Source: an uncultured Chloroflexia bacterium (GTDB taxonomy: Bacteria > Chloroflexota > Dehalococcoidia > Dehalococcoidales > RBG-16-60-22). From it: a DNA stretch of 64,000 bases. Positions within the stretch are counted from its first letter, which is position 1. Every line of letters starts with the position of its first letter. The DNA lies in NCBI GenBank assembly GCA_963727315.1, contig CAVSFE010000002.1, positions 407,723-471,722 of the forward strand, in the 5' to 3' direction. Positions 1 to 64,000 of the stretch are shown piece by piece. Below the pieces are notes generated by a model. It was given only the letters and a program-made list of their open reading frames with translations, had not been told where the DNA came from and did not search any database. The position numbers and the translations under genes were made by a program.

Positions 1-1
1 G

Positions 2-322
2 GCCGTCACCGGATGGCAGAGAACGCTCCAAGAAATCCTAGAGTGCGGCGAGCGCATCGAGGTGATGCGGCACGTTTTCAATCTCCGCGAGGGAGACAAT
101 CCCATCAACCGCAAGGTACACGGGAGGATAATCGGCCAGCCGCCGCAAAAAGAAGGACCGCTGGCGGGAGTCACCGCCGACCTGGACGCCCAGGTCTACT
201 GGAATCTCGGGGCGATGGACTGGGACAGGGTGACGGCCAGGCCCAGCCGGGAAAAACTCGCAGAACTAGGGCTGGACGACGTAGCACAGGAGCTCTGGCC
301 GCCAACAGCCAAAGGGAGTTAA
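2..322 (+). CDS. aldehyde:ferredoxin oxidoreductase (AOR) family protein, C-terminal end; the 5' part lies outside the window
   Basis: Frame 2 is open from the window edge. The translation ...TGWQRTLQEILECGERIEVMRHVFNLREGDNPINRK... resembles the conserved C-terminal region of tungsten AOR-family enzymes. The stop lies 2 nt before the next gene. Confidence 0.55.
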   Translation, partial: AVTGWQRTLQEILECGERIEVMRHVFNLREGDNPINRKVHGRIIGQPPQKEGPLAGVTADLDAQVYWNLGAMDWDRVTARPSREKLAELGLDDVAQELWPPTAKGS

Positions 323-324
323 TT

Positions 325-1023
325 ATGAGCCAGAAAAATCAAATTATCGCTAACGCTATAAGCCAAGGCAGGACTCTCCTCACGGAAATCGAAGCCAAGC
401 AGGTCTTCAAAGAGGCCGGCGTGCCGGTGGTCGAAACAAGACTGGCGACGAGCCAGAAACAGGCCGGGGAAATCGGCGCCAGCATTGGCTTTCCTATTGT
501 ACTGAAGATAGCCTCACCGGACATCGTCCACAAAAGTGACGCCGGTGGGGTGAAGGTGGGGCTGAAAAATAAAAGCGAAGTGGAAAAAGCCTACAGCGAA
601 ATTATGAAAGCGGCGAAAGAGAAATTCCCTAAAGCGAAAATCGAGGGAGCGGCGGTACAGAAAATGGCGCGACCGGGGATAGAGATAATCGTCGGCACGT
701 TCAAGGATAAACAGTTCGGGCCGGTCATCATGTTCGGGCTGGGGGGGATATTCGTGGAGGTGCTCAAGGACGTATCTTTCCGCATCGTACCGATAGAGCG
801 TCGAGACGCCTCAGAGATGATTAAAGAAATCAAGGCGTATAGCCTGCTGAAGGGCTACCGGGGGACAGAGCCGGCCCACCTGCCCTCGCTGGAAAGTATT
901 TTAATGAAAGTTTCCGATTTCGTAGAGCAGACGCCGGAAATAAAGGAAATAGACCTGAACCCGGTGATAGCATATAAAGATTCGGCGATAGCGGTAGATG
1001 CCAGGATAGTGCTGGAGGGATAA
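325..1023 (+). CDS. ADP-forming acetate--CoA ligase beta-like subunit (ATP-grasp domain protein)
   Basis: The ATG at 325 gives MSQKNQIIANAISQGRTLLTEIEAKQVFKEAGVPVVET...IVLKIASPDIVHKSDAGGVKVGL, which is typical of ACD beta/ATP-grasp_5 proteins. The upstream 104 codons of the 336-aa track ORF are Arg/Pro-rich and overlap the AOR frame, so I exclude them. Confidence 0.75.
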   Translation: MSQKNQIIANAISQGRTLLTEIEAKQVFKEAGVPVVETRLATSQKQAGEIGASIGFPIVLKIASPDIVHKSDAGGVKVGLKNKSEVEKAYSEIMKAAKEKFPKAKIEGAAVQKMARPGIEIIVGTFKDKQFGPVIMFGLGGIFVEVLKDVSFRIVPIERRDASEMIKEIKAYSLLKGYRGTEPAHLPSLESILMKVSDFVEQTPEIKEIDLNPVIAYKDSAIAVDARIVLEG

Positions 1024-1040
1024 CCTCACCCCCTTAATCT

Positions 1041-1095
1041 CCCTCTCCGCTGGCGGAGAGGGGAAGAACTTTGAGAGGGGGCGAAGCCCCCTCTC
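1041..1095. terminator. two adjacent GC-rich hairpins between convergent genes (putative bidirectional terminator)
   Basis: CCCTCTCC-GCTGGC-GGAGAGGG at 1041-1063 and a perfect GAGAGGGGGC-GAA-GCCCCCTCTC at 1073-1095. They lie between the + gene ending at 1023 and the - gene ending at 1128. Confidence 0.5.
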
Positions 1096-1127
1096 GCTGC
1101 GCACTCCCTATTTCTTAAGGGTTCGGA

Positions 1128-1646
1128 TTATCCTCTGCTTTTCAAGTATGCAATTTCTTTGGGTTTATAGCCAAGTTTTAGTAAGATTTCCTCGGTGTGC
1201 TGGCCCAACAAAGGCGAAGGGCCCTGAGGCCTGCCCGGGGTCTTCTTGAGCTTGACAGGTAGGCCGAGCATTTTTATCTCGCCGCGGGTGGGGTGGTCAA
1301 CGGCAAAGATAATGTCGTTGGCGGCAAGCTGGGGATGGGCAATAACCTCATCGTAGGTAAGGCAGGGGTCGCAGCGCATCTTAGCATCGCGGAAAAGCTG
1401 CGCCCACTCGGCGCGGGTCTTCTGGCTAAAAGCCTCGTCCAAAAGCCGACCGATTTCTTCGCGGTGCTCGCGCCGGGCATCGTCGGTAGCGAAGCGGGGG
1501 TCGTCGGCCAAATTTTCCACCCCTACTATCTTACAAAAATCAGGCCACATGGGACCGGTGCCGAAGATGGTCAGGACATCCCCGTCCCTGGCGCGGAAAG
1601 GCCCGAAAGGCGGCGGCTGATAGCTCCGGCCCTCTTTATAGGGCAT
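1128..1646 (-). CDS. family III CoA-transferase (CaiB/BaiF), C-terminal fragment; same gene as 1571..2332, broken by a frameshift near 1647
   Basis: ...DDPRFATDDARREHREEIGRLLDEAF...PLLGQHTEEIL is a typical family-III C-terminus. Adding one G between GCAGG and ATGCCC joins ...FAEYLMPVAG to MPYKEGRSY. Confidence 0.8.
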   Translation of the reverse strand: MPYKEGRSYQPPPFGPFRARDGDVLTIFGTGPMWPDFCKIVGVENLADDPRFATDDARREHREEIGRLLDEAFSQKTRAEWAQLFRDAKMRCDPCLTYDEVIAHPQLAANDIIFAVDHPTRGEIKMLGLPVKLKKTPGRPQGPSPLLGQHTEEILLKLGYKPKEIAYLKSRG

Positions 1647-2332
1647 CCTGCCACCGGCATGAGATACTCGGCGAAACCGGAGAACTGCAGATAAAGCGCC
1701 GCATCCAGGTTATTCACCGTCAAAGCCTGTCCCAGGCCATGGCGCTCCCGTACGAAAAGGGCCGTCATCACGGCATAAGCCACCAGCATCCCGCCGACAT
1801 GGTCGCAGGCGGGGAAAGGAAGCATCTGAGGGACGCCACCGGGGTAGCCCATAACGCTCACGATACCGGACATCGCCTGACTCCACATATCGCCGCCGGC
1901 GCGATGAGCGACGGGACCGGTCTCTCCATAGCCATAGAAAGAGCAATAAATCACCTTCGGGTTGATTTTCGAGATTGCTTCATAGCCAATACCTAATCTC
2001 TCCGCCACGCCGGGCCGAAAGCTCTGCAAAACGACGTCGGCGTCTTTAGCCAATTTAAGGACGATTTCCAGACCCTCCGGCGACCGGATATCGATAGCGA
2101 GGTCTTTCTTGCCGCGATTAAAAGCCATCCAGTCGGCTTTGTCCGCAGCACCAGTGGTATCCGTATCCAGCACGTCATCCATGCCGGCGGGGAGCCCAAG
2201 GCGCGTGGCCTCGCCCTGTACTCTCTCCACTTTAATGACCTCGGCGCCCATATCCGCCAGCATGGCGCCGCCGAACGGGGCGGCGACGGCGATACTGAAA
2301 TCAAGGACTTTAATGCCTTCCAGAGGATACAT
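1571..2332 (-). CDS. family III CoA-transferase, N-terminal fragment (frameshifted; the last ~25 codons are out of frame)
   Basis: MYPLEGIKVLDFSIAVAAPFGGAMLADMGAEVIKVE is the canonical family-III N-terminal motif. Confidence 0.8.
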   Translation of the reverse strand: MYPLEGIKVLDFSIAVAAPFGGAMLADMGAEVIKVERVQGEATRLGLPAGMDDVLDTDTTGAADKADWMAFNRGKKDLAIDIRSPEGLEIVLKLAKDADVVLQSFRPGVAERLGIGYEAISKINPKVIYCSFYGYGETGPVAHRAGGDMWSQAMSGIVSVMGYPGGVPQMLPFPACDHVGGMLVAYAVMTALFVRERHGLGQALTVNNLDAALYLQFSGFAEYLMPVAGCPIKRAGAISRRLSGLSAPGTGMS

Positions 2333-2348
2333 ATTTTACCTCCGCCAG

Positions 2349-3257
2349 CTATTTATCAAGCTGCTCGTAAAGCTTATTGCGGGCGCGAACGGCCTTCTTG
2401 ACACCCATGTCCCGCCGCGCCTTGAAGAAATTGAACTCGTCGTCCTCGAAGTGGATATTCGTGCCCATGGTGTGCATCATAAAATGATTGGTCAGGCCGC
2501 TCGTGATACCCATAATATCGTAGATGACCTGTTTAGAAGCCTTGCCCATCGCAATGCCATCGAAGGGGAACTTCGCAAAACCCTCCGCGTACCGATTGAC
2601 CTCCTCTTCCAGCTTGTCGGCGGGGACGGCGCGGTTAATGAGGCCGATACGGGCGGCCTCCTTGCCGTCCAGCATCCGACCGGTCAGACAGAGGTCGAGG
2701 GCATTGGTCAGGCCGCAGCGCAGAATCATTATCGGGGTGATGGTAAGATTGGGCATGCCCAACCGCACCTCGACTTCCCCGAACTGGCAGTCCTCGGCCC
2801 CGACAATGAAGTCGCACAGCAGATACATGTCCATGGACGCGCCGAGCAGGTAGCCATGCGCCTGGACGATAGTCAGCTTGGGGAAAAAGAGGAGCTTCTG
2901 GGCGCACTCGTAAAAAAGCTTCCGGTCGAACTTGAGGCGGTGGCGGATAGGGGTGCGGGGGGCTTTTTCACCGGGCTTCGGCTCCTTCCAGCCGTAGACG
3001 AAGCCAACCTCATGTAAAGGGGCACCGGCGGCCAGAGCACGGCCGGCGCCTTTAATTATAAGCACCTTGAGGTCGTCGGCCTCCTCGACGACGGCCAGAG
3101 CTTTCCAGAAGTCCTTGACGCCGGTGTTCATGGTATCAGGGTCGTTCAGCGTAATGCGGGCGACATAGCCGCTCCTCTCGTAGATAACGTCTTTAAAATC
3201 CCCGGCTTTTTTAAACTTAAGCATAGAACCTACCCTCTCCTTGAGATTGTGACTCAC
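2349..3257 (-). CDS. enoyl-CoA hydratase/isomerase (crotonase) family protein
   Basis: VARITLNDPDTMN...LIIKGAGRALAAGAPLHEV is a crotonase-fold signature. An alternative start at 3224 (MLKFKK) is possible. Confidence 0.8.
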   Translation of the reverse strand: MSHNLKERVGSMLKFKKAGDFKDVIYERSGYVARITLNDPDTMNTGVKDFWKALAVVEEADDLKVLIIKGAGRALAAGAPLHEVGFVYGWKEPKPGEKAPRTPIRHRLKFDRKLFYECAQKLLFFPKLTIVQAHGYLLGASMDMYLLCDFIVGAEDCQFGEVEVRLGMPNLTITPIMILRCGLTNALDLCLTGRMLDGKEAARIGLINRAVPADKLEEEVNRYAEGFAKFPFDGIAMGKASKQVIYDIMGITSGLTNHFMMHTMGTNIHFEDDEFNFFKARRDMGVKKAVRARNKLYEQLDK

Positions 3258-3310
3258 CCTCCTTTATCCCCTTCCCTGCGGAAGGGGGGGGGAGGATATC
3301 AATTATATAT

Positions 3311-4534
3311 TTATTCAAAGACCCCTTCCTGTACCAGTTTTACGAATTCATCATCGGACATGCCGAGCATTTCCGTACAAATTTGCTCGGTGTGCTCTCC
3401 AAGCAGCGGGCTCGGCGAATAGGCTTTAGCGGGCGTTTCAGAGAGCTGGAAGCTCTGCCCCAGATGGGTGAAATCGCCCATTTCGGCGTGGGACATCGGC
3501 CAGAAGATATTGCGACGGGCGAGCTGGGGGTCGTTAAAGACATCGGCGGTATTGGACACCACGCCCGCCGGCACGCCTGCCTTTTGTAAACGCGACATGA
3601 CTTCTTCCGGCGAATAACCGATCGTCCACTCACTGACTAATTCGTTTAACGCGTCCTCGTTTTTCTTACGGTTTTCAACGGTGGCGAACCGGGGGTCGTT
3701 AGCTAACGCCGGCCGGCCGATTTCCCGGCAAAAGCTCCGCCATTCTTCATCGGTGGTCACGGCGATAGCGCACCAGCGGTCGTCGCCCTTACAGGGATAA
3801 ACGCCGTGCGGGGCGGCATGCGGGGAGGAGTTACCGATTCTCTCCGGCTCTTTACCGGTGCTTTCGTATTCCAGCAGGCCGGGAAGGATAAATGATATCG
3901 CCGCCTCGAACTGGGAGATGTCCAAAAGCTGCCCTTCCCCCGTCTTGTTCCGGTGGTCGAGGGCGGCGATTAAAGCGGCGGCAGCAAAGCGCGGGGCGAT
4001 GCAGTCCGTATAGGCGGAGACGCCGACGGGCAGGGGTTCTTTGCCGGGCCAGCCGATAAAGTTGGGCAGACCGACGATGGGCACCAGCACCATCCCGAAA
4101 GCCGGCAGGTTCTTATAAGGCCCCCAGGAGCCGTAACCGCTCTGCCGCAGCATGATGATATCCGGCTTAATCTTTTTCAGGCTATCGTAATCAAGTCCCC
4201 ACTTTTCGATAACGCCGGGGGTATAATTTTCGAAAAAGACATCGGACCAGGCGACCAGCCTGCGGACAATCTCCCGAGAGCGGGGGTGGTTCATATTCAG
4301 GGCAAAGCTCAGGATATTGGCGTTATAGTAGGTGAAATAGCCGCACCGGTTCAAGCCCGGCTTATTGTCCTTATAGGGGGCGGACGAGCGCATCGTGCAG
4401 GGACGATGGCTGGTCTCGATACGAATAACCGTGGCACCGTGGTCGGCGAAAAACTTCGTGGTGAGGGGGCCAACGACAGCCCAGGCGAAAGCCAGTATTT
4501 TGAGTCCGCTGAAGACGCCTTCACGTTTTTGCAT
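3311..4534 (-). CDS. family III CoA-transferase (CaiB/BaiF), intact
   Basis: FSGLKILAFAWAVVGPLTTKFFADHGATVIRIE at the N-terminus, DPRFATVENR and PLLGEHTEQI at the C-terminus, 407 aa. Confidence 0.85.
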   Translation of the reverse strand: MQKREGVFSGLKILAFAWAVVGPLTTKFFADHGATVIRIETSHRPCTMRSSAPYKDNKPGLNRCGYFTYYNANILSFALNMNHPRSREIVRRLVAWSDVFFENYTPGVIEKWGLDYDSLKKIKPDIIMLRQSGYGSWGPYKNLPAFGMVLVPIVGLPNFIGWPGKEPLPVGVSAYTDCIAPRFAAAALIAALDHRNKTGEGQLLDISQFEAAISFILPGLLEYESTGKEPERIGNSSPHAAPHGVYPCKGDDRWCAIAVTTDEEWRSFCREIGRPALANDPRFATVENRKKNEDALNELVSEWTIGYSPEEVMSRLQKAGVPAGVVSNTADVFNDPQLARRNIFWPMSHAEMGDFTHLGQSFQLSETPAKAYSPSPLLGEHTEQICTEMLGMSDDEFVKLVQEGVFE

Positions 4535-4536
4535 GG

Positions 4537-4926
4537 CTATATTATCCCGTCTTTTTTCAACGCCCGCAGGTCTTTTTTTGTAAGTCCTATCTCTTTATAG
4601 ACCTCAGCGTTGTGCTCACCGATTAACGGAGCGCGGCAGTGCGTGGAGAAATCCATTAATGATGAACGGATGTATTCTCTCGGGTAGGTAATGCTCGCGC
4701 CCAGCTCCGGGTGCTCAATTTGCGCCCAGTAACCGCGGACATGAAGGCACTCATCGTCGAGGAGGTCCTGCATGCGGGAAAGGGGGCCGATAGAGACACC
4801 GCGCGGCACGGCGCCTTGAAGCAGCTCCTGGCGCGTGTGGCGCAGGAAGAACTCCCCCACCGGACCGGATATTTTATCCACCACTTCCTGATCGACCGTG
4901 AACATATCAAAGCCGTCCCAGTCCAT
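4537..4926 (-). CDS. family III CoA-transferase, C-terminal fragment; same gene as 4907..5770, with a frameshift near 4951
   Basis: ...APLIGEHNAEVYKEIGL at the C-terminus. Removing one A in GAGAAGAAG-A-CTGGCT gives the continuous ...WMDEKKLATDFLLDMDWDGF... Confidence 0.8.
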   Translation of the reverse strand: MDWDGFDMFTVDQEVVDKISGPVGEFFLRHTRQELLQGAVPRGVSIGPLSRMQDLLDDECLHVRGYWAQIEHPELGASITYPREYIRSSLMDFSTHCRAPLIGEHNAEVYKEIGLTKKDLRALKKDGII

Positions 4927-5770
4927 GTCCAGAAGGAAATCGGTAGCCAGTCTTCTTCTCGTCCATCCAGGCCACCAGAGAGCTTAAAGTCTTGGCGCCG
5001 GTGCGGCCGCCGATGATATTGAAAAACACATAGCCGTCCTTACAGCGCCACACCTGCCGCTGCGCCACCTGGGTGCTCATGCCGGCGCGGAAAGCCCCGG
5101 CTCGCTTTAAAATCGTCCCGTCAAGCTCGTAGGTAGGCACGGCATTGGCCTGAAACCAGGCGGCGGACTGCTGCATCGAGACATCGACGCGCTGGCCCTG
5201 CCCGGTCTGCTCTCGATGATAATAGGCCACCATACAGCCCACGGCAGCATCAGCGCCGGCGTGCAGGTAGGCCTGGGGGACACTAATACGGACGGGGGGG
5301 CCATCGGCCTCGCCGGTCTGATAGAGAGTGCCGCTCATGCCCATGACAACGATATCCGAGCCCTTATAGTCGCGGTAGGGCCCTCCAAGGCCGAAGGGCG
5401 TAATAGAAGCCCAGATGAGCTTTTTGTATATTTTTTGGAAGTGCGAATAACCCATATCAAGTTTATCCAGATAGTCGGGGGGAAAGGACTCAAGAACGAA
5501 GTCGGCGGTAGAGACCAGTTTTTTGAAAAGCCCTCGTCCTTCGGGTTTTTCGATATCGAGGGTAATGCCTTTTTTATTAGAGTTATAGGCGAACCAGTAA
5601 ATATTTTCCTCGGGGTCGGGGGCACCGCTCCAGAACGGGCCAATAGAGCGAGAGGGGTCGCCGCCGGGCTTTTCGATTTTAATAACCTTAACACCGAGGT
5701 CGGCCAGGATTTTCCCGCAGAGAAACCCCTTGGCGTCGGTAAGGTCTAAAGCTCGCAGGTGATTAAGCAT
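4907..5770 (-). CDS. family III CoA-transferase, N-terminal fragment (frameshifted)
   Basis: MLNHLRALDLTDAKGFLCGKILADLGVKVIKIEKPGGDP is a family-III N-terminal motif. Confidence 0.8.
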   Translation of the reverse strand: MLNHLRALDLTDAKGFLCGKILADLGVKVIKIEKPGGDPSRSIGPFWSGAPDPEENIYWFAYNSNKKGITLDIEKPEGRGLFKKLVSTADFVLESFPPDYLDKLDMGYSHFQKIYKKLIWASITPFGLGGPYRDYKGSDIVVMGMSGTLYQTGEADGPPVRISVPQAYLHAGADAAVGCMVAYYHREQTGQGQRVDVSMQQSAAWFQANAVPTYELDGTILKRAGAFRAGMSTQVAQRQVWRCKDGYVFFNIIGGRTGAKTLSSLVAWMDEKKTGYRFPSGHGLGRL

Positions 5771-5781
5771 AATTTCCCTTA

Positions 5782-7131
5782 CTATATTTGTTTCAGGTAT
5801 TTCCTGGCAAGAGCTAGAGCTTTTTCCGGCTCGACCTGGGCAAGGAGTCCCACCGCATACAGAACATACTGCGTATCTAAATAAAAGCGGGGGGAGCGGG
5901 GCTTCAAAATAAAGGGATTTTCTTCGTTAAAAAGGACGCCTTCCAGGACCTGCCGCGGGCTATCCGAAAAAATAATCGGCCCGCCCGTGCCGATAACGCT
6001 CCTGACGCCGGTCAGGTCCTTGCCGTGCTGGATAAGCCGCTCGCCGGCGGGGCTATAGATAACTTCGAGCCGGCCGGCATGGCGGTCCATGGCGACCTCC
6101 ACCATGAGACGGGATAAAATCCGTTGGCAGGCGAAGTCGGTTTTACGGCGTGGCAAATTGCCCTCGCGGAAACGTTGAACTATGGCGGTAAAACCCGATG
6201 GCGTTTCCCGAGCTTGAACGAGCTCCAAAAGCCTGTCCAGGTTATACTTCAGACCGAGGTCGCCCTCAACGGTCCTTTTCTCGTAAGGCTCGGGGAGGCC
6301 GACCATGAGAATATCGGGCCGGGCGGGGGCGCCTTTAGCGATGGAATGAACGTCCGTGGTCGCCCCGCCGGGGTCGACAACGATAAGCTCCCCGAAATCA
6401 CAGGCGATGAGACTGGCCGCTTCCAAAACGGCGGCAGGAGTGGGCATAATAACGTCCTTGATAATCGCCCTGGCTTTAGCGATGCCTTTAGCCTCGATGA
6501 TGTTCTTCATAAAGAGGGCGCGGATTTCTCTATTGCAGGGGGCGACATCCAGCACGCCTATCTCCGGCATGACATTTCCGGTATAGATAACGTTTTTACG
6601 ACTATCTTTAAAGATAGTTTTTATATCGTCGTGCGCCGTTTTATTACCGGCAATAATGATATTTTTTATGGCCGGGCCGGTGCGGGAAAACAGGCGTGAG
6701 TTATGAATAATGACCTGTTCATCGCCGCCGTCCGTGCCGCCGGAGAGGAGGAGGATATCAGGGGCAAGCGACTCGATTTCTTTGACTTCCGCTTCGTTAA
6801 GCTTATAAGAATAGCTCCCCACGACCTTAGCGCCCGCCCCCAGCGCGGCGAGACTGGCGGCCTTGCTGGTAAGCTCCGGCACAAAGCCGGCGCAGACCAT
6901 GCGCAGTCCGCCGGCGGCGCTCGAACAGGCGAGGGCTTCCCTCTTTTCGAGGTCGGTGATAGGGGTTTTCGCGGAAATCTGCCTTAAAGCTTCCTCAAGT
7001 CCTACAGTGATATCGGTGTCCACGGTGGAGGGTAAACGGGCGGCGGCGACCACCTCAATGCGGGCGAGGTCGACGGCGACGACCTTGGTGAAGGTGGAAC
7101 CGAAGTCGATGAAAAGACGGATGTTGTCCAT
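5782..7131 (-). CDS. glmL: glutamate mutase accessory protein GlmL/MutL-like (ASKHA-fold putative reactivase)
   Basis: MDNIRLFIDFGSTFTKVVAVDL...ACSSAAGGLRM...LLSGGTDGGD is the typical GlmL pattern. It lies directly downstream of the S and E subunits. Confidence 0.75.
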   Translation of the reverse strand: MDNIRLFIDFGSTFTKVVAVDLARIEVVAAARLPSTVDTDITVGLEEALRQISAKTPITDLEKREALACSSAAGGLRMVCAGFVPELTSKAASLAALGAGAKVVGSYSYKLNEAEVKEIESLAPDILLLSGGTDGGDEQVIIHNSRLFSRTGPAIKNIIIAGNKTAHDDIKTIFKDSRKNVIYTGNVMPEIGVLDVAPCNREIRALFMKNIIEAKGIAKARAIIKDVIMPTPAAVLEAASLIACDFGELIVVDPGGATTDVHSIAKGAPARPDILMVGLPEPYEKRTVEGDLGLKYNLDRLLELVQARETPSGFTAIVQRFREGNLPRRKTDFACQRILSRLMVEVAMDRHAGRLEVIYSPAGERLIQHGKDLTGVRSVIGTGGPIIFSDSPRQVLEGVLFNEENPFILKPRSPRFYLDTQYVLYAVGLLAQVEPEKALALARKYLKQI

Positions 7132-7188
7132 AACTCAAAACTCAAAAGTTAAAAGTCAAAACCATAATCTAAAAGTTAAAACTTAATG

Positions 7189-7614
7189 TTACATCTTGCC
7201 TCTGGCCTGCAGGTCTTTTTTAAGGTCTGAGATGCCGACGTCGGTATCAGTCTCCGGCGGATAGACCCTATCGAAGCCCAGGGCTTTGAATTTCCTTTCA
7301 ACCTCCTGAGGGTCGGAGCGGCCGATAACCAGGTTCCCGCCGATGTACAAAAGCACATCGCCGAGTCCGGCTTCAAGCCGCTTCTCGTTAAAGTCCTTAA
7401 GGTCTAGCTCAGCCATGCCATAAAGAGAGCTCATCAGAATGGCATCGGCGCGGGTCTCCTGGGCGACGCTGATAAACTCCTCCGGCGACACCTGCATGCC
7501 CAGCTCAACGACCTTAAAGCCGGCGTCCCGCAGGGCGCGGGAGAGGACTTTGGTGCCGATGACGTGGGCGTCCATCCCAACCGTGCCGGTGATGACTGTC
7601 GGTGTTCTTTTCAT
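7189..7614 (-). CDS. glmS: methylaspartate(glutamate)-mutase S-subunit-like B12-binding protein
   Basis: 141 aa. The DxHxxG cobalamin-binding motif is present as GMDAHVIG. The Rossmann-like B12-binding domain pattern ...ILMSSLYG... is also present. Confidence 0.85.
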   Translation of the reverse strand: MKRTPTVITGTVGMDAHVIGTKVLSRALRDAGFKVVELGMQVSPEEFISVAQETRADAILMSSLYGMAELDLKDFNEKRLEAGLGDVLLYIGGNLVIGRSDPQEVERKFKALGFDRVYPPETDTDVGISDLKKDLQARGKM

Positions 7615-7638
7615 CGCGATGCTCCCATATTATGTCAA

Positions 7639-9099
7639 TTACTGATCAAACGGCGGGAGGCCGACGATTTTTCCCCGGCTGAGGCCCCAGAGGTCTTTAA
7701 CGGCGGTATGGTAGTCCGCCTTTTTGCCTTCCAGCTTCTCCCGCTCGGCGATTTTCTGGCGGTGGAAGTCCTTGATTTCTTCAGGGATGGGGAGACTGCC
7801 AAACTCAAGGTAGCGGCAGGCGCCGCGGGCATCCCTAACGCCCAGGACTTTATCCTTAACGTTGATGTTGGGGCTCCACGGGGAATCCAGCACGCCGGAA
7901 TCGACCGCCTTGATGGTGCCGTCGACGATATCGCCATCGCCGAGGTCTAAAATCCTGTCCAGGATGGCCCTGACCTCAGTCTCGGTCACCTTCTCCTCGA
8001 TATCAATATCTTTAATCTCGAAGCCGATTTTTTGCTCGCGGACGACATCGAAAATCCACTTGGCGGCGCGGTAGCTCACCTTATGCGTCTCCGTGGTGGG
8101 AACGCCGGCCCCCTCGTCAATGCTGCGGAGGTCGACGGCGTTAGCCCCGGCCAGCGCGCCGACCATCGAGACATAACTCAGATAGGCGAAAGCGCCGCCC
8201 ATATCCATGGCGACGGGGAAAAGGGGCGTCTGGGCGGGACACGCCCCGACAATCTGACAATCTTTATAGCCGAACTTATCCAGATACTCACGGATGATGC
8301 GCGGGGCAAAGCGAATCCAGGCCATGTCCTGCGCCATGTTGCCCATGCAGTGCACCAGAGGGTATAAAGCCTTCTGGCCCTGAGCCGCGGCGGTAAGCGC
8401 CTCAATGACGAGGGTAACGATATTAACGCTCAGGGGAAAAGGGGCGCTGGGAAGCCAGCCGTGGAGGTCGGTGCAGAGGATAACGCCCCTGTCAGCGTAC
8501 CAACCGACGGTGCCGCTGGTCTCCTGCCACTTCTCCACGAGCTCGCGTATGGTCATTTTCTTGGAATAACTGCCCCAGGTGACGAAGGGCAGGCAGCCTT
8601 CGAAGGTGGTCATGCCGGCGGCGATAGCAATGTCACCGCCGGCGCCGCGGGGACTGAAAGCGGCGTCCACGCTTTCGATGAGCTGGCGGGTCTGCTTCAC
8701 GCCGTGATTAATAATGGGAAAGCCGTTAAGCAGAGGCCGGCCGGTACGGTTGCTCTCCTTCAAAGCCGCCTCGACCTTCTCATACTGACCGAGCCGGGTA
8801 TAACTATCGGTGGTAACGGGAATCAGGACGACGCCAGATTCGCGAAGTCCCTGGCAGAGTTCAATCATTTTTTCCAGGATGGGGGTGCCGGCGCGGGGAA
8901 AAACGCTCATGCGGCCTTCCTCGCTGAGCTTTACCATCACCTTCCACCAGATTTTCGAGTCGGGCAGGCTTTTCTGGTAAGCCACCGCCTCATCGAAGTC
9001 CACCTCTTTGCCGGTGGGCCATTTATCCAGCTCCTCGCGCCGCTTTTTCATCAATAAATCGTCGTCGATGCGCTTGTTCATCATCCTGAGTTTCTTCAT
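7639..9099 (-). CDS. glmE: glutamate mutase epsilon (E) subunit-like protein
   Basis: From the ATG at 9099: MKKLRMMNKRIDDDLLMKKRREELDKWPTGKEVDFDEAV...FPRAG...DSYTR...LLNGFP..., collinear with clostridial GlmE as I remember it. The start sits 5 nt after the upstream stop. The longer track ORF (to 9189) overlaps the SDR. Confidence 0.8.
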   Translation of the reverse strand: MKKLRMMNKRIDDDLLMKKRREELDKWPTGKEVDFDEAVAYQKSLPDSKIWWKVMVKLSEEGRMSVFPRAGTPILEKMIELCQGLRESGVVLIPVTTDSYTRLGQYEKVEAALKESNRTGRPLLNGFPIINHGVKQTRQLIESVDAAFSPRGAGGDIAIAAGMTTFEGCLPFVTWGSYSKKMTIRELVEKWQETSGTVGWYADRGVILCTDLHGWLPSAPFPLSVNIVTLVIEALTAAAQGQKALYPLVHCMGNMAQDMAWIRFAPRIIREYLDKFGYKDCQIVGACPAQTPLFPVAMDMGGAFAYLSYVSMVGALAGANAVDLRSIDEGAGVPTTETHKVSYRAAKWIFDVVREQKIGFEIKDIDIEEKVTETEVRAILDRILDLGDGDIVDGTIKAVDSGVLDSPWSPNINVKDKVLGVRDARGACRYLEFGSLPIPEEIKDFHRQKIAEREKLEGKKADYHTAVKDLWGLSRGKIVGLPPFDQ

Positions 9100-9103
9100 C
9101 ACT

Positions 9104-9973
9104 TTACTCCTGCGGGGCGGATAAAAAAGTGGCAGCTTGAGATAAAATCGGCTGGCCGCCGGCGACGTAAATGACCTGCCCGGTAACATAGTCGGACATA
9201 CTCGAGGCTAAAAATAAAGCCGGCCCGGCGATATCATCCGGTTTTCCCATCCGCCCCAGCGGCACCTCTTTCTTGCAAAGCGCCGCGAAAAAGGCGTCCC
9301 GCTCCGGTCCCGGCGGCTGCAACGAATCCCAGAACGGCGTCTCGATAGGGCCCGGCACGATGGCATTCACGTAGATATTAAACGGCGCCAATTCGAAAGC
9401 CAGGTTCGTGGTCAGGCCTAGGACGCCGGCCTTGGCGGAATGATAGTGAAGCACGGAAACGGCCGGATGCACGGCGCCCATCGAAGAAAGGTTAATGATT
9501 TTCCCGTACCGTTGTTTTTTCATATGGGGAATAGCGGCAATACAACAGAGGAACGGGCCCTTCAAATTTACATCCAGTATTCGGTCCCAGTCCGCCTCGG
9601 TGGCGGTGGCGCTATCGCCGCCCTTGACGCCGACGCCCCCGGCGTTATTCACCAGGATATCGATTTTCCCGAACTTCTTGATGGTCCGGGACACCATGGC
9701 GTTGACCTCGGCTCTCTTAGAGATATCGGCTTTAATCGCCAGGGACTTACGACCCAGAGCTTTAATTTCGTCGGCTACCTTTTCAGCGCCCTCGATATGC
9801 AGGGCATTCACGACAACGTCGCAGCCTTCCGCGGCGAACTTCAAAGCGATAGCACGCCCCATGCCCTTGGCGCCCCCGGTAACGATAGCCACCCTGTTTT
9901 CCAGCAACACTTCCGGCCTCCTTGAGTCGATCCTTAATTTATGATGATTAACAGTTATGCCCTCAATTGACAT
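9104..9973 (-). CDS. SDR family oxidoreductase
   Basis: TGGAKGMGRA (TGxxxGxG), NNAG and YHSAK (YxxxK) are present. Confidence 0.85.
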   Translation of the reverse strand: MSIEGITVNHHKLRIDSRRPEVLLENRVAIVTGGAKGMGRAIALKFAAEGCDVVVNALHIEGAEKVADEIKALGRKSLAIKADISKRAEVNAMVSRTIKKFGKIDILVNNAGGVGVKGGDSATATEADWDRILDVNLKGPFLCCIAAIPHMKKQRYGKIINLSSMGAVHPAVSVLHYHSAKAGVLGLTTNLAFELAPFNIYVNAIVPGPIETPFWDSLQPPGPERDAFFAALCKKEVPLGRMGKPDDIAGPALFLASSMSDYVTGQVIYVAGGQPILSQAATFLSAPQE

Positions 9974-10081
9974 GCCAACGTACTATACTAGCACTATTTC
10001 GGATAAAAAATAAATAGTATAATAGTTATATTATCTAAGTATGATACCATATATTAAGGCTGAAATGGAGAGGAGCAGCAA

Positions 10082-10864
10082 ATGGCGAAAAAATTTGAAG
10101 GCAGGGTAGCGCTGGTCACAGGCGGGGCCTCGGGGATAGGTAAAGTAACGGCCCAGTTTTTCGGGCGGGAAGGGGCCAAAGTAATCGTCGCCACCGACGC
10201 CAACATCAAAGGCGGCGAGGAGACGGTGGGCCTCATAAAGAAAGCCGGCGGGGAAGCCGCTTTTGTAAAATGCGATGTCAGAAAAGCGGAAGATGTCGAA
10301 GTGATGGTAGACACCTGTATTAAAAAGTACGGGCGGCTGGACTATGCCTTCAACAACGCCGGTATCGGGCCCGACGGCCGGCGCGTGCCCGTCGTCAATA
10401 TCGTCGACTGCCCGGAAGAAATCTGGGACCGCACCGTAGACACCAATCTCAAAGGCGTTTTCCTCTGCATGAAATACGAAATGAAGCAGATGCTCATGCA
10501 AAAATACGGCGTCATCGTCAACACGGCATCGGTGGCCGGGCTGAAAGCGCTCACGGGCTTCTGCGCCTACGTCGCCAGTAAAAGCGGCATTATCGCGCTG
10601 ACCAGAGTGGCGGCCCTCGAAGGCGCCGAGGCCGGCATCCGAGTGAACACGATACTACCGGGTCCCACAGAAAGGACGCTTCTGTTCGAATACCTGACAG
10701 AGGCAGAGCCTGGCGAAAAGGAGCGCATGATGGACATGATTCCCATGAAGCGGGTGGCCACGCCGGAAGATATGGCTGAAGCGGTCATGTGGCTGTGCTC
10801 GGATGCGGCATCGTTTATCACCGGGCACGCGATGCCCATCGACGGGGGCATGACCTCGCGATGA
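10082..10864 (+). CDS. SDR family oxidoreductase
   Basis: TGGASGIGK, NNAG and YVASK are present. It is divergent from the previous SDR across an AT-rich 108-bp spacer. Confidence 0.85.
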   Translation: MAKKFEGRVALVTGGASGIGKVTAQFFGREGAKVIVATDANIKGGEETVGLIKKAGGEAAFVKCDVRKAEDVEVMVDTCIKKYGRLDYAFNNAGIGPDGRRVPVVNIVDCPEEIWDRTVDTNLKGVFLCMKYEMKQMLMQKYGVIVNTASVAGLKALTGFCAYVASKSGIIALTRVAALEGAEAGIRVNTILPGPTERTLLFEYLTEAEPGEKERMMDMIPMKRVATPEDMAEAVMWLCSDAASFITGHAMPIDGGMTSR

Positions 10865-10887
10865 AATCGAGATAAAGGCTGATAGTA

Positions 10888-11403
10888 ATGGCAGCGAAGA
10901 AAAAAACCACCATAAAATTATTACAAAAACCTTCGCCGGGGGAAATCAAAGCCGCCCTCAATAAAATCAAAGAGACGGACTTCTGGCTGTGCGTGCAGTT
11001 TGCCGACACGCTCATCAGATACCTGGAAATCACCATGAAACAGGACAGCATCGTCAGCCGTCTGCAGGGCTCGGCCCTCTACTTTTTGCTCCTCAACGGC
11101 GGCGAGTCGACGCCCACACAGCTCGCCAACACGATGCTGCGCTCCAAGCACAGCGTCACCAAGATCATCGACGGCCTAGAGAAAGAGGGGCTGGTCGTCA
11201 GGGACTTCACGAACAAGGACCGGAGGAAAACGTCCGTCAGGCTGACGTCGGCCGGGCTGGAGCACCTCAGACAGAGGTTCGCGCGGGGCAACCAGCGCGC
11301 CAGGAAGGTCATGGACAGCCTCGACGATAAAGAGCAAAAGAGGCTCGTCGAACTCACGGAAAGAATGCGCCAAAAGATGACCGCGATACTGCAACACCTT
11401 TAG
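10888..11403 (+). CDS. MarR family transcriptional regulator
   Basis: ...PTQLANTMLRSKHSVTKIIDGLEKEGLVVRDFTNKDRRKTSVRLTSAGLE... is the MarR winged-helix pattern. Confidence 0.8.
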   Translation: MAAKKKTTIKLLQKPSPGEIKAALNKIKETDFWLCVQFADTLIRYLEITMKQDSIVSRLQGSALYFLLLNGGESTPTQLANTMLRSKHSVTKIIDGLEKEGLVVRDFTNKDRRKTSVRLTSAGLEHLRQRFARGNQRARKVMDSLDDKEQKRLVELTERMRQKMTAILQHL

Positions 11404-11447
11404 CTTGACGGCCAACGCGAAAAAGGCGATAATGAGGAACGGCGCAC

Positions 11448-11524
11448 GGCGCATTCGTCTAGCGGCCTAGGACGCGTCCCTCTCAAGGACGAGATCACGG
11501 GTTCGAATCCCGTATGCGCTACCA
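11448..11524 (+). tRNA. tRNA-Glu (anticodon CUC), CCA encoded
   Basis: Manual cloverleaf: acceptor GGCGCAT/ATGCGCT, D arm GTCT..AGGAC, anticodon stem CGTCC/GGACG with loop CT-CTC-AA, T arm ACGGG-TTCGAAT-CCCGT, discriminator A plus CCA. Confidence 0.9.
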
Positions 11525-11526
11525 AT
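11508..11526 (+). repeat. direct repeat copy 1 (attL-like core) TCCCGTATGCGCTACCAAT
   Basis: It covers the last 17 nt of tRNA-Glu plus 2 nt and is identical to 33985-34003. Confidence 0.85.
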
Positions 11527-11534
11527 GTAAAAAT

Positions 11535-11581
11535 AACCCCCTGTTTTGTAGCTGTTTCAGCCGGACAGGGGGTTTCTTTTT
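11535..11581 (+). terminator. rho-independent terminator after tRNA-Glu
   Basis: AACCCCCTGT - 20-nt loop - ACAGGGGGTT, followed by TCTTTTT. Confidence 0.6.
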
Positions 11582-11586
11582 AGTGT

Positions 11587-11607
11587 TTTGCTAACCATTT
11601 GCTAACC
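11587..11607 (+). repeat. two tandem TTTGCTAACC motifs with 11-nt period, at the island left arm
   Basis: TTTGCTAACC-A-TTTGCTAACC. A near-identical pair lies at 33846-33865 in the same orientation. Confidence 0.6.
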
Positions 11608-12383
11608 AACATATTCGATTGTTTGACTTAATTGCTTGATTAACGTTATTGCCTTTTGTAAATCAACGGTAGTAGACTTAAAGCCTGATTCCTGCCATTC
11701 GTTAGATGTAAAATTCTTTAAATCAGATAGTTTATCGCTAGGTACACCCGCATATTCAGGAGTAACTGTGTAGAAAAAAGACTAATAGATAATGTTTCCT
11801 CTAAATCAAGCAGGATTGATATTTAGTCAGGGCTTAATCTTGGATGAAAGGCATCAAAAAAAACTAAAATACCATTATGAGCATTGGTAATCTGCGTAGC
11901 GAGGGACTTCCATCCTTTAGTGTCTAGGTTTCGCACACGCTGGGGAATCATCGGAGAGATAACATTTTCAGATACGATAATCATCTCTTTATGAACATCA
12001 TTTAAATTCGCAGAATTGGATATACGTTCTTGGAGAACATTAAAACTTATACCCAGTCCATTCCGAATACTGGTTATTATAGAATTCAGTAATATCTCCA
12101 GACGATTTGAAATTCTATAATCAGTTGATTTCCATTTTTGCTCCTCATGCCACTTAAGAATCCAAGCGACATAGGAGACCGTAACAACTATACCTAATAT
12201 TTCGGTTGAAAGGTTTTACTTCTATCTTAATTCCGATAATACGAGTGAAATTTTAGGATGACTTAGAGAATAACCCAAACTGGAAATACTAGTTGTGGAA
12301 ATAAAGTGTTGGCATATAAACATCCAGAACCTGATAGAACGGTATGAACTTGAGAACTTCAATCCAGATGTTCAAATATATAA

Positions 12384-14024
12384 TTACTTTTTATGTTGAA
12401 TGCTGGAAAGAGCATCATTCAGACTGACATTAAGTTCGAGCCAGTTGTTGGGGTCGATTTCATTGCTCAGGACCATCTGGTCGTGCACTTTTACGATGCC
12501 GACGTTTACCCACATTTCTTTAACGTAGTTCTGGAATTCCGTCCACATTTGTTTCGCTTTATTGAGGTCAAGTTCCTGGGTCAGGGCTTGATAGAGCTCG
12601 TCGGCTTTAGGGTCGTTCGCGGTGCCGTGCCAACCTGCGGAAGTATATATGTTGCCCGATTGGTAGATGGCGTTAGGCGCCGCAGTATATGCGAACGGTA
12701 AGATATCACCGATGGCTTTCTCTCTTTCATCGGTAAAAATTCCCGCAAATAACAAACGCGACCACACTGCGGATTCGAGAGTAACAATATTGGTCTGGAT
12801 ACCGATATCTGTCCAGTATTTTTGCAGTATTAGCGCGACATCAGGTATCCAGCCGCCCGACGTGATAGGTGTCCAGACGCCGCTGGACGTGATATAAATA
12901 TTAATTACCGGGTCGGCGAATTTATCTGGATACCCGGCTTCTGCCAGTAATGCCCTGGCTCGGGCAGGGTCGTAAGGGTCGGGGGTCCAGGACGGGTCCC
13001 ATCCCCAGCTATTTTCATCCATGAAAAAGCGGCCGCCTGGTTCGGCGAAACCTTTGAAATAGGTGTCGCAAAGCTCCTGCCGATTGATAGCGTAGGATAG
13101 TGCCTGGCGAACCCTTTTATCGGATGTAGGCCCTGTTGTTAACCAGGTGTACTGAAAACTTATGGTTAGTACGTTAGAGACAGGCGATGACTTTGATGCA
13201 TAACCTTCGGAGCTTAGCTTAGCAACCGTGTCAAAAGATAAACCTGTGACGATATCGAGATCACCTCGCCGGAGCATGGCAAAGCGGGTCGCCTCCGAGG
13301 GTATTTCATAGAATACTAATCTCTCGAAAGCGGGTGTGCGTTTCCAGTGGTGCTTCACCGCTTCGAATTCACACACATAATCCGGCGTCAAACTGATGAA
13401 TTTCCACGGTCCCGTCCCAATCGGATGAGCGCGGAAATATTCTATGCCATTTTTTTCGATGTAGTCTTTGGGCAGAATCCTTAAAAATGCGAAAAGTGTA
13501 ATGAGTTGGGGTTCGGGTGTGTTGGTGCCATATACATAGGTATAGGCGTCCGGGGTTTCATCAGAAGCAAAATTCATGCGTAAATAGTATGACCAGGGAT
13601 TGGTCGAATTTTCCGATTTAAACCGATCTAGAGAAAACTTAACATCGGCGGAAGTAAGCGGGTCACCGTTATGGAATGTGATACCCGGGTGGATTTTAAA
13701 TATCCATGTCTTGCCATCCGGGCTTAAGGAGTAATTATCAGCCAGTTCGCCAATAGCATTTCCCTGGGAGTCAAAGGTTAAGAGAGAGTCACACATGGCA
13801 TAGCCGAAGATAGACTCCATCTGGGTGGGGTCCATTGACTCAAAAACAAAATCGGCCATACCGATACGCAGTGTGCCGTACTGGGCTGCTTTAGTCGGTG
13901 CTGCCGAGGGATTATTAGAGGCAACGGGACTGGAAGCCGGTCCATTGCAACTGATAAACCATACTATTATGACTAGAAGCGAAAGGATTCCGGATATATT
14001 TTTTATCTGTTTCGTCATTTGCAT
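12384..14024 (-). CDS. ABC transporter substrate-binding lipoprotein, family 5 (peptide/nickel, DppA/OppA-like), orphan
   Basis: Signal peptide with a lipobox-like ...VWFISCNG. GTLRIGMADF...LLTFDSQGNAIGELADNYSLSPDGKTWIFKIHPGITFHNGDPLTSADVKFS is the SBP_bac_5 pattern. No permease or ATPase gene is adjacent. Confidence 0.8.
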   Translation of the reverse strand: MQMTKQIKNISGILSLLVIIVWFISCNGPASSPVASNNPSAAPTKAAQYGTLRIGMADFVFESMDPTQMESIFGYAMCDSLLTFDSQGNAIGELADNYSLSPDGKTWIFKIHPGITFHNGDPLTSADVKFSLDRFKSENSTNPWSYYLRMNFASDETPDAYTYVYGTNTPEPQLITLFAFLRILPKDYIEKNGIEYFRAHPIGTGPWKFISLTPDYVCEFEAVKHHWKRTPAFERLVFYEIPSEATRFAMLRRGDLDIVTGLSFDTVAKLSSEGYASKSSPVSNVLTISFQYTWLTTGPTSDKRVRQALSYAINRQELCDTYFKGFAEPGGRFFMDENSWGWDPSWTPDPYDPARARALLAEAGYPDKFADPVINIYITSSGVWTPITSGGWIPDVALILQKYWTDIGIQTNIVTLESAVWSRLLFAGIFTDEREKAIGDILPFAYTAAPNAIYQSGNIYTSAGWHGTANDPKADELYQALTQELDLNKAKQMWTEFQNYVKEMWVNVGIVKVHDQMVLSNEIDPNNWLELNVSLNDALSSIQHKK

Positions 14025-14192
14025 CTTCTTCGGGTTTAAACGGAGATGATTGACTGATTCTGGCTTATTTTATTCTCTTACCTTCCTCTATTCAAGCGTC
14101 TCTGGTAAAGAAAATAAAAAAGCGGGGAGCCCCGTATGGGACTCCCCGCGGTATGCTACGCCGTCTATGAGTAATAGCCTCGGGTTGCCTTT

Positions 14193-15053
14193 TTAATCAA
14201 GCCACCATATCGTGTATGAATAATTACTTGATTGATTTATTGATTCTTTCGTCAAAATATAGTCATCATTTAAGGTACCACGCAAATTAGCCAGTTCCCC
14301 GGTGCCGCTGATGATAGTGCCCCGGATTGATTCCCAGCCGGTCATGTAATCCGGCGCGTCCAGCTTACCCCACATGACTTTATAAAGAGTGAGGGTGCCT
14401 GATTTGCCGTCCACCGTTCCCGTGAAGGTATCATCCGCGATTCTCATCCAACATTCCCCTGTACCGAGGTTCATCTCGAATTTGTTGACACCTTCCACCT
14501 TGCACTCAAATGTCCCGTTTAACTCGTAGATGTCCGTCTCTATATGCGTGTAAAACATTTCGGAGAAATCAATATTTCTATCGGCCATGTTAAAACCGAT
14601 CGGTATCAAAGTACCCGATGCGCTTGTATTAGTCGTGGTGGGGGATTTTATAGCGACGAAGAGCGAGTAGGTCCAGTCGAATACTTCGTGAGCTTTTCCG
14701 CTTGTCTTGAAGAGAATCACAGAGGAGCCTTTCGCCAGTCCTTTGAAGGTCCATGTCTGCTTTGGAGTACCGCCTGGCGCAGATTCGCTTCTATAGTCGA
14801 CTTTCTCTATCAACGAGGGATTGATGATTTCGGGTGGCTCCTCCCAGGCGCGATTAGAAGCTTCATCCGAGTTGAGACTTACGGTAAAAGAGTCCCCGGG
14901 AGCTATTTGTACCTCACCAGCTTGGTGCGCCTGCTGGAGCCATGTGTCCGGGGCTGGTACCGGCACCGTTTTTGTAGTCGGTGCCGGTTTACCGCAGCCA
15001 GCCATAAGAACGCAGATTACTATGACGGTCATTATATTAAATATCTTTTTCAT
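14193..15053 (-). CDS. lipoprotein with a chagasin(I42)-like N-domain and a DUF3224-like C-domain
   Basis: Lipobox VLMAGCGK. IAPGDSFTVSLNSDEASNRAWEE...TWTFKGLAKGSSVILFK resembles the chagasin-family pattern. The C-terminal ...TFTGTVDGKSGTLTL...ISGTGELANLRGT resembles DUF3224. It is a paralog of the next gene. Confidence 0.5.
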   Translation of the reverse strand: MKKIFNIMTVIVICVLMAGCGKPAPTTKTVPVPAPDTWLQQAHQAGEVQIAPGDSFTVSLNSDEASNRAWEEPPEIINPSLIEKVDYRSESAPGGTPKQTWTFKGLAKGSSVILFKTSGKAHEVFDWTYSLFVAIKSPTTTNTSASGTLIPIGFNMADRNIDFSEMFYTHIETDIYELNGTFECKVEGVNKFEMNLGTGECWMRIADDTFTGTVDGKSGTLTLYKVMWGKLDAPDYMTGWESIRGTIISGTGELANLRGTLNDDYILTKESINQSSNYSYTIWWLD

Positions 15054-15103
15054 TTTTCCCTCCGTACCAGCCAGCTTTTTCAGGGCCTTAACACTTCCGG
15101 TCT

Positions 15104-16147
15104 TTATTTTATGAACCAGAATATGACTGTCGTAGGTGAAACGAGCTCATACGTGGGTGGGTCGGTGGCCGGCTCGACTGGGGTAGCGTGAACCTCAAAT
15201 TGCGTGGTGCCGCGCAGGTTAGCCAGTTCCCCCGTACCGCTAACAATTGTCCCGGCGTCCTCAATCCAGCTTGTTTTACTTGCTTTAAAGTTGTTTCTGG
15301 CGTCAAGTAATCCCCAGGCGAAAGCAATGCGGGTATAGCTGCCGGCTTTATCGTTCACCGTTCCGGTGAAGGTTTCCTGCGCCCTTTCCCAAAATTCACC
15401 GGTCACGAGGTTAGCTTCAAGCTTGATTACTTTGTCACTCTTTCCTTCCAGCGCCCCGTGCACGTCACTGGTAGTATGTACCATTTCGGTATAGACGTAC
15501 TCCGTCATATCCGTATTATTTTCGGTTACTTGATAACTTGTCTGTGTAAAGGTGGGCTCTAACGAAAAAGTAGTGACCGGCGAAGATGTTACCCCCACGG
15601 ATAGTGCGTATGTAAATCCCCGCATTTCATAGTTCTTGTCGGTCTTGAAATAAATAAGGCAGCCGCCTTCGCTCAGAGCCTTGAAATTCCAGGTCTGCCA
15701 TTCAGGTCTATTCGCCGAAGAGTTTTTAAAGCTAGCCAGCTCCACCACGCCCTGGTTGATAATTTCCGGTGCTTCGACCCAAAACTGGTCATTGGCTCTT
15801 TCAGTAGACAGATACACACTGAAGGTATCGCCCGGCGCCAGCCAAATTTCACCTCTTTGATGCCCGTCCTTCAGAAAAACATCCTGGGTTATCACCAGAG
15901 AATTCGGACCGGCCGTTGGCGTCGGGACTCCTGTCGAAGTGGGAGTAGAGGTGGGTGTTAGAGATGTGGTTTGAGTCGGGGTAAGCGTTGGAGTCGCAGA
16001 AGGAGTCGGAGTGGGCGTAGGAGATGCGCTTGACGTCGGCGTAGTAAGTGTAGGAGTTAATGTGGCGGTTGGCGTCGGTTTAGAGCAGCCAGCCATGAAA
16101 GTACAGATCATCAGGACTATTATTAATATGACGTATAGCTTTTTCAT
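15104..16147 (-). CDS. paralogous lipoprotein with a Thr/Pro-rich linker, a chagasin-like domain and a DUF3224-like domain
   Basis: Lipobox TFMAGCSK. A ~60-aa TP-rich linker (PTPTATLTPTLTTPTSSASPTPTPTPSATPTLTPTQTT...) follows. Then LAPGDTFSVYLSTERANDQFWVE...TWNFKALSEGGCLIYFK and ...VSGTGELANLRGT. Confidence 0.5.
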   Translation of the reverse strand: MKKLYVILIIVLMICTFMAGCSKPTPTATLTPTLTTPTSSASPTPTPTPSATPTLTPTQTTSLTPTSTPTSTGVPTPTAGPNSLVITQDVFLKDGHQRGEIWLAPGDTFSVYLSTERANDQFWVEAPEIINQGVVELASFKNSSANRPEWQTWNFKALSEGGCLIYFKTDKNYEMRGFTYALSVGVTSSPVTTFSLEPTFTQTSYQVTENNTDMTEYVYTEMVHTTSDVHGALEGKSDKVIKLEANLVTGEFWERAQETFTGTVNDKAGSYTRIAFAWGLLDARNNFKASKTSWIEDAGTIVSGTGELANLRGTTQFEVHATPVEPATDPPTYELVSPTTVIFWFIK

Positions 16148-16204
16148 TTTTCTCCTCTTAATTTTTTAAAGATTATCTTTGTCTTCAAATTCAACTTCTT
16201 GCCT

Positions 16205-16474
16205 TCATAGTGACACCTCCCTACTTCTTTTGGCATTGTTTTGCTCAGCTGAAACGTAAATCAAAGGGAGCCCCAGTTTCGAGAGTTGTGACAGCACCCC
16301 GTAAAGAGCGGCCTGGTCCCGAAGTAGACCACTCAAGATCGTGCAACCGTCCGCGGTATGGGTGATTTTAAGGCCTCCTAACCAGTCCGACCAGTTCCGG
16401 TCGATTTGCCCCTTGACACGGATTTCAACTTTTAGCATGCCTATACTCTGTTTCAATGTTACAAGCGATTTCAC
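16205..16474 (-). CDS. small conserved hypothetical protein, paralog of 21834..22121
   Basis: MLKVEIRVKGQIDRNWSDWLGGLKITHTADGCTILSGLLRDQAALYGVLSQLSKLGLPLIYV aligns with the paralog from M13. The likely true start is therefore 16438. Confidence 0.6.
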   Translation of the reverse strand: MKSLVTLKQSIGMLKVEIRVKGQIDRNWSDWLGGLKITHTADGCTILSGLLRDQAALYGVLSQLSKLGLPLIYVSAEQNNAKRSREVSL

Positions 16475-16479
16475 CCGGT

Positions 16480-16503
16480 GTAATCAATCTGGAGATTGAT
16501 TAC
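16480..16503. promoter_or_regulatory. 24-bp near-perfect palindrome, candidate operator
   Basis: GTAATCAATCT-GG-AGATTGATTAC has 11-bp perfect arms. It sits 42-65 nt upstream of the probable start (16438) of the small gene and downstream of the LuxR-type regulator. Confidence 0.5.
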
Positions 16504-16615
16504 AGGATTGATTTTAGTCACGCCAGAGTAAAGCTGAGGGTTGTAAGTTGAAAATCACAGAACAGGCCTGAGTTATTAAAAAGAAAGATGAATTACTGTG
16601 GGGATAAGCGGGCAG

Positions 16616-19246
16616 TTATATCAAACCAAGCTCTTGAGCCCGGACGATAGCCTGAACGCGGTCTTTAACATTCAGTTTCTCGAAGAGGTGGTGGACATGG
16701 GTCTTGGCGGTACTCAGGCTAATGAGCAATTTTTCCGCAATTTGTTGATTTGAATAGCCGGTGGCCAGTAGTCGCAGTACCTCTATTTCGCGTCCGCTTA
16801 GTATTTCATGGGCCGGGGAAAGTGTAATTTTTCCTTTTATCAGCTTGTGTCGTTCCTCTTCTGCCTCGATAATGGTGAGTAATTTAGCGGCGTACCCCGG
16901 TTCTATTTTCTGAGAGATGGCCTGCCGGAGTAGCTGCGCCAACGCCATGCCTTCGTCGACAAAGGCACGGATGCAGCCTTCAGGTTTGGCCATCGCGAGA
17001 GCATCGCTCAAGAATCTCAAGGCCTCGGCTGGCGTGGATGACTCCATGGCCTGGCATATGTGCACGGAGATTAGATATCCATTTAAAGCATCTCGGGCAA
17101 ACATTTCTTCGTCCGCCTGAAGTCGTTCCGCCCAGTCGTTTTTCCCTCTTCGAACATAGAGGGCACGTATAGCGATAAGGGGACCATCGGGGGGTAAAAA
17201 CACTTCATATTCTGAAAGCTTGTCAAGCCACCGAGAAACGGCGTCCGTATTCTTCTGTGCTATCGCTAACATGACATGGTAAGCCGCGTTGCGCGCTCGG
17301 TTAAACGGCGAAATACCGGGTTCGGTGGTTAATAACCGGTCGGCTTTTTCCATAGCTTGCTTCGCCCCCAGAAAATCCCCTTGGGCTAGACGTATACGTG
17401 CCATCTGGAGATAGGTTAAATCCGGAAGTCCAATATCCCCTAAGGGCCGATTCAATTCAATGGCTCTTTCCAGATGAGATGTAGCCGCTCCCAACTCGTT
17501 CCATTCATAAAGAACAAAGCTTAAAAGGATATGAGCATAGGTTGTCGAGTTTGATCGCTCATCCAGGTCTATTACCTGTCGATACATCTTGGCTGCTTGA
17601 TTGAGTTTACCTCGTACCATGGCAACCAGTCCCAGGAAAGTGAGTGGGAGAATAACGTCCTGATTATTCCCTATTTTACGGAAAGAATCGTAAGCCTCGG
17701 CTAGCAGCGGCTCGGCTTCTGCATAAAGATATCTGTTGATACAGTCCATTCCTACCATAAGGCATACGTAGCTACGCGTGGCTATATCAGCTGGCGGCAG
17801 CAGCGCTAGCGCCGTCTTGCCGTATTCCATGATAAGGTCGGTATCCCCTTTAATTAAGGCCTGGAGAGTCCGTAAAGCGGCGACACTGCCCTGAAGTCGA
17901 TTATCCTGAGTTGACTCTTCGAGATATTTTAAAGGGGCTTCGGCAGCGTTGAGCTGGCCTGTTCCCAAAAGCGACCTAATATACAGCAAATAAATGGGTA
18001 TGTTGGTGCGTAGAGTTTCCTCGGGTATTTGCTTCAACCAGTTAAGCAGTATTACCCACTCGCCCCGCCCGGTCAGACGGGGGTCATTAATGAGTCTCAT
18101 TGCCGTTTCCCAGTCTTTAGCCTCCAGTGCGTGATGGATGGCATCTTCCGAAAATTGGTGTTCCTCATGCCACTGACACGCAAGACGGTGCCATCCAGAT
18201 ACTTTTCCTAGACCGAACTCAATTTCCAGCTGGTGTCGCAGGAGTTCGGCGAAGAGATGCTCATAGCGGTACCATTGCCGCGACTCGTCCAGTGGGACGA
18301 TGAAGAGGTTGTCGTTCTCAAGCCTGAGAATCATCTCCTGGCTGTCATGGCGTCCGGTGACAAAATCACACAAGGGAGCGGTTAACCGTTCCAACACCGA
18401 AGTCTTTAAAAGAAAGTCCCGTATTTCGTGAGGCTGTTGCTTTAGCACTTCTTCCATGAGATAGTCCATGATATAACGCTGGCTACCGGTGAAGCTGGTT
18501 ATAAATCGTCTGACATCCGGCTGACGACGTAAGGAAAGCGCTGCCATTTTGAGTCCCACCGCCCAACCTTCAGTGCGCGCATTTAAAGTGTCGATATCAC
18601 TAATAGCAAGACTGGGGCTTTTCAATTCTTTAAGCAAAGTAGCCGCTTCATCGTGAGTGAAGCGCAAATCATCTGAACTTATTTCTAACATCATCCCTTT
18701 ACCACGGTAATGTACCAGGGGTAAAGGAGGGTCAATTCGAGATGCGATTATCAGGTGCGTCTTTTGAGGCATATGTTCGATTAAATAATTGATGCCGCTA
18801 TGTACTGGCATTGATCTTATAAAATGATAGTCATCTAGGACAATCGCAGACTGGAATTGAACGTTGTCCAGTTCATTGATTAATATGGTTAGCAGCGGTT
18901 CGATGGGCGTAGGTTGCGGCGAACGTAACAGAGCCAGAGGCCTTTCCCCGAAGTCAGACTGCAGGGTCTTTATGGCAGCTATTAAGTACTCCCAGAATCG
19001 GACGGGTTCGTTATCCCCTTCGTCTAGTGAAACCCAAGCGGTACATATTTTCGGCTGGCTCTGGCGTGCCCATTCGCTTAAAACCGTCGTCTTACCAAAA
19101 CCAGCGGGGGCTGAAATGAGAACGAGGTTATAAGCAAGGCCTTCTTGTAAACGTTCCAATAAGCGTGGGCGTGGTACCAGTTGTGTTCGGACTATAGGGA
19201 TATTGAGCTTAGTTTTTAATAATGACGTTTCCACATTCGCCTTCAC
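16616..19246 (-). CDS. MalT-like STAND ATPase / LuxR-family transcriptional regulator
   Basis: 876 aa. Walker A is ISAPAGFGKTT. A long TPR-like middle region follows. The C-terminal LuxR/GerE HTH is LSGREIEVLRLLATGYSNQQIAEKLLISLSTAKTHVHHLFEKLNV. Confidence 0.85.
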   Translation of the reverse strand: MKANVETSLLKTKLNIPIVRTQLVPRPRLLERLQEGLAYNLVLISAPAGFGKTTVLSEWARQSQPKICTAWVSLDEGDNEPVRFWEYLIAAIKTLQSDFGERPLALLRSPQPTPIEPLLTILINELDNVQFQSAIVLDDYHFIRSMPVHSGINYLIEHMPQKTHLIIASRIDPPLPLVHYRGKGMMLEISSDDLRFTHDEAATLLKELKSPSLAISDIDTLNARTEGWAVGLKMAALSLRRQPDVRRFITSFTGSQRYIMDYLMEEVLKQQPHEIRDFLLKTSVLERLTAPLCDFVTGRHDSQEMILRLENDNLFIVPLDESRQWYRYEHLFAELLRHQLEIEFGLGKVSGWHRLACQWHEEHQFSEDAIHHALEAKDWETAMRLINDPRLTGRGEWVILLNWLKQIPEETLRTNIPIYLLYIRSLLGTGQLNAAEAPLKYLEESTQDNRLQGSVAALRTLQALIKGDTDLIMEYGKTALALLPPADIATRSYVCLMVGMDCINRYLYAEAEPLLAEAYDSFRKIGNNQDVILPLTFLGLVAMVRGKLNQAAKMYRQVIDLDERSNSTTYAHILLSFVLYEWNELGAATSHLERAIELNRPLGDIGLPDLTYLQMARIRLAQGDFLGAKQAMEKADRLLTTEPGISPFNRARNAAYHVMLAIAQKNTDAVSRWLDKLSEYEVFLPPDGPLIAIRALYVRRGKNDWAERLQADEEMFARDALNGYLISVHICQAMESSTPAEALRFLSDALAMAKPEGCIRAFVDEGMALAQLLRQAISQKIEPGYAAKLLTIIEAEEERHKLIKGKITLSPAHEILSGREIEVLRLLATGYSNQQIAEKLLISLSTAKTHVHHLFEKLNVKDRVQAIVRAQELGLI

Positions 19247-19422
19247 CCCTAACTTATTGGGGATTACAGGCGGAGTTATTATAGCATAAATAGAATGAAA
19301 TTGAACAAAACCGAGATATGTTTAACCCTGTGTGGTTGCACAAAAGTCAGAAATGTTCAATTATAATTCGGCGTATTACACAAAACGTCAAGTTGTTCGG
19401 TACTGCTCGGTGGAGGTCGATC

Positions 19423-19617
19423 TCAGACTTTTACCTCTTTAACTCGACCAACATGACCGTCTTCTAAACGGACTTTGATACCATGGGGGTGAACAGGTGA
19501 TTTGGTCAAAATGTCTTTGACTATCCCTTCGGTTAGTTTTCCAGACTGCTGGTCTGTCTTCAATACTATTAAGACCCGCAAGCCCGGTCTTATGTTAACA
19601 CGATCTGTGCCATTCAT
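19423..19617 (-). CDS. YwbE family protein (DUF2196)
   Basis: 64 aa. ...GLRVLIVLKTDQQSGKLTEGIVKDILTKSPVHPHGIKVRLEDGHVGRV is the typical YwbE pattern. Confidence 0.7.
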   Translation of the reverse strand: MNGTDRVNIRPGLRVLIVLKTDQQSGKLTEGIVKDILTKSPVHPHGIKVRLEDGHVGRVKEVKV

Positions 19618-19935
19618 ACTGCCAACTCCATCTTTTCCATCATCGTACCATATCTAGAAGAGGAAGCCTTGTCGGTGTTAGAATGTCTTGTTTACACGCA
19701 CTACTTTTGGTCGGCGGGTCAGAGTGCTAGCCTCAGGTAACAATGCATCTTTTTGTGCAGGCAAAGATTAACCATTTCGATGAAAAGTGCAATCATACTT
19801 TTTAGCTATTTGTTTAACCTCGCCGTATCATATAAAAAGCCATTTTGTCAACCATAATTACCTTTGAATTCAGACCAGGGTATTTATTATCCCCCCATTT
19901 CAGCCTTTGGAGTGCCAATAGGTTATAATGTGCAT

Positions 19936-20940
19936 ATGGGAAAGTCACCGACTGTGGCCATTATGGGCTGCGGTCCCGGAGGAGCCTACCTATACGCATT
20001 ACTTCGGTACAAAAAGCCTGAGCTAGAAGTCACCATTTTTGACAAAACCCCTCATACTGTCTGTGGCATAAAGGGATGCGCTTGGGGAGCGAGTTGGCCC
20101 CAATTTTCCAAGCTCTCCAAGGAAGTAAATATAGACCCCGATAAGTACGTCCTCGGAAGGCATGATCATCTGCTTATCAACCAGATGAAGCTTAAGGCCG
20201 ATGGGGTTATAATAGACAAACCTTTATTAATCAAGGATCTACTCGGCGGAAAATCTCCGCTTGACCCATCAGATGCTGACTTATCTGCCTTTGAACGAAT
20301 CGTGGATGCCAGCGGTGTAAGTCGAGCTTACTTGTCATCACGGCAGGGGCTGGCTCCGGCAAATGTTATTCAGATGAGAATTACCACTACATCTATATCA
20401 TGCCCTACGGTATTTGCCGACAGAACTGGTGGTTACATATGGCTTTTCCCGCTCGGCAGAGGCGAGGCCCATGTCGGTTCTTTATCTCCACAGGGAATCG
20501 ACATCGCCACTCGAGAATTGGATCGAGTCAGGAAGATCTTAGCTGCTGGTCCAGTTCTGTGTAGTTGTTCTGCAATGATATGCCGTAAGGGGCCAGTTTA
20601 TCCATTTATCGAGGGAAAAGTCTGGGGACTGGGCGAGGCTATCGGCCTGGTGGATCCAATCGCATGTGCTGGGATAGTGCCAGCCATGACCTCAGCTAAG
20701 CTAATGAGCGAGAATTGGGACAATGATCACAGATATGAAAAACAGGTTTGGCGATGCTACTCTTATATGGTCAAAGAGGCAAAAGCGGTAGCCAAAATCG
20801 TCCGAGAAGAAAGGCTTCTTTATAGCGATTTATTACTCCCTCGTCGTGCTTTCAAGACCCTGGGCATTTACCCCAGCTTCCGTCAAATAATGAAGGTAGC
20901 ATCAACAGTTATAAAAATACAGAGCGTTAAAGACGATTAA
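19936..20940 (+). CDS. FAD/NAD(P)-binding oxidoreductase (geranylgeranyl-reductase-like family)
   Basis: The ATG at 19936 gives MGKSPTVAIMGCGPGGAYLYALL (GxGxxG). The C-terminal part has GLGEAIGLVDPIACAGIVPAM. The track ORF starts at a TTG at 19864. Confidence 0.65.
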   Translation: MGKSPTVAIMGCGPGGAYLYALLRYKKPELEVTIFDKTPHTVCGIKGCAWGASWPQFSKLSKEVNIDPDKYVLGRHDHLLINQMKLKADGVIIDKPLLIKDLLGGKSPLDPSDADLSAFERIVDASGVSRAYLSSRQGLAPANVIQMRITTTSISCPTVFADRTGGYIWLFPLGRGEAHVGSLSPQGIDIATRELDRVRKILAAGPVLCSCSAMICRKGPVYPFIEGKVWGLGEAIGLVDPIACAGIVPAMTSAKLMSENWDNDHRYEKQVWRCYSYMVKEAKAVAKIVREERLLYSDLLLPRRAFKTLGIYPSFRQIMKVASTVIKIQSVKDD

Positions 20941-21179
20941 ACCCTACAGCACGAAGCAGGCTAGGGCTCGTGGTTTAGTAAAGATCAACGGATTATTAGC
21001 TGCACAATTAGATGGATTGTGACATCTAATAATTACTATCAATAGCCGCCGTAGTTCGAGTCTAATATGATGGGTATTAGGGAGTCAGGAGATACTGCAC
21101 CCATGAATTTGTGATGTCCTAGCCCGTGATGGTGATTAATCCTGGGTGGAAAACCTCTTAAAGTCCTGCGGCGGCCAGG

Positions 21180-21689
21180 TTGTTACAGGAACTCTACGAG
21201 AGGTTTATCCAGTTTGGCGTATCCCTGTATGCGGCTCACGTACGCGTCTACCAGGCCCTGGCGGCAGATAACGAGGCAGCGGCGCTGGAGTTCCTGGCCG
21301 AAGCCCTGACCATGGCGGCGCCGGAAGGCGTTATCCGCTACTTCGTCGATGAAGGCAAACTGCTTAAACCGCTTCTTGAAAAAGCCTTGGCTCAGGAAAT
21401 TACGCCTGAATTTACCAGACAGCTGCTGGATATCATCGAAGAAGAGGAGCGGCAGAGGCAAGCCAGGAAACGAGCGGCCGCACCCCCACCGCTGCCCGGC
21501 CTCCTCAGCGAACGAGACCTCGAAGTCCTCAGGCCGCTCGCCGACGATATCCCTAACCAGCGCATCGCCGCAAAGCTAAGCGTCAGCCTGGGTACGGTCA
21601 AGACCCATGTCCATCACATCATCGATAAGCTGGAAGTGAAAGACCGCCGCCAGGCGGTCCAACGTGCCAGAGAGCTCAAGCTGCTCTAG
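21180..21689 (+). pseudogene. 3' remnant of a MalT/LuxR-type regulator (only the C-terminal ~170 aa)
   Basis: It aligns with the last ~170 aa of the 876-aa regulator (...PEGVIRYFVDEG... / ...LSERDLEVLRPLADDIPNQRIAAKLSVSLGTVKTHVHHIIDKLEV). The frame is closed by a TAA at 21159-21161, where AT-rich DNA begins. The fragment is visibly GC-rich, like the island flanks. Confidence 0.7.
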
Positions 21690-21751
21690 CTCCCTGCTCC
21701 CTCTTATCATCCCTCATACCCCTTAAAATCAATCCCGGAAATCTATCCTAA

Positions 21752-21770
21752 AATCTATCCACGATAGATT
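21752..21770. promoter_or_regulatory. palindrome AATCTATC-CAC-GATAGATT, candidate operator upstream of the small paralog
   Basis: It has 8-bp arms, with an extra direct half-site AAATCTATCC at 21739-21748. It occupies the same relative position as the 16480-16503 palindrome and shares the TAA..ATC...GAT..TTAC outline. Confidence 0.35.
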
Positions 21771-21833
21771 ACGTGCGCCTTTTTCGTTGTTAACATTAAC
21801 GCAAAGGTCGTTGCGCGCGAGGGTGAACACAAG

Positions 21834-22121
21834 ATGCGGCAAGTCGAAATCATGGTCAAGGGGCAGGTAGACCGGGACTGGTCGGACTGGTTCAGCGGCC
21901 TCGAAATCACCCACACGACCGGGGGTGAAACCATGCTGGCCGGCCACGTCCGCGACCAGGCAGAGCTTCGCGGAATTTTGTCCCGGCTTGCCGACCTGGG
22001 CCTCGAGCTGATATCGGTAAATACGTTATCAAGATCGCGCGTACCTGAGAGACCAGTAAGAGGAGGTGGTGAATATAAGACGAAAAACAGTAATTCACAA
22101 CCAAAAAACGACCAAGCCTAA
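21834..22121 (+). CDS. small conserved hypothetical protein, paralog of 16205..16474
   Basis: MRQVEIMVKGQVDRDWSDWFSGLEITHTTGGETMLAGHVRDQAELRGILSRLADLGLELISV. RBS GAGGGTGA lies upstream. Confidence 0.6.
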   Translation: MRQVEIMVKGQVDRDWSDWFSGLEITHTTGGETMLAGHVRDQAELRGILSRLADLGLELISVNTLSRSRVPERPVRGGGEYKTKNSNSQPKNDQA

Positions 22122-22146
22122 TGTTAAATTGAAAGGAGAAAGAAAA

Positions 22147-22740
22147 ATGGGCAAAAAGATTTTAATTGTAATGTCATTGTTACTCATCGTTGGGCTTCTG
22201 GCTGGTTGCGGCGGCGTAAAAAAAGCTGACCTGGATGCCGCCAACGCCCAGGTAAATACTTTGCAGAATGAGGTAAACACTATGCAGACTCAATTGAATG
22301 CTGCCAACGCTGCTAAAAGCCAGGCTGAAGCAAACGAATCTCTTGCCCGTAGTTACTATGATGCTCTGAACAAGGGGGACGCCAATGCTCTCGGTCAATA
22401 TTTAGCGCCGGACTATAAGCGATACCTCTCGGCTACAGGTACGCCGCTGGACGTTGCTGGACAGTTGAAAAGGCTGGCTGGATTAGGCGCTGTGTTCCCG
22501 GATATGCAGATCACTATTGACAATATCATTGCCGAAGGAGACTATGTTGCCATCTGCCTGACCGCTAGGGGTACACAAAAAGTAGCATTTCTAGGGATAC
22601 CTGCAACCGGGAAAAAGATTACGGTCTCTGGATTCGAGGTCGTTCGCATCGAAAATGGGAAAATTATCGAACACTGGGGGGGAACTGACACGTTCAATCT
22701 GCTGCAACAACTGGGCGCAGTAATCTCGGCAGGACAGTAA
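22147..22740 (+). CDS. lipoprotein with an N-terminal coiled-coil segment and a SnoaL-like (ester cyclase) domain
   Basis: The ATG at 22147 follows AAAGGAGAAAG. Lipobox LLAGCGG. A Q/N/A-rich heptad segment follows, then YYDALNKGDANALGQYLAPDY...GFEVVRIENGKIIEHWGGTD. Confidence 0.65.
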   Translation: MGKKILIVMSLLLIVGLLAGCGGVKKADLDAANAQVNTLQNEVNTMQTQLNAANAAKSQAEANESLARSYYDALNKGDANALGQYLAPDYKRYLSATGTPLDVAGQLKRLAGLGAVFPDMQITIDNIIAEGDYVAICLTARGTQKVAFLGIPATGKKITVSGFEVVRIENGKIIEHWGGTDTFNLLQQLGAVISAGQ

Positions 22741-22860
22741 GAGAAATCACACCTTCTTTTCGCCGATGGTCTGAGCAGAATAAAGGCACAGCGAAAAGAA
22801 GGTGCCTCCTGCCAATAGCACAAGTTCGATAAATAAATTGGATGTCGGCTTTTTGGAACT

Positions 22861-22892
22861 GGGAAGGGGGCCCCTCCGGGGGCTCCCTTCTC
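22861..22892 (+). terminator. GC-rich hairpin followed by a T/A-rich tract
   Basis: GGGAAGGGGGCCCC-TCC-GGGGGCTCCCTTCTC (one mismatch and one bulge), then TTTAAATTT. Confidence 0.35.
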
Positions 22893-23210
22893 TTTAAATT
22901 TAATAAACAGAGGGGCAAGTGGGTAATTGTTTATGGAATTGGTTACAATCACTCATTTTGTTGAGCCTGGTTGCACATTCTAGCGAGTTGTTGGGCAACA
23001 ATCCGATGGATTGTGTAATATCCTGCATTTTCAGAATTGTTAAGTCACTTTTTAGCTGATTGTCGACTAGTATACGTTGTGTTATACTACTGGTAGAGAG
23101 ACCGTCGATAAAGACTCCCCGTTTCCTTTGATGTAATACTCATGCACATAATTATACCCACTCTGAGTTGGCTATAGGCGACGTAATAAATATTCTAAGG
23201 CGTCTATTTC

Positions 23211-23522
23211 ATGAAAAGTAAAATTTGCTCGGCAATTGATTCCAAGAAAGTGATAAGCTTTTACTACAGGGGCGGTATTCGTTTCGTAGAACCATACTGT
23301 TATGGTCTTCATAAAAGTACTGGAGATGAAGTGCTTAGGTGTTATCAAGTCAAAGGTTTTAGTGAATTTGGAGAACCTTTTGGCTGGAAATTTTATCCGG
23401 TGAATGAGATTTCGAAATTGGTGATAACTGATAATAATTTTAGAGGCGACAGGAAAGATTATAACCCCGATGACACTATGATGAAGAAAATAATTTGTAG
23501 AATAGAGGGTGAAAAGCCTTAA
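23211..23522 (+). CDS. hypothetical small protein in a strongly AT-rich patch (possible WYL/SH3-like fold)
   Basis: 103 aa. ...KKVISFYYRGGIRFVEPYCYGLHKSTGDEVLRCYQVKGFSEFGEPFGWKFYPVNEISKL is loosely reminiscent of WYL-type beta-barrel repeats. No confident family assignment. Confidence 0.35.
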   Translation: MKSKICSAIDSKKVISFYYRGGIRFVEPYCYGLHKSTGDEVLRCYQVKGFSEFGEPFGWKFYPVNEISKLVITDNNFRGDRKDYNPDDTMMKKIICRIEGEKP

Positions 23523-23563
23523 AATGGCTTATCATAAGGCCTTAAATTATCAAAAACAGTTGG

Positions 23564-23956
23564 TCACTTCTTTTGCAGGTGCTTGGCCACTATCTTCAGT
23601 AAGTCATTTGGGCTGACTGGCTTATCAATATAGTCTTCGTACTCTACTTCTAAACCGCGACTACGAGGGATTCCGGTCCCCGCTCCCCTTGTTGAATAAC
23701 TGGTCAACATAAGTACCGGAATTTCAGCAAGTTTCGGGTCTTTCTTGAGCTGTTCCGCCGCCGTAAAGCCATTTTCTACCGGCATGATGACATCGAGAAG
23801 TATTAAATCAGGTCTCTCTTCTCTTGCCTTGCGTAAACCTTCGTTACCGTCAACCGCGACTATTACCTCGTAAGGTTTGCTTTCTAGCACGATCTTTGTC
23901 GACTCGACAAAATCAGCATCATCATCAATAAGCAAGATTTTGGGCTTCCTTTTCAC
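23564..23956 (-). CDS. single-domain response regulator (CheY-like receiver)
   Basis: ILLIDDD..., PDLILLDVIMP (phospho-acceptor Asp present), ...LTSY..., DYIDKP. Confidence 0.85.
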   Translation of the reverse strand: MKRKPKILLIDDDADFVESTKIVLESKPYEVIVAVDGNEGLRKAREERPDLILLDVIMPVENGFTAAEQLKKDPKLAEIPVLMLTSYSTRGAGTGIPRSRGLEVEYEDYIDKPVSPNDLLKIVAKHLQKK

Positions 23957-23997
23957 TTAAGATCGCCTCCTTAAATTATCAGATTAACTAGATAATT

Positions 23998-24396
23998 TTA
24001 GGGCTTTTTCTTCTTGATGAGTCTGCCTACCCTTTCCAACAAGACATTGGGAGACATGGGCTTCTCAATATAATCATCCACGTCCAGTTCAAGTCCGGTC
24101 TCCAGTTCATAGCGCCGCCGACTGGCTTCCTCTCTTACCGAGGTAAGAATCAGAATAGGTATATCCTTATACTTGGACCACCTCGGGTCCTGAAGTTCCT
24201 TACATACGGCGAACCCGTCCATTTTAGGCATCATCAGGTCGAGAATCATCAGGTCCGGATTCTCCGCCTTAAGAGTGGCTAACCCCTCTATCCCATCGCG
24301 CGCGGTGGACACTTGATACCCCTGGGATTCAAGAATCATGGTAACGGCGTCGAGAATATCAGGGTCGTCATCAACAACGAGTATCTTGCCAGGCAT
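23998..24396 (-). CDS. single-domain response regulator (CheY-like receiver)
   Basis: ILVVDDDPD, PDLMILDLMMP, ILILTS, DDYIEKP. Confidence 0.85.
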   Translation of the reverse strand: MPGKILVVDDDPDILDAVTMILESQGYQVSTARDGIEGLATLKAENPDLMILDLMMPKMDGFAVCKELQDPRWSKYKDIPILILTSVREEASRRRYELETGLELDVDDYIEKPMSPNVLLERVGRLIKKKKP

Positions 24397-24408
24397 TTTC
24401 GCCTCCTA

Positions 24409-25326
24409 TTATATTACAGGCCTGGGCATAAGTCCAGCCTTTGCTACCATCTCCGGGACGATATCCTCCCAGCCCACCGCCATAATATGAATGCCTTGCA
24501 CTCCGGGTATCTCTTTAAGCTGCTCGATAATTTCCAGGATTATTTTTACCCCTTCATCCTTGGCCTTCTCTGCCTTTTCCATCCTGGTGACGATTTCATC
24601 GGGTAGACTTACTCCGGAAACGTAGTCTCTCATGTAACGGGCCATACCTACCGACCTGATGGGTATGACGCCTGCTAGGATGTGCACCTGCTTGTCCAGG
24701 CCCAGGTCGCAAACCATCTGCATGAACTTGGTGAATTTGGGTACATCATAGACCGCTTGAGTCTGGACAAAGTCTAGTCCGGCTTTGACCTTCTTGGCAA
24801 GCCTTTTCACCCGGAATTCAAATGGGTCGGCGAAGGGATTGGCGGCCGCGCCAATATATATCGGGACTTCCCCGGCTATTTCCTCGCCATTAAGAAATTT
24901 CTTCTCGTCCCGCATCTTCTTCAGCATCTGAATCAGCTGAATGGAGTCGATATCAAAGACACCCTTGGCGGAAGGATGATTACCAAACTTCTGATGGTCA
25001 CCGGAAAGGCAAAGGAAATTGCCTATACCCAGGGCTACAGCGCCCAGAACATCACTCTGGAGTGCCAGCCGGTTCCGGTCTCTAACAACCATCTGCATGA
25101 CCGGTTCGACGCCCACCCCCTTCAGAAGCAGGCAGCCGGCCAGGCTGGACATACGCACAATCGCCGTCTGGTTATCGGTGATATTGACGGCATCACAACA
25201 ATTACGAAGCATCTCGCCCTTCTTCTGTATCACTGCCGCGCTGGTGCCCTTGGGGGGACCTGCCTCGGCGGTGACGGCAAATCTCCCGCTCTCCAGTATT
25301 TTCTCCAGGTTGGTTCCTGCTTTCAT
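24409..25326 (-). CDS. metF: methylenetetrahydrofolate reductase, small MetF type
   Basis: The ATG at 25326 gives MKAGTNLEKILESGRFAVTAEAGPPKG...DAVNITDNQTA...CLSGDH..., which is the MTHFR pattern. It starts 20 nt after the kinase stop. Confidence 0.8.
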   Translation of the reverse strand: MKAGTNLEKILESGRFAVTAEAGPPKGTSAAVIQKKGEMLRNCCDAVNITDNQTAIVRMSSLAGCLLLKGVGVEPVMQMVVRDRNRLALQSDVLGAVALGIGNFLCLSGDHQKFGNHPSAKGVFDIDSIQLIQMLKKMRDEKKFLNGEEIAGEVPIYIGAAANPFADPFEFRVKRLAKKVKAGLDFVQTQAVYDVPKFTKFMQMVCDLGLDKQVHILAGVIPIRSVGMARYMRDYVSGVSLPDEIVTRMEKAEKAKDEGVKIILEIIEQLKEIPGVQGIHIMAVGWEDIVPEMVAKAGLMPRPVI

Positions 25327-25346
25327 TGATTTGCCTCCTCTAAACT

Positions 25347-26780
25347 TCACACCGGTTTGGGTAGTGTGCAAGAAAATTTACATCCGGTGTTGGTTTCAGA
25401 ACAGGGACTCTCAGCCCATATCTTACCACCATGAGCCTCAACAATCCTCTTGGATATCGACAACCCCAGACCTGTCCCCTTGACTTCTACGTTGCTACCG
25501 CGGAAGAAGTCTTCAAAGAGACGCGGCATATCCTCACGGGGAATGCCAATACCGGTATCCATAACCTCAATCAGCAATTCCTTGCCTTGGTCCCGTACCC
25601 TGACGGTTACCGCACCCTCCGGTGTATATCTAATAGCATTATTCACCAGATTGGTTATCACCTGTTGCAGTCGTGGAGCCGAACCTATAATTGGGGGAAT
25701 CACTTCAGGCAACTCCACTTTCAGGTTTATGCCCTTTTCCTCGGCCAGATTACGCTGACCTTCGATGGAATCTTTTAGCACCTGTAGCAGTAAAATTTCC
25801 TTCATCTCCTGGACAATCTGGCCAGTCTCAATGCGTGGAATATCCAGCAAATCACTAATCAAGGTCAGGAGTTCGGTAATACGGTGAGAACTCCGCTCCA
25901 GCATATTCTTTTGCTTCTCAGAAATTTGCCCGGCGAAACCACCCAGCAAGACCCACAGGAAACCCTGAATGGCAGTAAGCGGCGCTTTCAGGTCATGAGC
26001 CGCAATGCCAAGAAAGCGTAAGAACTTCTCCCTTTCCTCTCTCAGTTTGTTTATTTCACTGGAGGCACGCTCCAGTTCACCGGTCTTTTCGGCAAGCAGA
26101 CGCTCACCCAGTGCCACCACCTGCCGCTGTCTCTTTCTCAGCTCCCCGGCAATAGCGGTGGTCACGTAGGTGATACAGTAAAGGAGCAATGCCAGGGTGA
26201 TGAGCCTGGCCACGATATAGCTTCCCTGCCGGTACTGCGTTGGCGAAACGAATCCCTGAAGATTGACATGAGATATCACACCAGCATATTCCAAACCCGC
26301 CATCAATGCCACAAAGGCAATGGCTACCGTGGACAACAGATATACTATCCGGTAGTTAAGGCCGATACTGGCCAGGACGATGTGAAAGACGAAGAAGAAC
26401 ATGAACGGGTTTTCTATCCCCCCGGTGAAATGCAGTATCACGGTCAGGGCAAGCATGTCAAGTAAAATGTGGGTATATGTATATTGCCGGACACGCGGAA
26501 TAACCCGCTGGGGCGGCAATTTCTTCAGTCCCCTGACCTGCTGTGTCAGTATCAGGTTATAAATAGCCATGAAGGCACAGACAATATATACTGGCAGGGT
26601 GGTAAAACCGATTTGAAACGCGTATCTGGCGACGAGGGTGACGATGATAACCCCGAGAATGGCAAACCACCTCATATTGTTAAATACCTTGAGGCGCATC
26701 ACCAGTGTTTCTTCTTCGGGGGTGTGCTCGGTCTCTTCTCCCACCGGGGCTTTATCACTTATGGTATTAATAGTAGTCAA
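25347..26780 (-). CDS. membrane sensor histidine kinase
   Basis: About 6 predicted TM helices, a coiled-coil linker, H-box FLGIAAHDLKAPL, N/G boxes NLVNNAIRYT, DTGIGI and GTGLGLS. TTG start with an AAGGA RBS. Confidence 0.85.
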   Translation of the reverse strand: MTTINTISDKAPVGEETEHTPEEETLVMRLKVFNNMRWFAILGVIIVTLVARYAFQIGFTTLPVYIVCAFMAIYNLILTQQVRGLKKLPPQRVIPRVRQYTYTHILLDMLALTVILHFTGGIENPFMFFFVFHIVLASIGLNYRIVYLLSTVAIAFVALMAGLEYAGVISHVNLQGFVSPTQYRQGSYIVARLITLALLLYCITYVTTAIAGELRKRQRQVVALGERLLAEKTGELERASSEINKLREEREKFLRFLGIAAHDLKAPLTAIQGFLWVLLGGFAGQISEKQKNMLERSSHRITELLTLISDLLDIPRIETGQIVQEMKEILLLQVLKDSIEGQRNLAEEKGINLKVELPEVIPPIIGSAPRLQQVITNLVNNAIRYTPEGAVTVRVRDQGKELLIEVMDTGIGIPREDMPRLFEDFFRGSNVEVKGTGLGLSISKRIVEAHGGKIWAESPCSETNTGCKFSCTLPKPV

Positions 26781-26785
26781 AATAC

Positions 26786-27199
26786 CTATCCTTTGCTTTT
26801 CATGGCTAAGGGTCCCCAGTTTTTTATCTGCTCAGTCATTTCATCGGTGATGGCGAGAAACCTATCGCCCTCCGATGGAGACACCCACTCCAAACGCAAC
26901 CGCCCATCTTCAATGCCCAATTGAGAAAGCACCTTTTTCAACAGGGCGATACGCCGCATGGTCATATAGTTCCCTTCGGAATAATGGCAGTCTCCGGGGG
27001 GGCAACCGAGAACCAGGATGCCGTCGGCACCAGATGTAAACGCCCTCAGAATGAAGTCGGGTTCCACCCGGCCGCTGCACATCACCCTGATAGGGCTGAT
27101 ATTGGCATTGAACTTTATAGGTGAAGCACCGCTGGCTTCGGTAATCCGGTAGGAACACCAGTTACACAGAAAGGCAACGATCTTTGGTTCAAAGCTCAT
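26786..27199 (-). CDS. MvhD-like (methyl-viologen-reducing hydrogenase delta subunit family) iron-sulfur protein, copy 2
   Basis: The ATG at 27199 gives MSFEPKIVAFLCNWCSYRITEASG...VMCSGRVEPDFILRAFTSGADGILVLGCPPGDCHY. The track ORF extends upstream into metV. Confidence 0.75.
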   Translation of the reverse strand: MSFEPKIVAFLCNWCSYRITEASGASPIKFNANISPIRVMCSGRVEPDFILRAFTSGADGILVLGCPPGDCHYSEGNYMTMRRIALLKKVLSQLGIEDGRLRLEWVSPSEGDRFLAITDEMTEQIKNWGPLAMKSKG

Positions 27200-27225
27200 A
27201 CCAATACTCCACTGGAGCGTACCGT

Positions 27226-27900
27226 TTATGTCCCCCCCGATTTCTCTTGAGAGGTTATGCGGCGGGGCCCACCAGCATGAGAGGTGCTCCAATCTCGTAG
27301 CGGCTGGATTTCATCCAGCATTTCCAATTTACCCCGCGCCGACAGGCGGTCAATTATCGCTTGCCAGGCACAAGGTATATCAGGTGATATTTCACACTTC
27401 CCTTTGGCTGACCCGCCACATGGCCCGTTCAGCAAACTCTTGGCACATCTTGTTATGGGACAGATGCCGGCCGTCTTATCGAGAATGCAGTTCCCACAGC
27501 CAGAACACCGCTCTACCCATACGCCCTCCGTCTCTGGCATCCCCATGCACACTGTATCAAGCCCGGGAAGAACCGAGATGGCAGCGAATTTCTCACTCAG
27601 CGCTTGTACTCCTACACCACAACCCAATGACAGTATGGCATCCTTTTCCTTCACCTTATCCCCTATCGCATCGAGAAATTCCCATTCGCACTGACGTTCT
27701 ACAGTATGTTCTGAGAAGACCCGGTTTTTGCCCGATATCCTGTCGGCCATGCGGAGAGATGAAGCGAGAATCCCGACCTCTTTGTCCCCGCCGCTAAAGC
27801 AAATAGCCACACATGTGCCGCAGCCAAGTACCAGAATATTCTGATAACCTTCAATCATTGCCTTGATATTCTCAAAAGGTTTTGCTTTGGCAATAATCAT
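27226..27900 (-). CDS. metV: MetV-like protein (methylene-THF reductase C-terminal-domain / Cys-rich partner of MetF)
   Basis: NILVLGCGTCVAICFSGG...LSLGCGVGVQ...ERCSGCGNCILDKTAGICPITRCAKSLLNGPCGGS...CAW matches the acetogen MetV architecture as I remember it. Confidence 0.7.
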   Translation of the reverse strand: MIIAKAKPFENIKAMIEGYQNILVLGCGTCVAICFSGGDKEVGILASSLRMADRISGKNRVFSEHTVERQCEWEFLDAIGDKVKEKDAILSLGCGVGVQALSEKFAAISVLPGLDTVCMGMPETEGVWVERCSGCGNCILDKTAGICPITRCAKSLLNGPCGGSAKGKCEISPDIPCAWQAIIDRLSARGKLEMLDEIQPLRDWSTSHAGGPRRITSQEKSGGT

Positions 27901-27901
27901 A

Positions 27902-28324
27902 TCAACCCCCCTTTATCGGGCTAGGTCCTAATTTTTTTATTCTCTCGGTCATTTCCCGGGCAACTTCGGAAAATCGTCCACCCTCCGCTGAAGACATGAA
28001 GAACATCTCCAGCCTGTCCTTGCCCAGGCCAATTTTTTCCAGAAGATTTTTAGCGCGCGCTACTCTTTTCTCAGCGCGAAGGTTTCCCTCAACGAAATGG
28101 CAGCCACCTTTGAGACATCCGGCGACAAAAACGCCGTCAGCGCCCTGCTCGAAAGCCTTCAAGATATAGAGAATATCAACCGTGCCTGAACAGGGGAGCT
28201 TAACAATCTTGATATTAGTCGGGTATTGCAGTCGCATCACCCCGGCGAGGTCGGCCGCGGCATAAGCGCAGTAGTGGCAGCTGAAAGCCACAATCTCCGG
28301 TTCAAACTGTTCGGCAGAGGTCAT
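27902..28324 (-). CDS. mvhD: MvhD-like iron-sulfur protein, copy 1
   Basis: FEPEIVAFSCHYCAYAAADLAG...KLPCSGTVDILYILKAFEQGADGVFVAGCLKGGCHF. Confidence 0.8.
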   Translation of the reverse strand: MTSAEQFEPEIVAFSCHYCAYAAADLAGVMRLQYPTNIKIVKLPCSGTVDILYILKAFEQGADGVFVAGCLKGGCHFVEGNLRAEKRVARAKNLLEKIGLGKDRLEMFFMSSAEGGRFSEVAREMTERIKKLGPSPIKGG

Positions 28325-28475
28325 TTTTCTCCTCAGGTAAATCTTAGCTAATCGGCGTCAGCAAAGCCCGGCTCTTGACGATTACCTGCTCTTTCTTATA
28401 ATTTAACAACTCTATAGCTTCTCTGAGGACACTCAGCGGCACAGATACCGCAGCCTCGACACTTGGCCACTTCTA

Positions 28476-30131
28476 TCACGGCCACGCCATCTTCGTTAAT
28501 ATAGGGTACATCATAGGGGCAGACGCGAACACAGGTAAGACAGGCTTTACACTTTTCCGCATCCACCTGACAGACAGCGCCACCGACCTCCAGCTGTTGT
28601 TTCGACAGGATAGTTGTGGCTCGCCCCGCGGCTGCCTGCGCCTGTGTATGGTCTCATCAATGAACTTCGGGGAATGGGCCGTGCCACACAGGTATATCCC
28701 CTCCGAAGCAAAGTCAACCGGCGCCAGTTTGACATGGGCCTCGTGGAAGAAACCTTCCTCAGTCAGCGGCACCTTCAGGATTTTGCTCAGTTCTTCATTA
28801 CCTTCAGCAGGGACCATGGGCGTTGCCAGGACCAGAAAATCAGGTGATAGGACAAGCTCCTCACCCAAGATCGGGTCGAAGGCTATAACTTCGAGCTTGC
28901 TATCGATGGCGTTAACCTTGGGTAATTTATCATCGGAATAGCGAATGAACACTATGCCTTTTTTGCGCGCTTCGGTGTAGAGTTCCTCTTTGAAGCCATA
29001 GGTCCGGACGTCTTTGTAGAGTATATAGATATTTGCCTGCGGACTCATTTCTTTTATCTTCAGGGCATTCTTAATGGCAACGGTACAACAAACCCGACTG
29101 CAATACTGGTAATTCTTGCCGGGAGGCCGGGCACATAGAATCATAGCTATATCTTTAGCCGATGCTATTTCTTGGGGAGACGCCACGATTTTCTCTTCAA
29201 GGTCGCTCAAAGTAAGCACCTTTTCATTCTGTCCCAGCAGGTACTCGCTACCCCGGTATTCTTTGGCTCCCGAGGCGACAATGATTACTCCGTGCTCGAC
29301 CAACCGCTGTTTCTGTCCGTTTTCACTGGCGAGGGTGGTTTTAAAATTACCGACAAAACCATCTGTCTTGACCACAACTGTATCCATAAGGACTTCAATC
29401 AGCGGATTTGCCTTGACTCGCCTTTTTAAGGACTCCAGGAAATCCTGGGGGCTCTCCCCGTTAAGAGACAGGTGAATCTTCCTTGTCCAGCCGCCCAGCT
29501 CCTTTTCCCTTTCCACCAGGTATGTCTTGAACCCCTGCTCGGCCAGATTGAGAGCGGCCGTCATACCGGCAACACCGCCGCCAATGACCAGAGCATCATG
29601 ACTGAGCCCCAGGGTCACCTTGTGCAGTGGCTCAAGCAGGGCAACACGGGCTACGGCCATCCGAATTAATTCTTTAGCTTTCTCGGTGGCCTTTTTAGGT
29701 TCACGCATATGGACCCACGAGCACTGGTCGCGGATATTAGCCATCTCAAAGAGGAAGCGGTTAAGTCCGGCTTCCTTTATGGTCTCCTGGAACAGGGGTT
29801 CATGAGTTCGAGGGGTGCAGGAGGCAACCACCACCCGATTAAGGTTATATTCCTTTATCTTTTCCTTTATCTTCTCCTGGGTATCCTGGGAGCAGGTATA
29901 GAGGTTTCTATCAACAAAGACTACATTTGGCAGTGTCGCGGCATAATCCTTTACCTCCGGGACATTGACGTAACCACCGATATTGATGCCGCAATGGCAA
30001 ACGAAGACGCCAATTCTCGGCGGCTCCTTAGAGACATCTTTTTCCGGGGGATATTCCTTCTCTACCGTCAGAGTGTGGCGTGACGAGGCAAGTAAAGCTG
30101 AAGAATTGGCGGCGGCGGCGCTGGCCTGCAT
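28476..30131 (-). CDS. HdrA-like flavoprotein, C-terminal third of a single large gene (true extent about 28396..32812, with frameshifts near 28645 and 30258)
   Basis: GVFVCHCGINIGGYV...ASCTPRTHE...ALVIGGGVAGMTAALNLAEQG... The last ~55 codons of the track ORF are out of frame. The shifted frame reads QAQAAAGRATTILSKQQLEVGGAVCQVDAEKCKACLTCVRVCPYDVPYINEDGVAVIEVAKCRGCGICAAECPQ, with a stop at 28396-28398. Confidence 0.8.
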   Translation of the reverse strand: MQASAAAANSSALLASSRHTLTVEKEYPPEKDVSKEPPRIGVFVCHCGINIGGYVNVPEVKDYAATLPNVVFVDRNLYTCSQDTQEKIKEKIKEYNLNRVVVASCTPRTHEPLFQETIKEAGLNRFLFEMANIRDQCSWVHMREPKKATEKAKELIRMAVARVALLEPLHKVTLGLSHDALVIGGGVAGMTAALNLAEQGFKTYLVEREKELGGWTRKIHLSLNGESPQDFLESLKRRVKANPLIEVLMDTVVVKTDGFVGNFKTTLASENGQKQRLVEHGVIIVASGAKEYRGSEYLLGQNEKVLTLSDLEEKIVASPQEIASAKDIAMILCARPPGKNYQYCSRVCCTVAIKNALKIKEMSPQANIYILYKDVRTYGFKEELYTEARKKGIVFIRYSDDKLPKVNAIDSKLEVIAFDPILGEELVLSPDFLVLATPMVPAEGNEELSKILKVPLTEEGFFHEAHVKLAPVDFASEGIYLCGTAHSPKFIDETIHRRRQPRGEPQLSCRNNSWRSVALSVRWMRKSVKPVLPVFASAPMMYPILTKMAWP

Positions 30132-30246
30132 TACCGTCTCAGGGATGTCCTTGGGTGCCTGAAAAACGCCGGTGACGAAGATGCCTGGACTTGATGTCTC
30201 GACCGGTGAAAATTCTCCGGTCTGGCAGAACCGGTATTTATTGAGG

Positions 30247-31470
30247 TCAATGCCCAGTCTCTCTGGCCAGTTTTACGCCTTTCGCGGATGGCTGGAATCC
30301 TACCGAAAGAACTACCAGGTCGAATTCCTCGTTCTTTAACGTTCCATCTTCTTCAGCAAACCTGAGAAGTAGATTCCCGGTGGCTTTGACCTCTTCGATA
30401 TTAAATACCCTTGACCTCACAAAGCGGACTTTATGTTCTTGTTGCGCGCGATGGTAATACTGCTCATATCCCTTCCCGAAGGTCCTCATATCCATGAAAA
30501 AGATGGTTGTGTCAATCTCCCGACCGGCATGTTCTTTAGCAATGATAGCCTGTTTGATGGCATAGGTGCAGCAAACTGATGAGCAGTAGCCGGCATTGAT
30601 ACTCTCATCCCTGGAGCCAACACATTGAATCCAGGCAATCTTTTGGATGGGTTTCCTGTCCAAAGGCCTGATTAACTCACCTTTAAAAGGCCCGGAAGCG
30701 CTCAGCATGCGCTCAAACATGATGCTGGTAACGACATTCGGATATTTGCCATAGCCATAGTTGGTCAAGGCCGAAGGCTCATATTCGTCAAGTCCAGGAG
30801 ATAGGATGATAGAGCCGACGTTAATATCTACGTATTCATCCTGCATCTCATGGTTGATGGCGTCGGCTTCGCATCTTTCCTCACACTCCCGGCACTCAAA
30901 GCAGCCCTCTATCTGCGAGGCTAAGCAGCGTCTTGCCTCTCTCCGGGCCGCGGCTATAGAATAGACCTGCTCCACCTCTTTAAAGCCTTTGATTCGTCTC
31001 TCTGGCTTCAGCTCTTTACCTTTCACCCTGTTCTTCGAAGGGAAGCGCTTTTTAAGGGCAACAATTTCATTTTTACTGAGTTCTTGCGGGGCTCGGGTAT
31101 CATCTTTGGAGGTTAAAGGCTCTCCTTTGAGATATTCATCGATGGAACGCGCCGCTTTCTTCCCGGCGGCGATAGCCTCAATAACCATGGCCGGACCGGT
31201 AACCACGTCTCCGCCGGCAAAAATACCGTTAATATTGGTAGCTAAAGTGGCTTCATTGACGGCGATTGTTCCCCGCGCGGTTACTTTCAAGCCATTTTTC
31301 CTGGCATAATCAATATCTGGAGCTTGACCCAGAGCCGGAATAACGGTATCAACATCGATGAAGAATTCAGAGCCTTCAATCGGGACAGGGCGACGACGAC
31401 CGCTGTCATCAGGCTCCCCGAGATTCATCTTAATACACTCGATCCTGGTGACCCTGCCTCCTCTCGGCAA
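30247..31470 (-). CDS. middle fragment of the same gene: end of the GltD/NfnB-like NAD(P)H module plus the HdrA core
   Basis: GRVTRIECIKMNLGEPDDSGRRRP...FAGGDVVTGPAMVIEAIAAGKKAA (GltD-like), then CFECRECEERC, CVGSRD...YCSSVCC (HdrA-like). The start and end are both created by frame changes. Confidence 0.8.
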   Translation of the reverse strand: MPRGGRVTRIECIKMNLGEPDDSGRRRPVPIEGSEFFIDVDTVIPALGQAPDIDYARKNGLKVTARGTIAVNEATLATNINGIFAGGDVVTGPAMVIEAIAAGKKAARSIDEYLKGEPLTSKDDTRAPQELSKNEIVALKKRFPSKNRVKGKELKPERRIKGFKEVEQVYSIAAARREARRCLASQIEGCFECRECEERCEADAINHEMQDEYVDINVGSIILSPGLDEYEPSALTNYGYGKYPNVVTSIMFERMLSASGPFKGELIRPLDRKPIQKIAWIQCVGSRDESINAGYCSSVCCTYAIKQAIIAKEHAGREIDTTIFFMDMRTFGKGYEQYYHRAQQEHKVRFVRSRVFNIEEVKATGNLLLRFAEEDGTLKNEEFDLVVLSVGFQPSAKGVKLARETGH

Positions 31471-32812
31471 TTACCCGGGTGGGGTTAGCCAGAAACATGA
31501 TATCGATGCCTTCTTCCTCGGCGGCCCTGACCTCCTCATCGCTGGCCGGCATCTCCGAACGGGAACGCCGGTAGATGACTTTCACTTCGGCGCCCAATCT
31601 CCTGGCCACGCGGGCGGCATCCATCGCCGCATTACCGCCGCCAATAACTGCCACCCTTTTACCGACATCGACTTTTTCTCCCGAGTTGACTTTTCGCAGA
31701 AATTCGACGGCATGGACGACGCCGGCAGAATCCTCTCCGGGGATACCCAGCCTCAGACTTTGATGGGCGCCTGAGGCAATGAAAATAGCTTGATAGTCCT
31801 GCCTGAGCTGTTCCAGCGTTATCTCTTTGCCTACTTTAACCTTCGTCTTTATGTTTACCCCTAATTTCTCGATATAGCCTATATCCCTGGCGAGTATGTC
31901 CTTGGGGAGTCTATATGCAGGTATTCCGTATCTGAGCATGCCCCCTGGCTCAGGCAAGGCCTCATAAATGGTCACCTCATAACCTTCGAGGGCCAGATCA
32001 TGCGCTGCCGCCAGACCCGCCGGACCACTCCCGATGATAGCCACCTTCTTACCATTCCTGGTTATCTGAGGGACTTCGTAGTTCTCAATATCAATTTGGT
32101 CGGTAACGAATCTTTTTAAAGCACGAGAAGCAACAGGTTCATCAAGCTGCCCGCGATTGCAGGCTTCTTCACAGGGCGCGTAGCAAACCCGACCGCAGAT
32201 GGCTGGTAGAGGATTGGTACTCCTGATCAAGGCATAGGCTTCTTTGAACATTCCCTCGGCAACCAAAGCCGCGTAACCTTGAACATTCATGTGGATGGGG
32301 CAGGCATCCTTACAAGCGGCATGACAGGGTCTTTCTTCTCTTTTATCGATGGCGTATGTCCTGGGTACTGCTTGAAGATAAGGTGTATAAATGGCTTTCC
32401 TGGTTCCCAGCCCTTCGTCAAAGGCACTCGGCATGATAATAGGGCATCCCTCGGCACATACTCCGCAGCCGGTACATTTAGCACCGTCAACGAATCTGGC
32501 CTTTTTCTTAACAGAAACAGTAAAATTCCCGGGCTTACCCCGGACACCAAGGACTTCTGAATATGTTAGAAGGTCGATGTTAAGATGTCTCCCGCACTCC
32601 ACCAGTTTGGGAGAGAGAATACACATAGAACAATCATTGGTGGGTAGAGTTTTGTCAAGCTGAGCCATCACGCCGCCAATGGCGGGGGAATCCTCTACAA
32701 GGTAGACTTTATACCCGGACTCAGCGAGGTCGAGGGCTGATTGAATCCCGCCGACACCCCCACCAACGACAAGTACCGCCCCTATTTTTTCGCTTGCCAC
32801 CGTCTTGTCCAC
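31430..32812 (-). CDS. N-terminal fragment of the same gene: HdrA N-terminus with an inserted GltD-like Fe-S/FAD/NAD(P) module
   Basis: AVLVVGGGVGGIQSALDLAESGYKVYLVE...LPTNDCSMCIL...CTGCGVCAEGCP (HdrA). Then NPLPAICGRVCYAPCEEAC, VAIIGSGPAGLAAAHDLA and VAVIGGGNAAMDAA (GltD/NfnB-like). Confidence 0.8.
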   Translation of the reverse strand: MDKTVASEKIGAVLVVGGGVGGIQSALDLAESGYKVYLVEDSPAIGGVMAQLDKTLPTNDCSMCILSPKLVECGRHLNIDLLTYSEVLGVRGKPGNFTVSVKKKARFVDGAKCTGCGVCAEGCPIIMPSAFDEGLGTRKAIYTPYLQAVPRTYAIDKREERPCHAACKDACPIHMNVQGYAALVAEGMFKEAYALIRSTNPLPAICGRVCYAPCEEACNRGQLDEPVASRALKRFVTDQIDIENYEVPQITRNGKKVAIIGSGPAGLAAAHDLALEGYEVTIYEALPEPGGMLRYGIPAYRLPKDILARDIGYIEKLGVNIKTKVKVGKEITLEQLRQDYQAIFIASGAHQSLRLGIPGEDSAGVVHAVEFLRKVNSGEKVDVGKRVAVIGGGNAAMDAARVARRLGAEVKVIYRRSRSEMPASDEEVRAAEEEGIDIMFLANPTRVIAERRQGHQDRVY

Positions 32813-32865
32813 TTTTCCCCATCCTGATTTCAGCTGGGGGCTATTCTCGATTTTTGCTGAATCTA

Positions 32866-33435
32866 TTATGCTAAAGCCGCTTCTATTGCTTGCACTATAT
32901 CCTTGTTGTCAAAAAGGCTCATGGCAATTGCCCCGGCCGGACAAGCCGCACTACACACGCCGCAGCCGCGGCACGATTCAATAACAAGGTGAACAGTATA
33001 TTTATCATCCTTTGTTTCCAGCTTAAGCGCTTCGAAGGGGCATGTTGATACACAGATACCGCAACCCGAGCATAAGTCTTCATTGATGGACAAAGGAAGA
33101 GTGTATCCTTCTTTGGTCGCCAGGTGTTTCAGGATATCCCAGACAACGGAAAACTTGACTTTCTGCGGGCAGTTTTTCTCGCATAGAAAACACTCAGAAC
33201 AATACCAGATATAAGGGCTACTTAAGACTTTATTTCGCATACCTAGGTTAAGCATCCTGACTATTTTCCTCGGGTCATGCTCGGGGTATATTTCATGAAT
33301 GGGACAGGCAGCGGTGCAGGTTCCACAGGTAAAGCAAGCAGTAGCGTCATTAATAATATCGCCAGCGGCTACCTCAAACTTAAAATTACGGTCAAGTTCC
33401 GATACTCTAACTGGCTTAGGTGCTGAAATCTCCAT
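32866..33435 (-). CDS. HdrC-like 4Fe-4S dicluster protein with an extra ferredoxin domain
   Basis: CFTCGTCTAACP...CSECFLCEKNCP (HdrC-like spacing), then CSGCGICVSTCP...CRGCGVCSAACP. Confidence 0.7.
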   Translation of the reverse strand: MEISAPKPVRVSELDRNFKFEVAAGDIINDATACFTCGTCTAACPIHEIYPEHDPRKIVRMLNLGMRNKVLSSPYIWYCSECFLCEKNCPQKVKFSVVWDILKHLATKEGYTLPLSINEDLCSGCGICVSTCPFEALKLETKDDKYTVHLVIESCRGCGVCSAACPAGAIAMSLFDNKDIVQAIEAALA

Positions 33436-33488
33436 TCAATCGCTTTCTTTCCGCATAATTGTCATCACGTCACAACTTGGTAATGAAC

Positions 33489-33517
33489 ACTTTAACTAAT
33501 TGCATTTTTCTTGTCAA
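33489..33517 (-). promoter_or_regulatory. putative sigma70-type promoter of the hdr/met operon
   Basis: On the minus strand: TTGACA - 17 nt - TAAAGT, about 50 nt upstream of the ATG at 33435. Confidence 0.4.
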
Positions 33518-33845
33518 GTTTAAACATCGGCCTTACTTTTGCGCAACTTCTCTCTTCTATTGAAGGAAATTCCATCTCTCCTACCAAGGTAAACGCTGGC
33601 CGGGGTAATAATCGTCCATTTTGTTCAACTTACAGGAACATTCGCTTGTTTTGTGTAGTGTCTGAGCCATCGCTTATTGGAGAATGGGTCCCGGCAGTTG
33701 TGGTTACACTGAAATCCACAACCATACAGTGGCTTTGTATTTGCGGATGGTATCCGTTTTTACTTTGGGTAGCTTATGCCACACGACCTACTCTATCAAC
33801 AAGGCCAGCAACTACTTATTCTTAGGGTTGATTACTTAGTAAGAA

Positions 33846-33865
33846 TTTGCTAACATTTTGCTAAC
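33846..33865 (+). repeat. two tandem TTTGCTAAC motifs with 11-nt period, at the island right arm
   Basis: TTTGCTAAC-AT-TTTGCTAAC, in the same orientation as 11587-11607 and 120 nt before the second direct repeat. Confidence 0.6.
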
Positions 33866-33984
33866 GGACTAGAAATGACTGAACAATACATAAAGGTAAT
33901 TTACGTACGAATATTTAAATTCGACAATAAAAGAAAACGACTACTCTAAACGTAAAAACACCATATGACAGAACAGATAACAAG

Positions 33985-34003
33985 TCCCGTATGCGCTACC
34001 AAT
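33985..34003 (+). repeat. direct repeat copy 2 (attR-like core) TCCCGTATGCGCTACCAAT
   Basis: Exact 19/19 match to 11508-11526. It is not part of a tRNA here. Confidence 0.85.
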
Positions 34004-34035
34004 AACCAAACCAACAATCTTAAAAGGAGATATAA

Positions 34036-34524
34036 ATGGCGAAGAAGAAGTACGCAAAATACGTGTTCTCCGGGTTCAGGGAGGAAATGAACCTACCGTT
34101 CATCGCCAAGCCGCAGGCATATTTCCGGGGGGCCAGTCAAATACCGGGGGCGGGTGTCAACATGGGGTGGCAACTGTTTATCAAGCCGATATTGCTGGAA
34201 ACGGAGCCTCATACCCATAACGCCGACGAATACCTGATTTTCCTGGGCCATGACCCCGCCGACTGGTTCAGCAGCTTTGACGCGGAGATCGATTTATTCA
34301 TCGGGGAGGAGATGGAAAAATATCTCATCGACAAGCCGACGATTGTCTATATTCCGCCCAATCTAACCCACTGCCCGCTTGACTTCCGGGTCATCAACAA
34401 GCCCGTGCTGTTCACGGCGCTGCTACAGACGCCGATATTTACCAAGACGATGAAGGGAAAGGAATATAAGTTCGACGGACCGGACGCCAAGGGCAATATC
34501 TCCGGGGAGATGTCTAAAATATAA
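34036..34524 (+). CDS. small cupin-like hypothetical protein (paralog family with 41636..42079 and 42072..42560)
   Basis: ...ETEPHTHNADEYLIFLGHDPADWFSSFDAEIDLFIGEEMEKYLIDKPTIVYIPPNLTHCPL... shares the H.H...DE....G.DP......GEIE...G.......VP.G..H.P pattern with the other two. Confidence 0.6.
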   Translation: MAKKKYAKYVFSGFREEMNLPFIAKPQAYFRGASQIPGAGVNMGWQLFIKPILLETEPHTHNADEYLIFLGHDPADWFSSFDAEIDLFIGEEMEKYLIDKPTIVYIPPNLTHCPLDFRVINKPVLFTALLQTPIFTKTMKGKEYKFDGPDAKGNISGEMSKI

Positions 34525-34562
34525 CTGGCGCGTGACCCAAGTATGCGCAGACTATCTTCATG

Positions 34563-36134
34563 CTAAGATACCTGATATTCATAGCGCGTCGAAGCGTCAA
34601 AGACGCAATAGATGTGCCGGCGCCCCTCCACGATATGGAGCACCGGCTTGAGAAGGCCTTCCCCCGTCCTGACCAGGTCGTCCAGTGAATTCAGCCGAAC
34701 AACCGTATCGCCAGGTTTAACCTCGGGCAACTCTTTTATCTCCACGATAATGTTCTTATATTTCTTCTGTACCTGCTGCGCTTCCTTTTCCCCGGCGGTG
34801 AGCTCGCCCGGGCGCCGCCAGAAGTACCACAAAAGGGCGAAGACGAACAAAACGAGGATAACGCCGGCGACGATAGGAAGCAGTATCCTGGCCCGTGAGA
34901 CAGACACCCGCAGATATTTCTCAGCCTGATGAACGACCCTGGTCGACTTGATAGATCCCTGCAAAGACTGGGTCAGGTTGCCGCTCCAGACAAGCGTGTC
35001 TCCCGCCAGATCCGCGCTAATGCTCGGCGTGAAATTGGCATCTATTGGCCCGGAATCCGTATCGGCCAAAGTATGGACCTCTGCCCTGATAGTGAGATTG
35101 CGGGCCGTTGCAGAAACCCCCGTTTCCCGCTGAATGGAATTAAATAGCTCGGAGTAGCTTTCCAGGTCGAGGGGAAAGGTGACGGTAAAGTCCCCGCTCT
35201 TATCGATCCGGGGGACAAGCTCAATAGTCTTCGACCATTTTTCCGGAGCCTGCAAAATGGCGTCTACAACCACCGTTTCATCAAGCTTCTTGACTGGCTG
35301 GCTTGATACCAGGTGGTAAGAAAAGGTCACGTCCACGGCATCGATAAGCCGGGATATGATAATGTCCCCGGGACCAGCGATTTCAGGCGCGGGAGGGGTC
35401 GGCGGTATCACGGAGGGAGGCTTCAGGACTATCGCGCCAAAAGGGGAATCAGGCTTGAGGAAAACCTCATAATCGAATGCCCCCTGCTGCTCGTAATTCA
35501 AGTCGCCGACATAACCGGGGGTAGCCTGGGCTAAATCCCCCTGCACCTCAAGAAGCGGCCCTCTCAAGCGCATCGGCAGGGTCTGGGTAAAGCTCTCGAA
35601 CACCGGCCCAGTGTCCGTGTTAACGACAGCGTAGACGCTGGCGGTGATAGTAATGGCGCTGCCCGAGGCATTGTCGCCGAAAATGACGTAACCGGCCGAA
35701 ACATTGGCAGTGATGTCCAGGGGGAAGCTAACCGTGAAATCGCCCGTTTCCGAGGTAACGGGCACGAGGACGATTTCCTGCTGCTCCGAAGCCACGGAGC
35801 TTGGCACCACCGCCCTGACCTCGACTTCCTCAGACGTTCCCGATACCGGCCCGTCAGGCACGAACCTGTAGCTGAAAGAGAGGTCGAAGCGGTCGATAGA
35901 CGCCGCGGGGTATTTCATAAGGTCGGGGGGAGGCGGCGTCTCCTGGGGCGCGGTGCCATAAAGGTACGAAGGCTTTAGAGTAACCTGATAGTCAAAAGTG
36001 CCCTGGTTATCATAATCGAGCAGCGTCACTTCCTCGGTCACGGCTTTCTCCGCAGGCAGGCCGTAGACCTGGTAAATACCAACCAGCGAAGCGACCAGCA
36101 AGATAAAAGTGACGATGATAAGGGCTATTTTCAT
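34563..36134 (-). CDS. bitopic membrane protein with an internally duplicated extracytoplasmic domain (DUF5305-like), linked to SipW/TasA
   Basis: An N-terminal TM, two ~190-aa repeats (each ...YDNQGTFDYQVTLKP.../...YEQQGAFDYEVFLKP..., ...GDFTVSFPLD.../...GDFTVTFPLD...), a C-terminal TM (ILLPIVAGVILVLFVFALLWYFW) and a ~90-aa cytoplasmic tail. Confidence 0.55.
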   Translation of the reverse strand: MKIALIIVTFILLVASLVGIYQVYGLPAEKAVTEEVTLLDYDNQGTFDYQVTLKPSYLYGTAPQETPPPPDLMKYPAASIDRFDLSFSYRFVPDGPVSGTSEEVEVRAVVPSSVASEQQEIVLVPVTSETGDFTVSFPLDITANVSAGYVIFGDNASGSAITITASVYAVVNTDTGPVFESFTQTLPMRLRGPLLEVQGDLAQATPGYVGDLNYEQQGAFDYEVFLKPDSPFGAIVLKPPSVIPPTPPAPEIAGPGDIIISRLIDAVDVTFSYHLVSSQPVKKLDETVVVDAILQAPEKWSKTIELVPRIDKSGDFTVTFPLDLESYSELFNSIQRETGVSATARNLTIRAEVHTLADTDSGPIDANFTPSISADLAGDTLVWSGNLTQSLQGSIKSTRVVHQAEKYLRVSVSRARILLPIVAGVILVLFVFALLWYFWRRPGELTAGEKEAQQVQKKYKNIIVEIKELPEVKPGDTVVRLNSLDDLVRTGEGLLKPVLHIVEGRRHIYCVFDASTRYEYQVS

Positions 36135-36168
36135 GTCAATAAGGCTGTTCTCTAGATTTTTCCCGCGA

Positions 36169-36846
36169 CTATCCCGCCGTAAGGGTGTAAATCATGCTGA
36201 GCACGAAGGTATCGCCCTGGAATTCGTTGCCGGCATTCTCATGGAACTTAACGCTCATTTCAAAGTCGGCTTTATCATCGGGGCAGGACGGAAGATTTTT
36301 CAGAGGCCTTTGCTTGAGGTCAGCGAAGGTTATCCTCCCATCCCGATCAACATCCTGAATCTGCCAGTCCTTGCTGGTCAGTACAGAGCTATATCCTTTC
36401 CCCGTTGTCCTGGTAGCTTTGCCGGTCAGACAGTTGATCTGCCATACCTCATTTTTACAGGTATATTCGTAGATGCACCTGGTAATGACCATATATTTCG
36501 CCATCCTGTCCGGCTGGGCAGGCGCCCAGGAGTTATACTGGCAGGTTATCCCCAACTCCCCTTTATCGACCTTGCGAGGGAACTGAGCGGATAAGCCGAC
36601 AAAGCAGCCGTTAAAGGCAAACTCGTCGCCCGGCGCCATGTTGCTGGCGGTCCACGTCGCATGGACGCCGTCCCTCCAGGTCTCATTCTGGTCACATATC
36701 TTCAGGTCGAGCGGCTGCACCTGTCCGGGGTGATAGGGAGGACAATAAGGGGGCACATAACAGGCATAGGCCGCGCCGATGGAACCGCTGGCGAAAACAA
36801 CGGCCATCGCGACCAGAAGAACGATTTTTAACTTAGCACGCGGCAT
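36169..36846 (-). CDS. secreted TasA/camelysin-like protein, variant with a Cys/Pro-rich N-terminus and an EF-hand loop
   Basis: Signal peptide, then YACYVPPYCPPYHPG. TasA-like motifs are MAPGDEFAFNGCF and the C-terminal NEFQGDTFVLSMIYTLTAG. DVDRDGRITFAD fits DxDxDGxIxxxD. Confidence 0.55.
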   Translation of the reverse strand: MPRAKLKIVLLVAMAVVFASGSIGAAYACYVPPYCPPYHPGQVQPLDLKICDQNETWRDGVHATWTASNMAPGDEFAFNGCFVGLSAQFPRKVDKGELGITCQYNSWAPAQPDRMAKYMVITRCIYEYTCKNEVWQINCLTGKATRTTGKGYSSVLTSKDWQIQDVDRDGRITFADLKQRPLKNLPSCPDDKADFEMSVKFHENAGNEFQGDTFVLSMIYTLTAG

Positions 36847-36913
36847 TAAATTCCCCTGACCGTTTATATTATAATGCGCATTACCATAAAAGCAATCAGA
36901 CCGACTTCCTATC

Positions 36914-37525
36914 CTATCTTATAAAAGCCTTCCTTTGCTTCATTAATCTTTCGCGTCGCCGCTTGAGAGCTTCCTGTCGACGCTTTTCTTCCGGATGGAG
37001 CGCTTCGCGCAGGGCATCTTTGAGAGTCAAGGCGATGAAAGCCAGACCGAGCGGCAGAACCACCAGCACCGCCACCGGCAGCCCTCTCCCCAGGACGTTG
37101 ACCCGCTGCCGGCCAAACTCGGCGAGCCGGGCCAGATTACCGATATAGGGCAGGTATAATACCTCTTTCCCGGCGACGGCCCCAGCCGGGACGGGGTTGA
37201 GGTCGGGCTCTTCGTTGGCGTCACCCTGGGTCCGGAAGACGCGGCCGGCACCGGTCTCCTGTACGTCGATAACGCGGTGGCAGATGGGCGTATTGATGCC
37301 CGGAAGCTTGAAGGAGATGACGTCTCCAATTTTGACCTGCTGGACGTCCACAGGCTTAATAACGACCAGGCCCCCGACCGCCAGCGCCGGCTCCATGCTG
37401 CCGGAGAGCACGGCATCGAACTCCCAGCCGTACTGCGCCGCGATCAAGACGAAGGAGACAACCAGGAGCACCAGCGCCAGCGCCGCCCAGACGAGCCATG
37501 CTAGCAGTTTACTTATTATTTTCAC
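36914..37525 (-). CDS. sipW: signal peptidase I, SipW/archaeal-ER type (S26B)
   Basis: N-terminal TM, SGSMEP (catalytic Ser), ...ICHRVI... (His), GDAN and a C-terminal TM. Confidence 0.8.
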   Translation of the reverse strand: MKIISKLLAWLVWAALALVLLVVSFVLIAAQYGWEFDAVLSGSMEPALAVGGLVVIKPVDVQQVKIGDVISFKLPGINTPICHRVIDVQETGAGRVFRTQGDANEEPDLNPVPAGAVAGKEVLYLPYIGNLARLAEFGRQRVNVLGRGLPVAVLVVLPLGLAFIALTLKDALREALHPEEKRRQEALKRRRERLMKQRKAFIR

Positions 37526-37659
37526 TCCTATGCTGTTGATTATTTATAATAACACTTTGTTTTGTTGAGGGGGCGCCCCGCGCGGTGGGGCGCCCCGTTA
37601 TTTTTAACAGGCTGAGATAAGCTCAGCTTCAGGCTTGGTTAGACTTTATCTGACGCTGT

Positions 37660-38466
37660 TTACGGGCCTAGAGTTGCATCAAGCAAGGATTCGACCAGTT
37701 GATCGTCAGGATAAGCATCTCTCGCAGAACCGATAAAATCAACCTCGAACGTAGCCGTATCGCCCTGATAAGCATTGGTTACCGCTGTTGATAGCTGAAA
37801 CGTGAATTTGAAGCATGCAATAGAACCGGCGGGTAAAGCCGGGTTGGGGAAGTAGGCTGGGTCATTCAACAACAAGAGGGATGTAACATGGTCACCGCTG
37901 CCGTAATTCCTGGCATACCACAAGTCCCAAAGAGAAATCTCGCCGTCCAGAGCGAAGCCCGCTGGTGACGCTGAGTTCCAAGATGTGGATCCATTCCAAT
38001 AAGCCAGAAAAGCGTTGGCGGTGCTTGTGTCGAATACAGTGTGTTGATACCAAATGCCTCCGTTATTGCTTTCATCAACGGATTTGAGTATGAGATATTT
38101 CGAGATGTCGTTAATAGTGTCACCAGGATCTACAGCTGCTTCCGCGTCGGTATAAGCTCCGCCGCCTTCGACAAGGTTGCAGAAACGAGCCCATATCCAT
38201 CTGATGTCCATGGTGCCTACATTCTTAAGATACACCACGCCGGTTGTAAACTCTTGGCCCGGGGCAAGGTTGGCGGGCGAGTTGAAACTTGCACTAACAC
38301 CATTGTTAGTATAACCTTCGTCGTTGTCGGCTATTTGCAGGTCTAGCGTTCCGGCCCCCATGACGTTGCCCGTGCTCTTCTCCACATCCGTAAAGTAGGC
38401 GAAGGCGCCGCCCACTATACCCAGGCAGAGCACACATGCCATTAACGTGAAAAGTAGTTTCTTCAT
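37660..38466 (-). CDS. TasA/camelysin family secreted protein (SipW-type signal peptide)
   Basis: MKKLLFTLMACVLCLGIVGGAFAYFTDVEKSTGNVMGAGTLDL is the classic AxA-YFTD SipW-dependent N-terminus. LAPGQEF...YLKNVG and C-terminal NAYQGDTATFEVDF are also present. Confidence 0.8.
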   Translation of the reverse strand: MKKLLFTLMACVLCLGIVGGAFAYFTDVEKSTGNVMGAGTLDLQIADNDEGYTNNGVSASFNSPANLAPGQEFTTGVVYLKNVGTMDIRWIWARFCNLVEGGGAYTDAEAAVDPGDTINDISKYLILKSVDESNNGGIWYQHTVFDTSTANAFLAYWNGSTSWNSASPAGFALDGEISLWDLWYARNYGSGDHVTSLLLLNDPAYFPNPALPAGSIACFKFTFQLSTAVTNAYQGDTATFEVDFIGSARDAYPDDQLVESLLDATLGP

Positions 38467-38620
38467 TTTTCCTTTTTCTCCTTTGTTTGTTTTTTATTTT
38501 TATAGTTTTACCGGTCTTTCCCGTTTGCCACCGGGTCTTTTCCCCGGCGCCATTTGCTCCCGTGGCTGAACTCACTTCAGCCCACCCATCGATTTCTCGA
38601 TACAACCACCTCCTTTTTTA

Positions 38621-39280
38621 TTAAGTCGACTGGTCGCCCCCGGAAAAGCCATAGCCCACGCCCCTCACGCCGAATATCTTAAAGCCGGACAGCTTGCGGC
38701 GCAGGCGCCGTACATAGTAATGGAGATTGTCCAGGCTGATGTCTTTCCCTCCCCACACCTCAGTAATAAGCTGCGGGTAGTCAACGAGCCTGCCCTCGTT
38801 GGAGAGCAGACAGTTACCGAGACGGCACTCGATAGGGCTGAGGCCTTCCGTGCCGGCCTCCGGGCGGATATGGCTCTCGACCCCAACCCCGGTGCCCCCG
38901 GGAGGGTCGTCATCGCCCCGGTGTTTAAGCAGGGAATTCACCCTGGCCACCACCTCCCGACCGCTCGGCGGACTAATGATGCAGGCATCCACCCCGAGCT
39001 CAAGCATCTCCACCACCTCCTCGCGGCGGCCGATGGCAATCAGAGGCAAATAGCTCGCCTGGCGCAGGCGCAGACAGGCATCCTCCCCGTTCACCGACGG
39101 CAGGTCGGTGCTGGCAATGACCACGTCGGGATGCAGGCCGTATATCTTTTTCAAGCCGTCAGCAGCGTCGGCCGCTTCGACCACCTCATAACCCGCCTCC
39201 CGCAAAGCCTCGACGGCCTCAACCGAAGACGCCCTGTCCTTCTCCACAATGAGAACCACGGCTTTTTTCATGGCAAACAC
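38621..39280 (-). CDS. OmpR/PhoB-type regulator with a degenerate receiver domain
   Basis: C-terminal winged helix: LSPIECRLGNCLL...YYVRRLRRKL...RGVGYGF. The receiver positions read EKD (not DD), VVIASTDLP (Ser where the phospho-acceptor Asp aligns) and ISPP (no KPF Lys). Confidence 0.7.
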   Translation of the reverse strand: MFAMKKAVVLIVEKDRASSVEAVEALREAGYEVVEAADAADGLKKIYGLHPDVVIASTDLPSVNGEDACLRLRQASYLPLIAIGRREEVVEMLELGVDACIISPPSGREVVARVNSLLKHRGDDDPPGGTGVGVESHIRPEAGTEGLSPIECRLGNCLLSNEGRLVDYPQLITEVWGGKDISLDNLHYYVRRLRRKLSGFKIFGVRGVGYGFSGGDQST

Positions 39281-39466
39281 CCGAAAATCAACCCAACTCT
39301 ATCACGCCAACGTGGATATTCGGGTGCTCAAAGTGCCTGATAAAGTGGAAATTGGTGCCATTTCGGTGGCAAATCGGTACAAAAATGACGAAAAGGAACA
39401 AACGGTGATAAAAGGAAAAATCAGAAATGAAGTCGAGAAACGGCTATATCAGGTAAGCCGATAGAT

Positions 39467-40159
39467 TCAGACTTCCGGCCTGACGAACCGATAGCCTACT
39501 CCCCGTTCGCTGAGGAGCATGCGGGGATTCTCCGGGTCCGGCTCGAGCTTGGAACGGAGACGGTAAATATATTTCTTGACAAAGGTATGGTCGTCAGTAT
39601 ACTCCGAGCCCCAGACCCTTTCCAGCAGCAGGCTGTGGGGTAAGACCCGCCCCTCATTCTGGGCCAGTTCCGTCAGCAGGCTGTACTCGTGGGGGGTAAG
39701 CCGGACAGGCCGGCCGGCCAGCGAGACATGGCGCGTGCTGAAATTAATAGTCAGCTCACCGGCGGAAAACATATGTTCGTGCTTGTAGCCGAGCCCGTGA
39801 GCGCGGCGCAACAACGCGGTCACCCTGGCGACCAGCTCGATGGGACTGAACGGCCTGTGGATATAGTCGTCGGCCCCCGCCTCCAATACCATCGCCCGGT
39901 CAATATCGCTTTCTCCCGCAATCAGGACGAGCAGAGGGACATCAAAGAACCGGCGAATCTCGCCGATAACGCCGGTGATATTTATTTCCGGCAAAGACGA
40001 CGAAATCAAGATAAGGTCCGGCAGCTCGGCCTCAATCACCTTCACCGACTGGACCCAACGGGACGAAGACACGGTAACGACCTCCGGGTACCGCACCGCC
40101 AGACAGAAAGCGATGTTATTGACGGCCTGCTGGTCGTCCTCAATGATGAGGACTTTCAT
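39467..40159 (-). CDS. OmpR/PhoB-type regulator with a degenerate receiver domain
   Basis: Winged helix: LTPHEYSLLTELAQNEG...YIYRLRSKLE...RGVGYRF. The receiver reads LILISSSLP (Ser at the acceptor position), VLIAG (no Thr/Ser) and IHRPF (Arg for Lys). Confidence 0.75.
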   Translation of the reverse strand: MKVLIIEDDQQAVNNIAFCLAVRYPEVVTVSSSRWVQSVKVIEAELPDLILISSSLPEINITGVIGEIRRFFDVPLLVLIAGESDIDRAMVLEAGADDYIHRPFSPIELVARVTALLRRAHGLGYKHEHMFSAGELTINFSTRHVSLAGRPVRLTPHEYSLLTELAQNEGRVLPHSLLLERVWGSEYTDDHTFVKKYIYRLRSKLEPDPENPRMLLSERGVGYRFVRPEV

Positions 40160-40545
40160 GCCCTTACCTCTATCTATTAGTTAAGTCGGGGGGGGATTTA
40201 CCTAAAAGTACATAAAATGAACCTACAGGTACAAAGAGGGGAAAAAGACTTTTATAATACATACGCCGTCATAATAATTTGGCTAAATAGTTAATGTCAA
40301 GTAATTTTTTTAACTTTTCCTCCCAATCTAGTACTTTATGCCTAGTACCGATGGCCATGGCCACACCAATTCTTACAGGATTTTGCCAATTGACATATTT
40401 TTTTCCGATAATATATAATAATGTGTAAAGTTGCCAATTTATGAAGGATTTTTCCTACATACAAATTAAAATACTTATTATATAATTACAAATATTAGTG
40501 ATTTTTTAACATATCGCGGTCGTCGTTCATGATACTATTATACTT

Positions 40546-40920
40546 ATGACCAATAAAGATTCAGCCTTTGTATCCTTCTTAAAGGAAGTCATGCGGCGGC
40601 ACCAGCGCAAGCCCAGTCAGCTGGCGGCCGAACTGGGCATCAGCCATGCCACGGTAAGCCGCTGGCTTTCGGGCAGGGACATACCGAACACCCGTTCCTG
40701 CCAGAGACTGGCCGACTACAGCGGGGTACCGGTCCAGAAGGTCCTGGCGATTGTCGGCCACATTCCCAGAGTAGCCGAGAAACCGGCCGCAGAGTGGCCC
40801 GAGTTCCGAGAGTATGCTCTCAACAAATATCCAGCCGAGCTGGATGAAGACCTGATTACCATGATTGAGGACTTAATCGAACGGCGCAGAGCGAAAAAAT
40901 ATGGAGAGAAAGACTCCTAG
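40546..40920 (+). CDS. XRE-family helix-turn-helix protein
   Basis: KPSQLAAELGISHATVSRWLSGRDIPN is an HTH_3-type motif. Confidence 0.75.
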   Translation: MTNKDSAFVSFLKEVMRRHQRKPSQLAAELGISHATVSRWLSGRDIPNTRSCQRLADYSGVPVQKVLAIVGHIPRVAEKPAAEWPEFREYALNKYPAELDEDLITMIEDLIERRRAKKYGEKDS

Positions 40921-41608
40921 TTGGGAATCTGAACTCTGGTCATATCTTAGTTGCGGAGACGGCACCAACTGCCCGATGTACTCATCCTGCCAGCTCAGGG
41001 GAGGCAACGTCAGGTGTTTCAGCGAAAACCTGGGATATTACAGGCTGGTGAATGAGTTCATTGACGAAGACGGGTTCGAGCTTAGCAATCCGTCAGGTGA
41101 AAAATTCGTATTCTCCACGTGCCCCGGCAGCGGGAGGATTTTCCAACTCGTCAGAAGACTAGCTCAAAGATATATTAACGAGGCGGGGATTAATCAACCG
41201 CCCGTTCCAACCAGCCTCATCACTCGTTCCAACGGCAATATCCCCATCGAAGTACGGAAGGTGCCGCTGAAGGCTTACCGCGGCGCCGTCTGGCGGCTGA
41301 GCAACTGCTGGGTGGTCCAGCTTAACAGCAACGACCCAACAGCCCGACAGAGGTTCACGCTATACCACGAGATTTTCCATATCCTGGCGCACAGCAAAGC
41401 GACTCCCGTGTTCAAAAAGGCAGGCTGCGACCTGGAAGGCTCTTTCAACGAGATGTTGGCCGACCATTTCGCCGCCGCCTGTCTTTTACCCGATAAACTG
41501 CTGAAGAAAATGTGGACCAGGATAAAAGACGTAAACAGGATGGCAACGGTCTTCGACGTTCCCCGGCCGGTAGTGTGGCTATCGCTCAAGATCCTGGGCC
41601 TGACTTAA
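40901..41608 (+). CDS. ImmA/IrrE-family metallopeptidase
   Basis: HEXXH is present as FTLYHEIFHILAH. It overlaps the XRE gene by 20 nt, which is the typical XRE-ImmA pairing. Confidence 0.7.
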   Translation: MERKTPSWESELWSYLSCGDGTNCPMYSSCQLRGGNVRCFSENLGYYRLVNEFIDEDGFELSNPSGEKFVFSTCPGSGRIFQLVRRLAQRYINEAGINQPPVPTSLITRSNGNIPIEVRKVPLKAYRGAVWRLSNCWVVQLNSNDPTARQRFTLYHEIFHILAHSKATPVFKKAGCDLEGSFNEMLADHFAAACLLPDKLLKKMWTRIKDVNRMATVFDVPRPVVWLSLKILGLT

Positions 41609-41635
41609 TATTCCTATCATTAACTTAATATAGCC

Positions 41636-42079
41636 TTATTGATATTTCTTGCCCATGCCAGCGGTAAAGTGGAACATCGGCTTATCGATGCGCCTGATGT
41701 TTATCGGCCCGTGCTCGACGCCGGCGGGGACGAAGGCGATAAAGCTCTTATCGATGAAGTTCTGCTTGCCGTCGATCCATATTTCTATTTCGCCGTTGAG
41801 GTTGTAAGGGTCTTCAGGGTCGGAGCCGACCCAGGCGATGGTCTCATCGTAATCATGGCGATGCGCCCCGACGGTGCGGTTCTTGAGCCCTCCCGTTTTC
41901 TCCGGCCAATCACCGGGGAAGAACCATGCGGTCTCCATATAGAACGCCCCTTTTTTCACGTCGCTGTCCAGGGAAAGCAGTCGCCGCGCCTCGTTATCCG
42001 CGAACACGGGCGTCCAGGGTGAGTCGCCGACGACGTCCCGCAACTCCGTCACGAAGTATTTTTTGTCCCATTTAGCCAT
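41636..42079 (-). CDS. small cupin-like hypothetical protein
   Basis: The ATG at 42079 (MAKWDKKYF...) follows GGAGCAGGAAAC. HRHDYDETIAWVGSDPEDPYNLNGEIEIWIDG...VPAGVEHGP. The track ORF start (42145) overlaps the upstream paralog. Confidence 0.6.
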   Translation of the reverse strand: MAKWDKKYFVTELRDVVGDSPWTPVFADNEARRLLSLDSDVKKGAFYMETAWFFPGDWPEKTGGLKNRTVGAHRHDYDETIAWVGSDPEDPYNLNGEIEIWIDGKQNFIDKSFIAFVPAGVEHGPINIRRIDKPMFHFTAGMGKKYQ

Positions 42080-42560
42080 GTTTCCTGCTCCTTTCCTTTC
42101 TCTTCCGGTGCCCGCCGGGGTCGGCCTGCGCCAAAGAGCCGGCACCCACCATTATCGTGAACTCCAGGTGAGGCCGACTGTACTTTTTCCAGACCAGCGG
42201 CCCGTGCTTAACGCCCTTGGGCACGTACACTGCCGAGGTCTTATTGATGATGAGCGGCTGCCCGTCCACCATGAACTCGATTTCCCCGCCCAGCTCCTCC
42301 TGGTTCTCGGGGTCGGTGCCAAGATGGATAACGATTTCGTCGTAGTCGTGCACGTGCTCGTGGATATGGGGGTTGGGGTCGGGCATGCCGAACACCCAGC
42401 CTGTTTCGATATAAAAATTGCTGCCCGGTACTAGGTTATTGCTCATCAGGGTCATGGCCGGCCGCCGCCCCTTCACATCTTCTACAGGCACGACCTCATA
42501 GGCGGGTCGGTTTACAAAGTGTTTTTTCGCATCGTATTTTTTTATGGCTTTCTTCGGCAT
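42072..42560 (-). CDS. small cupin-like hypothetical protein (tandem paralog)
   Basis: HIHEHVHDYDEIVIHLGTDPENQEELGGEIEFMVDG...VPKGVKHGP. Confidence 0.6.
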   Translation of the reverse strand: MPKKAIKKYDAKKHFVNRPAYEVVPVEDVKGRRPAMTLMSNNLVPGSNFYIETGWVFGMPDPNPHIHEHVHDYDEIVIHLGTDPENQEELGGEIEFMVDGQPLIINKTSAVYVPKGVKHGPLVWKKYSRPHLEFTIMVGAGSLAQADPGGHRKRKERSRKHG

Positions 42561-42572
42561 AAGACTCCTCCT

Positions 42573-43004
42573 CTAAATATTGCGGGCGGTCTCCATCCCA
42601 TGGCTGATGGCATCGGCAATCAGGAGCGGCTCTTTACAATCGCCGATAGCGAAGAGTTCAGGCACCTTGCCCTTCAGGCCTTCGAACAACGTCGGGTCGG
42701 GAAGCAAAGGAAGGGCGGGGATAATGGTATCGGCGGGAATGGTCTGCTTTTTACCGTCTTTATCAATTATCGTCAGCCCTTTATCAGTTATTGCCACATA
42801 CTCTTTAACGCCGGCGATGAGGGTCACGCCTTTTTTCCGGAACCAGTCGAAAAGATAAGCCTGGATAACGTCGACCATCCCCTGCCCGAGGGTCGGGGAC
42901 TTCTCCACGATAGTGACCCGCCGGCCACGCTTGACGAGGAACTCGCCGAGCTCACAACCGTGCAGGCTGCCCCCGATAATGATGACTCTTTTGCCAATTG
43001 GCAA
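42573..43004 (-). CDS. FadH-like (2,4-dienoyl-CoA reductase / OYE-fused) flavoenzyme, C-terminal fragment; same gene as 43016..44659, with a frameshift near 43080
   Basis: GKRVIIIGGSLHGCELGEFL...AIGDC... is the second nucleotide-binding domain. The shifted frame upstream reads LSIVRLKFYLRFIGPKTLRWLTRFYLPIGKRV and joins directly. Confidence 0.75.
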   Translation of the reverse strand: MPIGKRVIIIGGSLHGCELGEFLVKRGRRVTIVEKSPTLGQGMVDVIQAYLFDWFRKKGVTLIAGVKEYVAITDKGLTIIDKDGKKQTIPADTIIPALPLLPDPTLFEGLKGKVPELFAIGDCKEPLLIADAISHGMETARNI

Positions 43005-43015
43005 ATAAAATCTGG

Positions 43016-44659
43016 TCAGCCACCGCAGGGTTTTCGGGCCGATAAAACGCAGATAAAATTTGAGCCTGACGATGGAGAGTCGGCGCTGCTGACGACATTA
43101 GCCCGGTTTATCCCGGGGATATCGGGAACTGCAGGCTTACCACCACCGGCGATAATAACCGCATCCGGCCTGATTTTCCCGATAACTTCCGGAGTTATAG
43201 ATTTGCCGAGGACTATTTTTACACCGAGCTTCTTAAGCTGGCGCTTAAAATATTTAATCATGGCAGGCAGGTCTTCAAGCTCGGTGCCTTTTACCAAGGC
43301 GGCGATGGGCAGCAGCCCGCCGAGCTTAGTTAGCCGGTCATATAGCGTCACGTCATGGCCGCGCAAGGCAGCTACCCTGGCCGCCTCAAGACCGGCCGGA
43401 CCCGCCCCGACCACCACCACCTTTTTCTTTTTCTCCGCTTTTTCAACGATATTGTAGTCTTTACCCATAAAGGCGTTAATGCGGCACCGCCGGCTCCCCA
43501 GGCAGTTCTCGCAGGCGGTGCAGGGCGCGATGTCATCCAGCCTCCCGGCGATTATTTTAGCGGGCAGGTCGGGGTCGGCCTGAAGGCGCCGCGTCATGGC
43601 GATAAAATCGGCTTTGCCCTCACGAAGGACTTTCTCGCCCAACCGCGGGTCGAGCTTGCCGACCACCATGACGGGGATAGTCACCTCCCGTTTTATCCCC
43701 GCCGCCAGATTAACGTTCCAGGCGGCACCGCGCCCAAGGGCGTTGTATTCTTTCGGAAAGCTCTTCAACGGTATAACCGGCTCCGGATAAAAAAGGAGGT
43801 CGGGGAGATAAGCGCCGACGTGATATCCGAGCCAGTGGCTCCTCACGTGGATGGCATCGGCGCCGGCGGCCTGCAGCAAACGGGCGGTGTTTTTAGCATC
43901 CTCGACCGTCAAGCACTGCTCATCGGCGATACCGACGATACGCCCGATTTCAACGCCATTAATGCAGACGGAGACGGGAAAGTCCCCGCCAAGGCGGTTC
44001 TTGATTTCCCGCACAATAGAGGTCACGAAACGCGCCCGGTTTTCCACCGACCCGCCGTAGATGTCCTGCCGGCGGTTCCAGAAAGGCGACAGGAAGTTGT
44101 GCAGCAGGTGGCTGCTGGCGGCATTAACGTCCACGCCGTCGAAGCCGGCCTTCCGGGCCCGCACCGCGGCGCCGGCGAACTTATCAATAATTGCCTCGAT
44201 TTCCGGAATCGTAAGCACGTGGGGCATTTCGTTATGAAAATCGTTTTCCGATTTCATCGTGACCGGCGAGGCGGCGATGGGCTGACCTTCGAAAAAGGGC
44301 GTGATGCCCAGCAACGCCCTCTGCCAGGGGCCGTCGTGGTTCATCTGCATAAACGTGGGGCAGCCGTACCTATGGATGACCTCGACCAGCTCGCTGAGAC
44401 CTTTGATGAACCTGTCGTCGTCGATACGGTAGCGCTGCTGCCAGCGCGCGCCCAGAGGGTAGTCGATGGTGGGCGACTCGACAATCAGGAGCCCGACGCC
44501 GCCCCGCGCCAGCGACTCGTAGTAAGCCAAGATAGCGGCGTTCATACGGGTCTCGTCCTGATGCCACATGAAAGTCCCGGCACCGGTCTTGACGATGCGA
44601 TTCCTGGTCTTTACCGACCCGATGCGGCCGGGCTCTAAAAGCTTATCGAATTTGCCCAT
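43016..44659 (-). CDS. FadH-like NADH:flavin oxidoreductase (OYE TIM barrel + Fe-S + FAD/NAD domains), N-terminal fragment
   Basis: The OYE-like N-terminus is ...IVKTGAGTFMWH..., ...HDGPW... The Cys cluster is CTACENCLGSRRC. VVVVGAGPAGLEAARVAALRGH is also present. The last ~25 codons are out of frame. Confidence 0.75.
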   Translation of the reverse strand: MGKFDKLLEPGRIGSVKTRNRIVKTGAGTFMWHQDETRMNAAILAYYESLARGGVGLLIVESPTIDYPLGARWQQRYRIDDDRFIKGLSELVEVIHRYGCPTFMQMNHDGPWQRALLGITPFFEGQPIAASPVTMKSENDFHNEMPHVLTIPEIEAIIDKFAGAAVRARKAGFDGVDVNAASSHLLHNFLSPFWNRRQDIYGGSVENRARFVTSIVREIKNRLGGDFPVSVCINGVEIGRIVGIADEQCLTVEDAKNTARLLQAAGADAIHVRSHWLGYHVGAYLPDLLFYPEPVIPLKSFPKEYNALGRGAAWNVNLAAGIKREVTIPVMVVGKLDPRLGEKVLREGKADFIAMTRRLQADPDLPAKIIAGRLDDIAPCTACENCLGSRRCRINAFMGKDYNIVEKAEKKKKVVVVGAGPAGLEAARVAALRGHDVTLYDRLTKLGGLLPIAALVKGTELEDLPAMIKYFKRQLKKLGVKIVLGKSITPEVIGKIRPDAVIIAGGGKPAVPDIPGINRANVVSSADSPSSGSNFICVLSARKPCGG

Positions 44660-44691
44660 ATCGCGCTTTCCTCTGATAGTCTAACGGTGAT

Positions 44692-45084
44692 TCACTTTTC
44701 CAGCATCTCTTTGAGCGGCGCCCAGTAATAGTCCCGCCAGCCCTGCGAAACGTCACCGGCAAACTCCTCCGGGACGCCCGTCTGGAGAAAGGTGAGCTGC
44801 GTGCCGCCGGCGGCCGCCTTCAACGCGAAGGTGACTTTAGAAGAAATACCTTCCGGCCAATCGCTGGCGCGCCAGGTCTGCAGGATTTTTTTATCCGGTA
44901 CCAACTCCAGATTAACACCCTCCGCATATTCATCGAAGGCGCTAAATTTGCCCCCGACCTCCCGGCTGATGACGGCTTTATCACCCGTGAGTGTTGAATG
45001 CTTTTTAGAGTCCATTAAAGCCTCATAGACATCATGCGGGGTGGCTTTAATCGTTACCGATTGCCTGATCGTTCTGGTTTTCAT
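44692..45084 (-). CDS. SRPBCC / AHSA1 (Aha1-like) domain protein
   Basis: 130 aa. IRQSVTIKATPHDVYEALMDSKKHSTLTG...GGKFSAFD...LTFLQTGVP. Confidence 0.7.
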   Translation of the reverse strand: MKTRTIRQSVTIKATPHDVYEALMDSKKHSTLTGDKAVISREVGGKFSAFDEYAEGVNLELVPDKKILQTWRASDWPEGISSKVTFALKAAAGGTQLTFLQTGVPEEFAGDVSQGWRDYYWAPLKEMLEK

Positions 45085-45170
45085 GTTTCATCTCCGCTCG
45101 GATTCTAATTATTCCAAGCTATATAGTAACATTTTTCTCTTATTTCCCAAAATATTCGGCCGCGATGAAT

Positions 45171-46406
45171 TTAGAATATCAGCAGGAACAGCCAGTAGAC
45201 CGCCACGTTCAAAATCGTCAGGGGCACGCCGATTTTCACGAACTCCAGGAAGGTCAGGGTGGCGCCTCTCTTCTCGGCGTTCTGTATAATAATGATATTG
45301 CTGGCCGCGCCGAGGATGGTCAGGTTGCCGGCGATGGTACTCCCCGCCGCCAGCGCCATCATGCCCGTGGTCATGGCGCCGGCCTGCAACAGCACCGGCA
45401 AATAGAGCGCCACCAGCGGGACATTGGAGAGCAACTGGCTCAGGAGAACGCTCACGCCCAGAATCATCGCCGGCGAACTCAGATTTACATTGGTGGATGC
45501 AATAGCCTGCTGGAAATAGCCGGAGTCCCAGACGCTCTGCATCAGGACGAACATCGACGCAAAGAAAATCAGGGTAAACCAGTCGAGGCGCTTCAATATG
45601 CCCGGCCGCCGCGGAATAAAAAGGAAAATCGGCAGCGCCGCCGCCAGGCCGATATAGGTCAACTTGAAATCGATGCCCGGCGCAACCGCCACCAGCAATA
45701 TCTTTACCAGCACCAGAACGACCAGAATTACCAGAGAAATCCTGGCCAGTCCCGCCAGCCGGGCGTCTTTCAGAGGCTCTACCGACGGCACCGAAGGCTT
45801 ATCATGAAAATGCTTGCGGTAGAACAACCTCAACAGCCCGTAAGCTATGCCCAGATTGATAAGGGTCGGCAGCATGAGGTATTTAAAGAAAGTAACGAAA
45901 GGGTTGGCGACGTTGCCGTGGATGGCTATCAGCAGATTCTGCGGGTTGCCGATGGGGCTCATCACGCTGCCAATGGTCACGGCAAAAGCCAGGGAAAGCA
46001 AGAGGATTTTGGGCTGCGTATTGGCCTGGCTGGCCAGGGCCAGGACAACGGGCGTCCCGATGATAGCCAGCGTATCGTTCAGGAGCAGCGCCGACAGCAG
46101 TCCCATGCCAAAAAGTATCAGGAGTACCAGAGAATTCAGAGTCCGCGCCTTTCCAAAAAACCGGCAAGCAAGGTGGCCGAGATAGCCGCTGTCTTCCATC
46201 GCCTGTCCGATGGTGAAAACGCAGAACAGGAAAAGCATGACGTCGGCGTTGATAGCTTTTAAGGCGTTAAGCGGAGATATCTGTGCGGTGACCAGAACGA
46301 CCAGCGCCCCCAGCAACATTATCTGCCATATCTGGAGCCTGATATTGCCGACCTTGCGGACGGCGATAAGGACAAAGACGACAGCCAGGGTAATGAGCGA
46401 AATCAT
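45171..46406 (-). CDS. ArsB/NhaD (CitMHS/SLC13-like) family permease
   Basis: 411 aa, polytopic. ...IGSVMSPIGNPQNLLIA... is the typical anion-permease re-entrant motif. Confidence 0.7.
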   Translation of the reverse strand: MISLITLAVVFVLIAVRKVGNIRLQIWQIMLLGALVVLVTAQISPLNALKAINADVMLFLFCVFTIGQAMEDSGYLGHLACRFFGKARTLNSLVLLILFGMGLLSALLLNDTLAIIGTPVVLALASQANTQPKILLLSLAFAVTIGSVMSPIGNPQNLLIAIHGNVANPFVTFFKYLMLPTLINLGIAYGLLRLFYRKHFHDKPSVPSVEPLKDARLAGLARISLVILVVLVLVKILLVAVAPGIDFKLTYIGLAAALPIFLFIPRRPGILKRLDWFTLIFFASMFVLMQSVWDSGYFQQAIASTNVNLSSPAMILGVSVLLSQLLSNVPLVALYLPVLLQAGAMTTGMMALAAGSTIAGNLTILGAASNIIIIQNAEKRGATLTFLEFVKIGVPLTILNVAVYWLFLLIF

Positions 46407-46431
46407 ATAAGGCTGTAACTAAAAAGATCTT

Positions 46432-47055
46432 TTAACCCGGAACACTGATAATGCCGATAAGATTTAATCCCCGAATAACCATGCTGACGGCGATAGCGGC
46501 CAGCAGCAGGCTGAAGACGCGGGAGGTCGCCCGGATGCCGCCCTCCCCCATAAAAGCGGCAATCCTCTGGCTCAAGAGGAAGAAAATCCAGGTAATCACC
46601 ATATTCACCGCAAAAGAAACCAGGACGATGTAAATCTTATACTGGAGCGACAGGAGAAGCAGGGTGGTGATGGTGGCGGGGCCGACCGTCAGCGGCGTCC
46701 CGATAGGGACCACCGCTACCATCTCCTCTTTAATCATGGTGACCATATGGCCGGTGGTCATGTACGAAATCGAAAGCACCAGCAGGATAATCCCGCCGGC
46801 GATGGCGAAAGACCCGACGGAAATATTCATGACATCCAAGATAAACCGCCCGAAGAAAAGGAAGACCAAACCGACGATAGTGGCGGTAATGACGGCAAGG
46901 TGGACCATCCGGAGCCGCTCCGGTCTCGTCTTATTTTCGCCCATGGTGATGACAAAGGGCAGGTTGCCAAAGGCATCGATAACGATGAACAGGGGCACGA
47001 AGGTCATCACGAAATCTTGCCAGGACACCTTAAAGCATCCCTCCCGGGCAGACAA
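46432..47055 (-). CDS. MarC family (UPF0056) membrane protein
   Basis: ...FVPLFIVIDAFGNLPFVI..., about 6 TM helices, ~200 aa. Confidence 0.7.
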   Translation of the reverse strand: MSAREGCFKVSWQDFVMTFVPLFIVIDAFGNLPFVITMGENKTRPERLRMVHLAVITATIVGLVFLFFGRFILDVMNISVGSFAIAGGIILLVLSISYMTTGHMVTMIKEEMVAVVPIGTPLTVGPATITTLLLLSLQYKIYIVLVSFAVNMVITWIFFLLSQRIAAFMGEGGIRATSRVFSLLLAAIAVSMVIRGLNLIGIISVPG

Positions 47056-47069
47056 TCGGACTATCTATA

Positions 47070-47543
47070 TTATAGCTTTTTTCTAAGGACAAGTTTATCG
47101 TCGCCGGGCGTGTAAAAATCGGGGATGCAGGCCACGGTCTCGTAGCCGCGGCGCTCGTAGAATTGGCGGGTATTTTCGTAGAGCGGCGTCGAGGACGTCT
47201 CGATAATAGCCAGTCTGCCCCCGGCCTTCTTAATCGCCGTTTCCGCCGCTTCCGAAAGCATTTTCCCGATACCATGCCCGCGCTTCGCCCGGTCGACCGC
47301 CACCCAGTAGATATCCCAGGTGCCCACGGTGCAGGGCGTCTCGCCGTAGCAAATATACCCCGCGATTTTGCCGTCTTCCTCGGCGATAAGGGTGAAATAA
47401 CCGGCCCGGGGGTCGTTAAGATAGCTGTCAATGACCTCCTCCGCCACCACTACCTCGAAAGATTTAAATTCGGGCGTATTGCGGAGTATTCGTATCAGCG
47501 CCGATTTGTCCCCGGCGACCATGGGGCGGATCCTGACGGTCAT
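47070..47543 (-). CDS. GNAT family N-acetyltransferase
   Basis: MTVRIRPMVAGD...WVAVDRAKRGHGIGKMLSEAAE (R/Q-x-x-G-x-G/A acetyl-CoA motif). Confidence 0.8.
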   Translation of the reverse strand: MTVRIRPMVAGDKSALIRILRNTPEFKSFEVVVAEEVIDSYLNDPRAGYFTLIAEEDGKIAGYICYGETPCTVGTWDIYWVAVDRAKRGHGIGKMLSEAAETAIKKAGGRLAIIETSSTPLYENTRQFYERRGYETVACIPDFYTPGDDKLVLRKKL

Positions 47544-48543
47544 AGTCTTTTTTCTCCAGAGCCAGTTTCACAATTTTATCAACAAACTGCGTATAATTCA
47601 TGCCGACCGCCAGGGCCTGCCGGGCCGCGCCGGTGCCCGGCGAGATATCCGGGTTAGGGTTGACTTCCATGACGTTGAGCTTCCCCGCTTCGTCCAGGCG
47701 CATATCCACCCGCGCGTACCCGCGGCAACCCAACAACTTATAAGCCGCCAGGGCCGTCCCGGCAACATAGTCCCGCTCCTCAGGTTCTATCTCCGCCGGG
47801 CAAACGACCTTGGTCCCTTTAAAATAAACGCTGTCCTCCTCCCACTTGGCCTCGAAGCTCAGGATGCGGGGCACCCCCGGCGACAGCGAATAGACAATCT
47901 CGGAAACGGGCAACACGACACACTCCGAGTTGCCCATGACCGTGGCGTTAAACTCGCGCCCACCGACGAAACGCTCGACCAAGGCGGCGCTGCCGTAACA
48001 TTCCGCGATGACTTTGACCTGCCTCGCCAGCGACGGAAAATCGTTGACCACGCTGTCCGCGGTGATACCGTGGCTGGCGTCCTCGGCGCGGGGCTTGACG
48101 ATACAGGGATAATCGAGGTGGAACGTGGACAGCGTCTCCGGGTTGAGCAACTGAAAGTCCGCCGTGGGAATGCCGGCGGCCTGAAGCAGCACCTTGACCT
48201 TGGCTTTATCCAGGGCCAGCCGGAGCACCGCGGCCTCGCAGCCGGTGAAAGGCAGCCCCAGCTCCGCCAGTGTTTCCGGCACCAGGGCTTCCGTCTCCGG
48301 CTCGCCGCAAAAACCCTCGAAAAGATTGAAGACCAACAGTACTTCCAGCGATGCCAGCTTCTGACGGGCCGTCTTAAAGGGCGGCACCAGCGGCAGGAGG
48401 ACTACCTCATGTCCCAACTCGACTATCGAGGCGCGCACCGCTTCCACCGCTTCAAGGACGCCGATAACCGCCTTCTGTTCATGGGTACGGTCATAGCGCG
48501 ACGGGTTCGGCTCGTTATAGACGACGGCTACACGCGCACACAT
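47464..48543 (-). CDS. D-Ala-D-Ala-ligase-like ATP-grasp enzyme (the 3' tail is probably out of frame)
   Basis: VAVVYNEP...CIVKPRAEDASHGI...VMEVNPNPDISPG. The last ~27 codons overlap the GNAT gene by 80 nt. One extra A in the A6 run (T6 at 47548-47553 on +) would end the protein at ...LALEKKRL with a TGA overlapping the GNAT ATG. Confidence 0.75.
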   Translation of the reverse strand: MCARVAVVYNEPNPSRYDRTHEQKAVIGVLEAVEAVRASIVELGHEVVLLPLVPPFKTARQKLASLEVLLVFNLFEGFCGEPETEALVPETLAELGLPFTGCEAAVLRLALDKAKVKVLLQAAGIPTADFQLLNPETLSTFHLDYPCIVKPRAEDASHGITADSVVNDFPSLARQVKVIAECYGSAALVERFVGGREFNATVMGNSECVVLPVSEIVYSLSPGVPRILSFEAKWEEDSVYFKGTKVVCPAEIEPEERDYVAGTALAAYKLLGCRGYARVDMRLDEAGKLNVMEVNPNPDISPGTGAARQALAVGMNYTQFVDKIVKLALEKKDYDRQDPPHGRRGQIGADTNTPQYARI

Positions 48544-49529
48544 TGCGGGTACCTCTCTGTAGCGGCATCAAGCACACTACCGATTAGTGCCTCATATTTC
48601 CAACCCAGCATCAGCGCCATAATAACGAGGTCGCTGTAGCTCCCGAGTCCGGGGAGGGGGTTGATTTCGATAAAGTACGGTGTGCCGTCACGGCTGACAC
48701 GGAAGTCGATGCGGGAGAAGTCGCGGCAGCCGAGCGTTTTAAAGGCGGCAACGGAGAAACGCTGCATTTTATCAAGCGTTTCTTCGGGCAGCCGGGCGGG
48801 ACACTCATAGTCCACAAGATTGACGTAGTCGCGCTTCACTTCCAGCGAATAGACGAAATGCGCGACGGGCTTTTTGGGCACGACGCGCATCATGCCCACT
48901 ATCTGCGGCGGCGAGTTGCCGACCATGCCCACAGTCACCTCATCGCCGTCGATAAACTCCTCCACCATGACCGGCTGGCGATAGCTGTCCAGAATTCTCC
49001 GGACTTCCGCTTCCGCCCGGGGGACGTTATGCGCCAGTGAGGTCAGGCGGATGCCCTTACTCGAGCCTTCGGAGGCCGGCTTAATGATGACGGGGAATTT
49101 TATCTTTTCCCAGGGCGCCCGGCGCAGCTCCTCCCCGCCGCCAATCACCAGCCAGCCGGGGGTGCTGATACCCTCCGCCGCCACCAGCTTTTTCGTCAGC
49201 GGTTTATCGAGGCACACCGCCAGGCAAAGCGGGTCGGAGCCGGTATAGGGAATATCCAGCATCTCCAGGACGGCCGGCACCTGGGCTTCGCGACTGCGGT
49301 ATGTCCCGCGGCCTTCGGCGACGTTAAAAACGATATCAACGCTCTCGCGGCGGATGTTATCGAGGAAGCGCGTACCGCCGCCCAGCCTGATGACCTCGTG
49401 CCCCCTCGATTCGAGGGCCGCCGATATCATCGCCACCGTTTCCGGAGAATCGTATTCTTCCAGCGCGTCCTCGACGGAGAGATGCCCTTCTACGGCCTCT
49501 TTAAGGTCATACGATAACCCGATCCGCAT
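48528..49529 (-). CDS. D-Ala-D-Ala-ligase-like ATP-grasp enzyme
   Basis: MRIGLSYDLK...VIIKPASEGSSKGI...FIEINPLPGL. Confidence 0.8.
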   Translation of the reverse strand: MRIGLSYDLKEAVEGHLSVEDALEEYDSPETVAMISAALESRGHEVIRLGGGTRFLDNIRRESVDIVFNVAEGRGTYRSREAQVPAVLEMLDIPYTGSDPLCLAVCLDKPLTKKLVAAEGISTPGWLVIGGGEELRRAPWEKIKFPVIIKPASEGSSKGIRLTSLAHNVPRAEAEVRRILDSYRQPVMVEEFIDGDEVTVGMVGNSPPQIVGMMRVVPKKPVAHFVYSLEVKRDYVNLVDYECPARLPEETLDKMQRFSVAAFKTLGCRDFSRIDFRVSRDGTPYFIEINPLPGLGSYSDLVIMALMLGWKYEALIGSVLDAATERYPQCVRV

Positions 49530-50757
49530 CTACTTCTCCTTCGACTTTCACCGGCAGGTCGGCGTCCGCCAACAGACTATCGACGATGCCACTCACCGGC
49601 GCCCCGACAGCATCGGGGTGAGTCGGCGAATTCGGATTACGATAACGGAAGACCTTGCCTTCATAGTTTTTCAATAACAACTCGTCCCTGGTCATTGACA
49701 GCACGTAGTTAGGCTGCAGAGGCACCTTGCCGCCGCCGTTGACCAGGTCCACGACGAAACTGGGCACGGCCAGGCCACTGGTATGCCCGCGCATCCCTTC
49801 GATGATTTTAATGCCAACCTCAACCGGGGTGCGCAGATGCTCCGTCCCCTGCACCTCGTCGCACTGGAAGAGGTAGTAGGGACGTACTTTAATTTTAAGC
49901 AGTCCCTGGCAGAGCTTCAGCTGGGTCGAAACGCTATCGTTGATGCCCCTCAACAAAACAGTCTGGTTATTGACCGGCACGCCGGCGCGCAGCAGGCGGT
50001 CGCAGGCGGCCGCCGACTCCGGCGTTATCTCGCGGGGGTGGTTGAAGTGGGTGTTCAACCATATCGGGCCGTGCCTCGACAGCATGTCGCAGAGCTCGGC
50101 GTCAATACGCTGCGGCAGCACCACGGGGAAGCGGGTACCGATACGGATGATTTCGATATGCTTGATTTCCCGTATTTTAGAGATAATCATCTCCAGGTGG
50201 CCCGTCGAAAGCGTCAGCGGGTCGCCGCCGGAGATGATGACATCCCTGACTTTCGTATTGCGGCGCAGGTAGTCCAGCATGGCTTCTATCTCGTTCCAGG
50301 GACGCACCCAGCCGCCATGCCGCCATTCCCTCTTGCGCGTGCAGTGACGGCAGAGCATGGGACAGATATCGGTAAGCACCATCAATACGCGGTCGGGATA
50401 GCGGTGCACCAGGCCGGGAACCACCGAGTCCTCTTTTTCCGCCAACGGGTCTTCCAGACCGATATCGCTCATGGAAATCTCAAGAATAGAAGGGACCGCC
50501 TGTTTCCTCACCGGGTCATTGGGGTCGTGCGGGGTTAACGAGCGACAGGTAGTAAGGAGTGATGGCAAGGGGATAACGCTGGCAAACCAGAGCGATTTGC
50601 TCTTTTTCCTCGATGGATAGCGGGACCAGCCGGCTGAGCTGGTCAACCGAGGTGATGCGGTTACGGAAGTGCCACTTCCAGTCATTCCAGGAACTATCGG
50701 GAACGTTCCCGAACAGTCTATATCTACCGGCAAGGCTTTTACCGGGGGGCTCGTCAT
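49507..50757 (-). CDS. KamA-family radical-SAM 2,3-aminomutase, main fragment; same gene as 50516..50902, with a frameshift near 50530
   Basis: HDPNDPVRKQAVP...GLVHRYPDRVLMVLTDICPMLCRHCTRK (CxxxCxxC)...ISGGDPL. The first ~75 codons of the track ORF are out of frame. Confidence 0.8.
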   Translation of the reverse strand: MTSPPVKALPVDIDCSGTFPIVPGMTGSGTSVTASPRLTSSAGWSRYPSRKKSKSLWFASVIPLPSLLTTCRSLTPHDPNDPVRKQAVPSILEISMSDIGLEDPLAEKEDSVVPGLVHRYPDRVLMVLTDICPMLCRHCTRKREWRHGGWVRPWNEIEAMLDYLRRNTKVRDVIISGGDPLTLSTGHLEMIISKIREIKHIEIIRIGTRFPVVLPQRIDAELCDMLSRHGPIWLNTHFNHPREITPESAAACDRLLRAGVPVNNQTVLLRGINDSVSTQLKLCQGLLKIKVRPYYLFQCDEVQGTEHLRTPVEVGIKIIEGMRGHTSGLAVPSFVVDLVNGGGKVPLQPNYVLSMTRDELLLKNYEGKVFRYRNPNSPTHPDAVGAPVSGIVDSLLADADLPVKVEGEVDADRVIV

Positions 50758-50902
50758 CGATTTTTTTGGTGATCAGGGTTCTACTGGGAGGTTCTTCAAC
50801 TTCGCTTCGAGATAAGGTTTCCGTTGTCATTCTGGTAGTACCGGGGGTGGTGCGGGTTTTACTGGCCACCGATGACGTTTTCACTTTTCTTTTTTTTAAC
50901 AC
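50516..50902 (-). CDS. KamA-family aminomutase, N-terminal fragment
   Basis: ...SSWNDWKWHFRNRITSVDQLSRLVPLSIEEKEQIALVCQRYPLAITPYYLSLVNP is the typical KamA N-terminus. Removing the G at 50530 gives ...LVNPHDPNDPVRKQ... Confidence 0.75.
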   Translation of the reverse strand: MLKKRKVKTSSVASKTRTTPGTTRMTTETLSRSEVEEPPSRTLITKKIDDEPPGKSLAGRYRLFGNVPDSSWNDWKWHFRNRITSVDQLSRLVPLSIEEKEQIALVCQRYPLAITPYYLSLVNPARPQ

Positions 50903-50952
50903 TCCTTCTTAACTAAATTTGTTTTATCTGTAACGCTTTTTTCGCTAATTTC

Positions 50953-50981
50953 TTGTGCTAACTTGACATTCCTGTTATAAT
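50953..50981 (+). promoter_or_regulatory. putative promoter (TTGTGC - 17 nt - TATAAT)
   Basis: A perfect -10 hexamer at 50976-50981, in the divergent region between the kamA-like operon and the wHTH gene. Confidence 0.4.
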
Positions 50982-50985
50982 ATAT

Positions 50986-51001
50986 AGGAATTTTAATTCC
51001 T
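50986..51001. promoter_or_regulatory. 16-bp palindrome AGGAATT-TT-AATTCCT, candidate operator
   Basis: Perfect 7-bp arms, beginning 5 nt after the -10 hexamer. Confidence 0.35.
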
Positions 51002-51108
51002 AAATTTAATTATACAACTCCCTATAAAATTGTCAATAGATTTTTTAGATTATAACCGAAAAGATAAAAAATATTTTTAGGGAACATTGAGCGAAAGGAG
51101 GCGAGAGT

Positions 51109-51417
51109 ATGCCGGGATGGAAATTCCTGACCAATCATGCCATGGTACTCTGCCTCATCGCCCAGCATCCGCGCATCACCGCCCGTGAAATCGCTTCGAC
51201 GATAGGCATCACGGAAAAGGCCACGCGTAACATCATCAACGACCTCGAAGCGGACGGCTACGTCACGAAAAAGAGGGAAGGCCGGCGGATCAAATACAGC
51301 TTCGACCCCGACATGCCGCTGCGCAGCGAGACCCAGCAGGACAAGGCCATCGGCGACCTCCTGGAGACCCTCGGCTGGAAACGAAAAAGCCGGGCGAGGA
51401 AAGCCATCGCCGTTTAG
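51109..51417 (+). CDS. small winged-helix DNA-binding protein (MarR/ArsR-like)
   Basis: ...HPRITAREIASTIGITEKATRNIINDLEADGYVTKKREGRRIKY. RBS AAGGAGG. Confidence 0.65.
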   Translation: MPGWKFLTNHAMVLCLIAQHPRITAREIASTIGITEKATRNIINDLEADGYVTKKREGRRIKYSFDPDMPLRSETQQDKAIGDLLETLGWKRKSRARKAIAV

Positions 51418-51734
51418 GTTATCCCCCCTTCAGCCGAAAAGCCCCGGCCCTACCCCGACTATTTACAACCCCGACCCATCAGATACAATGAACATCTAGG
51501 TAAAGATATCCCTCATTTTGGAAAAACTCCGCTGTACAACGATAAAAGACTTGACAACTTTGTAATAGTATTATAAAGTTGACTAAATCCGCGCAAAGAA
51601 ACATCTTAAAAACGCCATCTCGACCGTACCATTAAGAATATAAAATATCAACAAAGCGGGAGGTGATATATAAGTAAAAGATATGGATAAAAAGGGAAAA
51701 GGGTATCCCAGAAAAACAGGAGGTTTATACAGGT

Positions 51735-53042
51735 ATGTGGAAAAGGTCCATTAAATATGCTTTACCATTGATAATTTGTCTCGTATTTTTAATTGCCTTT
51801 ATACCGGGCTGCAAAGAGGAGGCAACGACGACTCCTCCAGTTACCAGCCCCACCGTAACGGCGTCACCGTCTCCGACACCGCCAACGGCAAATGAAATCG
51901 TCATCGGGGCTTCGCGGGACATCACCGGGCCGATGGCCGGTTTCCAGGACTTTGGCTTTGCCGCCGTCTATAAGATGTGGGCGGCCGAAGTCAACGCCGC
52001 CGGCGGCATCAACGTGGCCGGGAAGAAACTCCCGGTCAGGATAATAGAGTACGATGACGGCTCCGACACAGCGAGAGTCGCCAGTAATATCGAGAAGCTG
52101 TGCACGCAGGACCATGTCAACTTCCTCTTCGGGCCTACCGGCACGACCCCGCTTTTCGCCGCGGCGCCTATCGCCAATAAATACAAGACGTTAATAATAT
52201 GCGGCGAAGGCGGCGCCACCACCCTCACGCCGAAGCTGCCCGGCCTGCCTTACGTCTTCTCCGTGTTGAACTACTCCGACCACTTCCAGCTACCCGTCTT
52301 CGCGCAAATCATGAAGGACGCGGGGGCCAAGACGGCATATATCTGCTGGCTGGAAAACCTGCACGGCGCCGAGTACAACCTTGTCGCCCAAACCGAGTTC
52401 CTTGCAAATGGCATCCAGATCGTGGGCGAGTCGAGCATACCGATTGATATCGCCGACATGGAGCCGATAATTAAACAAGCCCAGGCTTTGAATCCCGATA
52501 TCTTCTTCATGGACGCCTATCCGAACAATAATATCCTTTTCATGCAGACGGCCTTAGCGCTTAACTATAGCCCGAAAGCCATCCTGATCGGCCCGGGTTG
52601 CAACTTCGGGTTCTTCCCGCTCACGTTTGGCGCTGCTCTGGAGGATGTCTTCGGCGAGGGCGCCTGGAACCGGAAGAGCTCCGCCGCGGCTAACGCATTT
52701 GCGGACAAAATACTCGCCGTGGTAGGTTTACCGAATATGGACTGGTGGGGATCCATAGACTACTATGCTTCGCTACAGTTCTTCCAGCAGGCGATTGAGA
52801 AAGCCGCTTCCCTCGATAACGACAAGGTCCTGAAAGTGATGGAAACCGCACATTTTAACACTGTTCTGGGAGACTTTTATTGGGACTGCGCCGGCGGCGG
52901 CACAGGCGGTGGCCTGCTACCTCAGGCGGTCTACGCCGGACAAATCGGGCAGTGGCAGAACGGTATGTTTGAGGTCGTCGACCCCGGCGCCAAACGCACC
53001 GCAGCACCGATCTATCCCAAGCCGGCATGGCCAGCACCCTAG
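51735..53042 (+). CDS. ABC transporter substrate-binding lipoprotein, LivK/Peripla_BP_6 type
   Basis: Lipobox AFIPGCKE, a Thr/Pro linker, then ...IVIGASRDITGPMAG...KLPVRIIEYDDGSD... Confidence 0.8.
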   Translation: MWKRSIKYALPLIICLVFLIAFIPGCKEEATTTPPVTSPTVTASPSPTPPTANEIVIGASRDITGPMAGFQDFGFAAVYKMWAAEVNAAGGINVAGKKLPVRIIEYDDGSDTARVASNIEKLCTQDHVNFLFGPTGTTPLFAAAPIANKYKTLIICGEGGATTLTPKLPGLPYVFSVLNYSDHFQLPVFAQIMKDAGAKTAYICWLENLHGAEYNLVAQTEFLANGIQIVGESSIPIDIADMEPIIKQAQALNPDIFFMDAYPNNNILFMQTALALNYSPKAILIGPGCNFGFFPLTFGAALEDVFGEGAWNRKSSAAANAFADKILAVVGLPNMDWWGSIDYYASLQFFQQAIEKAASLDNDKVLKVMETAHFNTVLGDFYWDCAGGGTGGGLLPQAVYAGQIGQWQNGMFEVVDPGAKRTAAPIYPKPAWPAP

Positions 53043-53219
53043 TGTATAAACGCATAACGGTAAACAGGTTAAAATAAACAATAGCAGGCTGTCTGGGGGT
53101 CATACGGCGGGGGTTTATCCCCCGCCGGTATCCTCTGAAAAAGATACCTTGCGCGGCCTTCAGCCAGCCTGCTGGTGTAAAATGGTCAATATACGACCCG
53201 TACTCGGGAAGCTAACTTA

Positions 53220-54089
53220 ATGGAGCAATTTCTTAATATATTCCTTGGCGGCTTGTTTATCGGCGGCATCTATTCGCTGGTATCCGTAGGGCTCACCCTG
53301 CAATATGGCGTCGCCAGGGTGCTGAATATCGCCCACGGCGAATTTTTGATGTTCGGGGCTTTCATTACCTTCACGCTGCAGCAACACGGCGTTGACCCAC
53401 TGGTTACCATTCTCATAGTTGGCCCGGTGATGTTTATCGTAGGATTTATCCTGTACCGTACAGTGTTTACGACTATCAGGATAAAATCTCCCAACCCCGG
53501 AGTTTTTGAAAGTAATGGGCTGCTGGCCGCCTTCGGACTCTATTTTATCGTGCAAAATATCGCGATTATCGTGCCGGCCTGGGGCACGAGACCACATAGT
53601 TACGCATATCTATCGAGCGGAGTAAATATCGACGGGACACAATTTACCCTAAATCGGATTGTCGCCGCGGCATTTGCCGTGGCGGTTGGTATAATATTTT
53701 ACCTGTTTTTAGAGCGCACCCGCACCGGCAAGGCTATCAGGGCAGCAGCCCAAGACGCCACCACTGCCGGGTTGATGGGGGTCAATATTAACTACACACT
53801 GGCATTGTGTTTCGGCTTCGGCGCCGCCATGTCGGGCATCGCCGGCGCGCTTATCAGCATCTGTTATCCGATAAACACAGTCATGGGCCTGGGATATACC
53901 GTCATCTCCATCGTCGTCGTTACACTGGGCGGGCTGGGAAGTATCCCGGGCAGCTTTATCGGGGGCTTTATCCTGGGTATCATCGGCACGTGGGTTACAT
54001 ATCTGCAGCCGGCATTGACCATAGCTTCTTATTATGTAATATTTATAATTTTACTGCTGCTGCGGCCGAAGGGACTCCTGGGGAAGTAG
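53220..54089 (+). CDS. livH: branched-chain amino acid ABC transporter permease (LivH-like)
   Basis: 289 aa, polytopic. ...VLNIAHGEFLMFGAF... is the typical LivH motif. Confidence 0.8.
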   Translation: MEQFLNIFLGGLFIGGIYSLVSVGLTLQYGVARVLNIAHGEFLMFGAFITFTLQQHGVDPLVTILIVGPVMFIVGFILYRTVFTTIRIKSPNPGVFESNGLLAAFGLYFIVQNIAIIVPAWGTRPHSYAYLSSGVNIDGTQFTLNRIVAAAFAVAVGIIFYLFLERTRTGKAIRAAAQDATTAGLMGVNINYTLALCFGFGAAMSGIAGALISICYPINTVMGLGYTVISIVVVTLGGLGSIPGSFIGGFILGIIGTWVTYLQPALTIASYYVIFIILLLLRPKGLLGK

Positions 54090-54092
54090 AGA

Positions 54093-55055
54093 ATGGACTT
54101 TAGCAAGATAAACTGGAAACAGGCGGCCAATAAAGCGGGAATACCGCTAGTAATCCTAGTCATACTGGGTTTCCTGCCTTTATACGGCTGGGCGTATGGC
54201 GTTACGCTATTCTCATACTTTCTTTTATATATTATCCTGACCATCAGCTGGGTCATTTTCTCCGGCACCACCGGCTATATCTCGCTGGCGTCAGCCGCGT
54301 TTTACGGCATCGGTATATACGCGGCGGCGTTATTAGGAGGGAAAATACCGTTAATCTTCGTGGTCTTTATCGCAGGCATCGCCAGTTTCGTCATCGCTTT
54401 CCTCGTCGGGGCAATAACACTGAGACTCAAGGGCATCTATTTCGCCATGTTTACCTTCGGCCTGGTACTGCTCGTGAAGGAGATAATTTTATTCTGGGAA
54501 ACCGCTGTCAATCACACCGTCGGCAGGTTCGTCATACTGGAAAGCAACAATGCCATTTACTATTATTTCCTGGGCATCGCCGCCGTCACGATGGTTATGG
54601 CCTACCTGATAAGAAAGTCGAAATACGGGCTGGCGTTGCAAAGTATCGGGGAGAATGAAGAAGCGGCCGCGCATGCCGGCATCAATGTGACCATGGTCAA
54701 GATTATCATCTACGCCATAAGCGCGATATTTATGGGTGCGGCGGGGGTCATCATGGCGACAAAACTGACTTATGTCGACCCGGATGTCGCCTTTAACCCC
54801 ATGATGTCTTTCAACCCGGTGCTGATGGCTATTTTCGGCGGGATGGGGAATTTTTATGGGCCGGTTATCGGCGCAGTAATGTTCAGCTATATCCAGGAAC
54901 TATTACAGACGGGCGTCTGGAGCAAATACTATAGGCTCATTTTTGGCGCCATCCTGGTAGCTACAATACTATATCTGCCCAGCGGGCTGATGGGGCTAAT
55001 TCAGAATCTATGGAATCGAATTACGGGAGCGAGACGTGCACTTACTCGAGGGTGA
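54093..55055 (+). CDS. livM: branched-chain amino acid ABC transporter permease (LivM-like)
   Basis: 320 aa, polytopic. ...GYISLASAAFYGIGIY... Confidence 0.8.
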   Translation: MDFSKINWKQAANKAGIPLVILVILGFLPLYGWAYGVTLFSYFLLYIILTISWVIFSGTTGYISLASAAFYGIGIYAAALLGGKIPLIFVVFIAGIASFVIAFLVGAITLRLKGIYFAMFTFGLVLLVKEIILFWETAVNHTVGRFVILESNNAIYYYFLGIAAVTMVMAYLIRKSKYGLALQSIGENEEAAAHAGINVTMVKIIIYAISAIFMGAAGVIMATKLTYVDPDVAFNPMMSFNPVLMAIFGGMGNFYGPVIGAVMFSYIQELLQTGVWSKYYRLIFGAILVATILYLPSGLMGLIQNLWNRITGARRALTRG

Positions 55056-55773
55056 AAACGTCACCAAAAATTTTGGCGGCCTGGCGGCCGTATCAGCCGT
55101 GGACTTCTTCGTCGACGAGGGAGAGATAGTCGGCCTTATCGGTCCTAACGGCGCCGGTAAGACAACGCTATTCAATTTAATATCCGCGGCGCTCAACCCC
55201 AAACCGGGAGAAATAAGATTCAAAGGCAAAAAAATCAACGGCCTGAACCCGTACCAGATCTGCCGGCTGGGTATCGCCAGGACTTTCCAGACCGTAAAAA
55301 TATTCAGCAGTATGTCCGTGATTGATAACGTGCGGATAGGCTCGCTTTTCGGGGCGCAAAAGAGGCTTTCAGCCAAGGAGGCTAACAACGCAGCCATCGA
55401 GTCGCTGGAATTCGTAGGGCTAGCGGACGCGGCGCAGGCGCCCGCCCGGGACCTGACGCTGTCGTCGCAGAAACGTCTCGAAGTCGCCAGGGCCCTCGCC
55501 ACCAAACCCGCCCTTTTACTGCTCGATGAAATCATGGCCGGGCTCAATCAGACCGAACTTAACCAGGCCATGGAGCTGGTAAAAAAAATACAGGGCAAAG
55601 GCATTACCGTTATCATGATTGAGCATGTTATGAAGGCAATCATGAATATCTGCAGCCGGATTATCGTGTTACATCACGGCCAGAAAATCGCCGAGGGGAC
55701 CCCTCAAGAGGTGGCCAACAGTAAAACAGTCATCGAGGTATATCTGGGAGTGCAATCCAATGCTGGAAGTTAA
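55036..55773 (+). CDS. livG: ABC transporter ATP-binding protein (LivG-like)
   Basis: GTG start. Walker A GPNGAGKTT, signature LSSQKRLEVARAL, Walker B LLLLDE. Confidence 0.85.
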   Translation: MHLLEGENVTKNFGGLAAVSAVDFFVDEGEIVGLIGPNGAGKTTLFNLISAALNPKPGEIRFKGKKINGLNPYQICRLGIARTFQTVKIFSSMSVIDNVRIGSLFGAQKRLSAKEANNAAIESLEFVGLADAAQAPARDLTLSSQKRLEVARALATKPALLLLDEIMAGLNQTELNQAMELVKKIQGKGITVIMIEHVMKAIMNICSRIIVLHHGQKIAEGTPQEVANSKTVIEVYLGVQSNAGS

Positions 55774-56464
55774 GAACGTAAACGTTTTTTATGGCCAGAT
55801 ACAGGTACTCTGGGACGTCAGCCTGAAGGTTGACAAGGGAGAGATTGTGGCCATCATCGGCGCCAACGGGGCCGGCAAATCGACCCTAGTCAATGCTATC
55901 ACCGGTCTTTTACGCATCACATCCGGCGAAATCATCTTCCTGGACAAAAGAATCGACCGGTTGCCGCCGTACGCTATCACGGAACTCGGCATCTCTCATA
56001 TACCGGAGGGGAGAAAGCTATTCACAGAAATGAGCGTCAGCGAGAACCTCGAGATGGGCGCATATTCGAGAATAGCCTGGAAAAACAAACAAAAAACGAT
56101 CGAGGAAGTCTATCAGCTATTCCCCAGTTTAAAAGAAAGAAGACATCAACTGGCCCGCACGTTGAGCGGCGGAGAGCAGCAAATGGTGGCGATGGGGCGC
56201 GGCCTCATGTCCCGGCCCAAACTGTGCATCATCGATGAGCCCTCCAACGGACTGGCCCCGCTAGTGGTGATGGAGGTCTTCCAGATAATCAAGAGGCTCC
56301 GCGAGAGCGGGATAACGATTTTGCTCATCGAACAAAACGTAAAACAAACCCTGGAGACATCCGATAGGGCTTACGTGCTGGAAAACGGCCGGGTGGTAAT
56401 CGAAGGCCCCTGCGCGATGTGTCTAGAGCACGAACATATCAGAAAAGCTTACATGGGGCTGTAA
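55760..56464 (+). CDS. livF: ABC transporter ATP-binding protein (LivF-like)
   Basis: Walker A GANGAGKST, signature LSGGEQQMVAMGRGL, Walker B LCIIDEPS. Confidence 0.85.
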   Translation: MLEVKNVNVFYGQIQVLWDVSLKVDKGEIVAIIGANGAGKSTLVNAITGLLRITSGEIIFLDKRIDRLPPYAITELGISHIPEGRKLFTEMSVSENLEMGAYSRIAWKNKQKTIEEVYQLFPSLKERRHQLARTLSGGEQQMVAMGRGLMSRPKLCIIDEPSNGLAPLVVMEVFQIIKRLRESGITILLIEQNVKQTLETSDRAYVLENGRVVIEGPCAMCLEHEHIRKAYMGL

Positions 56465-56604
56465 GATAAGCGCAAAACTCAAAGCTGTGGTTTTAGTTTT
56501 AAGTTTTGACTTCCAGGCTTAATTCTTTTTAATTAATTTTACCCTTTAATCCCTATGTTATATAATGATACCTGCGAATCAACTATAAATCACAGGAGGT
56601 AATA

Positions 56605-57369
56605 ATGGACTTAGGTTTAAAAGGCAAGGTAGCCCTGGTCACCGGGGCCGGCAGCCAGATAGGCTTTGGGAAGCAGATAGCGCTACTGCTGGCAAAAGAG
56701 GGATGCGACGCCGTGGCTGTTACGGACATCGTCGATGATGTGAAACTCACGGCGGAAGAAATAAAGAAACTCGGCAAGAAATCTATTGCCGTTAAAGCAG
56801 ACATCACCAATCCGTCCGATGTTAGTGCATTGATAAAGAAGGTCATTGATGAATATAAAAAAATAGACATACTGTGCAATGTTGCCGGAGGCATTGCCAG
56901 CCGGGTGCCCTACGACAAAGCAAAACCGGAGGACTGGGACAAGGATATCCGGCTCAATCTCTACAGTATCATGCTCACCTGCCAGGGTGTGCTCCCTGAT
57001 ATGAAGGAAAAGAAAAGCGGCTCCATCGTTAATATCGGCTCGGGGAGCACGCGGATGTACGGCCACGGCGCGGGCAACGCATATGCCATCGCCAAAGCCG
57101 GAGTGGATAACTTTACGAAACAGCTTGCCTTTAACGAAGCCAAGAACGGCATCCGCTGCAACTGCGTCGCCCCCGGCCCCGCCCCGACTAATTTCATACC
57201 GGGCCCGGACAAAAAAGCGATAATAGACATGTTGGCCAAGACGATCCCCATGGGCCGAGGCGCCACCCAGGCCGATATCGCTAATGCCGCGGTATTCTTC
57301 GCCTCCGACCTGTCCAGCTATATTACCGGCCAGGTGCTGCATGTTTCCGGCGGCTCGGTATTGGACTAA
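56605..57369 (+). CDS. SDR family oxidoreductase (tandem paralog 1)
   Basis: VTGAGSQIGFGK and YAIAK. Confidence 0.85.
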   Translation: MDLGLKGKVALVTGAGSQIGFGKQIALLLAKEGCDAVAVTDIVDDVKLTAEEIKKLGKKSIAVKADITNPSDVSALIKKVIDEYKKIDILCNVAGGIASRVPYDKAKPEDWDKDIRLNLYSIMLTCQGVLPDMKEKKSGSIVNIGSGSTRMYGHGAGNAYAIAKAGVDNFTKQLAFNEAKNGIRCNCVAPGPAPTNFIPGPDKKAIIDMLAKTIPMGRGATQADIANAAVFFASDLSSYITGQVLHVSGGSVLD

Positions 57370-57401
57370 CAAATTTTTTACTAATATTACTGGAGGTTGA
57401 G

Positions 57402-58199
57402 ATGGACCTCGGATTTAAAGGCAAAATAGCCCTGGTAACCGGCGCCGGCAGCCAGATAGGCTTCGGCAGGGAGATATCGCTCCTCCTCGCCAAAGAAGGG
57501 TGTGAAGCCATCGTCGTCACCGATATTGATATGGAAGGCGTCCAAAAAACGGCGGACGCGGTGAAGAAACTCAGCCGAAAATCCACAGCCATCCGGGCGG
57601 ATATCACGAAAAAACCCGAAGTAGATGCCATGGTCGAGAAGGCGATTAACGAGTACAAAAAAATCGATATCCTCTGCAACGTGGCCGGCGCCATCCTTCA
57701 CAAGGACTATGTGCCACTGGACGAGCAGAAATATGAAACCTGGTCCAGGCAGATGGACATCAACCTTTTCGGCACCATGTACGTCACGCGGGCGGTTCTT
57801 CCCCACATGAGAAAGCAGAAGCACGGCGTTATCGTGAATATAGGTTCCGGCAGCACCCACCAGTACTCTTTCGGCGTGGCTGTTTACGCTATATCAAAAT
57901 ACGCTATCGACCTGTTCACCAAGCAGCTGGCCTACCAGGAAGGGAAGAACGGCATACGTTGCAACTGTATCGCCCCCGGACCGGCGCCAACTAACTTCGG
58001 GGCCGTTCTCAGGGAAGGCATGCCCCCACCCCCTCCGGAACAGTACACAAAAATGCGGGAAGCCATGCTGGCCGGCTTCCCTCTCGGTAGGTTGGGCACA
58101 CCAACGGATATCGCGAATATCACCGTTATCATGGCATCGGACATGACCAACTACATCACCGGGCAGGTAATAAATGTCTCGGGCGGCAACGTGATGTAA
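57402..58199 (+). CDS. SDR family oxidoreductase (tandem paralog 2)
   Basis: VTGAGSQIGFGR and YAISK. It has the same N-terminus as the previous gene. Confidence 0.85.
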   Translation: MDLGFKGKIALVTGAGSQIGFGREISLLLAKEGCEAIVVTDIDMEGVQKTADAVKKLSRKSTAIRADITKKPEVDAMVEKAINEYKKIDILCNVAGAILHKDYVPLDEQKYETWSRQMDINLFGTMYVTRAVLPHMRKQKHGVIVNIGSGSTHQYSFGVAVYAISKYAIDLFTKQLAYQEGKNGIRCNCIAPGPAPTNFGAVLREGMPPPPPEQYTKMREAMLAGFPLGRLGTPTDIANITVIMASDMTNYITGQVINVSGGNVM

Positions 58200-58250
58200 A
58201 AAGCAGGTCATAGTACTTAAATCATAGAGAGAGTTACAGCGAAAACCGAC

Positions 58251-58280
58251 TTGACAATTTTTCGGGGTTGTGGATAAAAT
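58251..58280 (+). promoter_or_regulatory. strong sigma70-like promoter (TTGACA - 18 nt - TAAAAT)
   Basis: The -35 hexamer is perfect and the -10 is 5/6. No protein gene follows before the terminator at 58509. Confidence 0.5.
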
Positions 58281-58287
58281 CTAATGA

Positions 58288-58542
58288 AGCTCGCGGCACA
58301 ACCTGAATAAGCTTCGGGGAGGTGTACAGTGAAGCTTCATGAGCTATTTGGAGTATGGCAGGTGGACTTATGACGCCCTGCCTTGAGTGGGGCGGATAGG
58401 AAGCGGCCTCGTCTCGTAGAAAAACTGGAAGCCGGTCCGACTGAGTCGGACGCCCAGAATGGTGGTGATCACCGAAAGTGAGTCGGGTCCGTACACGTTA
58501 AAGTGTGAGTGGAGGTCGTTTGAAAAAGCGACCTCCACTTTT
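58288..58542 (+). ncRNA. candidate structured small RNA or leader of unknown class (~250 nt)
   Basis: It is bounded by the promoter above and a strong terminator. Several local hairpins are present (AAGCTTC...GAAGCTT, GGCAGG...CCTGCC, GTCCGAC-TGA-GTCGGAC). The only long ORF over it (58459..58701) runs through the terminator and looks spurious. Confidence 0.35.
58509..58542 (+). terminator. rho-independent terminator
   Basis: GTGGAGGTCGTTT-GAAA-AAGCGACCTCCAC is a 13-bp stem with a GAAA tetraloop, followed by TTTT. Confidence 0.75.
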
Positions 58543-58549
58543 CATAGGC

Positions 58550-58579
58550 TTGACAGCCTGCGGGGCGCAAACCTAGAAT
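58550..58579 (+). promoter_or_regulatory. putative promoter of rpe (TTGACA - 18 nt - TAGAAT)
   Basis: Consensus-like hexamers about 45 nt upstream of the rpe start. Confidence 0.4.
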
Positions 58580-58621
58580 ATCGGCAACAGAAGCCCCCGA
58601 TGGATCCTTCAAGGAGGCGCC

Positions 58622-59275
58622 ATGAGCCACCCAATCCGGATAGTGCCGGCGATTCTCACCGACGACCCCGAGGCACTGGCAAAACTGGTCCGCCAGGCTG
58701 AGACCTTTACCGACTATGTCCAGTTCGACGTCATGGATGGGGATTTTGTCCCTTCGCGGAGCGTTTCCTGCCAGCAGATAGCCGGACTGAAAACCAGATT
58801 AAAATGGGAGGCGCATCTAATGGTACGGCACCCGGAGGACTGCCTGGAAGACTTCCGGAAAGCCGGCGCCCGGAAAATAGTCTTCCACTACGAAGCCACG
58901 CCCGACCCGTTGAAAATCATCCGAAAAATCAAGAAACTCGGCATGAAGGCGGGACTGGCGGTCAACCCCGAAACGCCCGTGGCGGCCATAAAACCGCTGG
59001 TAAAGGATTCAGATAGCGTGCTTTTCCTTTCGGTCGACCCCGGTTTTTACGGCGCCAAGTTCATCCCGGAAGTCCTGGATAAAATAACCGCCTTCCGTAA
59101 ACTCTACCCGGAGAAGGACACCGGAATTGACGGCGGGGTCAAGGAAAGCAACATCGGGCAAATCGCCCGCACGGGCGTCGGCGTAATATACGTCGGCAGC
59201 GCTATCTTCTTACAGCCGGACCCCGCCGCGAGCTACCGCCGCCTCAAAAAGCTGGCCGAACCCGGCCCGACTTAA
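58622..59275 (+). CDS. rpe: ribulose-phosphate 3-epimerase family protein
   Basis: IVPAILT...VQFDVMDGDFVP...HLMV...GLAVNP...VDPGF...GIDGGV. RBS AAGGAGG. Confidence 0.8.
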   Translation: MSHPIRIVPAILTDDPEALAKLVRQAETFTDYVQFDVMDGDFVPSRSVSCQQIAGLKTRLKWEAHLMVRHPEDCLEDFRKAGARKIVFHYEATPDPLKIIRKIKKLGMKAGLAVNPETPVAAIKPLVKDSDSVLFLSVDPGFYGAKFIPEVLDKITAFRKLYPEKDTGIDGGVKESNIGQIARTGVGVIYVGSAIFLQPDPAASYRRLKKLAEPGPT

Positions 59276-59285
59276 AAAGTCCCGG

Positions 59286-59606
59286 TTACTGCCCTTTGCC
59301 CTCTTCGGAGCCCCATTTCAGCATTAATTCCTTAAGCCTCTGCCCCAGCTGCGGGCTGGTGCGCAGGCGCTGGATAAAAACGGGGCACCCTTCCAGTAGA
59401 GAGTTCTGCGCCGCCGTCGCCATACTCGACAGGAGGTTCTGCATGCCGCTATCGATCTGCTGGGGGACATTCGTGCCGGGGGTCGCCTGCTCCATCTGGC
59501 GGCGGATATCCTCGGCGGTAAACTTCATCGGTATGACGCAGGCCTTATACCAGGGACATTCCTTGCACTGGACTATCCCGTAGGCTTCGTTCAAAACATC
59601 GTCCAT
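59286..59606 (-). CDS. hypothetical Cys-containing small protein
   Basis: 106 aa. CKECPWYKAC...GCP. Coding-like composition, no family recognised. Confidence 0.45.
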   Translation of the reverse strand: MDDVLNEAYGIVQCKECPWYKACVIPMKFTAEDIRRQMEQATPGTNVPQQIDSGMQNLLSSMATAAQNSLLEGCPVFIQRLRTSPQLGQRLKELMLKWGSEEGKGQ

Positions 59607-59793
59607 AGGTTCCCTCGCTCGTGAGAAAGTCGCTATTCTTGCAGCCTTATTATACCATCTTTCCCGACGAAATTACGGCCTATAGACAAAACAGGCTCGA
59701 CGTCTTATAATCCAGATATACCAATTCAGCCGGCGTTCAACAGGCAGCCAAGGGCACCAGAGGCAAGGTAAAATTTATGAGGAGGAGGGAATT

Positions 59794-60081
59794 ATGGCGC
59801 TTTACATCATGATGACCAACCTCACCGACGAAGGCAGGAAAACGGTAAAAGCCAACCCCATGAGAATTAAAGAAGTCAACAAAGAAGTCGAGGCGATGGG
59901 CGTGAAGATACTAGCCCAGTATGTCACCCTGGGACAGTACGACTTTATTAATATCCTCGAAGCCCCGAATAACGAGACGATAGCCAAGGTGGCGACGGAA
60001 CTGGGTTCCCGCGGTACCCTGCAGACCAATACTCTCGCTGCTTTGACACTGGATAATTATATCAACACGCTTAAAAAGTGA
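59794..60081 (+). CDS. GYD domain protein
   Basis: MALYIMMTNLTDEGRKTVKANP...LGQYDFINILEAPNNETIAKV is the GYD family pattern. Confidence 0.75.
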   Translation: MALYIMMTNLTDEGRKTVKANPMRIKEVNKEVEAMGVKILAQYVTLGQYDFINILEAPNNETIAKVATELGSRGTLQTNTLAALTLDNYINTLKK

Positions 60082-60153
60082 AATCGAATTTCTTGAAGTC
60101 CCTGGTGCCCTTATTCTGCCGCCGGTCCGCCTGTCCACACAAATCAAGGGAGG

Positions 60154-61308
60154 ATGACGATTAAACCCCTCAGCTTCACCCAAATTTCTCTTTACCAGTC
60201 ATGCCCCTTATGCTATAAACTGCAATATATCGACGGCCTCAAAGCAAAAGAAAAATCGTATTTCAGCTTCGGGACCACCATGCACGACTGCGTCGAGCAC
60301 TTTTTCAGGGTCAATACGCCGCCGCCACCATCGCTCGCCGAGCTGCTAAACTATTACGGGCAGAACTGGCTTTCCCAGGGATATGAATCGCCCGAGGAAG
60401 AGGCCAGGTATAAGAAATACGGAAGGGACATCCTGACGCGGTTCTGGGAAATCCACAGCGCCGATTTCCGCCTGCCGGTAGCCCTGGAACGCAATTTCAA
60501 CATCGACATCGAGGGCGTCAAGCTCCGGGGATTTATAGACAGGGTGGACAAGCTGGAAAGCGGCGGGCTGTCCGTCATCGACTACAAGACCAACAAAGAG
60601 CTCTTTACCGCCGATTACCTGGCGGACGACCTCCAGCTGACGATATACCAGATGGCGGCCGAGCAGACCTGGGGACTGCCCGTGGAAAGACTGACGCTCT
60701 ACCACCTGAGGTCGAACACCCCCTGCCATTGCCCGCCGCGGGGTCGGGCACAGCTCGAGCAAGCGCGCCAGCTGATTCTCGAAGTGGCCGACGGCATCAA
60801 CCGGGGCAATTTCCCGGCGGCGGAAGGGCAATTCTGCCCCTGCGATTTCCCCGAGCACTGCCCGTACTATCGGCACCAGTATTTGACTGCCGCCCCCGAG
60901 CCACCCCGCCAGGAAATCATGCCCGGCATCGCCGCTATCGATGCGGCCGAGCGCTACGCCGCCCTGCAGGCGCAGATTAAAGAACTGCAGACGCAGCTCG
61001 AGGAAACCAGGCAAACGATTATCGAGTACTGCCAGAAGGAAGGCCTGAACCGCGTCTTCGGCAACACGTGCGAGGTCACCTACAAACTCACGGAAAGGAC
61101 GGGGTTCAGCGAGGAGGAGGTCAGGGCCCTGCTGGAACCGGAAGGGCTCTGGGCAAAGGTGCTCGGGTTCGACCCGGCGCTCCTCAAGCAGCTCCTCTCC
61201 GACGAAACAGTCCCGCGGGGCATCCGGGATAAACTCGAAACGCTAAAGCGTATCACCTCCGCCTATCCCCAGCTATGGGTAAAAAGACAATCCGGCGAAG
61301 AGGAATAG
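60154..61308 (+). CDS. PD-(D/E)XK nuclease family protein (RecB/AddB-nuclease-like, Cys-cluster type)
   Basis: SFTQISLYQSCPLCYKLQYI..., GFIDRVDKL...SVIDYKT (D...D/ExK), QLTIYQ and C-terminal CPCDFPEHCPYY. Confidence 0.7.
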   Translation: MTIKPLSFTQISLYQSCPLCYKLQYIDGLKAKEKSYFSFGTTMHDCVEHFFRVNTPPPPSLAELLNYYGQNWLSQGYESPEEEARYKKYGRDILTRFWEIHSADFRLPVALERNFNIDIEGVKLRGFIDRVDKLESGGLSVIDYKTNKELFTADYLADDLQLTIYQMAAEQTWGLPVERLTLYHLRSNTPCHCPPRGRAQLEQARQLILEVADGINRGNFPAAEGQFCPCDFPEHCPYYRHQYLTAAPEPPRQEIMPGIAAIDAAERYAALQAQIKELQTQLEETRQTIIEYCQKEGLNRVFGNTCEVTYKLTERTGFSEEEVRALLEPEGLWAKVLGFDPALLKQLLSDETVPRGIRDKLETLKRITSAYPQLWVKRQSGEEE

Positions 61309-61309
61309 C

Positions 61310-61915
61310 TTGTCCAGGATACTGTTGGTAAGACACGGCGTCACCGATTTACATACGGGCGACCGATTCTTGGGCAGGACCGATGTCCCCTTGGGCGATA
61401 CCGGCAAAAAACAGGCGGAGCAACTGCGGGACCGCCTGGCCGCGGAAAAGATGGACGCCATATACACCAGCACGTTGAGTCGCGCCCGCGCTACCGCCGA
61501 AATCATCGCCGCCGGGCGTCGAGTAAAGGTAACCCCCTGCGAAGAGCTCTGCGAATGCGACTTCGGCGACGTTGAAGGGCTGACCTTCGAGGAGATAAAA
61601 CAGAAATATCCGGAGCTTGCGGAGGAACTCATCCAGCGTAAAACGGGGGCGTTCCCCGGCGGCGAAACCCTCGAACAGCTTAACGAACGCGTACAGACCT
61701 TTCTGAAACGACTGGGAAGGCATAAACTTAAGGACACGATACTCATCGTAGCTCACGGGGGGCCACTACGCCTGATAATCTGCAACCTGCTGGGACTGGG
61801 GATGGAGCACTGGGTGCAATTCATGTTATACCACGCTTCGCTTAGCATCGTGAAGATCTATCCCGGGACAGCTATTTTGGACCTGCTTAACGATACTTCA
61901 CACCTTAAGGAATAA
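61310..61915 (+). CDS. histidine phosphatase family protein (PGM/CobC-like)
   Basis: TTG start. ILLVRHGVTD (RHG), ...IVAHGGPLR. Confidence 0.75.
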   Translation: MSRILLVRHGVTDLHTGDRFLGRTDVPLGDTGKKQAEQLRDRLAAEKMDAIYTSTLSRARATAEIIAAGRRVKVTPCEELCECDFGDVEGLTFEEIKQKYPELAEELIQRKTGAFPGGETLEQLNERVQTFLKRLGRHKLKDTILIVAHGGPLRLIICNLLGLGMEHWVQFMLYHASLSIVKIYPGTAILDLLNDTSHLKE

Positions 61916-61918
61916 AAT

Positions 61919-62170
61919 ATGACAAAGATAATCGCTAAAGTAGTATCGCAAAAAGGCAGCTGCCAGGCCGGCCATAAGGTCGGCGACGAATTTGTCATCG
62001 GCCAGACGACGCCCGAGGGCATGTGCTCATGGGCATTCGCCGCGGTGTTCCCCTACGCCGAAGCGCTCGAGTTCGGCGGGGCTTTCCCCTGGGAAAGCGG
62101 CCCGCATAAAGCCCGCGTGGCCTGCTCCGATCCGGACAATCCGGTGATATTCGAGCTGAGAAAAGAATAA
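61919..62170 (+). CDS. TIGR04076 family small protein
   Basis: 83 aa. ...GSCQAGHKVGDEFVIGQTTPEGMCSWAF...GGAFPWE...VACSDPDNPVIFEL. Confidence 0.6.
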   Translation: MTKIIAKVVSQKGSCQAGHKVGDEFVIGQTTPEGMCSWAFAAVFPYAEALEFGGAFPWESGPHKARVACSDPDNPVIFELRKE

Positions 62171-62229
62171 ACTCACCGCCTCATAAACGCCCTGTTTCAG
62201 CCCTCCCTGCCCTGTGCTATACTTGAGAC

Positions 62230-64000
62230 GTGGACAGCCCCGGTAAGGCCAAAGCGCAGATAGAAAAACTCAGGGCAGAAATCAACCGCCACAACTACCT
62301 CTATTACGTCCAGGACAGCCCGGAAATCAGCGACGCCGAATACGACGGCATGATGCGGCAGCTCAAGGGGCTGGAGGAAAAATATCCCCGGTTCCTCACT
62401 CAGGACTCCCCCACACAACGCGTCGGTGCGGCACCTATCGAAGCCTTCGGCGTGGTCAACCACCCGCGCCCCATGCTCTCGCTGGGCAACGTCTTTTCCG
62501 ATGAAGAGCTGATGACCTGGTACAACCGGACAGCGCGACTCGCCGGAAACACGCCTTTCGACTTCGTCGGCGAGCACAAAATAGACGGCCTGGCCGTCGC
62601 CCTCACCTACATCGACCGGCAGTTCGTCACCGGAGCTACCCGCGGCGACGGCTACCGGGGCGAAAACATCACGCAAAACCTCAGGACAATACGCAGCATA
62701 CCCCTCTCCGTGCCCAGAGACGCCCCCGGCCGCTTCGAGGTGCGGGGGGAAGTCTACCTGCCCCGGACGGGCTTCCACAAGCTCAACCAGGAGCGCGCCG
62801 CCGAAGGGCTGCCCCTCTTCGCCAACCCGCGCAACGCAGCCGCAGGGTCGGTGCGGCAGCTCGATTCCCGCATCACCGACCGCCGCCCGCTCGACATCTT
62901 TATCTACATGCTCGGCTACGCCGAGGGAAAAGCAACACCGCCGACCCACTGGGAAACGATGGCCTGGCTGAAATCGCTCGGGTTCAAGATAAACCCAAAT
63001 AATCGACTCTTGAAAAACATCGAAGAAGTCAAACGATATTACCGCACCTGGGAAGAACAGCGGGAGGGGCTTACCTACGAAGCCGACGGCATCGTGGCCA
63101 AGATAAACCAGCTCAACCTGCATGAAGAGCTCGGCGATATCGGGCACGAGCCGCGCTGGGCCATCGCCTACAAGTTCCCCGCCGTCCAGGGCACCACCAA
63201 GCTGAAAAGCATCGATATCAGCGTGGGGCGGACGGGCACCCTCAACCCTTACGCCGTCCTGGAGCCGGTGGCGGTGGGGGGAGTCACGATAAAAAGCGCC
63301 GCCCTCCACAACGAGGACGACATCCGCCGTAAAGACATCCGCGAGGGCGACACGGTCATCATACAGAGGGCGGGCGAGGTCATCCCGGAAATCCTCGGGC
63401 CGGTGGCCGGCAAACGCACCGGCAAGGAAAAGCCGTTCAACCTGCTGGAAAAGCTCCCGAAAAACGCGAAAGGACAGCCAATCTGCCCAGCCTGTCTGCA
63501 GCCCAGCGTCATCAGACCCGAGGGCGAGGTCATGTACTACTGCGCCAACGCCGCCTGCCCGGCCCAGGCGCAGCAGCGCATCGAGCATTGGGCTTCTAAA
63601 GGGGCGATGGACATCCGCGGCATCGGCGAGAACATCAGTGCCACGCTCTACAGGGAGGGGCTGGTCAAAGACGCCGCCGACCTTTACTACCTCAGGAAAG
63701 AGCAACTAGCGGAACTGGAGAAAATGGGCGAAAAAAGCGCGGCGAACATCATGAAGTCCATTGAAAACAGCAAAGAGCGCCCGCTGGCCAGGGTGATTTA
63801 CGCCCTGGGCATCCGGCACATCGGGGAGGAAATGGCGGGGGTGCTCGCCAGCAACTTCCCAAGTATCGATAGACTGGCCGGTGCCACAAAAGAGGAGTTG
63901 ATGCAGATAAGCGCCATCGGCCCGAAGATTGCCCACAGCGTTACTGCGTTTTTCAGTCAGAAAGTCAACCTGGACGTTATACAACGGCTTAAAGAAGCCG
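62230..64000 (+). CDS. ligA: NAD-dependent DNA ligase LigA, 3'-incomplete (runs off the window); absent from the ORF track
   Basis: Frame 1 is open from the GTG at 62230 to the window end. ...INRHNYLYYVQDSPEISDAEYD..., adenylation motif EHKIDGLA, Zn finger CPACLQPS...YYCANAACPAQ, HhH region ...IRHIGEEMAG... The 502-aa minus-strand ORF over the same DNA is its antisense shadow. Confidence 0.9.
   Translation, partial: MDSPGKAKAQIEKLRAEINRHNYLYYVQDSPEISDAEYDGMMRQLKGLEEKYPRFLTQDSPTQRVGAAPIEAFGVVNHPRPMLSLGNVFSDEELMTWYNRTARLAGNTPFDFVGEHKIDGLAVALTYIDRQFVTGATRGDGYRGENITQNLRTIRSIPLSVPRDAPGRFEVRGEVYLPRTGFHKLNQERAAEGLPLFANPRNAAAGSVRQLDSRITDRRPLDIFIYMLGYAEGKATPPTHWETMAWLKSLGFKINPNNRLLKNIEEVKRYYRTWEEQREGLTYEADGIVAKINQLNLHEELGDIGHEPRWAIAYKFPAVQGTTKLKSIDISVGRTGTLNPYAVLEPVAVGGVTIKSAALHNEDDIRRKDIREGDTVIIQRAGEVIPEILGPVAGKRTGKEKPFNLLEKLPKNAKGQPICPACLQPSVIRPEGEVMYYCANAACPAQAQQRIEHWASKGAMDIRGIGENISATLYREGLVKDAADLYYLRKEQLAELEKMGEKSAANIMKSIENSKERPLARVIYALGIRHIGEEMAGVLASNFPSIDRLAGATKEELMQISAIGPKIAHSVTAFFSQKVNLDVIQRLKEA

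Follow-up and report, generated by a model that had tools for sequence, protein, structure and literature searches.

Gene clusters that combine TasA-superfamily subunits with a dedicated signal peptidase I, a DUF5305 protein, minor or tip subunits and regulators have been described from genomes, as the Tafi loci of haloarchaea and in other archaea (PMC11821415, PMC12337348), and as the AbpX loci of archaea and bacteria, for which Chloroflexota are mentioned (bioRxiv 10.64898/2026.01.04.697558). These papers propose that DUF5305 is an accessory subunit of the signal peptidase, not an anchor, and the Tafi and AbpX literature also reports peptidase-DUF5305 fusions. TasA homologues have been noted in Chloroflexota as well (PMC9245690). 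The locus analysed here, in a 64,000-nucleotide stretch of DNA (hereafter, the window) from a Dehalococcoidales-like bacterium, is an uncharacterised new example of this already described cluster type. An earlier note on this DNA had regarded the four-gene composition as uncharacterised; this holds at the experimental level, but the claim of novelty was overstated because the Tafi and AbpX papers of 2025-2026 describe such clusters from genomes.

The locus consists of four genes, g1 to g4, which according to ORF calls are co-directional on the minus strand between positions 34563 and 38466, as first reported:

37660-38466, minus strand: g1, 268 aa, TasA/camelysin family, candidate major fibre subunit
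37570-37596, minus strand: GC-rich stem-loop GGGGCGCCCC-N7-GGGGCGCCCC in the 134-nt g1-g2 gap
36914-37525, minus strand: g2, 203 aa, SipW-like, ER/archaeal-type signal peptidase I (S26B)
36169-36846, minus strand: g3, 225 aa, divergent TasA-superfamily subunit
34563-36134, minus strand: g4, 523 aa, DUF5305 membrane protein

These genes co-occur in relatives. The order RR-RR-[TasA-like x1-4]-peptidase-g3-DUF5305, which starts with two response regulator genes (RRa and RRb), is kept in at least seven Dehalococcoidales metagenome loci; it was read in the window, L002, L003/L004, L007 and L012, and partially in L008 and L009. Each locus has exactly one g3-type gene, which adjoins the DUF5305 gene in all close loci. 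The DUF5305 gene also lies next to the peptidase gene in L005, L006 and L013, despite a DUF5305 identity of just 33-47%; in the window, g2 and g4 are not adjacent because g3 sits between them. We consider it likely that these genes form an operon whose secreted product is a fibre or matrix protein of the TasA superfamily, made through the steps proposed below.

The motifs quoted in the earlier note for g1 (GGAFA-YFTD) and g2 (SGSMEP and CHRVI) are all present, and the families it assigned to both proteins were recovered by HMM searches. The first protein, described as TasA/camelysin-like with a SipW-dependent N-terminus, scores above the curated cut-offs of both PF12389 (36.7 bits, E 5e-9, cut-off 22.5 bits), with a match confined to residues 2-90, and TIGR04088 cognate_SipW (28.2 bits, cut-off 19 bits). 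We found 88 homologues of g1, and the family profile aligned with B. subtilis TasA (8AUR/5OF1; E 3e-6) over profile positions 30-239, nearly the full length. In this alignment, F25, V28 and V35 of g1 correspond to the TasA donor-strand hydrophobics F29, I32 and F39 (PMC9674648). Conservation extends to the donor-strand motif with its hydrophobic pattern and to an acidic C-terminal tail (YPDDxLxES). The strand follows a SipW-type signal peptide (residues 1-23), presumably cleaved after A-F-A:

38347-38397, minus strand: g1 residues 24-40, predicted donor strand, YFTDVEKSTGNVMGAGT

The second protein, g2, matches the ER/archaeal-type signal peptidase model TIGR02228 (102.1 bits, cut-off 51.85) and stays below the 190-bit cut-off of the SipW equivalog model (84.6 bits). 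Among solved structures, human SEC11C/SEC11A are its closest relatives (E 8e-11), and the SGSMEP, HRV and GDxN motifs align with them; the catalytic residues are the Ser of SGSMEP, His83 and Asp102/108. An N-terminal TM helix is followed by an external catalytic domain, and the protein ends, after a C-terminal TM helix, in a cytoplasmic tail that is strongly basic. The position of its start codon is fixed only to within about 13 codons. A long multi-TM peptidase was seen only in the distant locus L013. These features suggest that g1 would be exported via Sec through its SipW-type signal peptide and cut by g2 at the A-F-A site, which would release YFTDVEKSTGN... as a free N-terminal strand. If g1 behaves like B. 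subtilis TasA, the strand would then enter the beta-sandwich of a neighbouring subunit (donor-strand exchange), thus building a fibre.

The membrane protein g4 belongs to DUF5305 (PF17231: 74.7 bits, E 1e-20, cut-off 29) and is organised as follows:

residues 2-25, minus strand: TM1 (model/topology)
35508-36050, minus strand: residues 29-209, beta-sandwich repeat 1 (internal repeat and AF2 model)
34923-35501, minus strand: residues 212-404, beta-sandwich repeat 2 (internal repeat and AF2 model)
34821-34901, minus strand: residues 412-438, TM2 (model/topology)
34569-34796, minus strand: residues 447-522, cytoplasmic alpha/beta domain (AF2 model)

The tandem duplication noticed from the motif pairs GTFDYQVTLKP/GAFDYEVFLKP and GDFTVSFPLD/GDFTVTFPLD is real (residues 39-209 versus 212-395, 34% identity, E 3e-24). 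The second TM segment is present as well, but the roughly 75 residues that had been taken for a cytoplasmic tail are predicted to fold into an alpha/beta domain. Among the homologues of g4, which form at least 120 full-length clusters, the duplicated ectodomain is common: of the best 150 DUF5305 cluster representatives, the majority have two copies, and 3-5 occur in some, with a range of 1 to about 5 across the family.

At the membrane, g4 would most likely partner the peptidase, either serving it as an accessory subunit or providing an assembly platform. Possible but less probable is a main role as membrane anchor or usher-like platform for assembly, in place of one as peptidase accessory. 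In such a role it might, tentatively, hold the cell-proximal fibre end, whose acceptor groove would be empty, and the number of tandem beta-sandwiches could conceivably set the distance of assembly from the membrane, an idea to which we give no greater weight. The AF2 model (pLDDT 82.7), which puts both beta-sandwich domains on the outer side of the membrane and a folded domain on the inner side, is consistent with this role, as are the variable ectodomain number and the constant vicinity of g3; Pfam and TIGRFAM-type model searches revealed no TapA-like anchor gene at the locus, and Dehalococcoidia are not known to have a peptidoglycan wall in which a fibre could be anchored. However, fusions of peptidase and DUF5305 and duplicated pairs of the two genes, both published, argue for g4 acting together with the peptidase. 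A motif for donating a strand was not identified in g4, and a fold search with the whole model returned neither a signal-peptidase-complex subunit nor any other meaningful match. The two roles are mutually compatible.

The third protein, g3, has a signal peptide ending in an A-Y-A site and a conserved NEFQGDTF C-terminal strand motif, between which two segments stand out:

36712-36762, minus strand: residues 29-45, Pro/Cys-rich segment in donor-strand place, CYVPPYCPPYHPGQVQP
36319-36354, minus strand: residues 165-176, near-invariant DxDxDGxIxxxD loop (alignment column counts)

It matched no model of the libraries that identify g1, g2 and g4, but its family profile matched that of g1 (hhalign: 99.9% probability, E 5e-31, 205 columns), and its description as a second, divergent TasA-like protein is therefore correct. 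The AF2 model (pLDDT 75.7) is beta-rich, compatible with the TasA-like fold that had been anticipated; its top Foldseek match is the TasA-superfamily pilin AbpA (7UEG, probability 0.99), but with a TM of only 0.33-0.39 and an E of 2e-3, and TasA itself is not among the top matches.

Judging from the alignments, the donor-strand motif is lost in g3 while the loop is kept. Ten outgroup homologues retain YFxDxETSxGNxxxAG, with zero proline at the donor-strand place, intermediate homologues have polar low-complexity sequence there, and the 16 closest ones have 1-8 prolines per 13-21 residues (at least four in 13 of the 16). By contrast, D165, D169, G170 and D176 of the loop occur in 42-44 of 44 sequences, and D167 in 36 of 44. 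The loop, modelled at pLDDT >90 before a helix, resembles by pattern a calcium-type, EF-hand/dockerin-like site lying within the fold; the Pfam EF-hand match (E 0.029) is below threshold. The protein g3 keeps its signal peptide, fold body and calcium-type loop, and because a proline-rich segment replaces the donor strand, it could accept a strand and probably not give one, although a proline-rich N-terminus does not prove that donation is impossible. We propose that g3 is a terminal subunit (cap or tip), placed at the fibre end that needs no donor strand.

Somewhat doubtful in our view is a g3 that is no cap and acts either as a nucleator or chaperone-like factor, binding the freed g1 strand to start or restrain assembly, or as a separate calcium-dependent surface protein that shares the peptidase. 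The donor segment varies freely while fold body and signal peptide are kept, the gene is single-copy and located beside membrane components, and the minor partner of B. subtilis, TapA, is a nucleator (PMC9674648); yet TapA nucleates by strand donation, exactly the part that g3 has lost, and a groove without a strand fits just one end of a fibre with TasA-like polarity. The tools used here cannot separate a cap from a starter role.

Both g1 and g3 could also be secreted without forming fibres, as camelysin-type metalloproteases or as monomeric surface or S-layer-associated proteins; the Pfam family (Peptidase_M73) is indeed named after camelysin, and we infer, rather than observe, polymerisation of g1. 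This is improbable, as direct reading of the g1 and g3 translations revealed no HExxH-type zinc motif, g1 conserves its donor-strand motif and hydrophobic pattern, and all solved superfamily members found (TasA, AbpA and CanA) form filaments. Finally, the JGI name [quoted passage not shown] would make g1 a modified-peptide precursor, which is hardly credible, for the name has no other source than the N-terminal signal model TIGR04088, homology to TasA extends along the entire 268-aa protein, and the locus encodes no peptide-modifying enzyme.

Upstream of g1 lie a conserved leader and several putative regulators:

38467-38620, minus strand: leader/promoter region, 154 nt, conserved, between RRb and g1, core GCAAATGGCGCCGGGGAAAAGACCCGGTGGCAAACGGGAAAGACCGG
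38621-39280, minus strand: RRb, OmpR-family response regulator, 219 aa (Pfam)
39467-40159, minus strand: RRa, OmpR-family response regulator, 230 aa
40546-40920, plus strand: XRE-type HTH protein, 124 aa (Pfam)
40901-41608, plus strand: ImmA/IrrE-type Peptidase_M78 protein, 235 aa (Pfam)

Alignment with E. coli PhoB and orthologues shows that in RRb, syntenic in L002, L003, L004 and L007, a Ser replaces the phospho-acceptor Asp, with an Asp two residues further on; another Ser stands where PhoB has a conserved Lys, a position variable among orthologues. The phospho-acceptor position of RRa is also a Ser (LISSSLP). The leader was refound by nhmmer in L002, L003, L004, L007 and L014 and matched no Rfam family; it holds an imperfect direct repeat, GGGAAA(A)GACC, spaced about 21-22 nt, reported by the tool in L002 only. 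The two aspartate-less regulators and the leader would probably control expression. The XRE/Peptidase_M78 pair (40546-41608), divergent to the fibre genes and also found near the locus in L002 and L007 and in the distant L005 and L006, is possibly an associated regulatory module, as synteny suggests. The stem-loop between g1 and g2 is not followed by a T-run on the coding strand; it is a candidate for attenuation or for mRNA stabilisation and would probably keep subunit mRNA in excess over the downstream genes. Similar GC-rich hairpins lie 3' of most TasA-like genes in L002, L003, L007 and L012, always including the last one before the peptidase gene, which brings the loci with such hairpins to five.

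The locus resembles B. subtilis tapA-sipW-tasA (8AUR, 5OF1) in several respects: its TasA-family subunit carries a SipW-type signal peptide, an N-terminal donor-strand motif of the same hydrophobic pattern and a C-terminal N-x-Y-Q-G-D strand, and the same operon encodes a dedicated signal peptidase, of the Ser-His type and with two TM helices. It differs by a peptidase well short of the SipW equivalog cut-off, by the presence of a DUF5305 protein, by aspartate-less OmpR-type regulators and by the lack of a TapA homologue: TapA supplies a strand, whereas here a TasA paralogue that has lost its own takes the place of minor partner. The adjoining XRE-type HTH gene resembles the arrangement in Bacillus, where sinR adjoins tapA-sipW-tasA. 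With Tafi (TafA/C/E pilins, TafD peptidase, TafG DUF5305), the locus shares major and minor TasA-superfamily subunits, a signal peptidase I, DUF5305 and transcription regulators. However, Tafi hosts are haloarchaeal, not bacterial; Tafi subunits use the Tat pathway, whereas the signal peptides of g1 and g3 have no twin-arginine motif; g2 has two TM helices, TafD four TM segments plus an additional domain; and the DUF5305 match of TafG, by description, spans residues 132-349, whereas the g4 ectodomain is duplicated. AbpX-type loci likewise combine a major TasA-superfamily subunit, minor and tip subunits, a signal peptidase I and a DUF5305 accessory, with calcium involvement proposed and Chloroflexota among the hosts (bioRxiv 10.64898/2026.01.04.697558). 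Unlike in these loci, where the peptidase is reported to have ten TM helices, g2 has two, g1 is by sequence closest to TasA proper, and the calcium-type DxDxDG site would lie in the g3 fold, not at the donor-strand interface. Chaperone-usher tip subunits such as FimH have an acceptor groove but lack a donor strand, which places them at one end of a fibre built by donor-strand exchange, as proposed for g3; this is an analogy only, as there is no homology, g3 has no separate adhesin domain, and neither a periplasmic chaperone nor an outer-membrane usher is present. What may be new is the g3 subunit lacking a donor-strand motif but carrying a DxDxDG loop, one per close locus, the absence of the phospho-acceptor aspartate from both upstream OmpR-type regulators, and the GC-rich hairpins after subunit genes.

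The earlier note had described four co-directional genes at 34563-38466, and head-to-tail minus-strand open reading frames were found exactly at the coordinates it claimed, with all the motifs that it cited present in their translations. The locus is real and was correctly identified there. Rather than a new kind of system, it represents a minimal, uncharacterised example from Dehalococcoidales of the class 'TasA-superfamily fibre with dedicated peptidase and DUF5305'. The four genes (g1-g4) are separated by gaps of 134 (g1-g2), 67 (g2-g3) and 34 nt (g3-g4).

Features of the locus and its surroundings (positions in the window)
34036-34524, plus strand: flanking paralogue of about 162-169 aa
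34563-36134, minus strand: g4, DUF5305 membrane protein, 523 aa
36169-36846, minus strand: g3, divergent TasA-like protein, 225 aa
36914-37525, minus strand: g2, signal peptidase I, 203 aa
37570-37596: 12-pair GC-rich hairpin between g1 and g2, GGGGCGCCCC...GGGGCGCCCC
37660-38466, minus strand: g1, TasA/camelysin-like subunit, 268 aa
38467-38620, minus strand: leader, 154 nt, non-coding, between RRb and g1, conserved in the related loci L002, L003, L004, L007 and L014
38621-39280, minus strand: RRb, response regulator gene
39467-40159, minus strand: RRa, response regulator gene
40546-41608, plus strand: overlapping pair of XRE-type HTH and ImmA/IrrE-type Peptidase_M78 genes
41636-42145, minus strand: second flanking paralogue of about 162-169 aa
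42072-42560, minus strand: third flanking paralogue of about 162-169 aa

Both Pfam PF12389 (Peptidase_M73/camelysin/TasA; 36.7 bits, cut-off 22.5, E 5e-9, residues 2-90 only) and NCBIfam TIGR04088 (SipW-dependent-type signal peptide; 28.2 bits, cut-off 19, residues 10-41) match g1, the candidate major subunit, above their cut-offs, which bears out its reading as a TasA/camelysin-like protein. The profile of the g1 family (40 homologues) matches the B. subtilis TasA structures 8AUR and 5OF1 (E 3e-6), its positions 30-239 corresponding to TasA chain positions 6-207, almost the full length; single-sequence searches of the PDB with g1 or g3 gave chance-level matches only. A database search returned 88 homologues of g1, nearly all of which contain PF12389. 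The donor-strand segment, which in donor-strand exchange is inserted into the beta-sandwich of the neighbouring subunit, is kept in g1 as YFTDVEKSTGNV; its residues F25, V28 and V35 align to TasA F29, I32 and F39, and F25, D27 and N34 are invariant in the 40 homologues. In TasA, the donor strand spans residues 28-38, F29, I32 and F39 pack into the next subunits, and deletion of the segment abolishes the fibres (PMC9674648). Judged from its sequence, g1 is a TasA-family member; it is not taken as a TasA orthologue because it falls below the cut-off of the BioflmMtrxTasA equivalog NF046066 (20.8 bits vs 450). Two other identities were ruled out: a metalloprotease, by the lack of a zinc motif and the TasA homology over the full length, and a RiPP precursor, by this same homology and the lack of modifying enzymes.

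The identification of g2 as an ER/archaeal-type signal peptidase was confirmed by a match to TIGR02228 (archaeal-type signal peptidase I, MEROPS S26B) of 102.1 bits (cut-off 51.85), whereas bacterial-type TIGR02227 gave 22.9 bits, below its cut-off of 47. The closest solved relatives, human SEC11C (E 8e-11) and SEC11A (E 4e-9), are catalytic subunits of the ER signal peptidase; their SGSMEP/VHRV/GDNNEVDD motifs align to SGSMEP/CHRV/GDANEEPD in g2, which corresponds to Ser-His(-Asp) and not Ser-Lys; these Ser/His/Asp motifs are conserved in 10 orthologues. The SipW equivalog NF046067 covers g2 over its full length (1-186 vs 1-182 of 189) with 84.6 bits vs 190, so that g2 is SipW-like but not an orthologue. 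g2 resembles SipW in having one hydrophobic helix near each end, and it terminates in a conserved, very basic tail. The orthologues begin further downstream, which leaves the start of g2 uncertain by about 13 codons. In the distant locus L013 (assigned to a 'Deltaproteobacteria' MAG), the DUF5305-adjacent peptidase (5746-6921, 391 aa) is extended at its N-terminus by a long multi-TM region, lacks the basic tail at its C-terminus, and resembles the many-TM peptidase reported for AbpX loci.

Neither PF12389 nor TIGR04088 matches g3 at E up to 1, and Pfam and NCBIfam gave nothing for it except a sub-threshold EF-hand loop. Nevertheless, its first 73 residues are similar to those of g1 (E 5e-8), both proteins terminate in an N-x-[FY]-Q-G-D-T strand, and alignment of the g3 and g1 family profiles with hhalign gave a probability of 99.9% (E 5e-31, 205 columns). 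Database searching yielded 78 homologues of g3, the closest without any Pfam domain; PF12389 is found in 9 of the 10 most distant (P0069-P0078), and one of the ten, P0076, bears the name 'TasA family protein'. AlphaFold2 gave a beta-rich model of g3 (44 sequences; mean pLDDT 75.7, pTM 0.72). Its best solved match is the AbpA bundling pilin 7UEG, with a probability of 0.99, a weak match by E-value (2.4e-3) and TM score (0.33-0.39); CanA cannula subunits are also among the solved matches of the model and TasA is absent from them, and the g3 family profile found weak EF-hand loop matches only in the PDB. By profile homology, to which the predicted structure adds weak support, g3 belongs to the superfamily of g1 as a divergent member, in line with the second TasA-like protein of the earlier note.

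The canonical donor-strand motif (Y/W)F-x-D-x-E-T-S-x-G-N is missing from g3, which has in the same place CYVPPYCPPYHPGQVQP, equal in length to the g1 segment and with 6 prolines in 17 residues. In the 16 closest relatives this place contains 1-8 prolines in 13-21 residues (at least 4 prolines in 13/16), in intermediate relatives it is N/S/D-rich, and YFxDxETSxGNxxxAG without proline is kept only in 10 outgroup homologues. With proline- or N/S/D-rich sequence in place of the outgroup motif, the donor strand motif has been lost in g3. The signal peptide (A28 invariant, A-Y-A site) and the remainder of the protein are well conserved. The possibility that g3 is a lipoprotein was discarded, since Cys follows the A-Y-A site in only 19/44 homologues.

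Residues D165/D167/D169/G170/I172/D176 of g3 fit exactly the DxDxDGxIxxxD/E pattern of EF-hand/dockerin calcium loops. D165, D169, G170, I172 (I/V/L counted) and D176 are conserved in 42-44 of the 44 g3 sequences and D167 in 36; a helix (174-179) follows the loop in the AlphaFold2 model with pLDDT >90, and Pfam EF-hand_1 matches below threshold (E 0.029). The counterpart in g1 is only a degenerate LDGEISLWDL, and related loops occur in short paralogues (215-221 aa) of other loci. g3 also contains nine cysteines, among which C102, C124 and C139 are conserved in 37/44, 32/44 and 24/44 homologues, respectively; conserved cysteines are unusual in a secreted protein of a strict anaerobe.

In every close locus there is a single g3-type gene, which invariably separates the peptidase gene from DUF5305, and in distant L006 and L013 one subunit without the canonical N-terminal motif lies beside the peptidase gene. 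If the fibre had the polarity of TasA, with the N-terminal strand going to the next subunit, a protein offering a groove and no donor strand would fit only the donor-free fibre end; from this, we infer that g3 may be a cap or tip subunit.

g4 matches PF17231 (DUF5305) above the gathering threshold (74.7 bits, cut-off 29, residues 313-520), and the internal tandem duplication that had been noticed in it is evident from the 34% identity of its ectodomain halves over 188 positions (E 3e-24). Its AlphaFold2 model (43 sequences, pLDDT 82.7) comprises a helix (2-25), two beta regions (29-209 and 212-404), a second helix (412-438) and an alpha/beta domain (447-522), which the positive-inside rule would place in the cytoplasm because basic residues come after the second helix. 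This layout is the DUF5305 architecture described in bioRxiv 10.64898/2026.01.04.697558 (TM, sandwich, TM, cytoplasmic alpha/beta), except that the sandwich is doubled in g4. The doubled ectodomain is not peculiar to the genome of the window: full-length homologues, 500-560 aa long, fall into at least 120 clusters (90% identity). When the second repeat and the C-terminus of g4 were used together in an exhaustive search, 1276 clusters were found at E up to 1e-3; among the best 150 of these, most have two matched stretches (500-560 aa in length), some a single one (330-376 aa) and some three to five (610-845 aa). As Pfam finds only DUF5305 in the long proteins, they look like further repeats, not peptidase fusions. 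Foldseek comparison of the whole g4 model with the PDB returned only low-scoring, unrelated tandem beta-sandwich proteins (such as arrestin/VPS26 and viral gB; TM 0.06-0.21), with signal-peptidase-complex subunits absent from the matches.

Scanning the genome collection with the g4 protein gave no match, and a narrower alignment found six loci in it. The contigs bearing homologues were scanned with profiles built from the genes of the window; L004, L008, L009, L010 and L012 carry the organism names Dehalococcoidales or Dehalococcoidaceae.

Gene order in the window and in related loci
Window: RRa, RRb, 1 TasA-like gene, peptidase, g3, DUF5305
L007 (g4 78% identical): window order, 2 TasA-like genes
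L002: window order, 3 TasA-like genes, one of them a 154-aa mini version
L003/L004: window order, 4 TasA-like genes
L012: at least 4 TasA-like genes; the contig ends upstream
L008, L009, L010: window order, in partial views
L005, L006, L013 (distant; DUF5305 33-47% identical): several secreted TasA-like genes, then peptidase directly upstream of DUF5305

The four genes are thus co-conserved, their order recurring in the close loci, and the version in the window is the smallest. What varies between loci is the major-subunit gene. In L007, the closest relative, two subunits of 215-216 aa are only about 37% identical to g1, whereas the peptidase, g3 and DUF5305 proteins are 70-80% identical to those of the window. 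The DUF5305 gene lies in the same operon as the signal peptidase gene in all loci examined; g3 stands between the two in the window, and they are direct neighbours in the distant loci, of which L005 and L006 have a two-component pair that differs from that of the window. L006 also contains a stand-alone 130-aa ORF (12059-12451), 2.4 kb downstream of the full gene, which matches only DUF5305 profile positions 352-469 (E 2e-29), covers the end of the second ectodomain and TM2, and is probably a gene fragment.

Upstream of g1 and in the same orientation, the OmpR-family genes RRa and RRb are syntenic in all close loci. Both retain receiver and winged-helix domains and have Ser at the position of the phospho-acceptor Asp, D53 in the aligned E. 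coli PhoB; the same Ser is found in 6/6 RRa/RRb orthologues of L002, L003 and L007, and in RRb an Asp follows two positions later. Because Ser replaces this Asp and no histidine kinase gene adjoins RRa/RRb in the window, the two regulators look phosphorylation-independent. In the leader, GGGAAA(A)GACC occurs as an imperfect direct repeat with its copies 21-22 nt apart (computed for L002, by eye elsewhere), which would suit winged-helix regulators. An Rfam scan of 34000-40600 gave a chance snoRNA match only and assigned no family to the leader, and of the 111 stretches found by a metagenome scan for the leader core, only one (L014) has the extended leader; a riboswitch-like reading is not supported.

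The T-run of the hairpin between g1 and g2 is on the opposite strand only. Similar hairpins follow most TasA-like genes in L002, L003, L007 and L012, always including the last one before the peptidase gene, and may act as attenuators or mRNA stabilisers favouring an abundant subunit. The HTH-Peptidase_M78 pair also adjoins the fibre loci L002 and L007 and the distant L005 and L006, and recalls SinR, the XRE-type repressor encoded beside the Bacillus tasA operon. As for the three flanking paralogues, the two upstream have weak cupin matches, 34036-34524 has no Pfam match, and an equal-sized 162-aa ORF occupies the position of the latter, downstream of g4, in L007; a link of the three to the fibre genes is improbable. 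Directly downstream of the locus (28476-33435, minus strand), translations suggest a series of genes of HdrA-like flavoprotein and ferredoxin type with many Cys-cluster motifs.

A joint reading of the proteins, which we consider speculative and rather unlikely to hold as a whole, would make the locus a self-sufficient machine that builds fibres by donor-strand exchange in a bacterium lacking a peptidoglycan wall. An usher-like membrane complex of peptidase and DUF5305 would couple the cleavage of signal peptides to the insertion of strands, the height of assembly above the membrane would be set by how many beta-sandwiches DUF5305 carries in tandem (1 to about 5 across the family), and g3, without a donor strand and a candidate calcium-binding protein, would fix fibre polarity or length by capping. 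We know of no TasA-type fibre for which such a capping subunit, or an usher-like or height-setting role of DUF5305, has been shown.

The main protein scaffold of Bacillus biofilms is formed by TasA-type fibres, and recognition of these as one branch of a donor-strand-exchange filament superfamily common to bacteria and archaea dates from 2022. To our knowledge, their start, end and cell attachment are unsettled, and the function of DUF5305 has never been tested. Dehalococcoidales-like bacteria play an important part in subsurface and organohalide environments, and little is known about their surface structures. The locus opens no new category; as a minimal system, with single genes for the major subunit, the peptidase, the donor-less subunit and the DUF5305 protein, it could suit the reconstitution of assembly and the probing of the roles of the last two.

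The earlier note considered the four-gene composition uncharacterised. This holds for the locus itself, our literature search on TasA/SipW in Dehalococcoid and Chloroflex bacteria having found no study of such a locus, and for experimental work, but the kind of system has already been described from genomes. Subunits, a dedicated peptidase and DUF5305 (TafG) occur together in haloarchaeal Tafi loci and in related clusters of Thermococcus, Archaeoglobus and Pyrococcus, and TafG was suggested to work with the peptidase on the basis of bacterial peptidase-DUF5305 fusions, including those of the Chloroflexota genus Tepidiforma (PMC11821415, PMC12337348). The AbpX preprint names Chloroflexota, cites a fusion in Anaerolinea thermophila and, for loci of comparable make-up, predicts subunits termed 'minor' and 'tip' (bioRxiv 10.64898/2026.01.04.697558), and PF12389 homologues were already noted in Chloroflexota and Patescibacteria (PMC9245690). 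In the literature searched, we found no description of a donor-strand-less g3 clade with a conserved calcium-type loop, of a variable number of DUF5305 ectodomain repeats, or of an aspartate-less regulator pair with a conserved leader.

With the Bacillus tapA-sipW-tasA operon, the window locus shares subunit family, signal type and peptidase type, but the Bacillus operon has no DUF5305. Moreover, the minor partner TapA donates a strand, unlike g3, which belongs to the TasA fold family rather than to TapA; Pfam and NCBIfam scans of the genes in 34-41 kb gave no match to a TapA model. Tafi subunits have Tat signal peptides, whereas g1 (MKKLLFTLMAC...) and g3 (MPRAKLKIVLL...) both lack the RR motif, and the peptidase of AbpX-type loci is reported to have about ten TM helices where g2 has two. 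The absence of a Tat signal, the two-TM peptidase, and the absence of TapA together with the sub-equivalog scores therefore place the locus outside the Tafi, AbpX and Bacillus types, respectively, while it fits the general kind of system defined by the Tafi and AbpX papers.

What the first reader, a model, noticed from the sequence alone, without database searches (positions are those of the whole stretch)
47070..50902. Operon of a KamA-family 2,3-aminomutase, two Ddl-like ATP-grasp ligases and a GNAT: candidate pathway to an acylated or ligated beta-amino-acid product
The radical-SAM aminomutase (CPMLCRHC, KamA-type N- and C-terminal regions) is followed, with overlapping stops and starts, by two paralogous D-Ala-D-Ala-ligase-like ATP-grasp enzymes and a GNAT acetyltransferase. 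A MarC-family membrane protein and an ArsB/NhaD-type permease follow on the same strand. Aminomutase plus acetyltransferase (ablA/ablB) is the established route to the osmolyte N-epsilon-acetyl-beta-lysine. The two extra ATP-dependent carboxylate-amine ligases have no place in that route. They suggest a beta-lysine (or beta-glutamate) containing di- or tripeptide, or another amide-linked solute or metabolite. The aminomutase is frame-broken in this assembly (see above).
Basis: partly seen in the sequence, partly recalled or inferred. Interest (0 to 1): 0.65.

Follow-up and report, generated by a model that had tools for sequence, protein, structure and literature searches.

The report
Conserved beta-lysine peptide-building operon
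This operon encodes four enzymes that always travel together in many anaerobic bacteria and some probable archaea: one that makes beta-lysine, two ATP-driven bond-forming ligases wrongly labelled as cell-wall enzymes, and an acetyltransferase. They most likely build a small acetylated beta-lysine peptide that I could not find described in the searchable literature.

Summary
On the minus strand, with overlapping stops and starts, lie KamA (50902..49507), two Ddl-like ATP-grasp ligases (49529..48528 and 48543..47464) and a GNAT (47543..47070). A MarC/NAAT transporter and a CitMHS/ArsB-type permease follow. KamA is broken by one extra base at 50528, and a second gene nearby is also frame-broken, so assembly error is likely.

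- Co-conservation: the order KamA-AG1-AG2-GNAT holds in all 80 best genome loci, which are Dehalococcoidia with two exceptions (L031 reordered). All four parts recur in 10 of 10 sampled distant contexts, in other gene orders and as AG::GNAT and AG::AG fusions.
- Not ordinary Ddl: both ligases score below the curated Ddl cut-offs and lack the D-Ala-binding residues, yet keep the whole catalytic set.

KamA keeps the lysine-specifying Asp293 and Asp330, so the product is beta-lysine, not beta-glutamate. The GNAT is not AblB. In about 40% of related loci an acetylpolyamine-amidohydrolase-like deacetylase follows. A perfect sigma-70 promoter, a palindromic operator and a divergent wHTH regulator precede the operon.

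Best reading: lysine to beta-lysine, then two amide ligations and one reversible N-acetylation, giving a small peptide-like solute. The product and its role are inferred. No literature was found.

The parts
51109..51417 (+). Divergently transcribed small winged-helix regulator (102 aa, MarR/ArsR-like); presumed repressor of the operon
   Evidence: Pfam HTH_24/MarR_2. A weak PDB match to ArsR-type YgaV. A gene of this family lies in the same divergent position in most related loci that reach upstream of KamA; it forms a 39-locus family in the ORF clustering. The repressor role is inferred.
51009..51036 (-). Sigma-70-type promoter, TTGACA-16 nt-TATAAT, 12 of 12 consensus matches
   Evidence: A TTGAC[AT]-N16-18-TAnnnT site is present in 46 of 46 wHTH-KamA intergenic regions of related loci.
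50985..51002 (.). Perfect palindrome TAGGAATT-AA-AATTCCTA directly downstream of the -10 box; candidate operator. A third AGGAAT half-site lies at 50963-50973
   Evidence: The pattern AGGAA[AT]-N4-[AT]TTCCT is found in 13 of 46 related intergenic regions. Binding by the wHTH protein is inferred.
49507..50902 (-). KamA-family radical-SAM/PLP lysine 2,3-aminomutase, frame-broken by one extra A at 50528. The repaired protein is about 453-464 aa. It has a lineage-specific N-terminal extension of about 55 aa and a C-terminal tail
   Evidence: E 3.4e-143 to C. subterminale LAM (2A5H); about 55% identity in the MAFFT alignment to the partly reconstructed chain. C125/C129/C132, R134, D293, D330 and K337 are kept. 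The repaired protein scores 484.9 bits on AblA (cut-off 525.4) and 336 on the KamA subfamily (cut-off 199).
48528..49529 (-). ATP-grasp ligase AG1 ('a-type', 333 aa), Ddl-like fold, not a D-Ala-D-Ala ligase
   Evidence: Pfam Dala_Dala_lig_C. NCBIfam Ddl 187.7 bits against a cut-off of 243. Catalytic, ATP and Mg residues are kept while D-Ala-binding residues are replaced. An a-type partner is present in every sampled module.
47464..48543 (-). ATP-grasp ligase AG2 ('b-type', 359 aa), Ddl-like fold, not a D-Ala-D-Ala ligase. Its C-terminal tail overlaps the GNAT start
   Evidence: NCBIfam Ddl 148.6 bits against a cut-off of 243. AF2 model with pLDDT 77 and pTM 0.81, with Ddl/VanA as the top Foldseek matches. 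Signature residues are shown. Fused to the GNAT or to the a-type ligase in other lineages.
47070..47543 (-). Small GNAT N-acetyltransferase (157 aa; alternative start at 47522)
   Evidence: Pfam Acetyltransf_1/7/10. Best solved relative is 2R7H, 'putative D-alanine N-acetyltransferase', E 4e-31. Weak similarity to EctA, diamine acetyltransferase 2 and RimI. No AblB (TIGR03827) hit.
46432..47055 (-). MarC/NAAT-family membrane transporter (207 aa), accessory
   Evidence: TIGR00427, 117.8 bits against a cut-off of 99.2. Starts 14 nt after the GNAT stop. Follows the GNAT in 12 of 55 related loci that have enough downstream sequence.
45171..46406 (-). CitMHS / ArsB-NhaD-superfamily permease (411 aa), accessory
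   Evidence: Pfam CitMHS, E 5.5e-50. Weak DASS and NhaD hits. Present in 8 of 55 related loci.

Best explanation
The operon encodes a four-enzyme pathway that makes a small amide-linked, N-acetylated derivative of beta-lysine.

Step 1. KamA converts free L-lysine to beta-lysine. This is strongly supported by residues.

Steps 2 and 3. Two distinct, anciently diverged Ddl-fold ATP-grasp ligases each form one amide bond through an acyl-phosphate intermediate. The chemistry is inferred from the retained catalytic residues. The partner substrates are unknown.

Step 4. The GNAT acetylates an amine with acetyl-CoA. The most likely target is the epsilon-amino group of the beta-lysine moiety (inferred).

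Beta-lysine has exactly three reactive groups: a carboxylate, a beta-amine and an epsilon-amine. The simplest product is therefore a tripeptide-like molecule with beta-lysine at its centre, or a short beta-lysyl peptide, carrying one acetyl group. In many relatives a dedicated acetylpolyamine-amidohydrolase-like enzyme can remove that acetyl group.

The operon is driven by a consensus promoter that overlaps a palindromic operator, and it is probably repressed by the divergently encoded wHTH protein. In this lineage it is co-transcribed with two membrane transporters.

The most likely role is an inducible cytoplasmic stress or compatible solute. This would parallel N-epsilon-acetyl-beta-lysine and the acetylated dipeptide NAGGN.
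For: KamA:
- All KamA copies in the sampled modules keep the Fe-S cysteines, R134, D293, D330 and K337 of lysine 2,3-aminomutase.
- Their best family match is AblA.

Synteny:
- 547 species-level genomes hold an AG2 relative.
- The 80 best loci always show AG1-AG2-GNAT, with KamA wherever the contig reaches that far.
- 10 of 10 distant contexts hold all four parts in four different gene orders. They come from Syntrophales, Victivallales, an archaeal-looking contig and unnamed lineages.
- AG::GNAT and AG::AG fusion proteins exist.

Ligases:
- Each module has one a-type and one b-type ligase.
- Both types keep K97, K144, R255, D257, E270 and N272 in DdlB numbering.
- Both replace H63 by an invariant Glu.

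Acetylation:
- A GNAT-like::APAH-like deacetylase follows in 23 of 55 loci. Its E-value to acetylpolyamine amidohydrolase is 1e-72.
- An ArgE/DapE-type deacylase follows in 5 of 55 loci.
- The GNAT weakly resembles EctA and diamine/thialysine acetyltransferase.
- Different GNAT subfamilies fill the slot in different lineages.

Regulation:
- The promoter is conserved in 46 of 46 related intergenic regions, and an operator palindrome is present.
Against: - No product has been observed. The ligase substrates and the acetylation site are not determined by any test here.
- Accessory genes differ between lineages, so no transporter or regulator points to a role.
- There is no salt-linked riboswitch or other Rfam element upstream.
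- Many host MAGs come from peat, fen and groundwater, which are not obviously saline.
- KamA is frame-broken in this assembly, so the pathway may be inactive in this genome if the break is real.
- The AG1 structure model was poor (pLDDT 52), so no pocket analysis was possible.
Confidence: 0.55

Rival explanations
1. Same enzymology, different product class and role. The ligases string beta-lysine units (or beta-lysine plus another basic amino acid) into a cationic oligomer. This acts as a polyamine surrogate or an exported polycation. Acetylation and deacetylation tune its charge or toxicity, as SpeG/SSAT and APAH do for polyamines.
For: - An invariant Glu replaces His63 in both ligase types, and extra acidic residues lie near the substrate sites (D300 in AG1, D299 in AG2). 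This would suit cationic substrates.
- The accessory deacetylase is closest to acetylpolyamine amidohydrolases.
- The GNAT weakly resembles diamine acetyltransferase 2 and streptothricin acetyltransferase.
- Membrane transporters sit in the operon.
Against: - Two distinct conserved ligases argue for two defined bonds rather than open-ended polymerisation.
- No polymer-length determinant or dedicated exporter is conserved across lineages.
- The residue arguments are indirect.
Confidence: 0.17
2. The module modifies a macromolecule. Beta-lysine would be ligated by an ATP-grasp enzyme to a protein, comparable to EF-P beta-lysylation or RimK-type tailing, with GNAT acetylation of that protein.
For: - KamA-family EpmB supplies beta-lysine for EF-P modification (established knowledge; PMC2821294 read).
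- The KamA copies in many distant modules are short, like EpmB, at 346-383 aa.
- The GNAT's best NCBIfam hit is RimI, and other lineages use RimJ/L-type Acetyltransf_3 domains.
Against: - All module KamAs score far better on AblA (about 480 bits) than on EpmB (about 235-242 bits against a cut-off of 369).
- No efp, epmA or carrier-protein gene appears in any sampled neighbourhood.
- The ligases are Ddl-type small-molecule enzymes, not RimK or LysX type.
- The APAH-like and ArgE/DapE-like accessories point to small-molecule substrates.
- The module also occurs in an archaeal-looking contig.
Confidence: 0.1
3. This is the ordinary abl route to N-epsilon-acetyl-beta-lysine (KamA plus GNAT). It merely sits next to ordinary cell-wall D-Ala-D-Ala ligase genes.
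For: - Public annotations call both ligases 'D-alanine-D-alanine ligase'.
- KamA plus an acetyltransferase is the known two-gene osmolyte route (PMC3543383).
Against: - The ligases fall below all curated Ddl cut-offs and lack the GGxSxE loop, His63, Tyr216 and Leu282.
- They are co-inherited with KamA and the GNAT across phyla and are fused to the GNAT in several lineages.
- The GNAT does not hit AblB.
Confidence: 0.03
4. In this particular genome the pathway is a decaying remnant. The KamA frameshift is real and the operon no longer makes its product.
For: - There is a single-base insertion at 50528 relative to 8 relatives.
- The insertion is not in a long homopolymer run.
- No intact 100%-identical KamA is in the protein collection; the best hit is 96% identical. 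The AG2 of this genome is there at 100% identity.
Against: - All other operon genes are intact and well conserved.
- Both halves of KamA remain 82-93% identical to the L001 protein.
- A second conserved gene 7 kb away is also frame-broken. This pattern is typical of assembly errors in a long-contig MAG (1.56 Mb contig).
Confidence: 0.15

Closest known systems
AblA/AblB pathway to N-epsilon-acetyl-beta-lysine (methanogens; yodP-kamA in Bacillus)
   Same: It starts from a lysine-type 2,3-aminomutase that keeps Asp293 and Asp330. It includes a GNAT acetyltransferase, and in the known cases it is an inducible operon.
   Different: Two obligatory ATP-grasp ligases are added here. The GNAT is a 157-aa 2R7H-like protein, not an AblB (TIGR03827) orthologue. 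KamA lacks the Zn-site cysteine and most of the C-terminal domain, and it scores below the AblA cut-off.
D-alanine--D-alanine ligase (Ddl) and VanA-type ligases
   Same: Same three-domain ATP-grasp fold (Foldseek E about 1e-23). Same ATP, Mg and transition-state residues, so the acyl-phosphate ligation chemistry is presumably the same.
   Different: Scores are below the curated cut-offs. The N-terminal GGxSxE loop is absent. His63 becomes Glu, Tyr216 becomes Trp or Arg, and Ser281-Leu282 becomes Ser-Asp (AG1) or Thr-Gly (AG2). The genomic partners are KamA and a GNAT, not mur/ftsQ genes.
Ngg/AsnO pathway to N-acetylglutaminylglutamine amide (NAGGN)
   Same: A GNAT activity is coupled, and often fused, to an ATP-grasp peptide ligase to make a small N-acetylated peptide osmolyte.
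   Different: The domain order differs: Ngg is GNAT then ATP-grasp, whereas the fusions here are ATP-grasp then GNAT. No amidotransferase gene is present in the sampled loci. The building block is beta-lysine and there are two ligases. This comparison rests on my own knowledge of NAGGN, not on a test here.
PylB/PylC of pyrrolysine biosynthesis
   Same: A radical-SAM enzyme rearranges lysine, and a Ddl-like ATP-grasp enzyme then ligates the rearranged amino acid through an amide bond.
   Different: PylB is not in the KamA family. PylC was not among the sequence matches in the PDB. There is no PylD-like dehydrogenase. This is an analogy of logic only.
Other small-molecule ATP-grasp ligases: MysC/MysD of mycosporine-like amino acid synthesis, and carnosine synthase
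   Same: In the Mys pathway two ATP-grasp ligases act in sequence, one of them Ddl-like. Carnosine synthase is an ATP-grasp enzyme that ligates a beta-amino acid.
   Different: The scaffolds and partner enzymes are unrelated. No sequence-level relationship was tested. This is recalled knowledge.

Membership tests
Lysine 2,3-aminomutase (KamA/AblA) | CxxxCxxC radical-SAM cluster motif | tested here: met
   CPMLCRHC aligns to C125, C129 and C132 of 2A5H.
Lysine 2,3-aminomutase (KamA/AblA) | PLP-binding Lys337, carboxylate-binding Arg134, and epsilon-ammonium-binding Asp293 and Asp330 | tested here: met
   All are conserved in the window protein and in 7 module homologs from other lineages.
Lysine 2,3-aminomutase (KamA/AblA) | Reaches the curated family score | tested here: inconclusive
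   The repaired protein scores 484.9 bits against 525.4 for the AblA equivalog, which is not met. It scores 336.4 against 199.2 for the KamA subfamily, which is met. The shortfall matches the missing C-terminal model positions 364-417.
Lysine 2,3-aminomutase (KamA/AblA) | Structural Zn site (Cys268 plus C-terminal cysteines) and the full C-terminal multimerisation domain | tested here: not met
   Cys268 is replaced by Ser. LAM_C matches only profile positions 1-61 of 127.
Lysine 2,3-aminomutase (KamA/AblA) | Converts L-lysine to beta-lysine | not testable with these tools
   This needs an anaerobic enzyme assay.
Glutamate 2,3-aminomutase | Family score, and replacement of the two lysine-binding Asp residues (Lys and Asn in the Glu enzyme, from my recollection of Ruzicka and Frey 2007) | tested here: not met
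   447.2 bits against a cut-off of 650. Both Asp residues are retained.
EpmB (EF-P beta-lysylation) | Family score, and linkage to epmA or efp | tested here: not met
   234.7 bits against a cut-off of 369.3. No efp or epmA domains appear in any neighbourhood table.
D-alanine--D-alanine ligase | ATP-grasp fold with the ATP, Mg and catalytic residues K97, K144, R255, D257, E270 and N272 | tested here: met
D-alanine--D-alanine ligase | Reaches the curated Ddl family score | tested here: not met
   AG1 scores 187.7 and AG2 148.6 against a cut-off of 243 (NF002378). They score 157.9 and 120.7 against 245.65 (TIGR01205).
D-alanine--D-alanine ligase | D-Ala-binding residues: GGxSxE loop (Glu15), His63, Tyr216, Ser281-Leu282 | tested here: not met
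   The loop is absent. H63 becomes E in all 22 module ligases examined. Y216 becomes W or R. L282 becomes D or G. The E. coli DdlB reference sequence was verified as 100% identical to 2DLN.
AblB beta-lysine N-epsilon-acetyltransferase | Match to TIGR03827 (GNAT_ablB) | tested here: not met
   No hit even at E up to 1. The best solved relative is 2R7H.
GNAT acetyltransferase superfamily | GNAT domain above the Pfam gathering score | tested here: met
   Acetyltransf_1 scores 53.3 bits against a cut-off of 20.7.
NAGGN-type (Ngg/AsnO) osmolyte system | Coupled GNAT and ATP-grasp, plus a glutamine-dependent amidotransferase | tested here: not met
   GNAT/ATP-grasp coupling and fusion are present. 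No asparagine-synthase-type gene appears in any sampled locus.

The most novel reading that the evidence does not exclude
The KamA + a-type ligase + b-type ligase + GNAT module is an undescribed pathway. It is phylogenetically widespread: Dehalococcoidia, Syntrophales, Victivallales, other bacteria and probably archaea. It would make a new class of beta-lysine-centred acetylated peptide metabolite, either a new compatible solute or a polyamine-like molecule of strictly anaerobic microbes.
Probability: 0.55. Interest if true: 0.75.

Novelty: new variant of a known kind. Interest (0 to 1): 0.66.

Why it matters
- This is a four-enzyme module conserved in hundreds of uncultured anaerobe species. 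That includes the abundant subsurface Dehalococcoidia, which are reported to lack peptidoglycan (my own knowledge). It implies another, unrecognised beta-lysine metabolite.
- The finding corrects a systematic mis-annotation. Hundreds of 'D-alanine-D-alanine ligases' in these genomes are not cell-wall enzymes.
- MAG-based inferences of 'ablAB osmolyte synthesis' from KamA plus a GNAT may be wrong for these lineages.
- It gives a defined four-gene target for heterologous expression and LC-MS.

Tried and rejected
- Riboswitch or leader RNA upstream. An Rfam E-value scan of 44000-52500 gave only two chance-level hits.
- EF-P-type modification idea. It was weakened by family scores and the lack of efp/epmA neighbours.
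- Source genome look-up through the 100%-identical AG2 (P0241) failed: not on record.
- AF2 model of AG1 was too poor to use (pLDDT 52). The AG2 model only confirmed the Ddl fold.
- The afdb50 fold library was unavailable, so cultured hosts could not be named that way.
- The regulator gave no informative structural relative.
- Neither the APAH-like deacetylase nor the M20 deacylase of related loci is present anywhere in this window.
Nothing describes a KamA plus ATP-grasp module. Only 3 papers in the library contain both words, and none is relevant.
- Cluster look-ups gave only generic names: 'D-alanine-D-alanine ligase' or 'ATP-grasp domain-containing protein'.

Full report
**1. What is in the sequence**

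Six genes lie head to tail on the minus strand.
- KamA: two ORFs, 50902..50516 and 50757..49507.
- AG1, an ATP-grasp protein: 49529..48528, 333 aa.
- AG2, a second ATP-grasp protein: 48543..47464, 359 aa.
- GNAT: 47543..47070, 157 aa.
- MarC/NAAT transporter: 47055..46432.
- CitMHS/ArsB-type permease: 46406..45171.

Pfam and NCBIfam confirm every assignment. The stops and starts of the first four genes overlap by 23 nt, 16 nt and 59-80 nt. The next two genes follow after 14 nt and 25 nt, so this is one transcription unit.

Upstream lies a perfect sigma-70-type promoter, TTGACA-16-TATAAT, at 51036..51009. It is followed directly by the perfect palindrome TAGGAATTAAAATTCCTA at 50985..51002. A divergently transcribed 102-aa winged-helix regulator sits at 51109..51417. 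No Rfam element is present.

**2. The frame break**

The two KamA ORFs join if one base is removed. Alignment with eight relatives shows a single extra A at 50528, in AACCCCGC[A]CGACCCC. The repaired protein matches intact 453-aa homologs at up to 96% identity.

An OYE-type reductase at 44653..42576 is frame-broken in the same way. It is an intact 696-aa protein in L001, an 84%-identical relative. Two breaks within 8 kb of a 1.56-Mb contig suggest assembly error, but a real mutation cannot be excluded.

**3. The aminomutase is a lysine enzyme**

- The repaired protein matches C. subterminale lysine 2,3-aminomutase (2A5H) at E 3.4e-143. A MAFFT alignment to the partly reconstructed chain gives about 55% identity.
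- It keeps the cluster cysteines, Arg134, the PLP lysine 337, and both Asp293 and Asp330, which hold the epsilon-ammonium group of lysine.
- From my own knowledge, glutamate 2,3-aminomutases replace those two Asp residues. Beta-glutamate is therefore disfavoured.
- Best family scores: AblA 484.9 bits (cut-off 525.4), KamA subfamily 336 (cut-off 199, passed), Glu enzyme 447 (cut-off 650), EpmB 235 (cut-off 369).
- It lacks the Zn-site Cys268 and most of the C-terminal domain.
- In Dehalococcoidia it carries an N-terminal extension of about 55 residues and a conserved C-terminal tail.

**4. The two ligases are not D-Ala-D-Ala ligases**

- Both score below every curated Ddl cut-off: 188 and 149 bits against 243-246.
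- The AG2 model (pLDDT 77) has the Ddl fold.
- I aligned both to E. coli DdlB, whose sequence I verified as identical to 2DLN.
- Both proteins keep K97, K144, E180, R255, D257, E270 and N272.
- Both lack the GGxSxE loop.
- His63 becomes an invariant Glu. Tyr216 becomes Trp or Arg.
- Ser281-Leu282 becomes Ser-Asp in AG1 and Thr-Gly in AG2. Gly276 becomes Asp in AG2.
- AG1 and AG2 are 29% identical to each other and 29-30% identical to DdlB.

Both therefore look catalytically competent, but with different substrates from Ddl and from each other.

**5. Co-conservation**

A scan of one genome per species found 547 genomes with an AG2 relative.

In the 80 best loci, which are Dehalococcoidia except for one contig labelled Deltaproteobacteria and one Syntrophales contig, the order is wHTH(-) then KamA-AG1-AG2-GNAT(+). 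This holds wherever the contig reaches far enough. The only rearrangement is L031, and every locus without KamA ends at a contig edge.

An exhaustive representative search gave 1119 relatives at E below 1e-30. These include AG::GNAT fusions of about 500 aa and AG::AG fusions of about 670 aa.

I looked up ten distant contexts, and all ten carry all four parts:

| Locus | Lineage or feature | Arrangement |
|---|---|---|
| L031 | Syntrophales | AG1-AG2-GNAT-KamA |
| L082/83 | unnamed | KamA-AG-AG-GNAT |
| L084 | unnamed | includes an AG::GNAT fusion |
| L085 | archaeal-looking neighbours | AG-KamA-AG::GNAT |
| L086 | unnamed | KamA-AG-AG::GNAT |
| L088 | unnamed | KamA-AG::AG-GNAT |
| L089 | unnamed | AG2-GNAT-KamA-AG1 |
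| L090 | unnamed | AG1-AG2-GNAT-KamA |
| L091 | Victivallales | AG1-AG2-GNAT-KamA |

L001, at 84% identity, is a close relative with the window's own order.

Each module contains exactly one a-type and one b-type ligase. In some lineages the GNAT slot is filled by an unrelated GNAT subfamily, Acetyltransf_3. All the KamA copies keep the lysine residues.

**6. Accessory genes**

ORFs from all loci were clustered. Counts below are for the 55 Dehalococcoidia loci with enough downstream sequence.
- 23 loci carry a 579-aa protein after the GNAT. Its C-terminal domain matches acetylpolyamine amidohydrolases at E 1e-72. Its N-terminal domain is weakly GNAT-like.
- 5 loci carry an ArgE/DapE-type deacylase.
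- 12 loci carry MarC and 8 carry the CitMHS permease.
- Neither deacylase is present in this window.

These accessories fit a small molecule that carries an acetylated alkyl-amine and can be deacetylated.

The GNAT's best solved relative is 2R7H, deposited as a 'putative D-alanine N-acetyltransferase', at E 4e-31. Weaker hits go to EctA, diamine/thialysine acetyltransferase 2 and RimI. AblB is not hit.

**7. Regulation**

A near-consensus promoter occurs in 46 of 46 wHTH-KamA intergenic regions. The AGGAAT-N4-ATTCCT palindrome occurs in 13 of 46. This suggests strong, repressor-gated expression. That is inference.

**8. Interpretation**

What is shown:
- A lysine-type aminomutase, two distinct Ddl-fold ligases with intact catalytic sites, and an acetyltransferase form a module inherited as a unit across phyla.

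What is inferred:
- Lysine is converted to beta-lysine.
- Two ATP-dependent amide bonds are formed.
- One N-acetylation occurs, probably on the epsilon-amine.

Together these give a small peptide-like product. Three modifying enzymes match the three reactive groups of beta-lysine.

Role: an inducible cytoplasmic solute seems most likely, by analogy with N-epsilon-acetyl-beta-lysine and NAGGN. A cationic oligo-beta-lysine or polyamine-like product is a serious alternative. Protein modification is less likely, and ordinary Ddl function is effectively excluded.

**9. Novelty**

- Ten full-text searches found no description of this module.
- Public annotations are generic or misleading.
- All the enzyme families are known, but the combination and its product are not. 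I therefore rate it a new variant of a known kind.

Noticed in passing
window 42576-44653 (-): An OYE/2-enoate-reductase-type flavoprotein is frame-broken near 43070-43090. It is an intact 696-aa protein in L001, an 84%-identical relative. With the KamA break, this is the second frameshift within 8 kb, which points to assembly quality.
   Followed up: partly
window 47464-47543; L001 11022-11080: The 3' end of AG2 overlaps the GNAT start by 59-80 nt in another frame. The AG2 tail has low model confidence, but a few positions are invariant. Other Dehalococcoidia have a shorter AG2 with no overlap, and other lineages have an outright AG2::GNAT fusion. The overlap may be a remnant of, or a step towards, fusion.
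   Followed up: partly
L004 8672-10411 and 31 other loci (e.g. L008, L011, L015, L020, L025): A 579-aa two-domain protein often follows the GNAT. Its N-terminal domain is weakly GNAT-like and its C-terminal domain is acetylpolyamine-amidohydrolase-like. A protein that combines an acetyltransferase-like and a deacetylase domain is unusual. It is absent from this window.
   Followed up: partly
window 49507-49640 and 50740-50902 (KamA termini): The KamA of Dehalococcoidia has a low-complexity N-terminal extension of about 55 aa (EEPP motif). It also has a conserved acidic C-terminal tail (SGxVDSLLADADLPVKxEGEVDADRVIV). Both are absent from clostridial LAM and from the short KamAs of other modules. 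Their function is unknown.
   Followed up: no
L031 5239-5910: In the Syntrophales genome an IS200/REP-associated tyrosine transposase gene sits directly upstream of the AG1-AG2-GNAT-KamA block. This hints that the module may be mobile or recently inserted there.
   Followed up: no
L025 (contig labelled Deltaproteobacteria): This contig carries a Dehalococcoidia-type cluster at 63-70% identity, including the wHTH gene and the APAH-like gene. It may be a mis-binned contig or a horizontal transfer.
   Followed up: no
L089 6338-6973; L091 1286-2107: PTS_EIIA_2-domain proteins (EIIA-Ntr-like regulatory domain) lie next to or near the module in two distant lineages. In L089 the gene is on the same strand, immediately upstream. 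This could be a regulatory link.
   Followed up: no
window 51735-56464 (+): A complete branched-chain-amino-acid-type ABC uptake system lies just beyond the regulator: a binding protein, two permeases and two ATPases. The same arrangement is found in L001.
   Followed up: no

Follow-up and report, generated by a model that had tools for sequence, protein, structure and literature searches.

A conserved small gene of Dehalococcoidia with a 14-codon open reading frame and a covarying RNA structure, best read as a previously undescribed family of dual-function type

The region upstream of rpe in an uncultured Chloroflexia bacterium raises the question of whether about 250 nt bracketed by a promoter and a terminator form a gene and, if so, whether its product is an RNA, a peptide, or both. 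The window (i.e., the whole stretch of 64,000 nucleotides analyzed here) carries tandem paralogous short-chain dehydrogenase (SDR) genes (56605-57369 and 57402-58199, + strand) immediately upstream of this unit. The first-pass annotation had described the unit as having no convincing protein gene and had offered three options, namely a novel small RNA, a dual-function RNA, or a cis-acting leader of rpe. The dual-function RNA fits our results best, and the leader of rpe was not supported. Sediments and aquifers harbor abundant members of the class Dehalococcoidia, which are important for dehalogenation. To our knowledge, almost nothing is known about post-transcriptional regulation in this class.

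The two promoters that had been proposed, one for the unit and one for rpe, were both recovered, as were the terminator with a GAAA loop and the layout of the mini-ORF (Table 1). The unit's terminator was not among the listings of a simple terminator scan. The inferred transcription start site was taken from the onset of conservation. In relatives, the conserved block begins just 3' of the -10 box and stops at the terminator, which bears out the independent promoter-to-terminator unit suggested earlier. Additionally, a strict promoter pattern (TTGAC-N17-20-TAnnnT) was found 45-52 nt upstream of the start codon in 75 of the 158 unique family members listed. The 263-nt + strand folded at -113 kcal/mol (z = -5.4 relative to dinucleotide shuffles), and none of 200 shuffles was as stable, in agreement with the stable folding noted in the first pass. 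The region 58251-58545 is far beyond chance, and positions 58286-58543 (+) are, by these sequence signals, a free-standing small gene with its own promoter and terminator and a predicted transcript of about 260 nt.

Table 1. Features of the small-RNA unit and of its neighbours in the window
Feature	Position	Strand	Remarks
Second SDR gene	57402-58199	+	PF13561/PF00106 matches
Sigma-70-type promoter	TTGACA 58251-58256, 18 nt, TAAAAT 58275-58280	+	11/12 consensus matches
Inferred RNA 5' end, GAAGCU	58286-58291	+	Conservation starts here; pairs with AGCUUC 58333-58338 (codons 2-4), forming H0
SD-sequestering hairpin, CAC..CCUGAA / UUCGGG..GUG	58297-58324	+	Contains SD GGAGG 58318-58322
sORF, GTG start at 58329, 14 codons, TGA 58371-58373	58329-58373	+	Peptide MKLHELFGVWQVDL; 6 nt between SD and GTG
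Hairpin H3, GCCCUGC / GUGGGGC	58375-58393	+	Starts 7 nt past codon 13, 1 nt past the stop
Three-way junction	58402-58493	+	P1 58402-58416 with 58479-58493; P2 58425-58457; P3 58460-58474
Intrinsic terminator	58508-58543	+	Arms 58508-58521 and 58526-58539, GAAA loop, TTTT; 13-14-bp stem
rpe promoter, TTGACA-18-TAGAAT (neighbour, outside the unit)	58550-58579	+	11/12 consensus matches
rpe	58622-59275		PF00834 match

The unit was outside known RNA families, as had been supposed. At the Rfam gathering threshold, nothing except one tRNA was found in the whole window, and a tRNA/tmRNA scan of the window yielded only tRNA-Glu at 11448. At E<=10, the sole Rfam match of the window unit was STnc390 (RF02056), with 33.8 bits vs a gathering score of 50. 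This match spanned 58485-58548, covering the terminator hairpin alone and not the whole model, and it was absent from 16 other family members, none of which matched any Rfam family. A weak whalefall-1 match (24 bits vs a threshold of 37, E = 0.04) in the junction region of one relative (L033, 118-197, +) was not reproduced in other members and is probably due to chance. For 6S RNA, there was no Rfam match at E<=10 in the window and none in relatives. A 6S-like RNA was also rejected on structural grounds, since the consensus is multi-branched (5' domain, hairpin, three-way junction, and terminator) and not a rod of 180-200 nt with a central bubble. In addition, a literature search for the peptide motif 'GVWQVD' found no paper containing it. 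The unit is best read as a member of a family, not described before, of Dehalococcoidia/Chloroflexota small RNAs that carry an sORF and are of the dual-function type.

By its Rpe protein, the window was assigned to Dehalococcoidales. Among 80 rpe loci from species-representative Dehalococcoidales genomes, 48 had a homologue of 58286-58542 on the same strand upstream of rpe. Metagenomes were scanned with a pattern made of the invariant mini-ORF columns and the first three bases of the next hairpin, for which we estimated fewer than one chance match, and matches were found on at least 120 contigs. Together, the genome loci and metagenomes provided at least 162 unique copies. Among the matches listed, there was one copy per window or contig, with the exception of one contig (L143) carrying two. 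GC-rich copies (L095, L120, L121, and L184), as well as L124, retained a long stem, further hairpins, and a terminator past H3, with diverged sequence; the gene next to the L121 copy was closest, among named relatives, to genes of Chloroflexi, Dehalococcoidia, and Anaerolineae.

In the window, the unit lies on the strand of rpe, 79 nt before that gene; this position, together with the linkage of the unit to rpe in those 48 of 80 loci, would suit a cis-acting leader, either a leader-peptide attenuator or a riboswitch, in which the terminator is regulated and the second promoter is spurious. This option is very improbable. In at least 59 relatives (31 genome loci and at least 28 metagenome loci), the unit is separated from rpe by a conserved convergent gene of 97 aa, located on the opposite strand directly past the terminator. 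The product of this gene carries a membrane helix at its N-terminus and matches no Pfam family, and the gene is missing from the window; in one relative (L005, 3417-3710, -), for example, it ends about 20-40 nt from the small-RNA terminator. Many metagenome copies lie far from rpe, with kilobases of downstream sequence and no rpe, and many stand beside unrelated genes (rhomboid, DUF1893, ProRS, LOG-like, MFS, and amidase genes) in either orientation, including on the opposite strand. Moreover, TTGACA directly past the terminator, as in the promoter of rpe, recurs in six rpe-adjacent relatives (L003, L004, L006, L022, L046, and L049). The convergent gene, the unrelated contexts, and rpe's own promoter indicate that the unit is free-standing and that its linkage to rpe reflects synteny, not regulation. 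Regulation of rpe in cis by the unit is largely refuted by this synteny.

The peptide and the RNA also speak against such a leader. The consensus peptide has no repeated residue and no run of a regulatory codon. An attenuator of the trpL/hisL type was rejected on this basis, with the lone Trp replaced by Arg in 26 of the 162 copies listed; in addition, the convergent gene and the variable contexts speak against co-directional genes under its control. A riboswitch was rejected since the junction is kept mainly as structure, with few columns of >=90% identity, the downstream genes are inconsistent, and no Rfam riboswitch matched. The upstream neighbour of the unit also varies among genomes; in one relative (L063), it is, by eye, an opposite-strand gene resembling sodium-dependent transporters. 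Just 3' of rpe, the window carries a 106-aa ORF (59286-59606, -) with CxxC-type cysteines (…VQCKECPWYKAC…, …EGCPVF…). This ORF showed 69-90% identity in 41 rpe loci, belongs to no Pfam family, and encodes a conserved uncharacterized small protein.

For the coding test, we used 46 homologues found via rpe and nhmmer, without using the sORF pattern. All 46 had GGAGG 5-10 nt upstream of an ATG or GTG in the same alignment column, and no indel occurred within the sORF frame or beyond it up to the end of the 5' arm of H3. The length of 14 codons, with a stop at codon 15, was kept in 37 of the 46 homologues and in 118 of the 162 unique copies listed. Column entropy by codon position was 0.41/0.23/0.88, and the pairwise codon differences (synonymous:non-synonymous) were 3226:2669 in frame vs 474:4773 and 395:4746 out of frame. 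Within codons 8-13, variation was confined to third positions, save for the first base of codon 10 (TGG/CGG/AGG). These codon statistics show purifying selection on the sORF at the amino-acid level. The first-pass view of the unit as having no convincing protein gene is contradicted, as the 14-codon ORF is its most conserved part, has a clear coding signature, and is predicted to be translated.

The alternative of a purely non-coding small RNA, in which the mini-ORF would be incidental and never translated, is improbable in the light of these counts. In favor of this alternative are the high degree of structure of the RNA, a terminator of the kind usual for small RNAs, and the burial of the SD and start codon in the 5' structure. 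Nevertheless, the SD and start codon were present in every homologue, in a frame free of indels, and synonymous changes dominated in this frame only; the 3-nt periodicity counts against a non-coding reading since an RNA helix does not yield such a pattern.

The peptide consensus was M-[RK]-L-H-x-[LIVM]-[FYL]-G-V-[W/R]-Q-V-D-x, and residues 8-13 (G-V-x-Q-V-D) were invariant except for position 10 among the 46 homologues. At this position, the ratio of Trp to Arg was 136:26 in the 162 unique copies listed. Codon 10 (58356-58358 in the window) had the sole non-synonymous change in the hexapeptide, from TGG to CGG or AGG with the GG kept, and this pattern may reflect a joint constraint on RNA and peptide. 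Peptide conservation stopped at D13, and residue 14 was hypervariable. The stop codon was TGA in 99, TAG in 34, and TAA in 29 of the 162 unique copies listed; in 44 of the 162 copies listed, the stop at codon 15 was lost and the frame extended for 4-21 unconserved residues (up to 35 aa). Additionally, Leu3 was encoded by CTT in 42 of the 46 homologues, which fits an extra RNA-level constraint on codons 2-4, and the codon for Leu6 varied freely.

Several recoding signals were considered around the stop codon and rejected. A SECIS/selenocysteine reading of the TGA and the following hairpin does not agree with stops that are also TAG or TAA, or are replaced by TGG. A prfB-like +1 frameshift, suggested by the SD-like AGGUGG five nt before the stop, would keep no downstream frame, given the hypervariable codon 14 and an H3 loop of variable length. 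A second ORF starting from an overlapping ATG or GTG near the stop was unconserved.

The structure of the RNA was examined in the same homologues. RNAalifold on the MAFFT alignment recovered three elements rich in compensatory changes, namely the post-stop hairpin H3, the long stem P1, and the terminator, and single-sequence folds recovered P1 closing a three-way junction in nearly all 46, with a long irregular P2 and a short P3. A structure written by hand and counted on the MAFFT alignment (A1) had 86.4% of cells paired, vs 35-45% with the partners slid, and none of 500 shuffles reached this value. Changes on both sides were found at 38 pairs of the whole structure and at 9 of 10 pairs in the terminator stem; those in H3 included G-C to A-U and C-G to U-A. 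By helix, the paired fraction in A1 was 92% for H0, 88-90% for the SD hairpin, 97.5% for H3, 90% for P1, 77% for P2, 85-92% for P3, and 99% for the terminator. The same helices were kept in 106 unique members added from metagenomes, with 84%, 83%, and 98% paired at the same columns for H0, the SD hairpin, and H3, respectively. In a deeper clade (L037), CUCC/GGAG replaced the pairing of the SD hairpin.

A covariance model of the three-way junction (R1) found exactly one copy in the window and one each in 82 of the 99 metagenome loci searched. In the R1 alignment of 81 distinct metagenome members, 89.6% of cells were paired vs at most 41% with the partners slid, none of 500 shuffles reached this value, and changes on both sides were found at 23 of 29 pairs; the fitting of this alignment to the model biases it in favor of the structure. 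P1 contains frequent G-U pairs, which are compatible with the + strand only. Taken together, these alignments show that a covarying three-way junction follows H3 in the predicted RNA. Within the unit, codons 8-13 and the base of H3 are the most conserved in sequence, and the junction is kept mostly as shape. The 3' domain contained few invariant unpaired nucleotides, with no seed region or ligand pocket evident, so that an RNA-level function of this domain is unsupported.

A repeated element, TGAGTCGG, that had been noticed in the interior is present at 58442 and 58479. It has no significance by count (four in the window vs 1.5 expected) and is unconserved in relatives, and its presence follows from helices P2 and P1 of the window itself. 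Between P1 and the terminator, a further small hairpin reached 14% pairing on the columns used, probably in the wrong register, and is not claimed. An attenuator-like switch between GGCAGG (codons 10-11) and CCUGCC was rejected, as it is broken in A109 variants whereas H3 covaries, and no antiterminator competing with the terminator was found on inspection of A1.

In the predicted 5' fold, the helix formed by GAAGCU and codons 2-4 encloses a second one, in which GGG..GUG in the SD region is paired to the anti-SD CAC..CCU. The burial of the SD and start codon in this fold suggests that initiation is gated. Such sequestration is known from the mRNAs of hok, aapA1, and tisB, and the unit might accordingly be compared with a type I toxin-antitoxin locus, in which case the sORF would encode a small toxin, and mRNA structure and an antisense RNA would prevent its translation. 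A convergent neighbour at the 3' end in many relatives would also agree with this comparison, which we consider very unlikely to hold. The 14-aa peptide is charged (R/K, H, E, and D) and too short for a membrane span, and no promoter-like site was present on the minus strand within 58200-58620. Furthermore, the unit occurs as one copy per window or contig with housekeeping-like conservation across the class, and the convergent partner is a protein gene that the window itself does not have. The tail-to-tail layout with the 97-aa gene recalls type I pairs of Bacillus, although its protein is long and not always present.

Our preferred reading, in which we have about as much confidence as doubt, is that the unit is a micropeptide gene of the dual-function-sRNA kind, i.e., a structured RNA that would also be the mRNA for a conserved 14-residue peptide. 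In this proposal, the 5' structure would gate translation by burying the SD and start codon, and a ribosome at codons 13-15 would have to melt H3. The first 13 residues would be the functional product, probably a micropeptide that is released and amphipathic, its L3, L6, F7, and W10 sharing one face. The short message would be stabilized by the 3' junction and the terminator, which would possibly also have an RNA-level activity of their own, by protein binding or base pairing. As is expected of a dual-function small RNA, the unit has the predicted promoter and terminator of an independent transcript.

The micropeptide reading is in line with small RNAs that are known to encode proteins. Spot 42 of E. 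coli is a dual-function small RNA encoding the 15-aa protein SpfP (PMC8916003) and provides a precedent for a very small protein from such an RNA. Like Spot 42, the unit is predicted to be transcribed independently as a short structured RNA, from its own promoter to an intrinsic terminator, and contains a tiny ORF (14 vs 15 aa). Unlike it, the unit shows no sequence or structural homology to Spot 42 and no Rfam match; Spot 42 has proven base-pairing seeds and Hfq dependence, whereas no seed is evident in the window family, in which the sORF is the best-conserved part and has a buried SD. Further dual-function RNAs include SR1/SR1P of Bacillus, SgrS/SgrT, AzuCR, and VcdRP (PMC5013986, PMC8915982, PMC8672173; reviewed in PMC12310071 and PMC12612679). 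These share with the unit a coding part and a separate structured part, both conserved within the lineage, but their peptides have 28-43 aa and their RNA targets are known, whereas the unit of Dehalococcoidia encodes 14 aa. By our comparison, these RNAs, as well as the leader and arrest peptides considered below, are functional analogues and not relatives.

Some features of the sORF do not favor a released peptide. The switch between Trp and Arg at position 10 is odd for a folded or binding peptide, and the unconserved C-terminal extensions in 44 of the 162 copies listed also weigh against one. The end of conservation at residue 13, together with the fixed spacing to H3, would suit a role of the nascent chain at least as well. 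A possible, but clearly less probable, explanation is a regulatory nascent-peptide cassette made of the SD, the sORF, and H3, in which the chain ...G-V-[W/R]-Q-V-D would slow or arrest the ribosome in the exit tunnel at codons 13-15, with the leading edge of the stalled ribosome at the base of H3. In copies of the uORF type, the output would be a coupled gene; in free-standing copies such as that of the window, it would be how the 3' RNA domain folds or how stable it is.

TnaC, SecM, ErmBL/ErmCL, and SpeFL are regulatory leader or arrest peptides. As in these systems, conservation in the unit is packed before a defined codon, with predicted mRNA structure immediately downstream, which is what an arrest peptide would lead one to expect. 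The invariance of residues 8-13 next to a hypervariable residue 14, the tolerance of any stop codon, of its loss, and of extensions, and the lack of indels up to the 5' arm of H3 agree with an arrest of this kind. In addition, H3 stays at a fixed distance of 7 nt past codon 13 despite the movable stop. On the other side, nothing that could be regulated lies downstream in the window and in most members, where a terminator follows, often with a convergent gene behind it, and we found no alternative pairing, conserved in the family, for a stalled ribosome to switch. The unit also differs from TnaC, SecM, the Erm leaders, and SpeFL in its peptide, which has no similarity to theirs, and in having no regulated gene at its 3' end in the window and in most members.

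A gene that could depend on a stall is present downstream only in a minority of copies, as some members of the family are upstream ORFs like the TnaC, SecM, and Erm leaders. These few divergent copies keep only the SD, the sORF, and H3, without the three-way junction; within about 40-100 nt, they are followed by another SD and the beginning of a protein gene, a reuse of the cassette that would fit an arrest or pause. They number about six among the at least 120 contigs (two on L143, and one each on L177, L191, L118, and L082), a proportion that weighs against the nascent-chain explanation for the family as a whole. On L143, each copy lies about 55-60 nt upstream of a gene for a signal-peptide protein. 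In L177 and L191, the stop of the extended sORF overlaps the downstream start (GTGA and TAATG, respectively), a classic sign of translational coupling, and the downstream secreted proteins resemble cysteine peptidases by eye.

Another comparison is provided by the trpL attenuator RNA of Sinorhizobium (rnTrpL) and its 14-aa leader peptide (peTrpL), both of which reportedly act in trans. The unit is similar in that a 14-aa peptide and a terminated small RNA would come from one short transcript. However, rnTrpL precedes trp genes as a true attenuator and contains tandem Trp codons, and the unit has neither a tandem codon nor a fixed downstream gene. Still more tentatively, G-V-[W/R]-Q-V-D and H3 might constitute a new arrest or translation-sensing cassette found across the class in Chloroflexota, acting as a coupled uORF in some genomes and as a free-standing sensor RNA in most, where the stall would control the folding or lifetime of the three-way-junction RNA. 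If so, this would be a nascent-peptide switch with an RNA output instead of a downstream gene, and an arrest sequence of this kind would establish a new sensor family in a phylum with none known.

Within the class, an RNA-seq study of D. mccartyi CBDB1 (2026) describes three abundant intergenic small RNAs without an Rfam match, namely sRNA1 (6S-like, 188 nt), sRNA2 (encoded in the core genome), and sRNA3 (PMC12961961). Compared by their description only, these resemble the unit in being monocistronic and intergenic, with sigma-70-type promoters, and in belonging to the same class; the sORF reported there encodes 23 aa vs 14 aa in the unit (PMC12961961). The main text of a survey of 50 genomes, including that of D. 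mccartyi 195, names only an rdhA motif for the genus.

The unit appears to be among the best-conserved small genes of Dehalococcoidia, and it is missing from Rfam and from annotation. With a predicted peptide of 14 aa, six residues of which show near-absolute conservation, it ranks with the very smallest genes known. The unit also offers a clean test case for telling coding, nascent-chain, and RNA-level functions apart in one short transcript.

Two further observations concern single copies and single elements. The copies on the AT-rich contig L143 (about 8416-8600, +, and about 2946-3100, -, as oriented) are preceded by similar direct repeats (…AATATCGG/TTATCGCC…) and adjoin a pair of genes for a histidine kinase and an OmpR-type response regulator, with a secreted protein next; the pair of copies looks like a small regulon with a common promoter and leader. 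In the terminator (58508-58539; A1 columns 257-284), the 5' arm is purine-rich and SD-like, with GGAGG, GGGGG, or GAGGG in 133 of the 152 unique members listed, and the 3' arm is CCUCC-like in 116 of the 152, so that the 5' arm is a near-repeat of the sORF's own SD.
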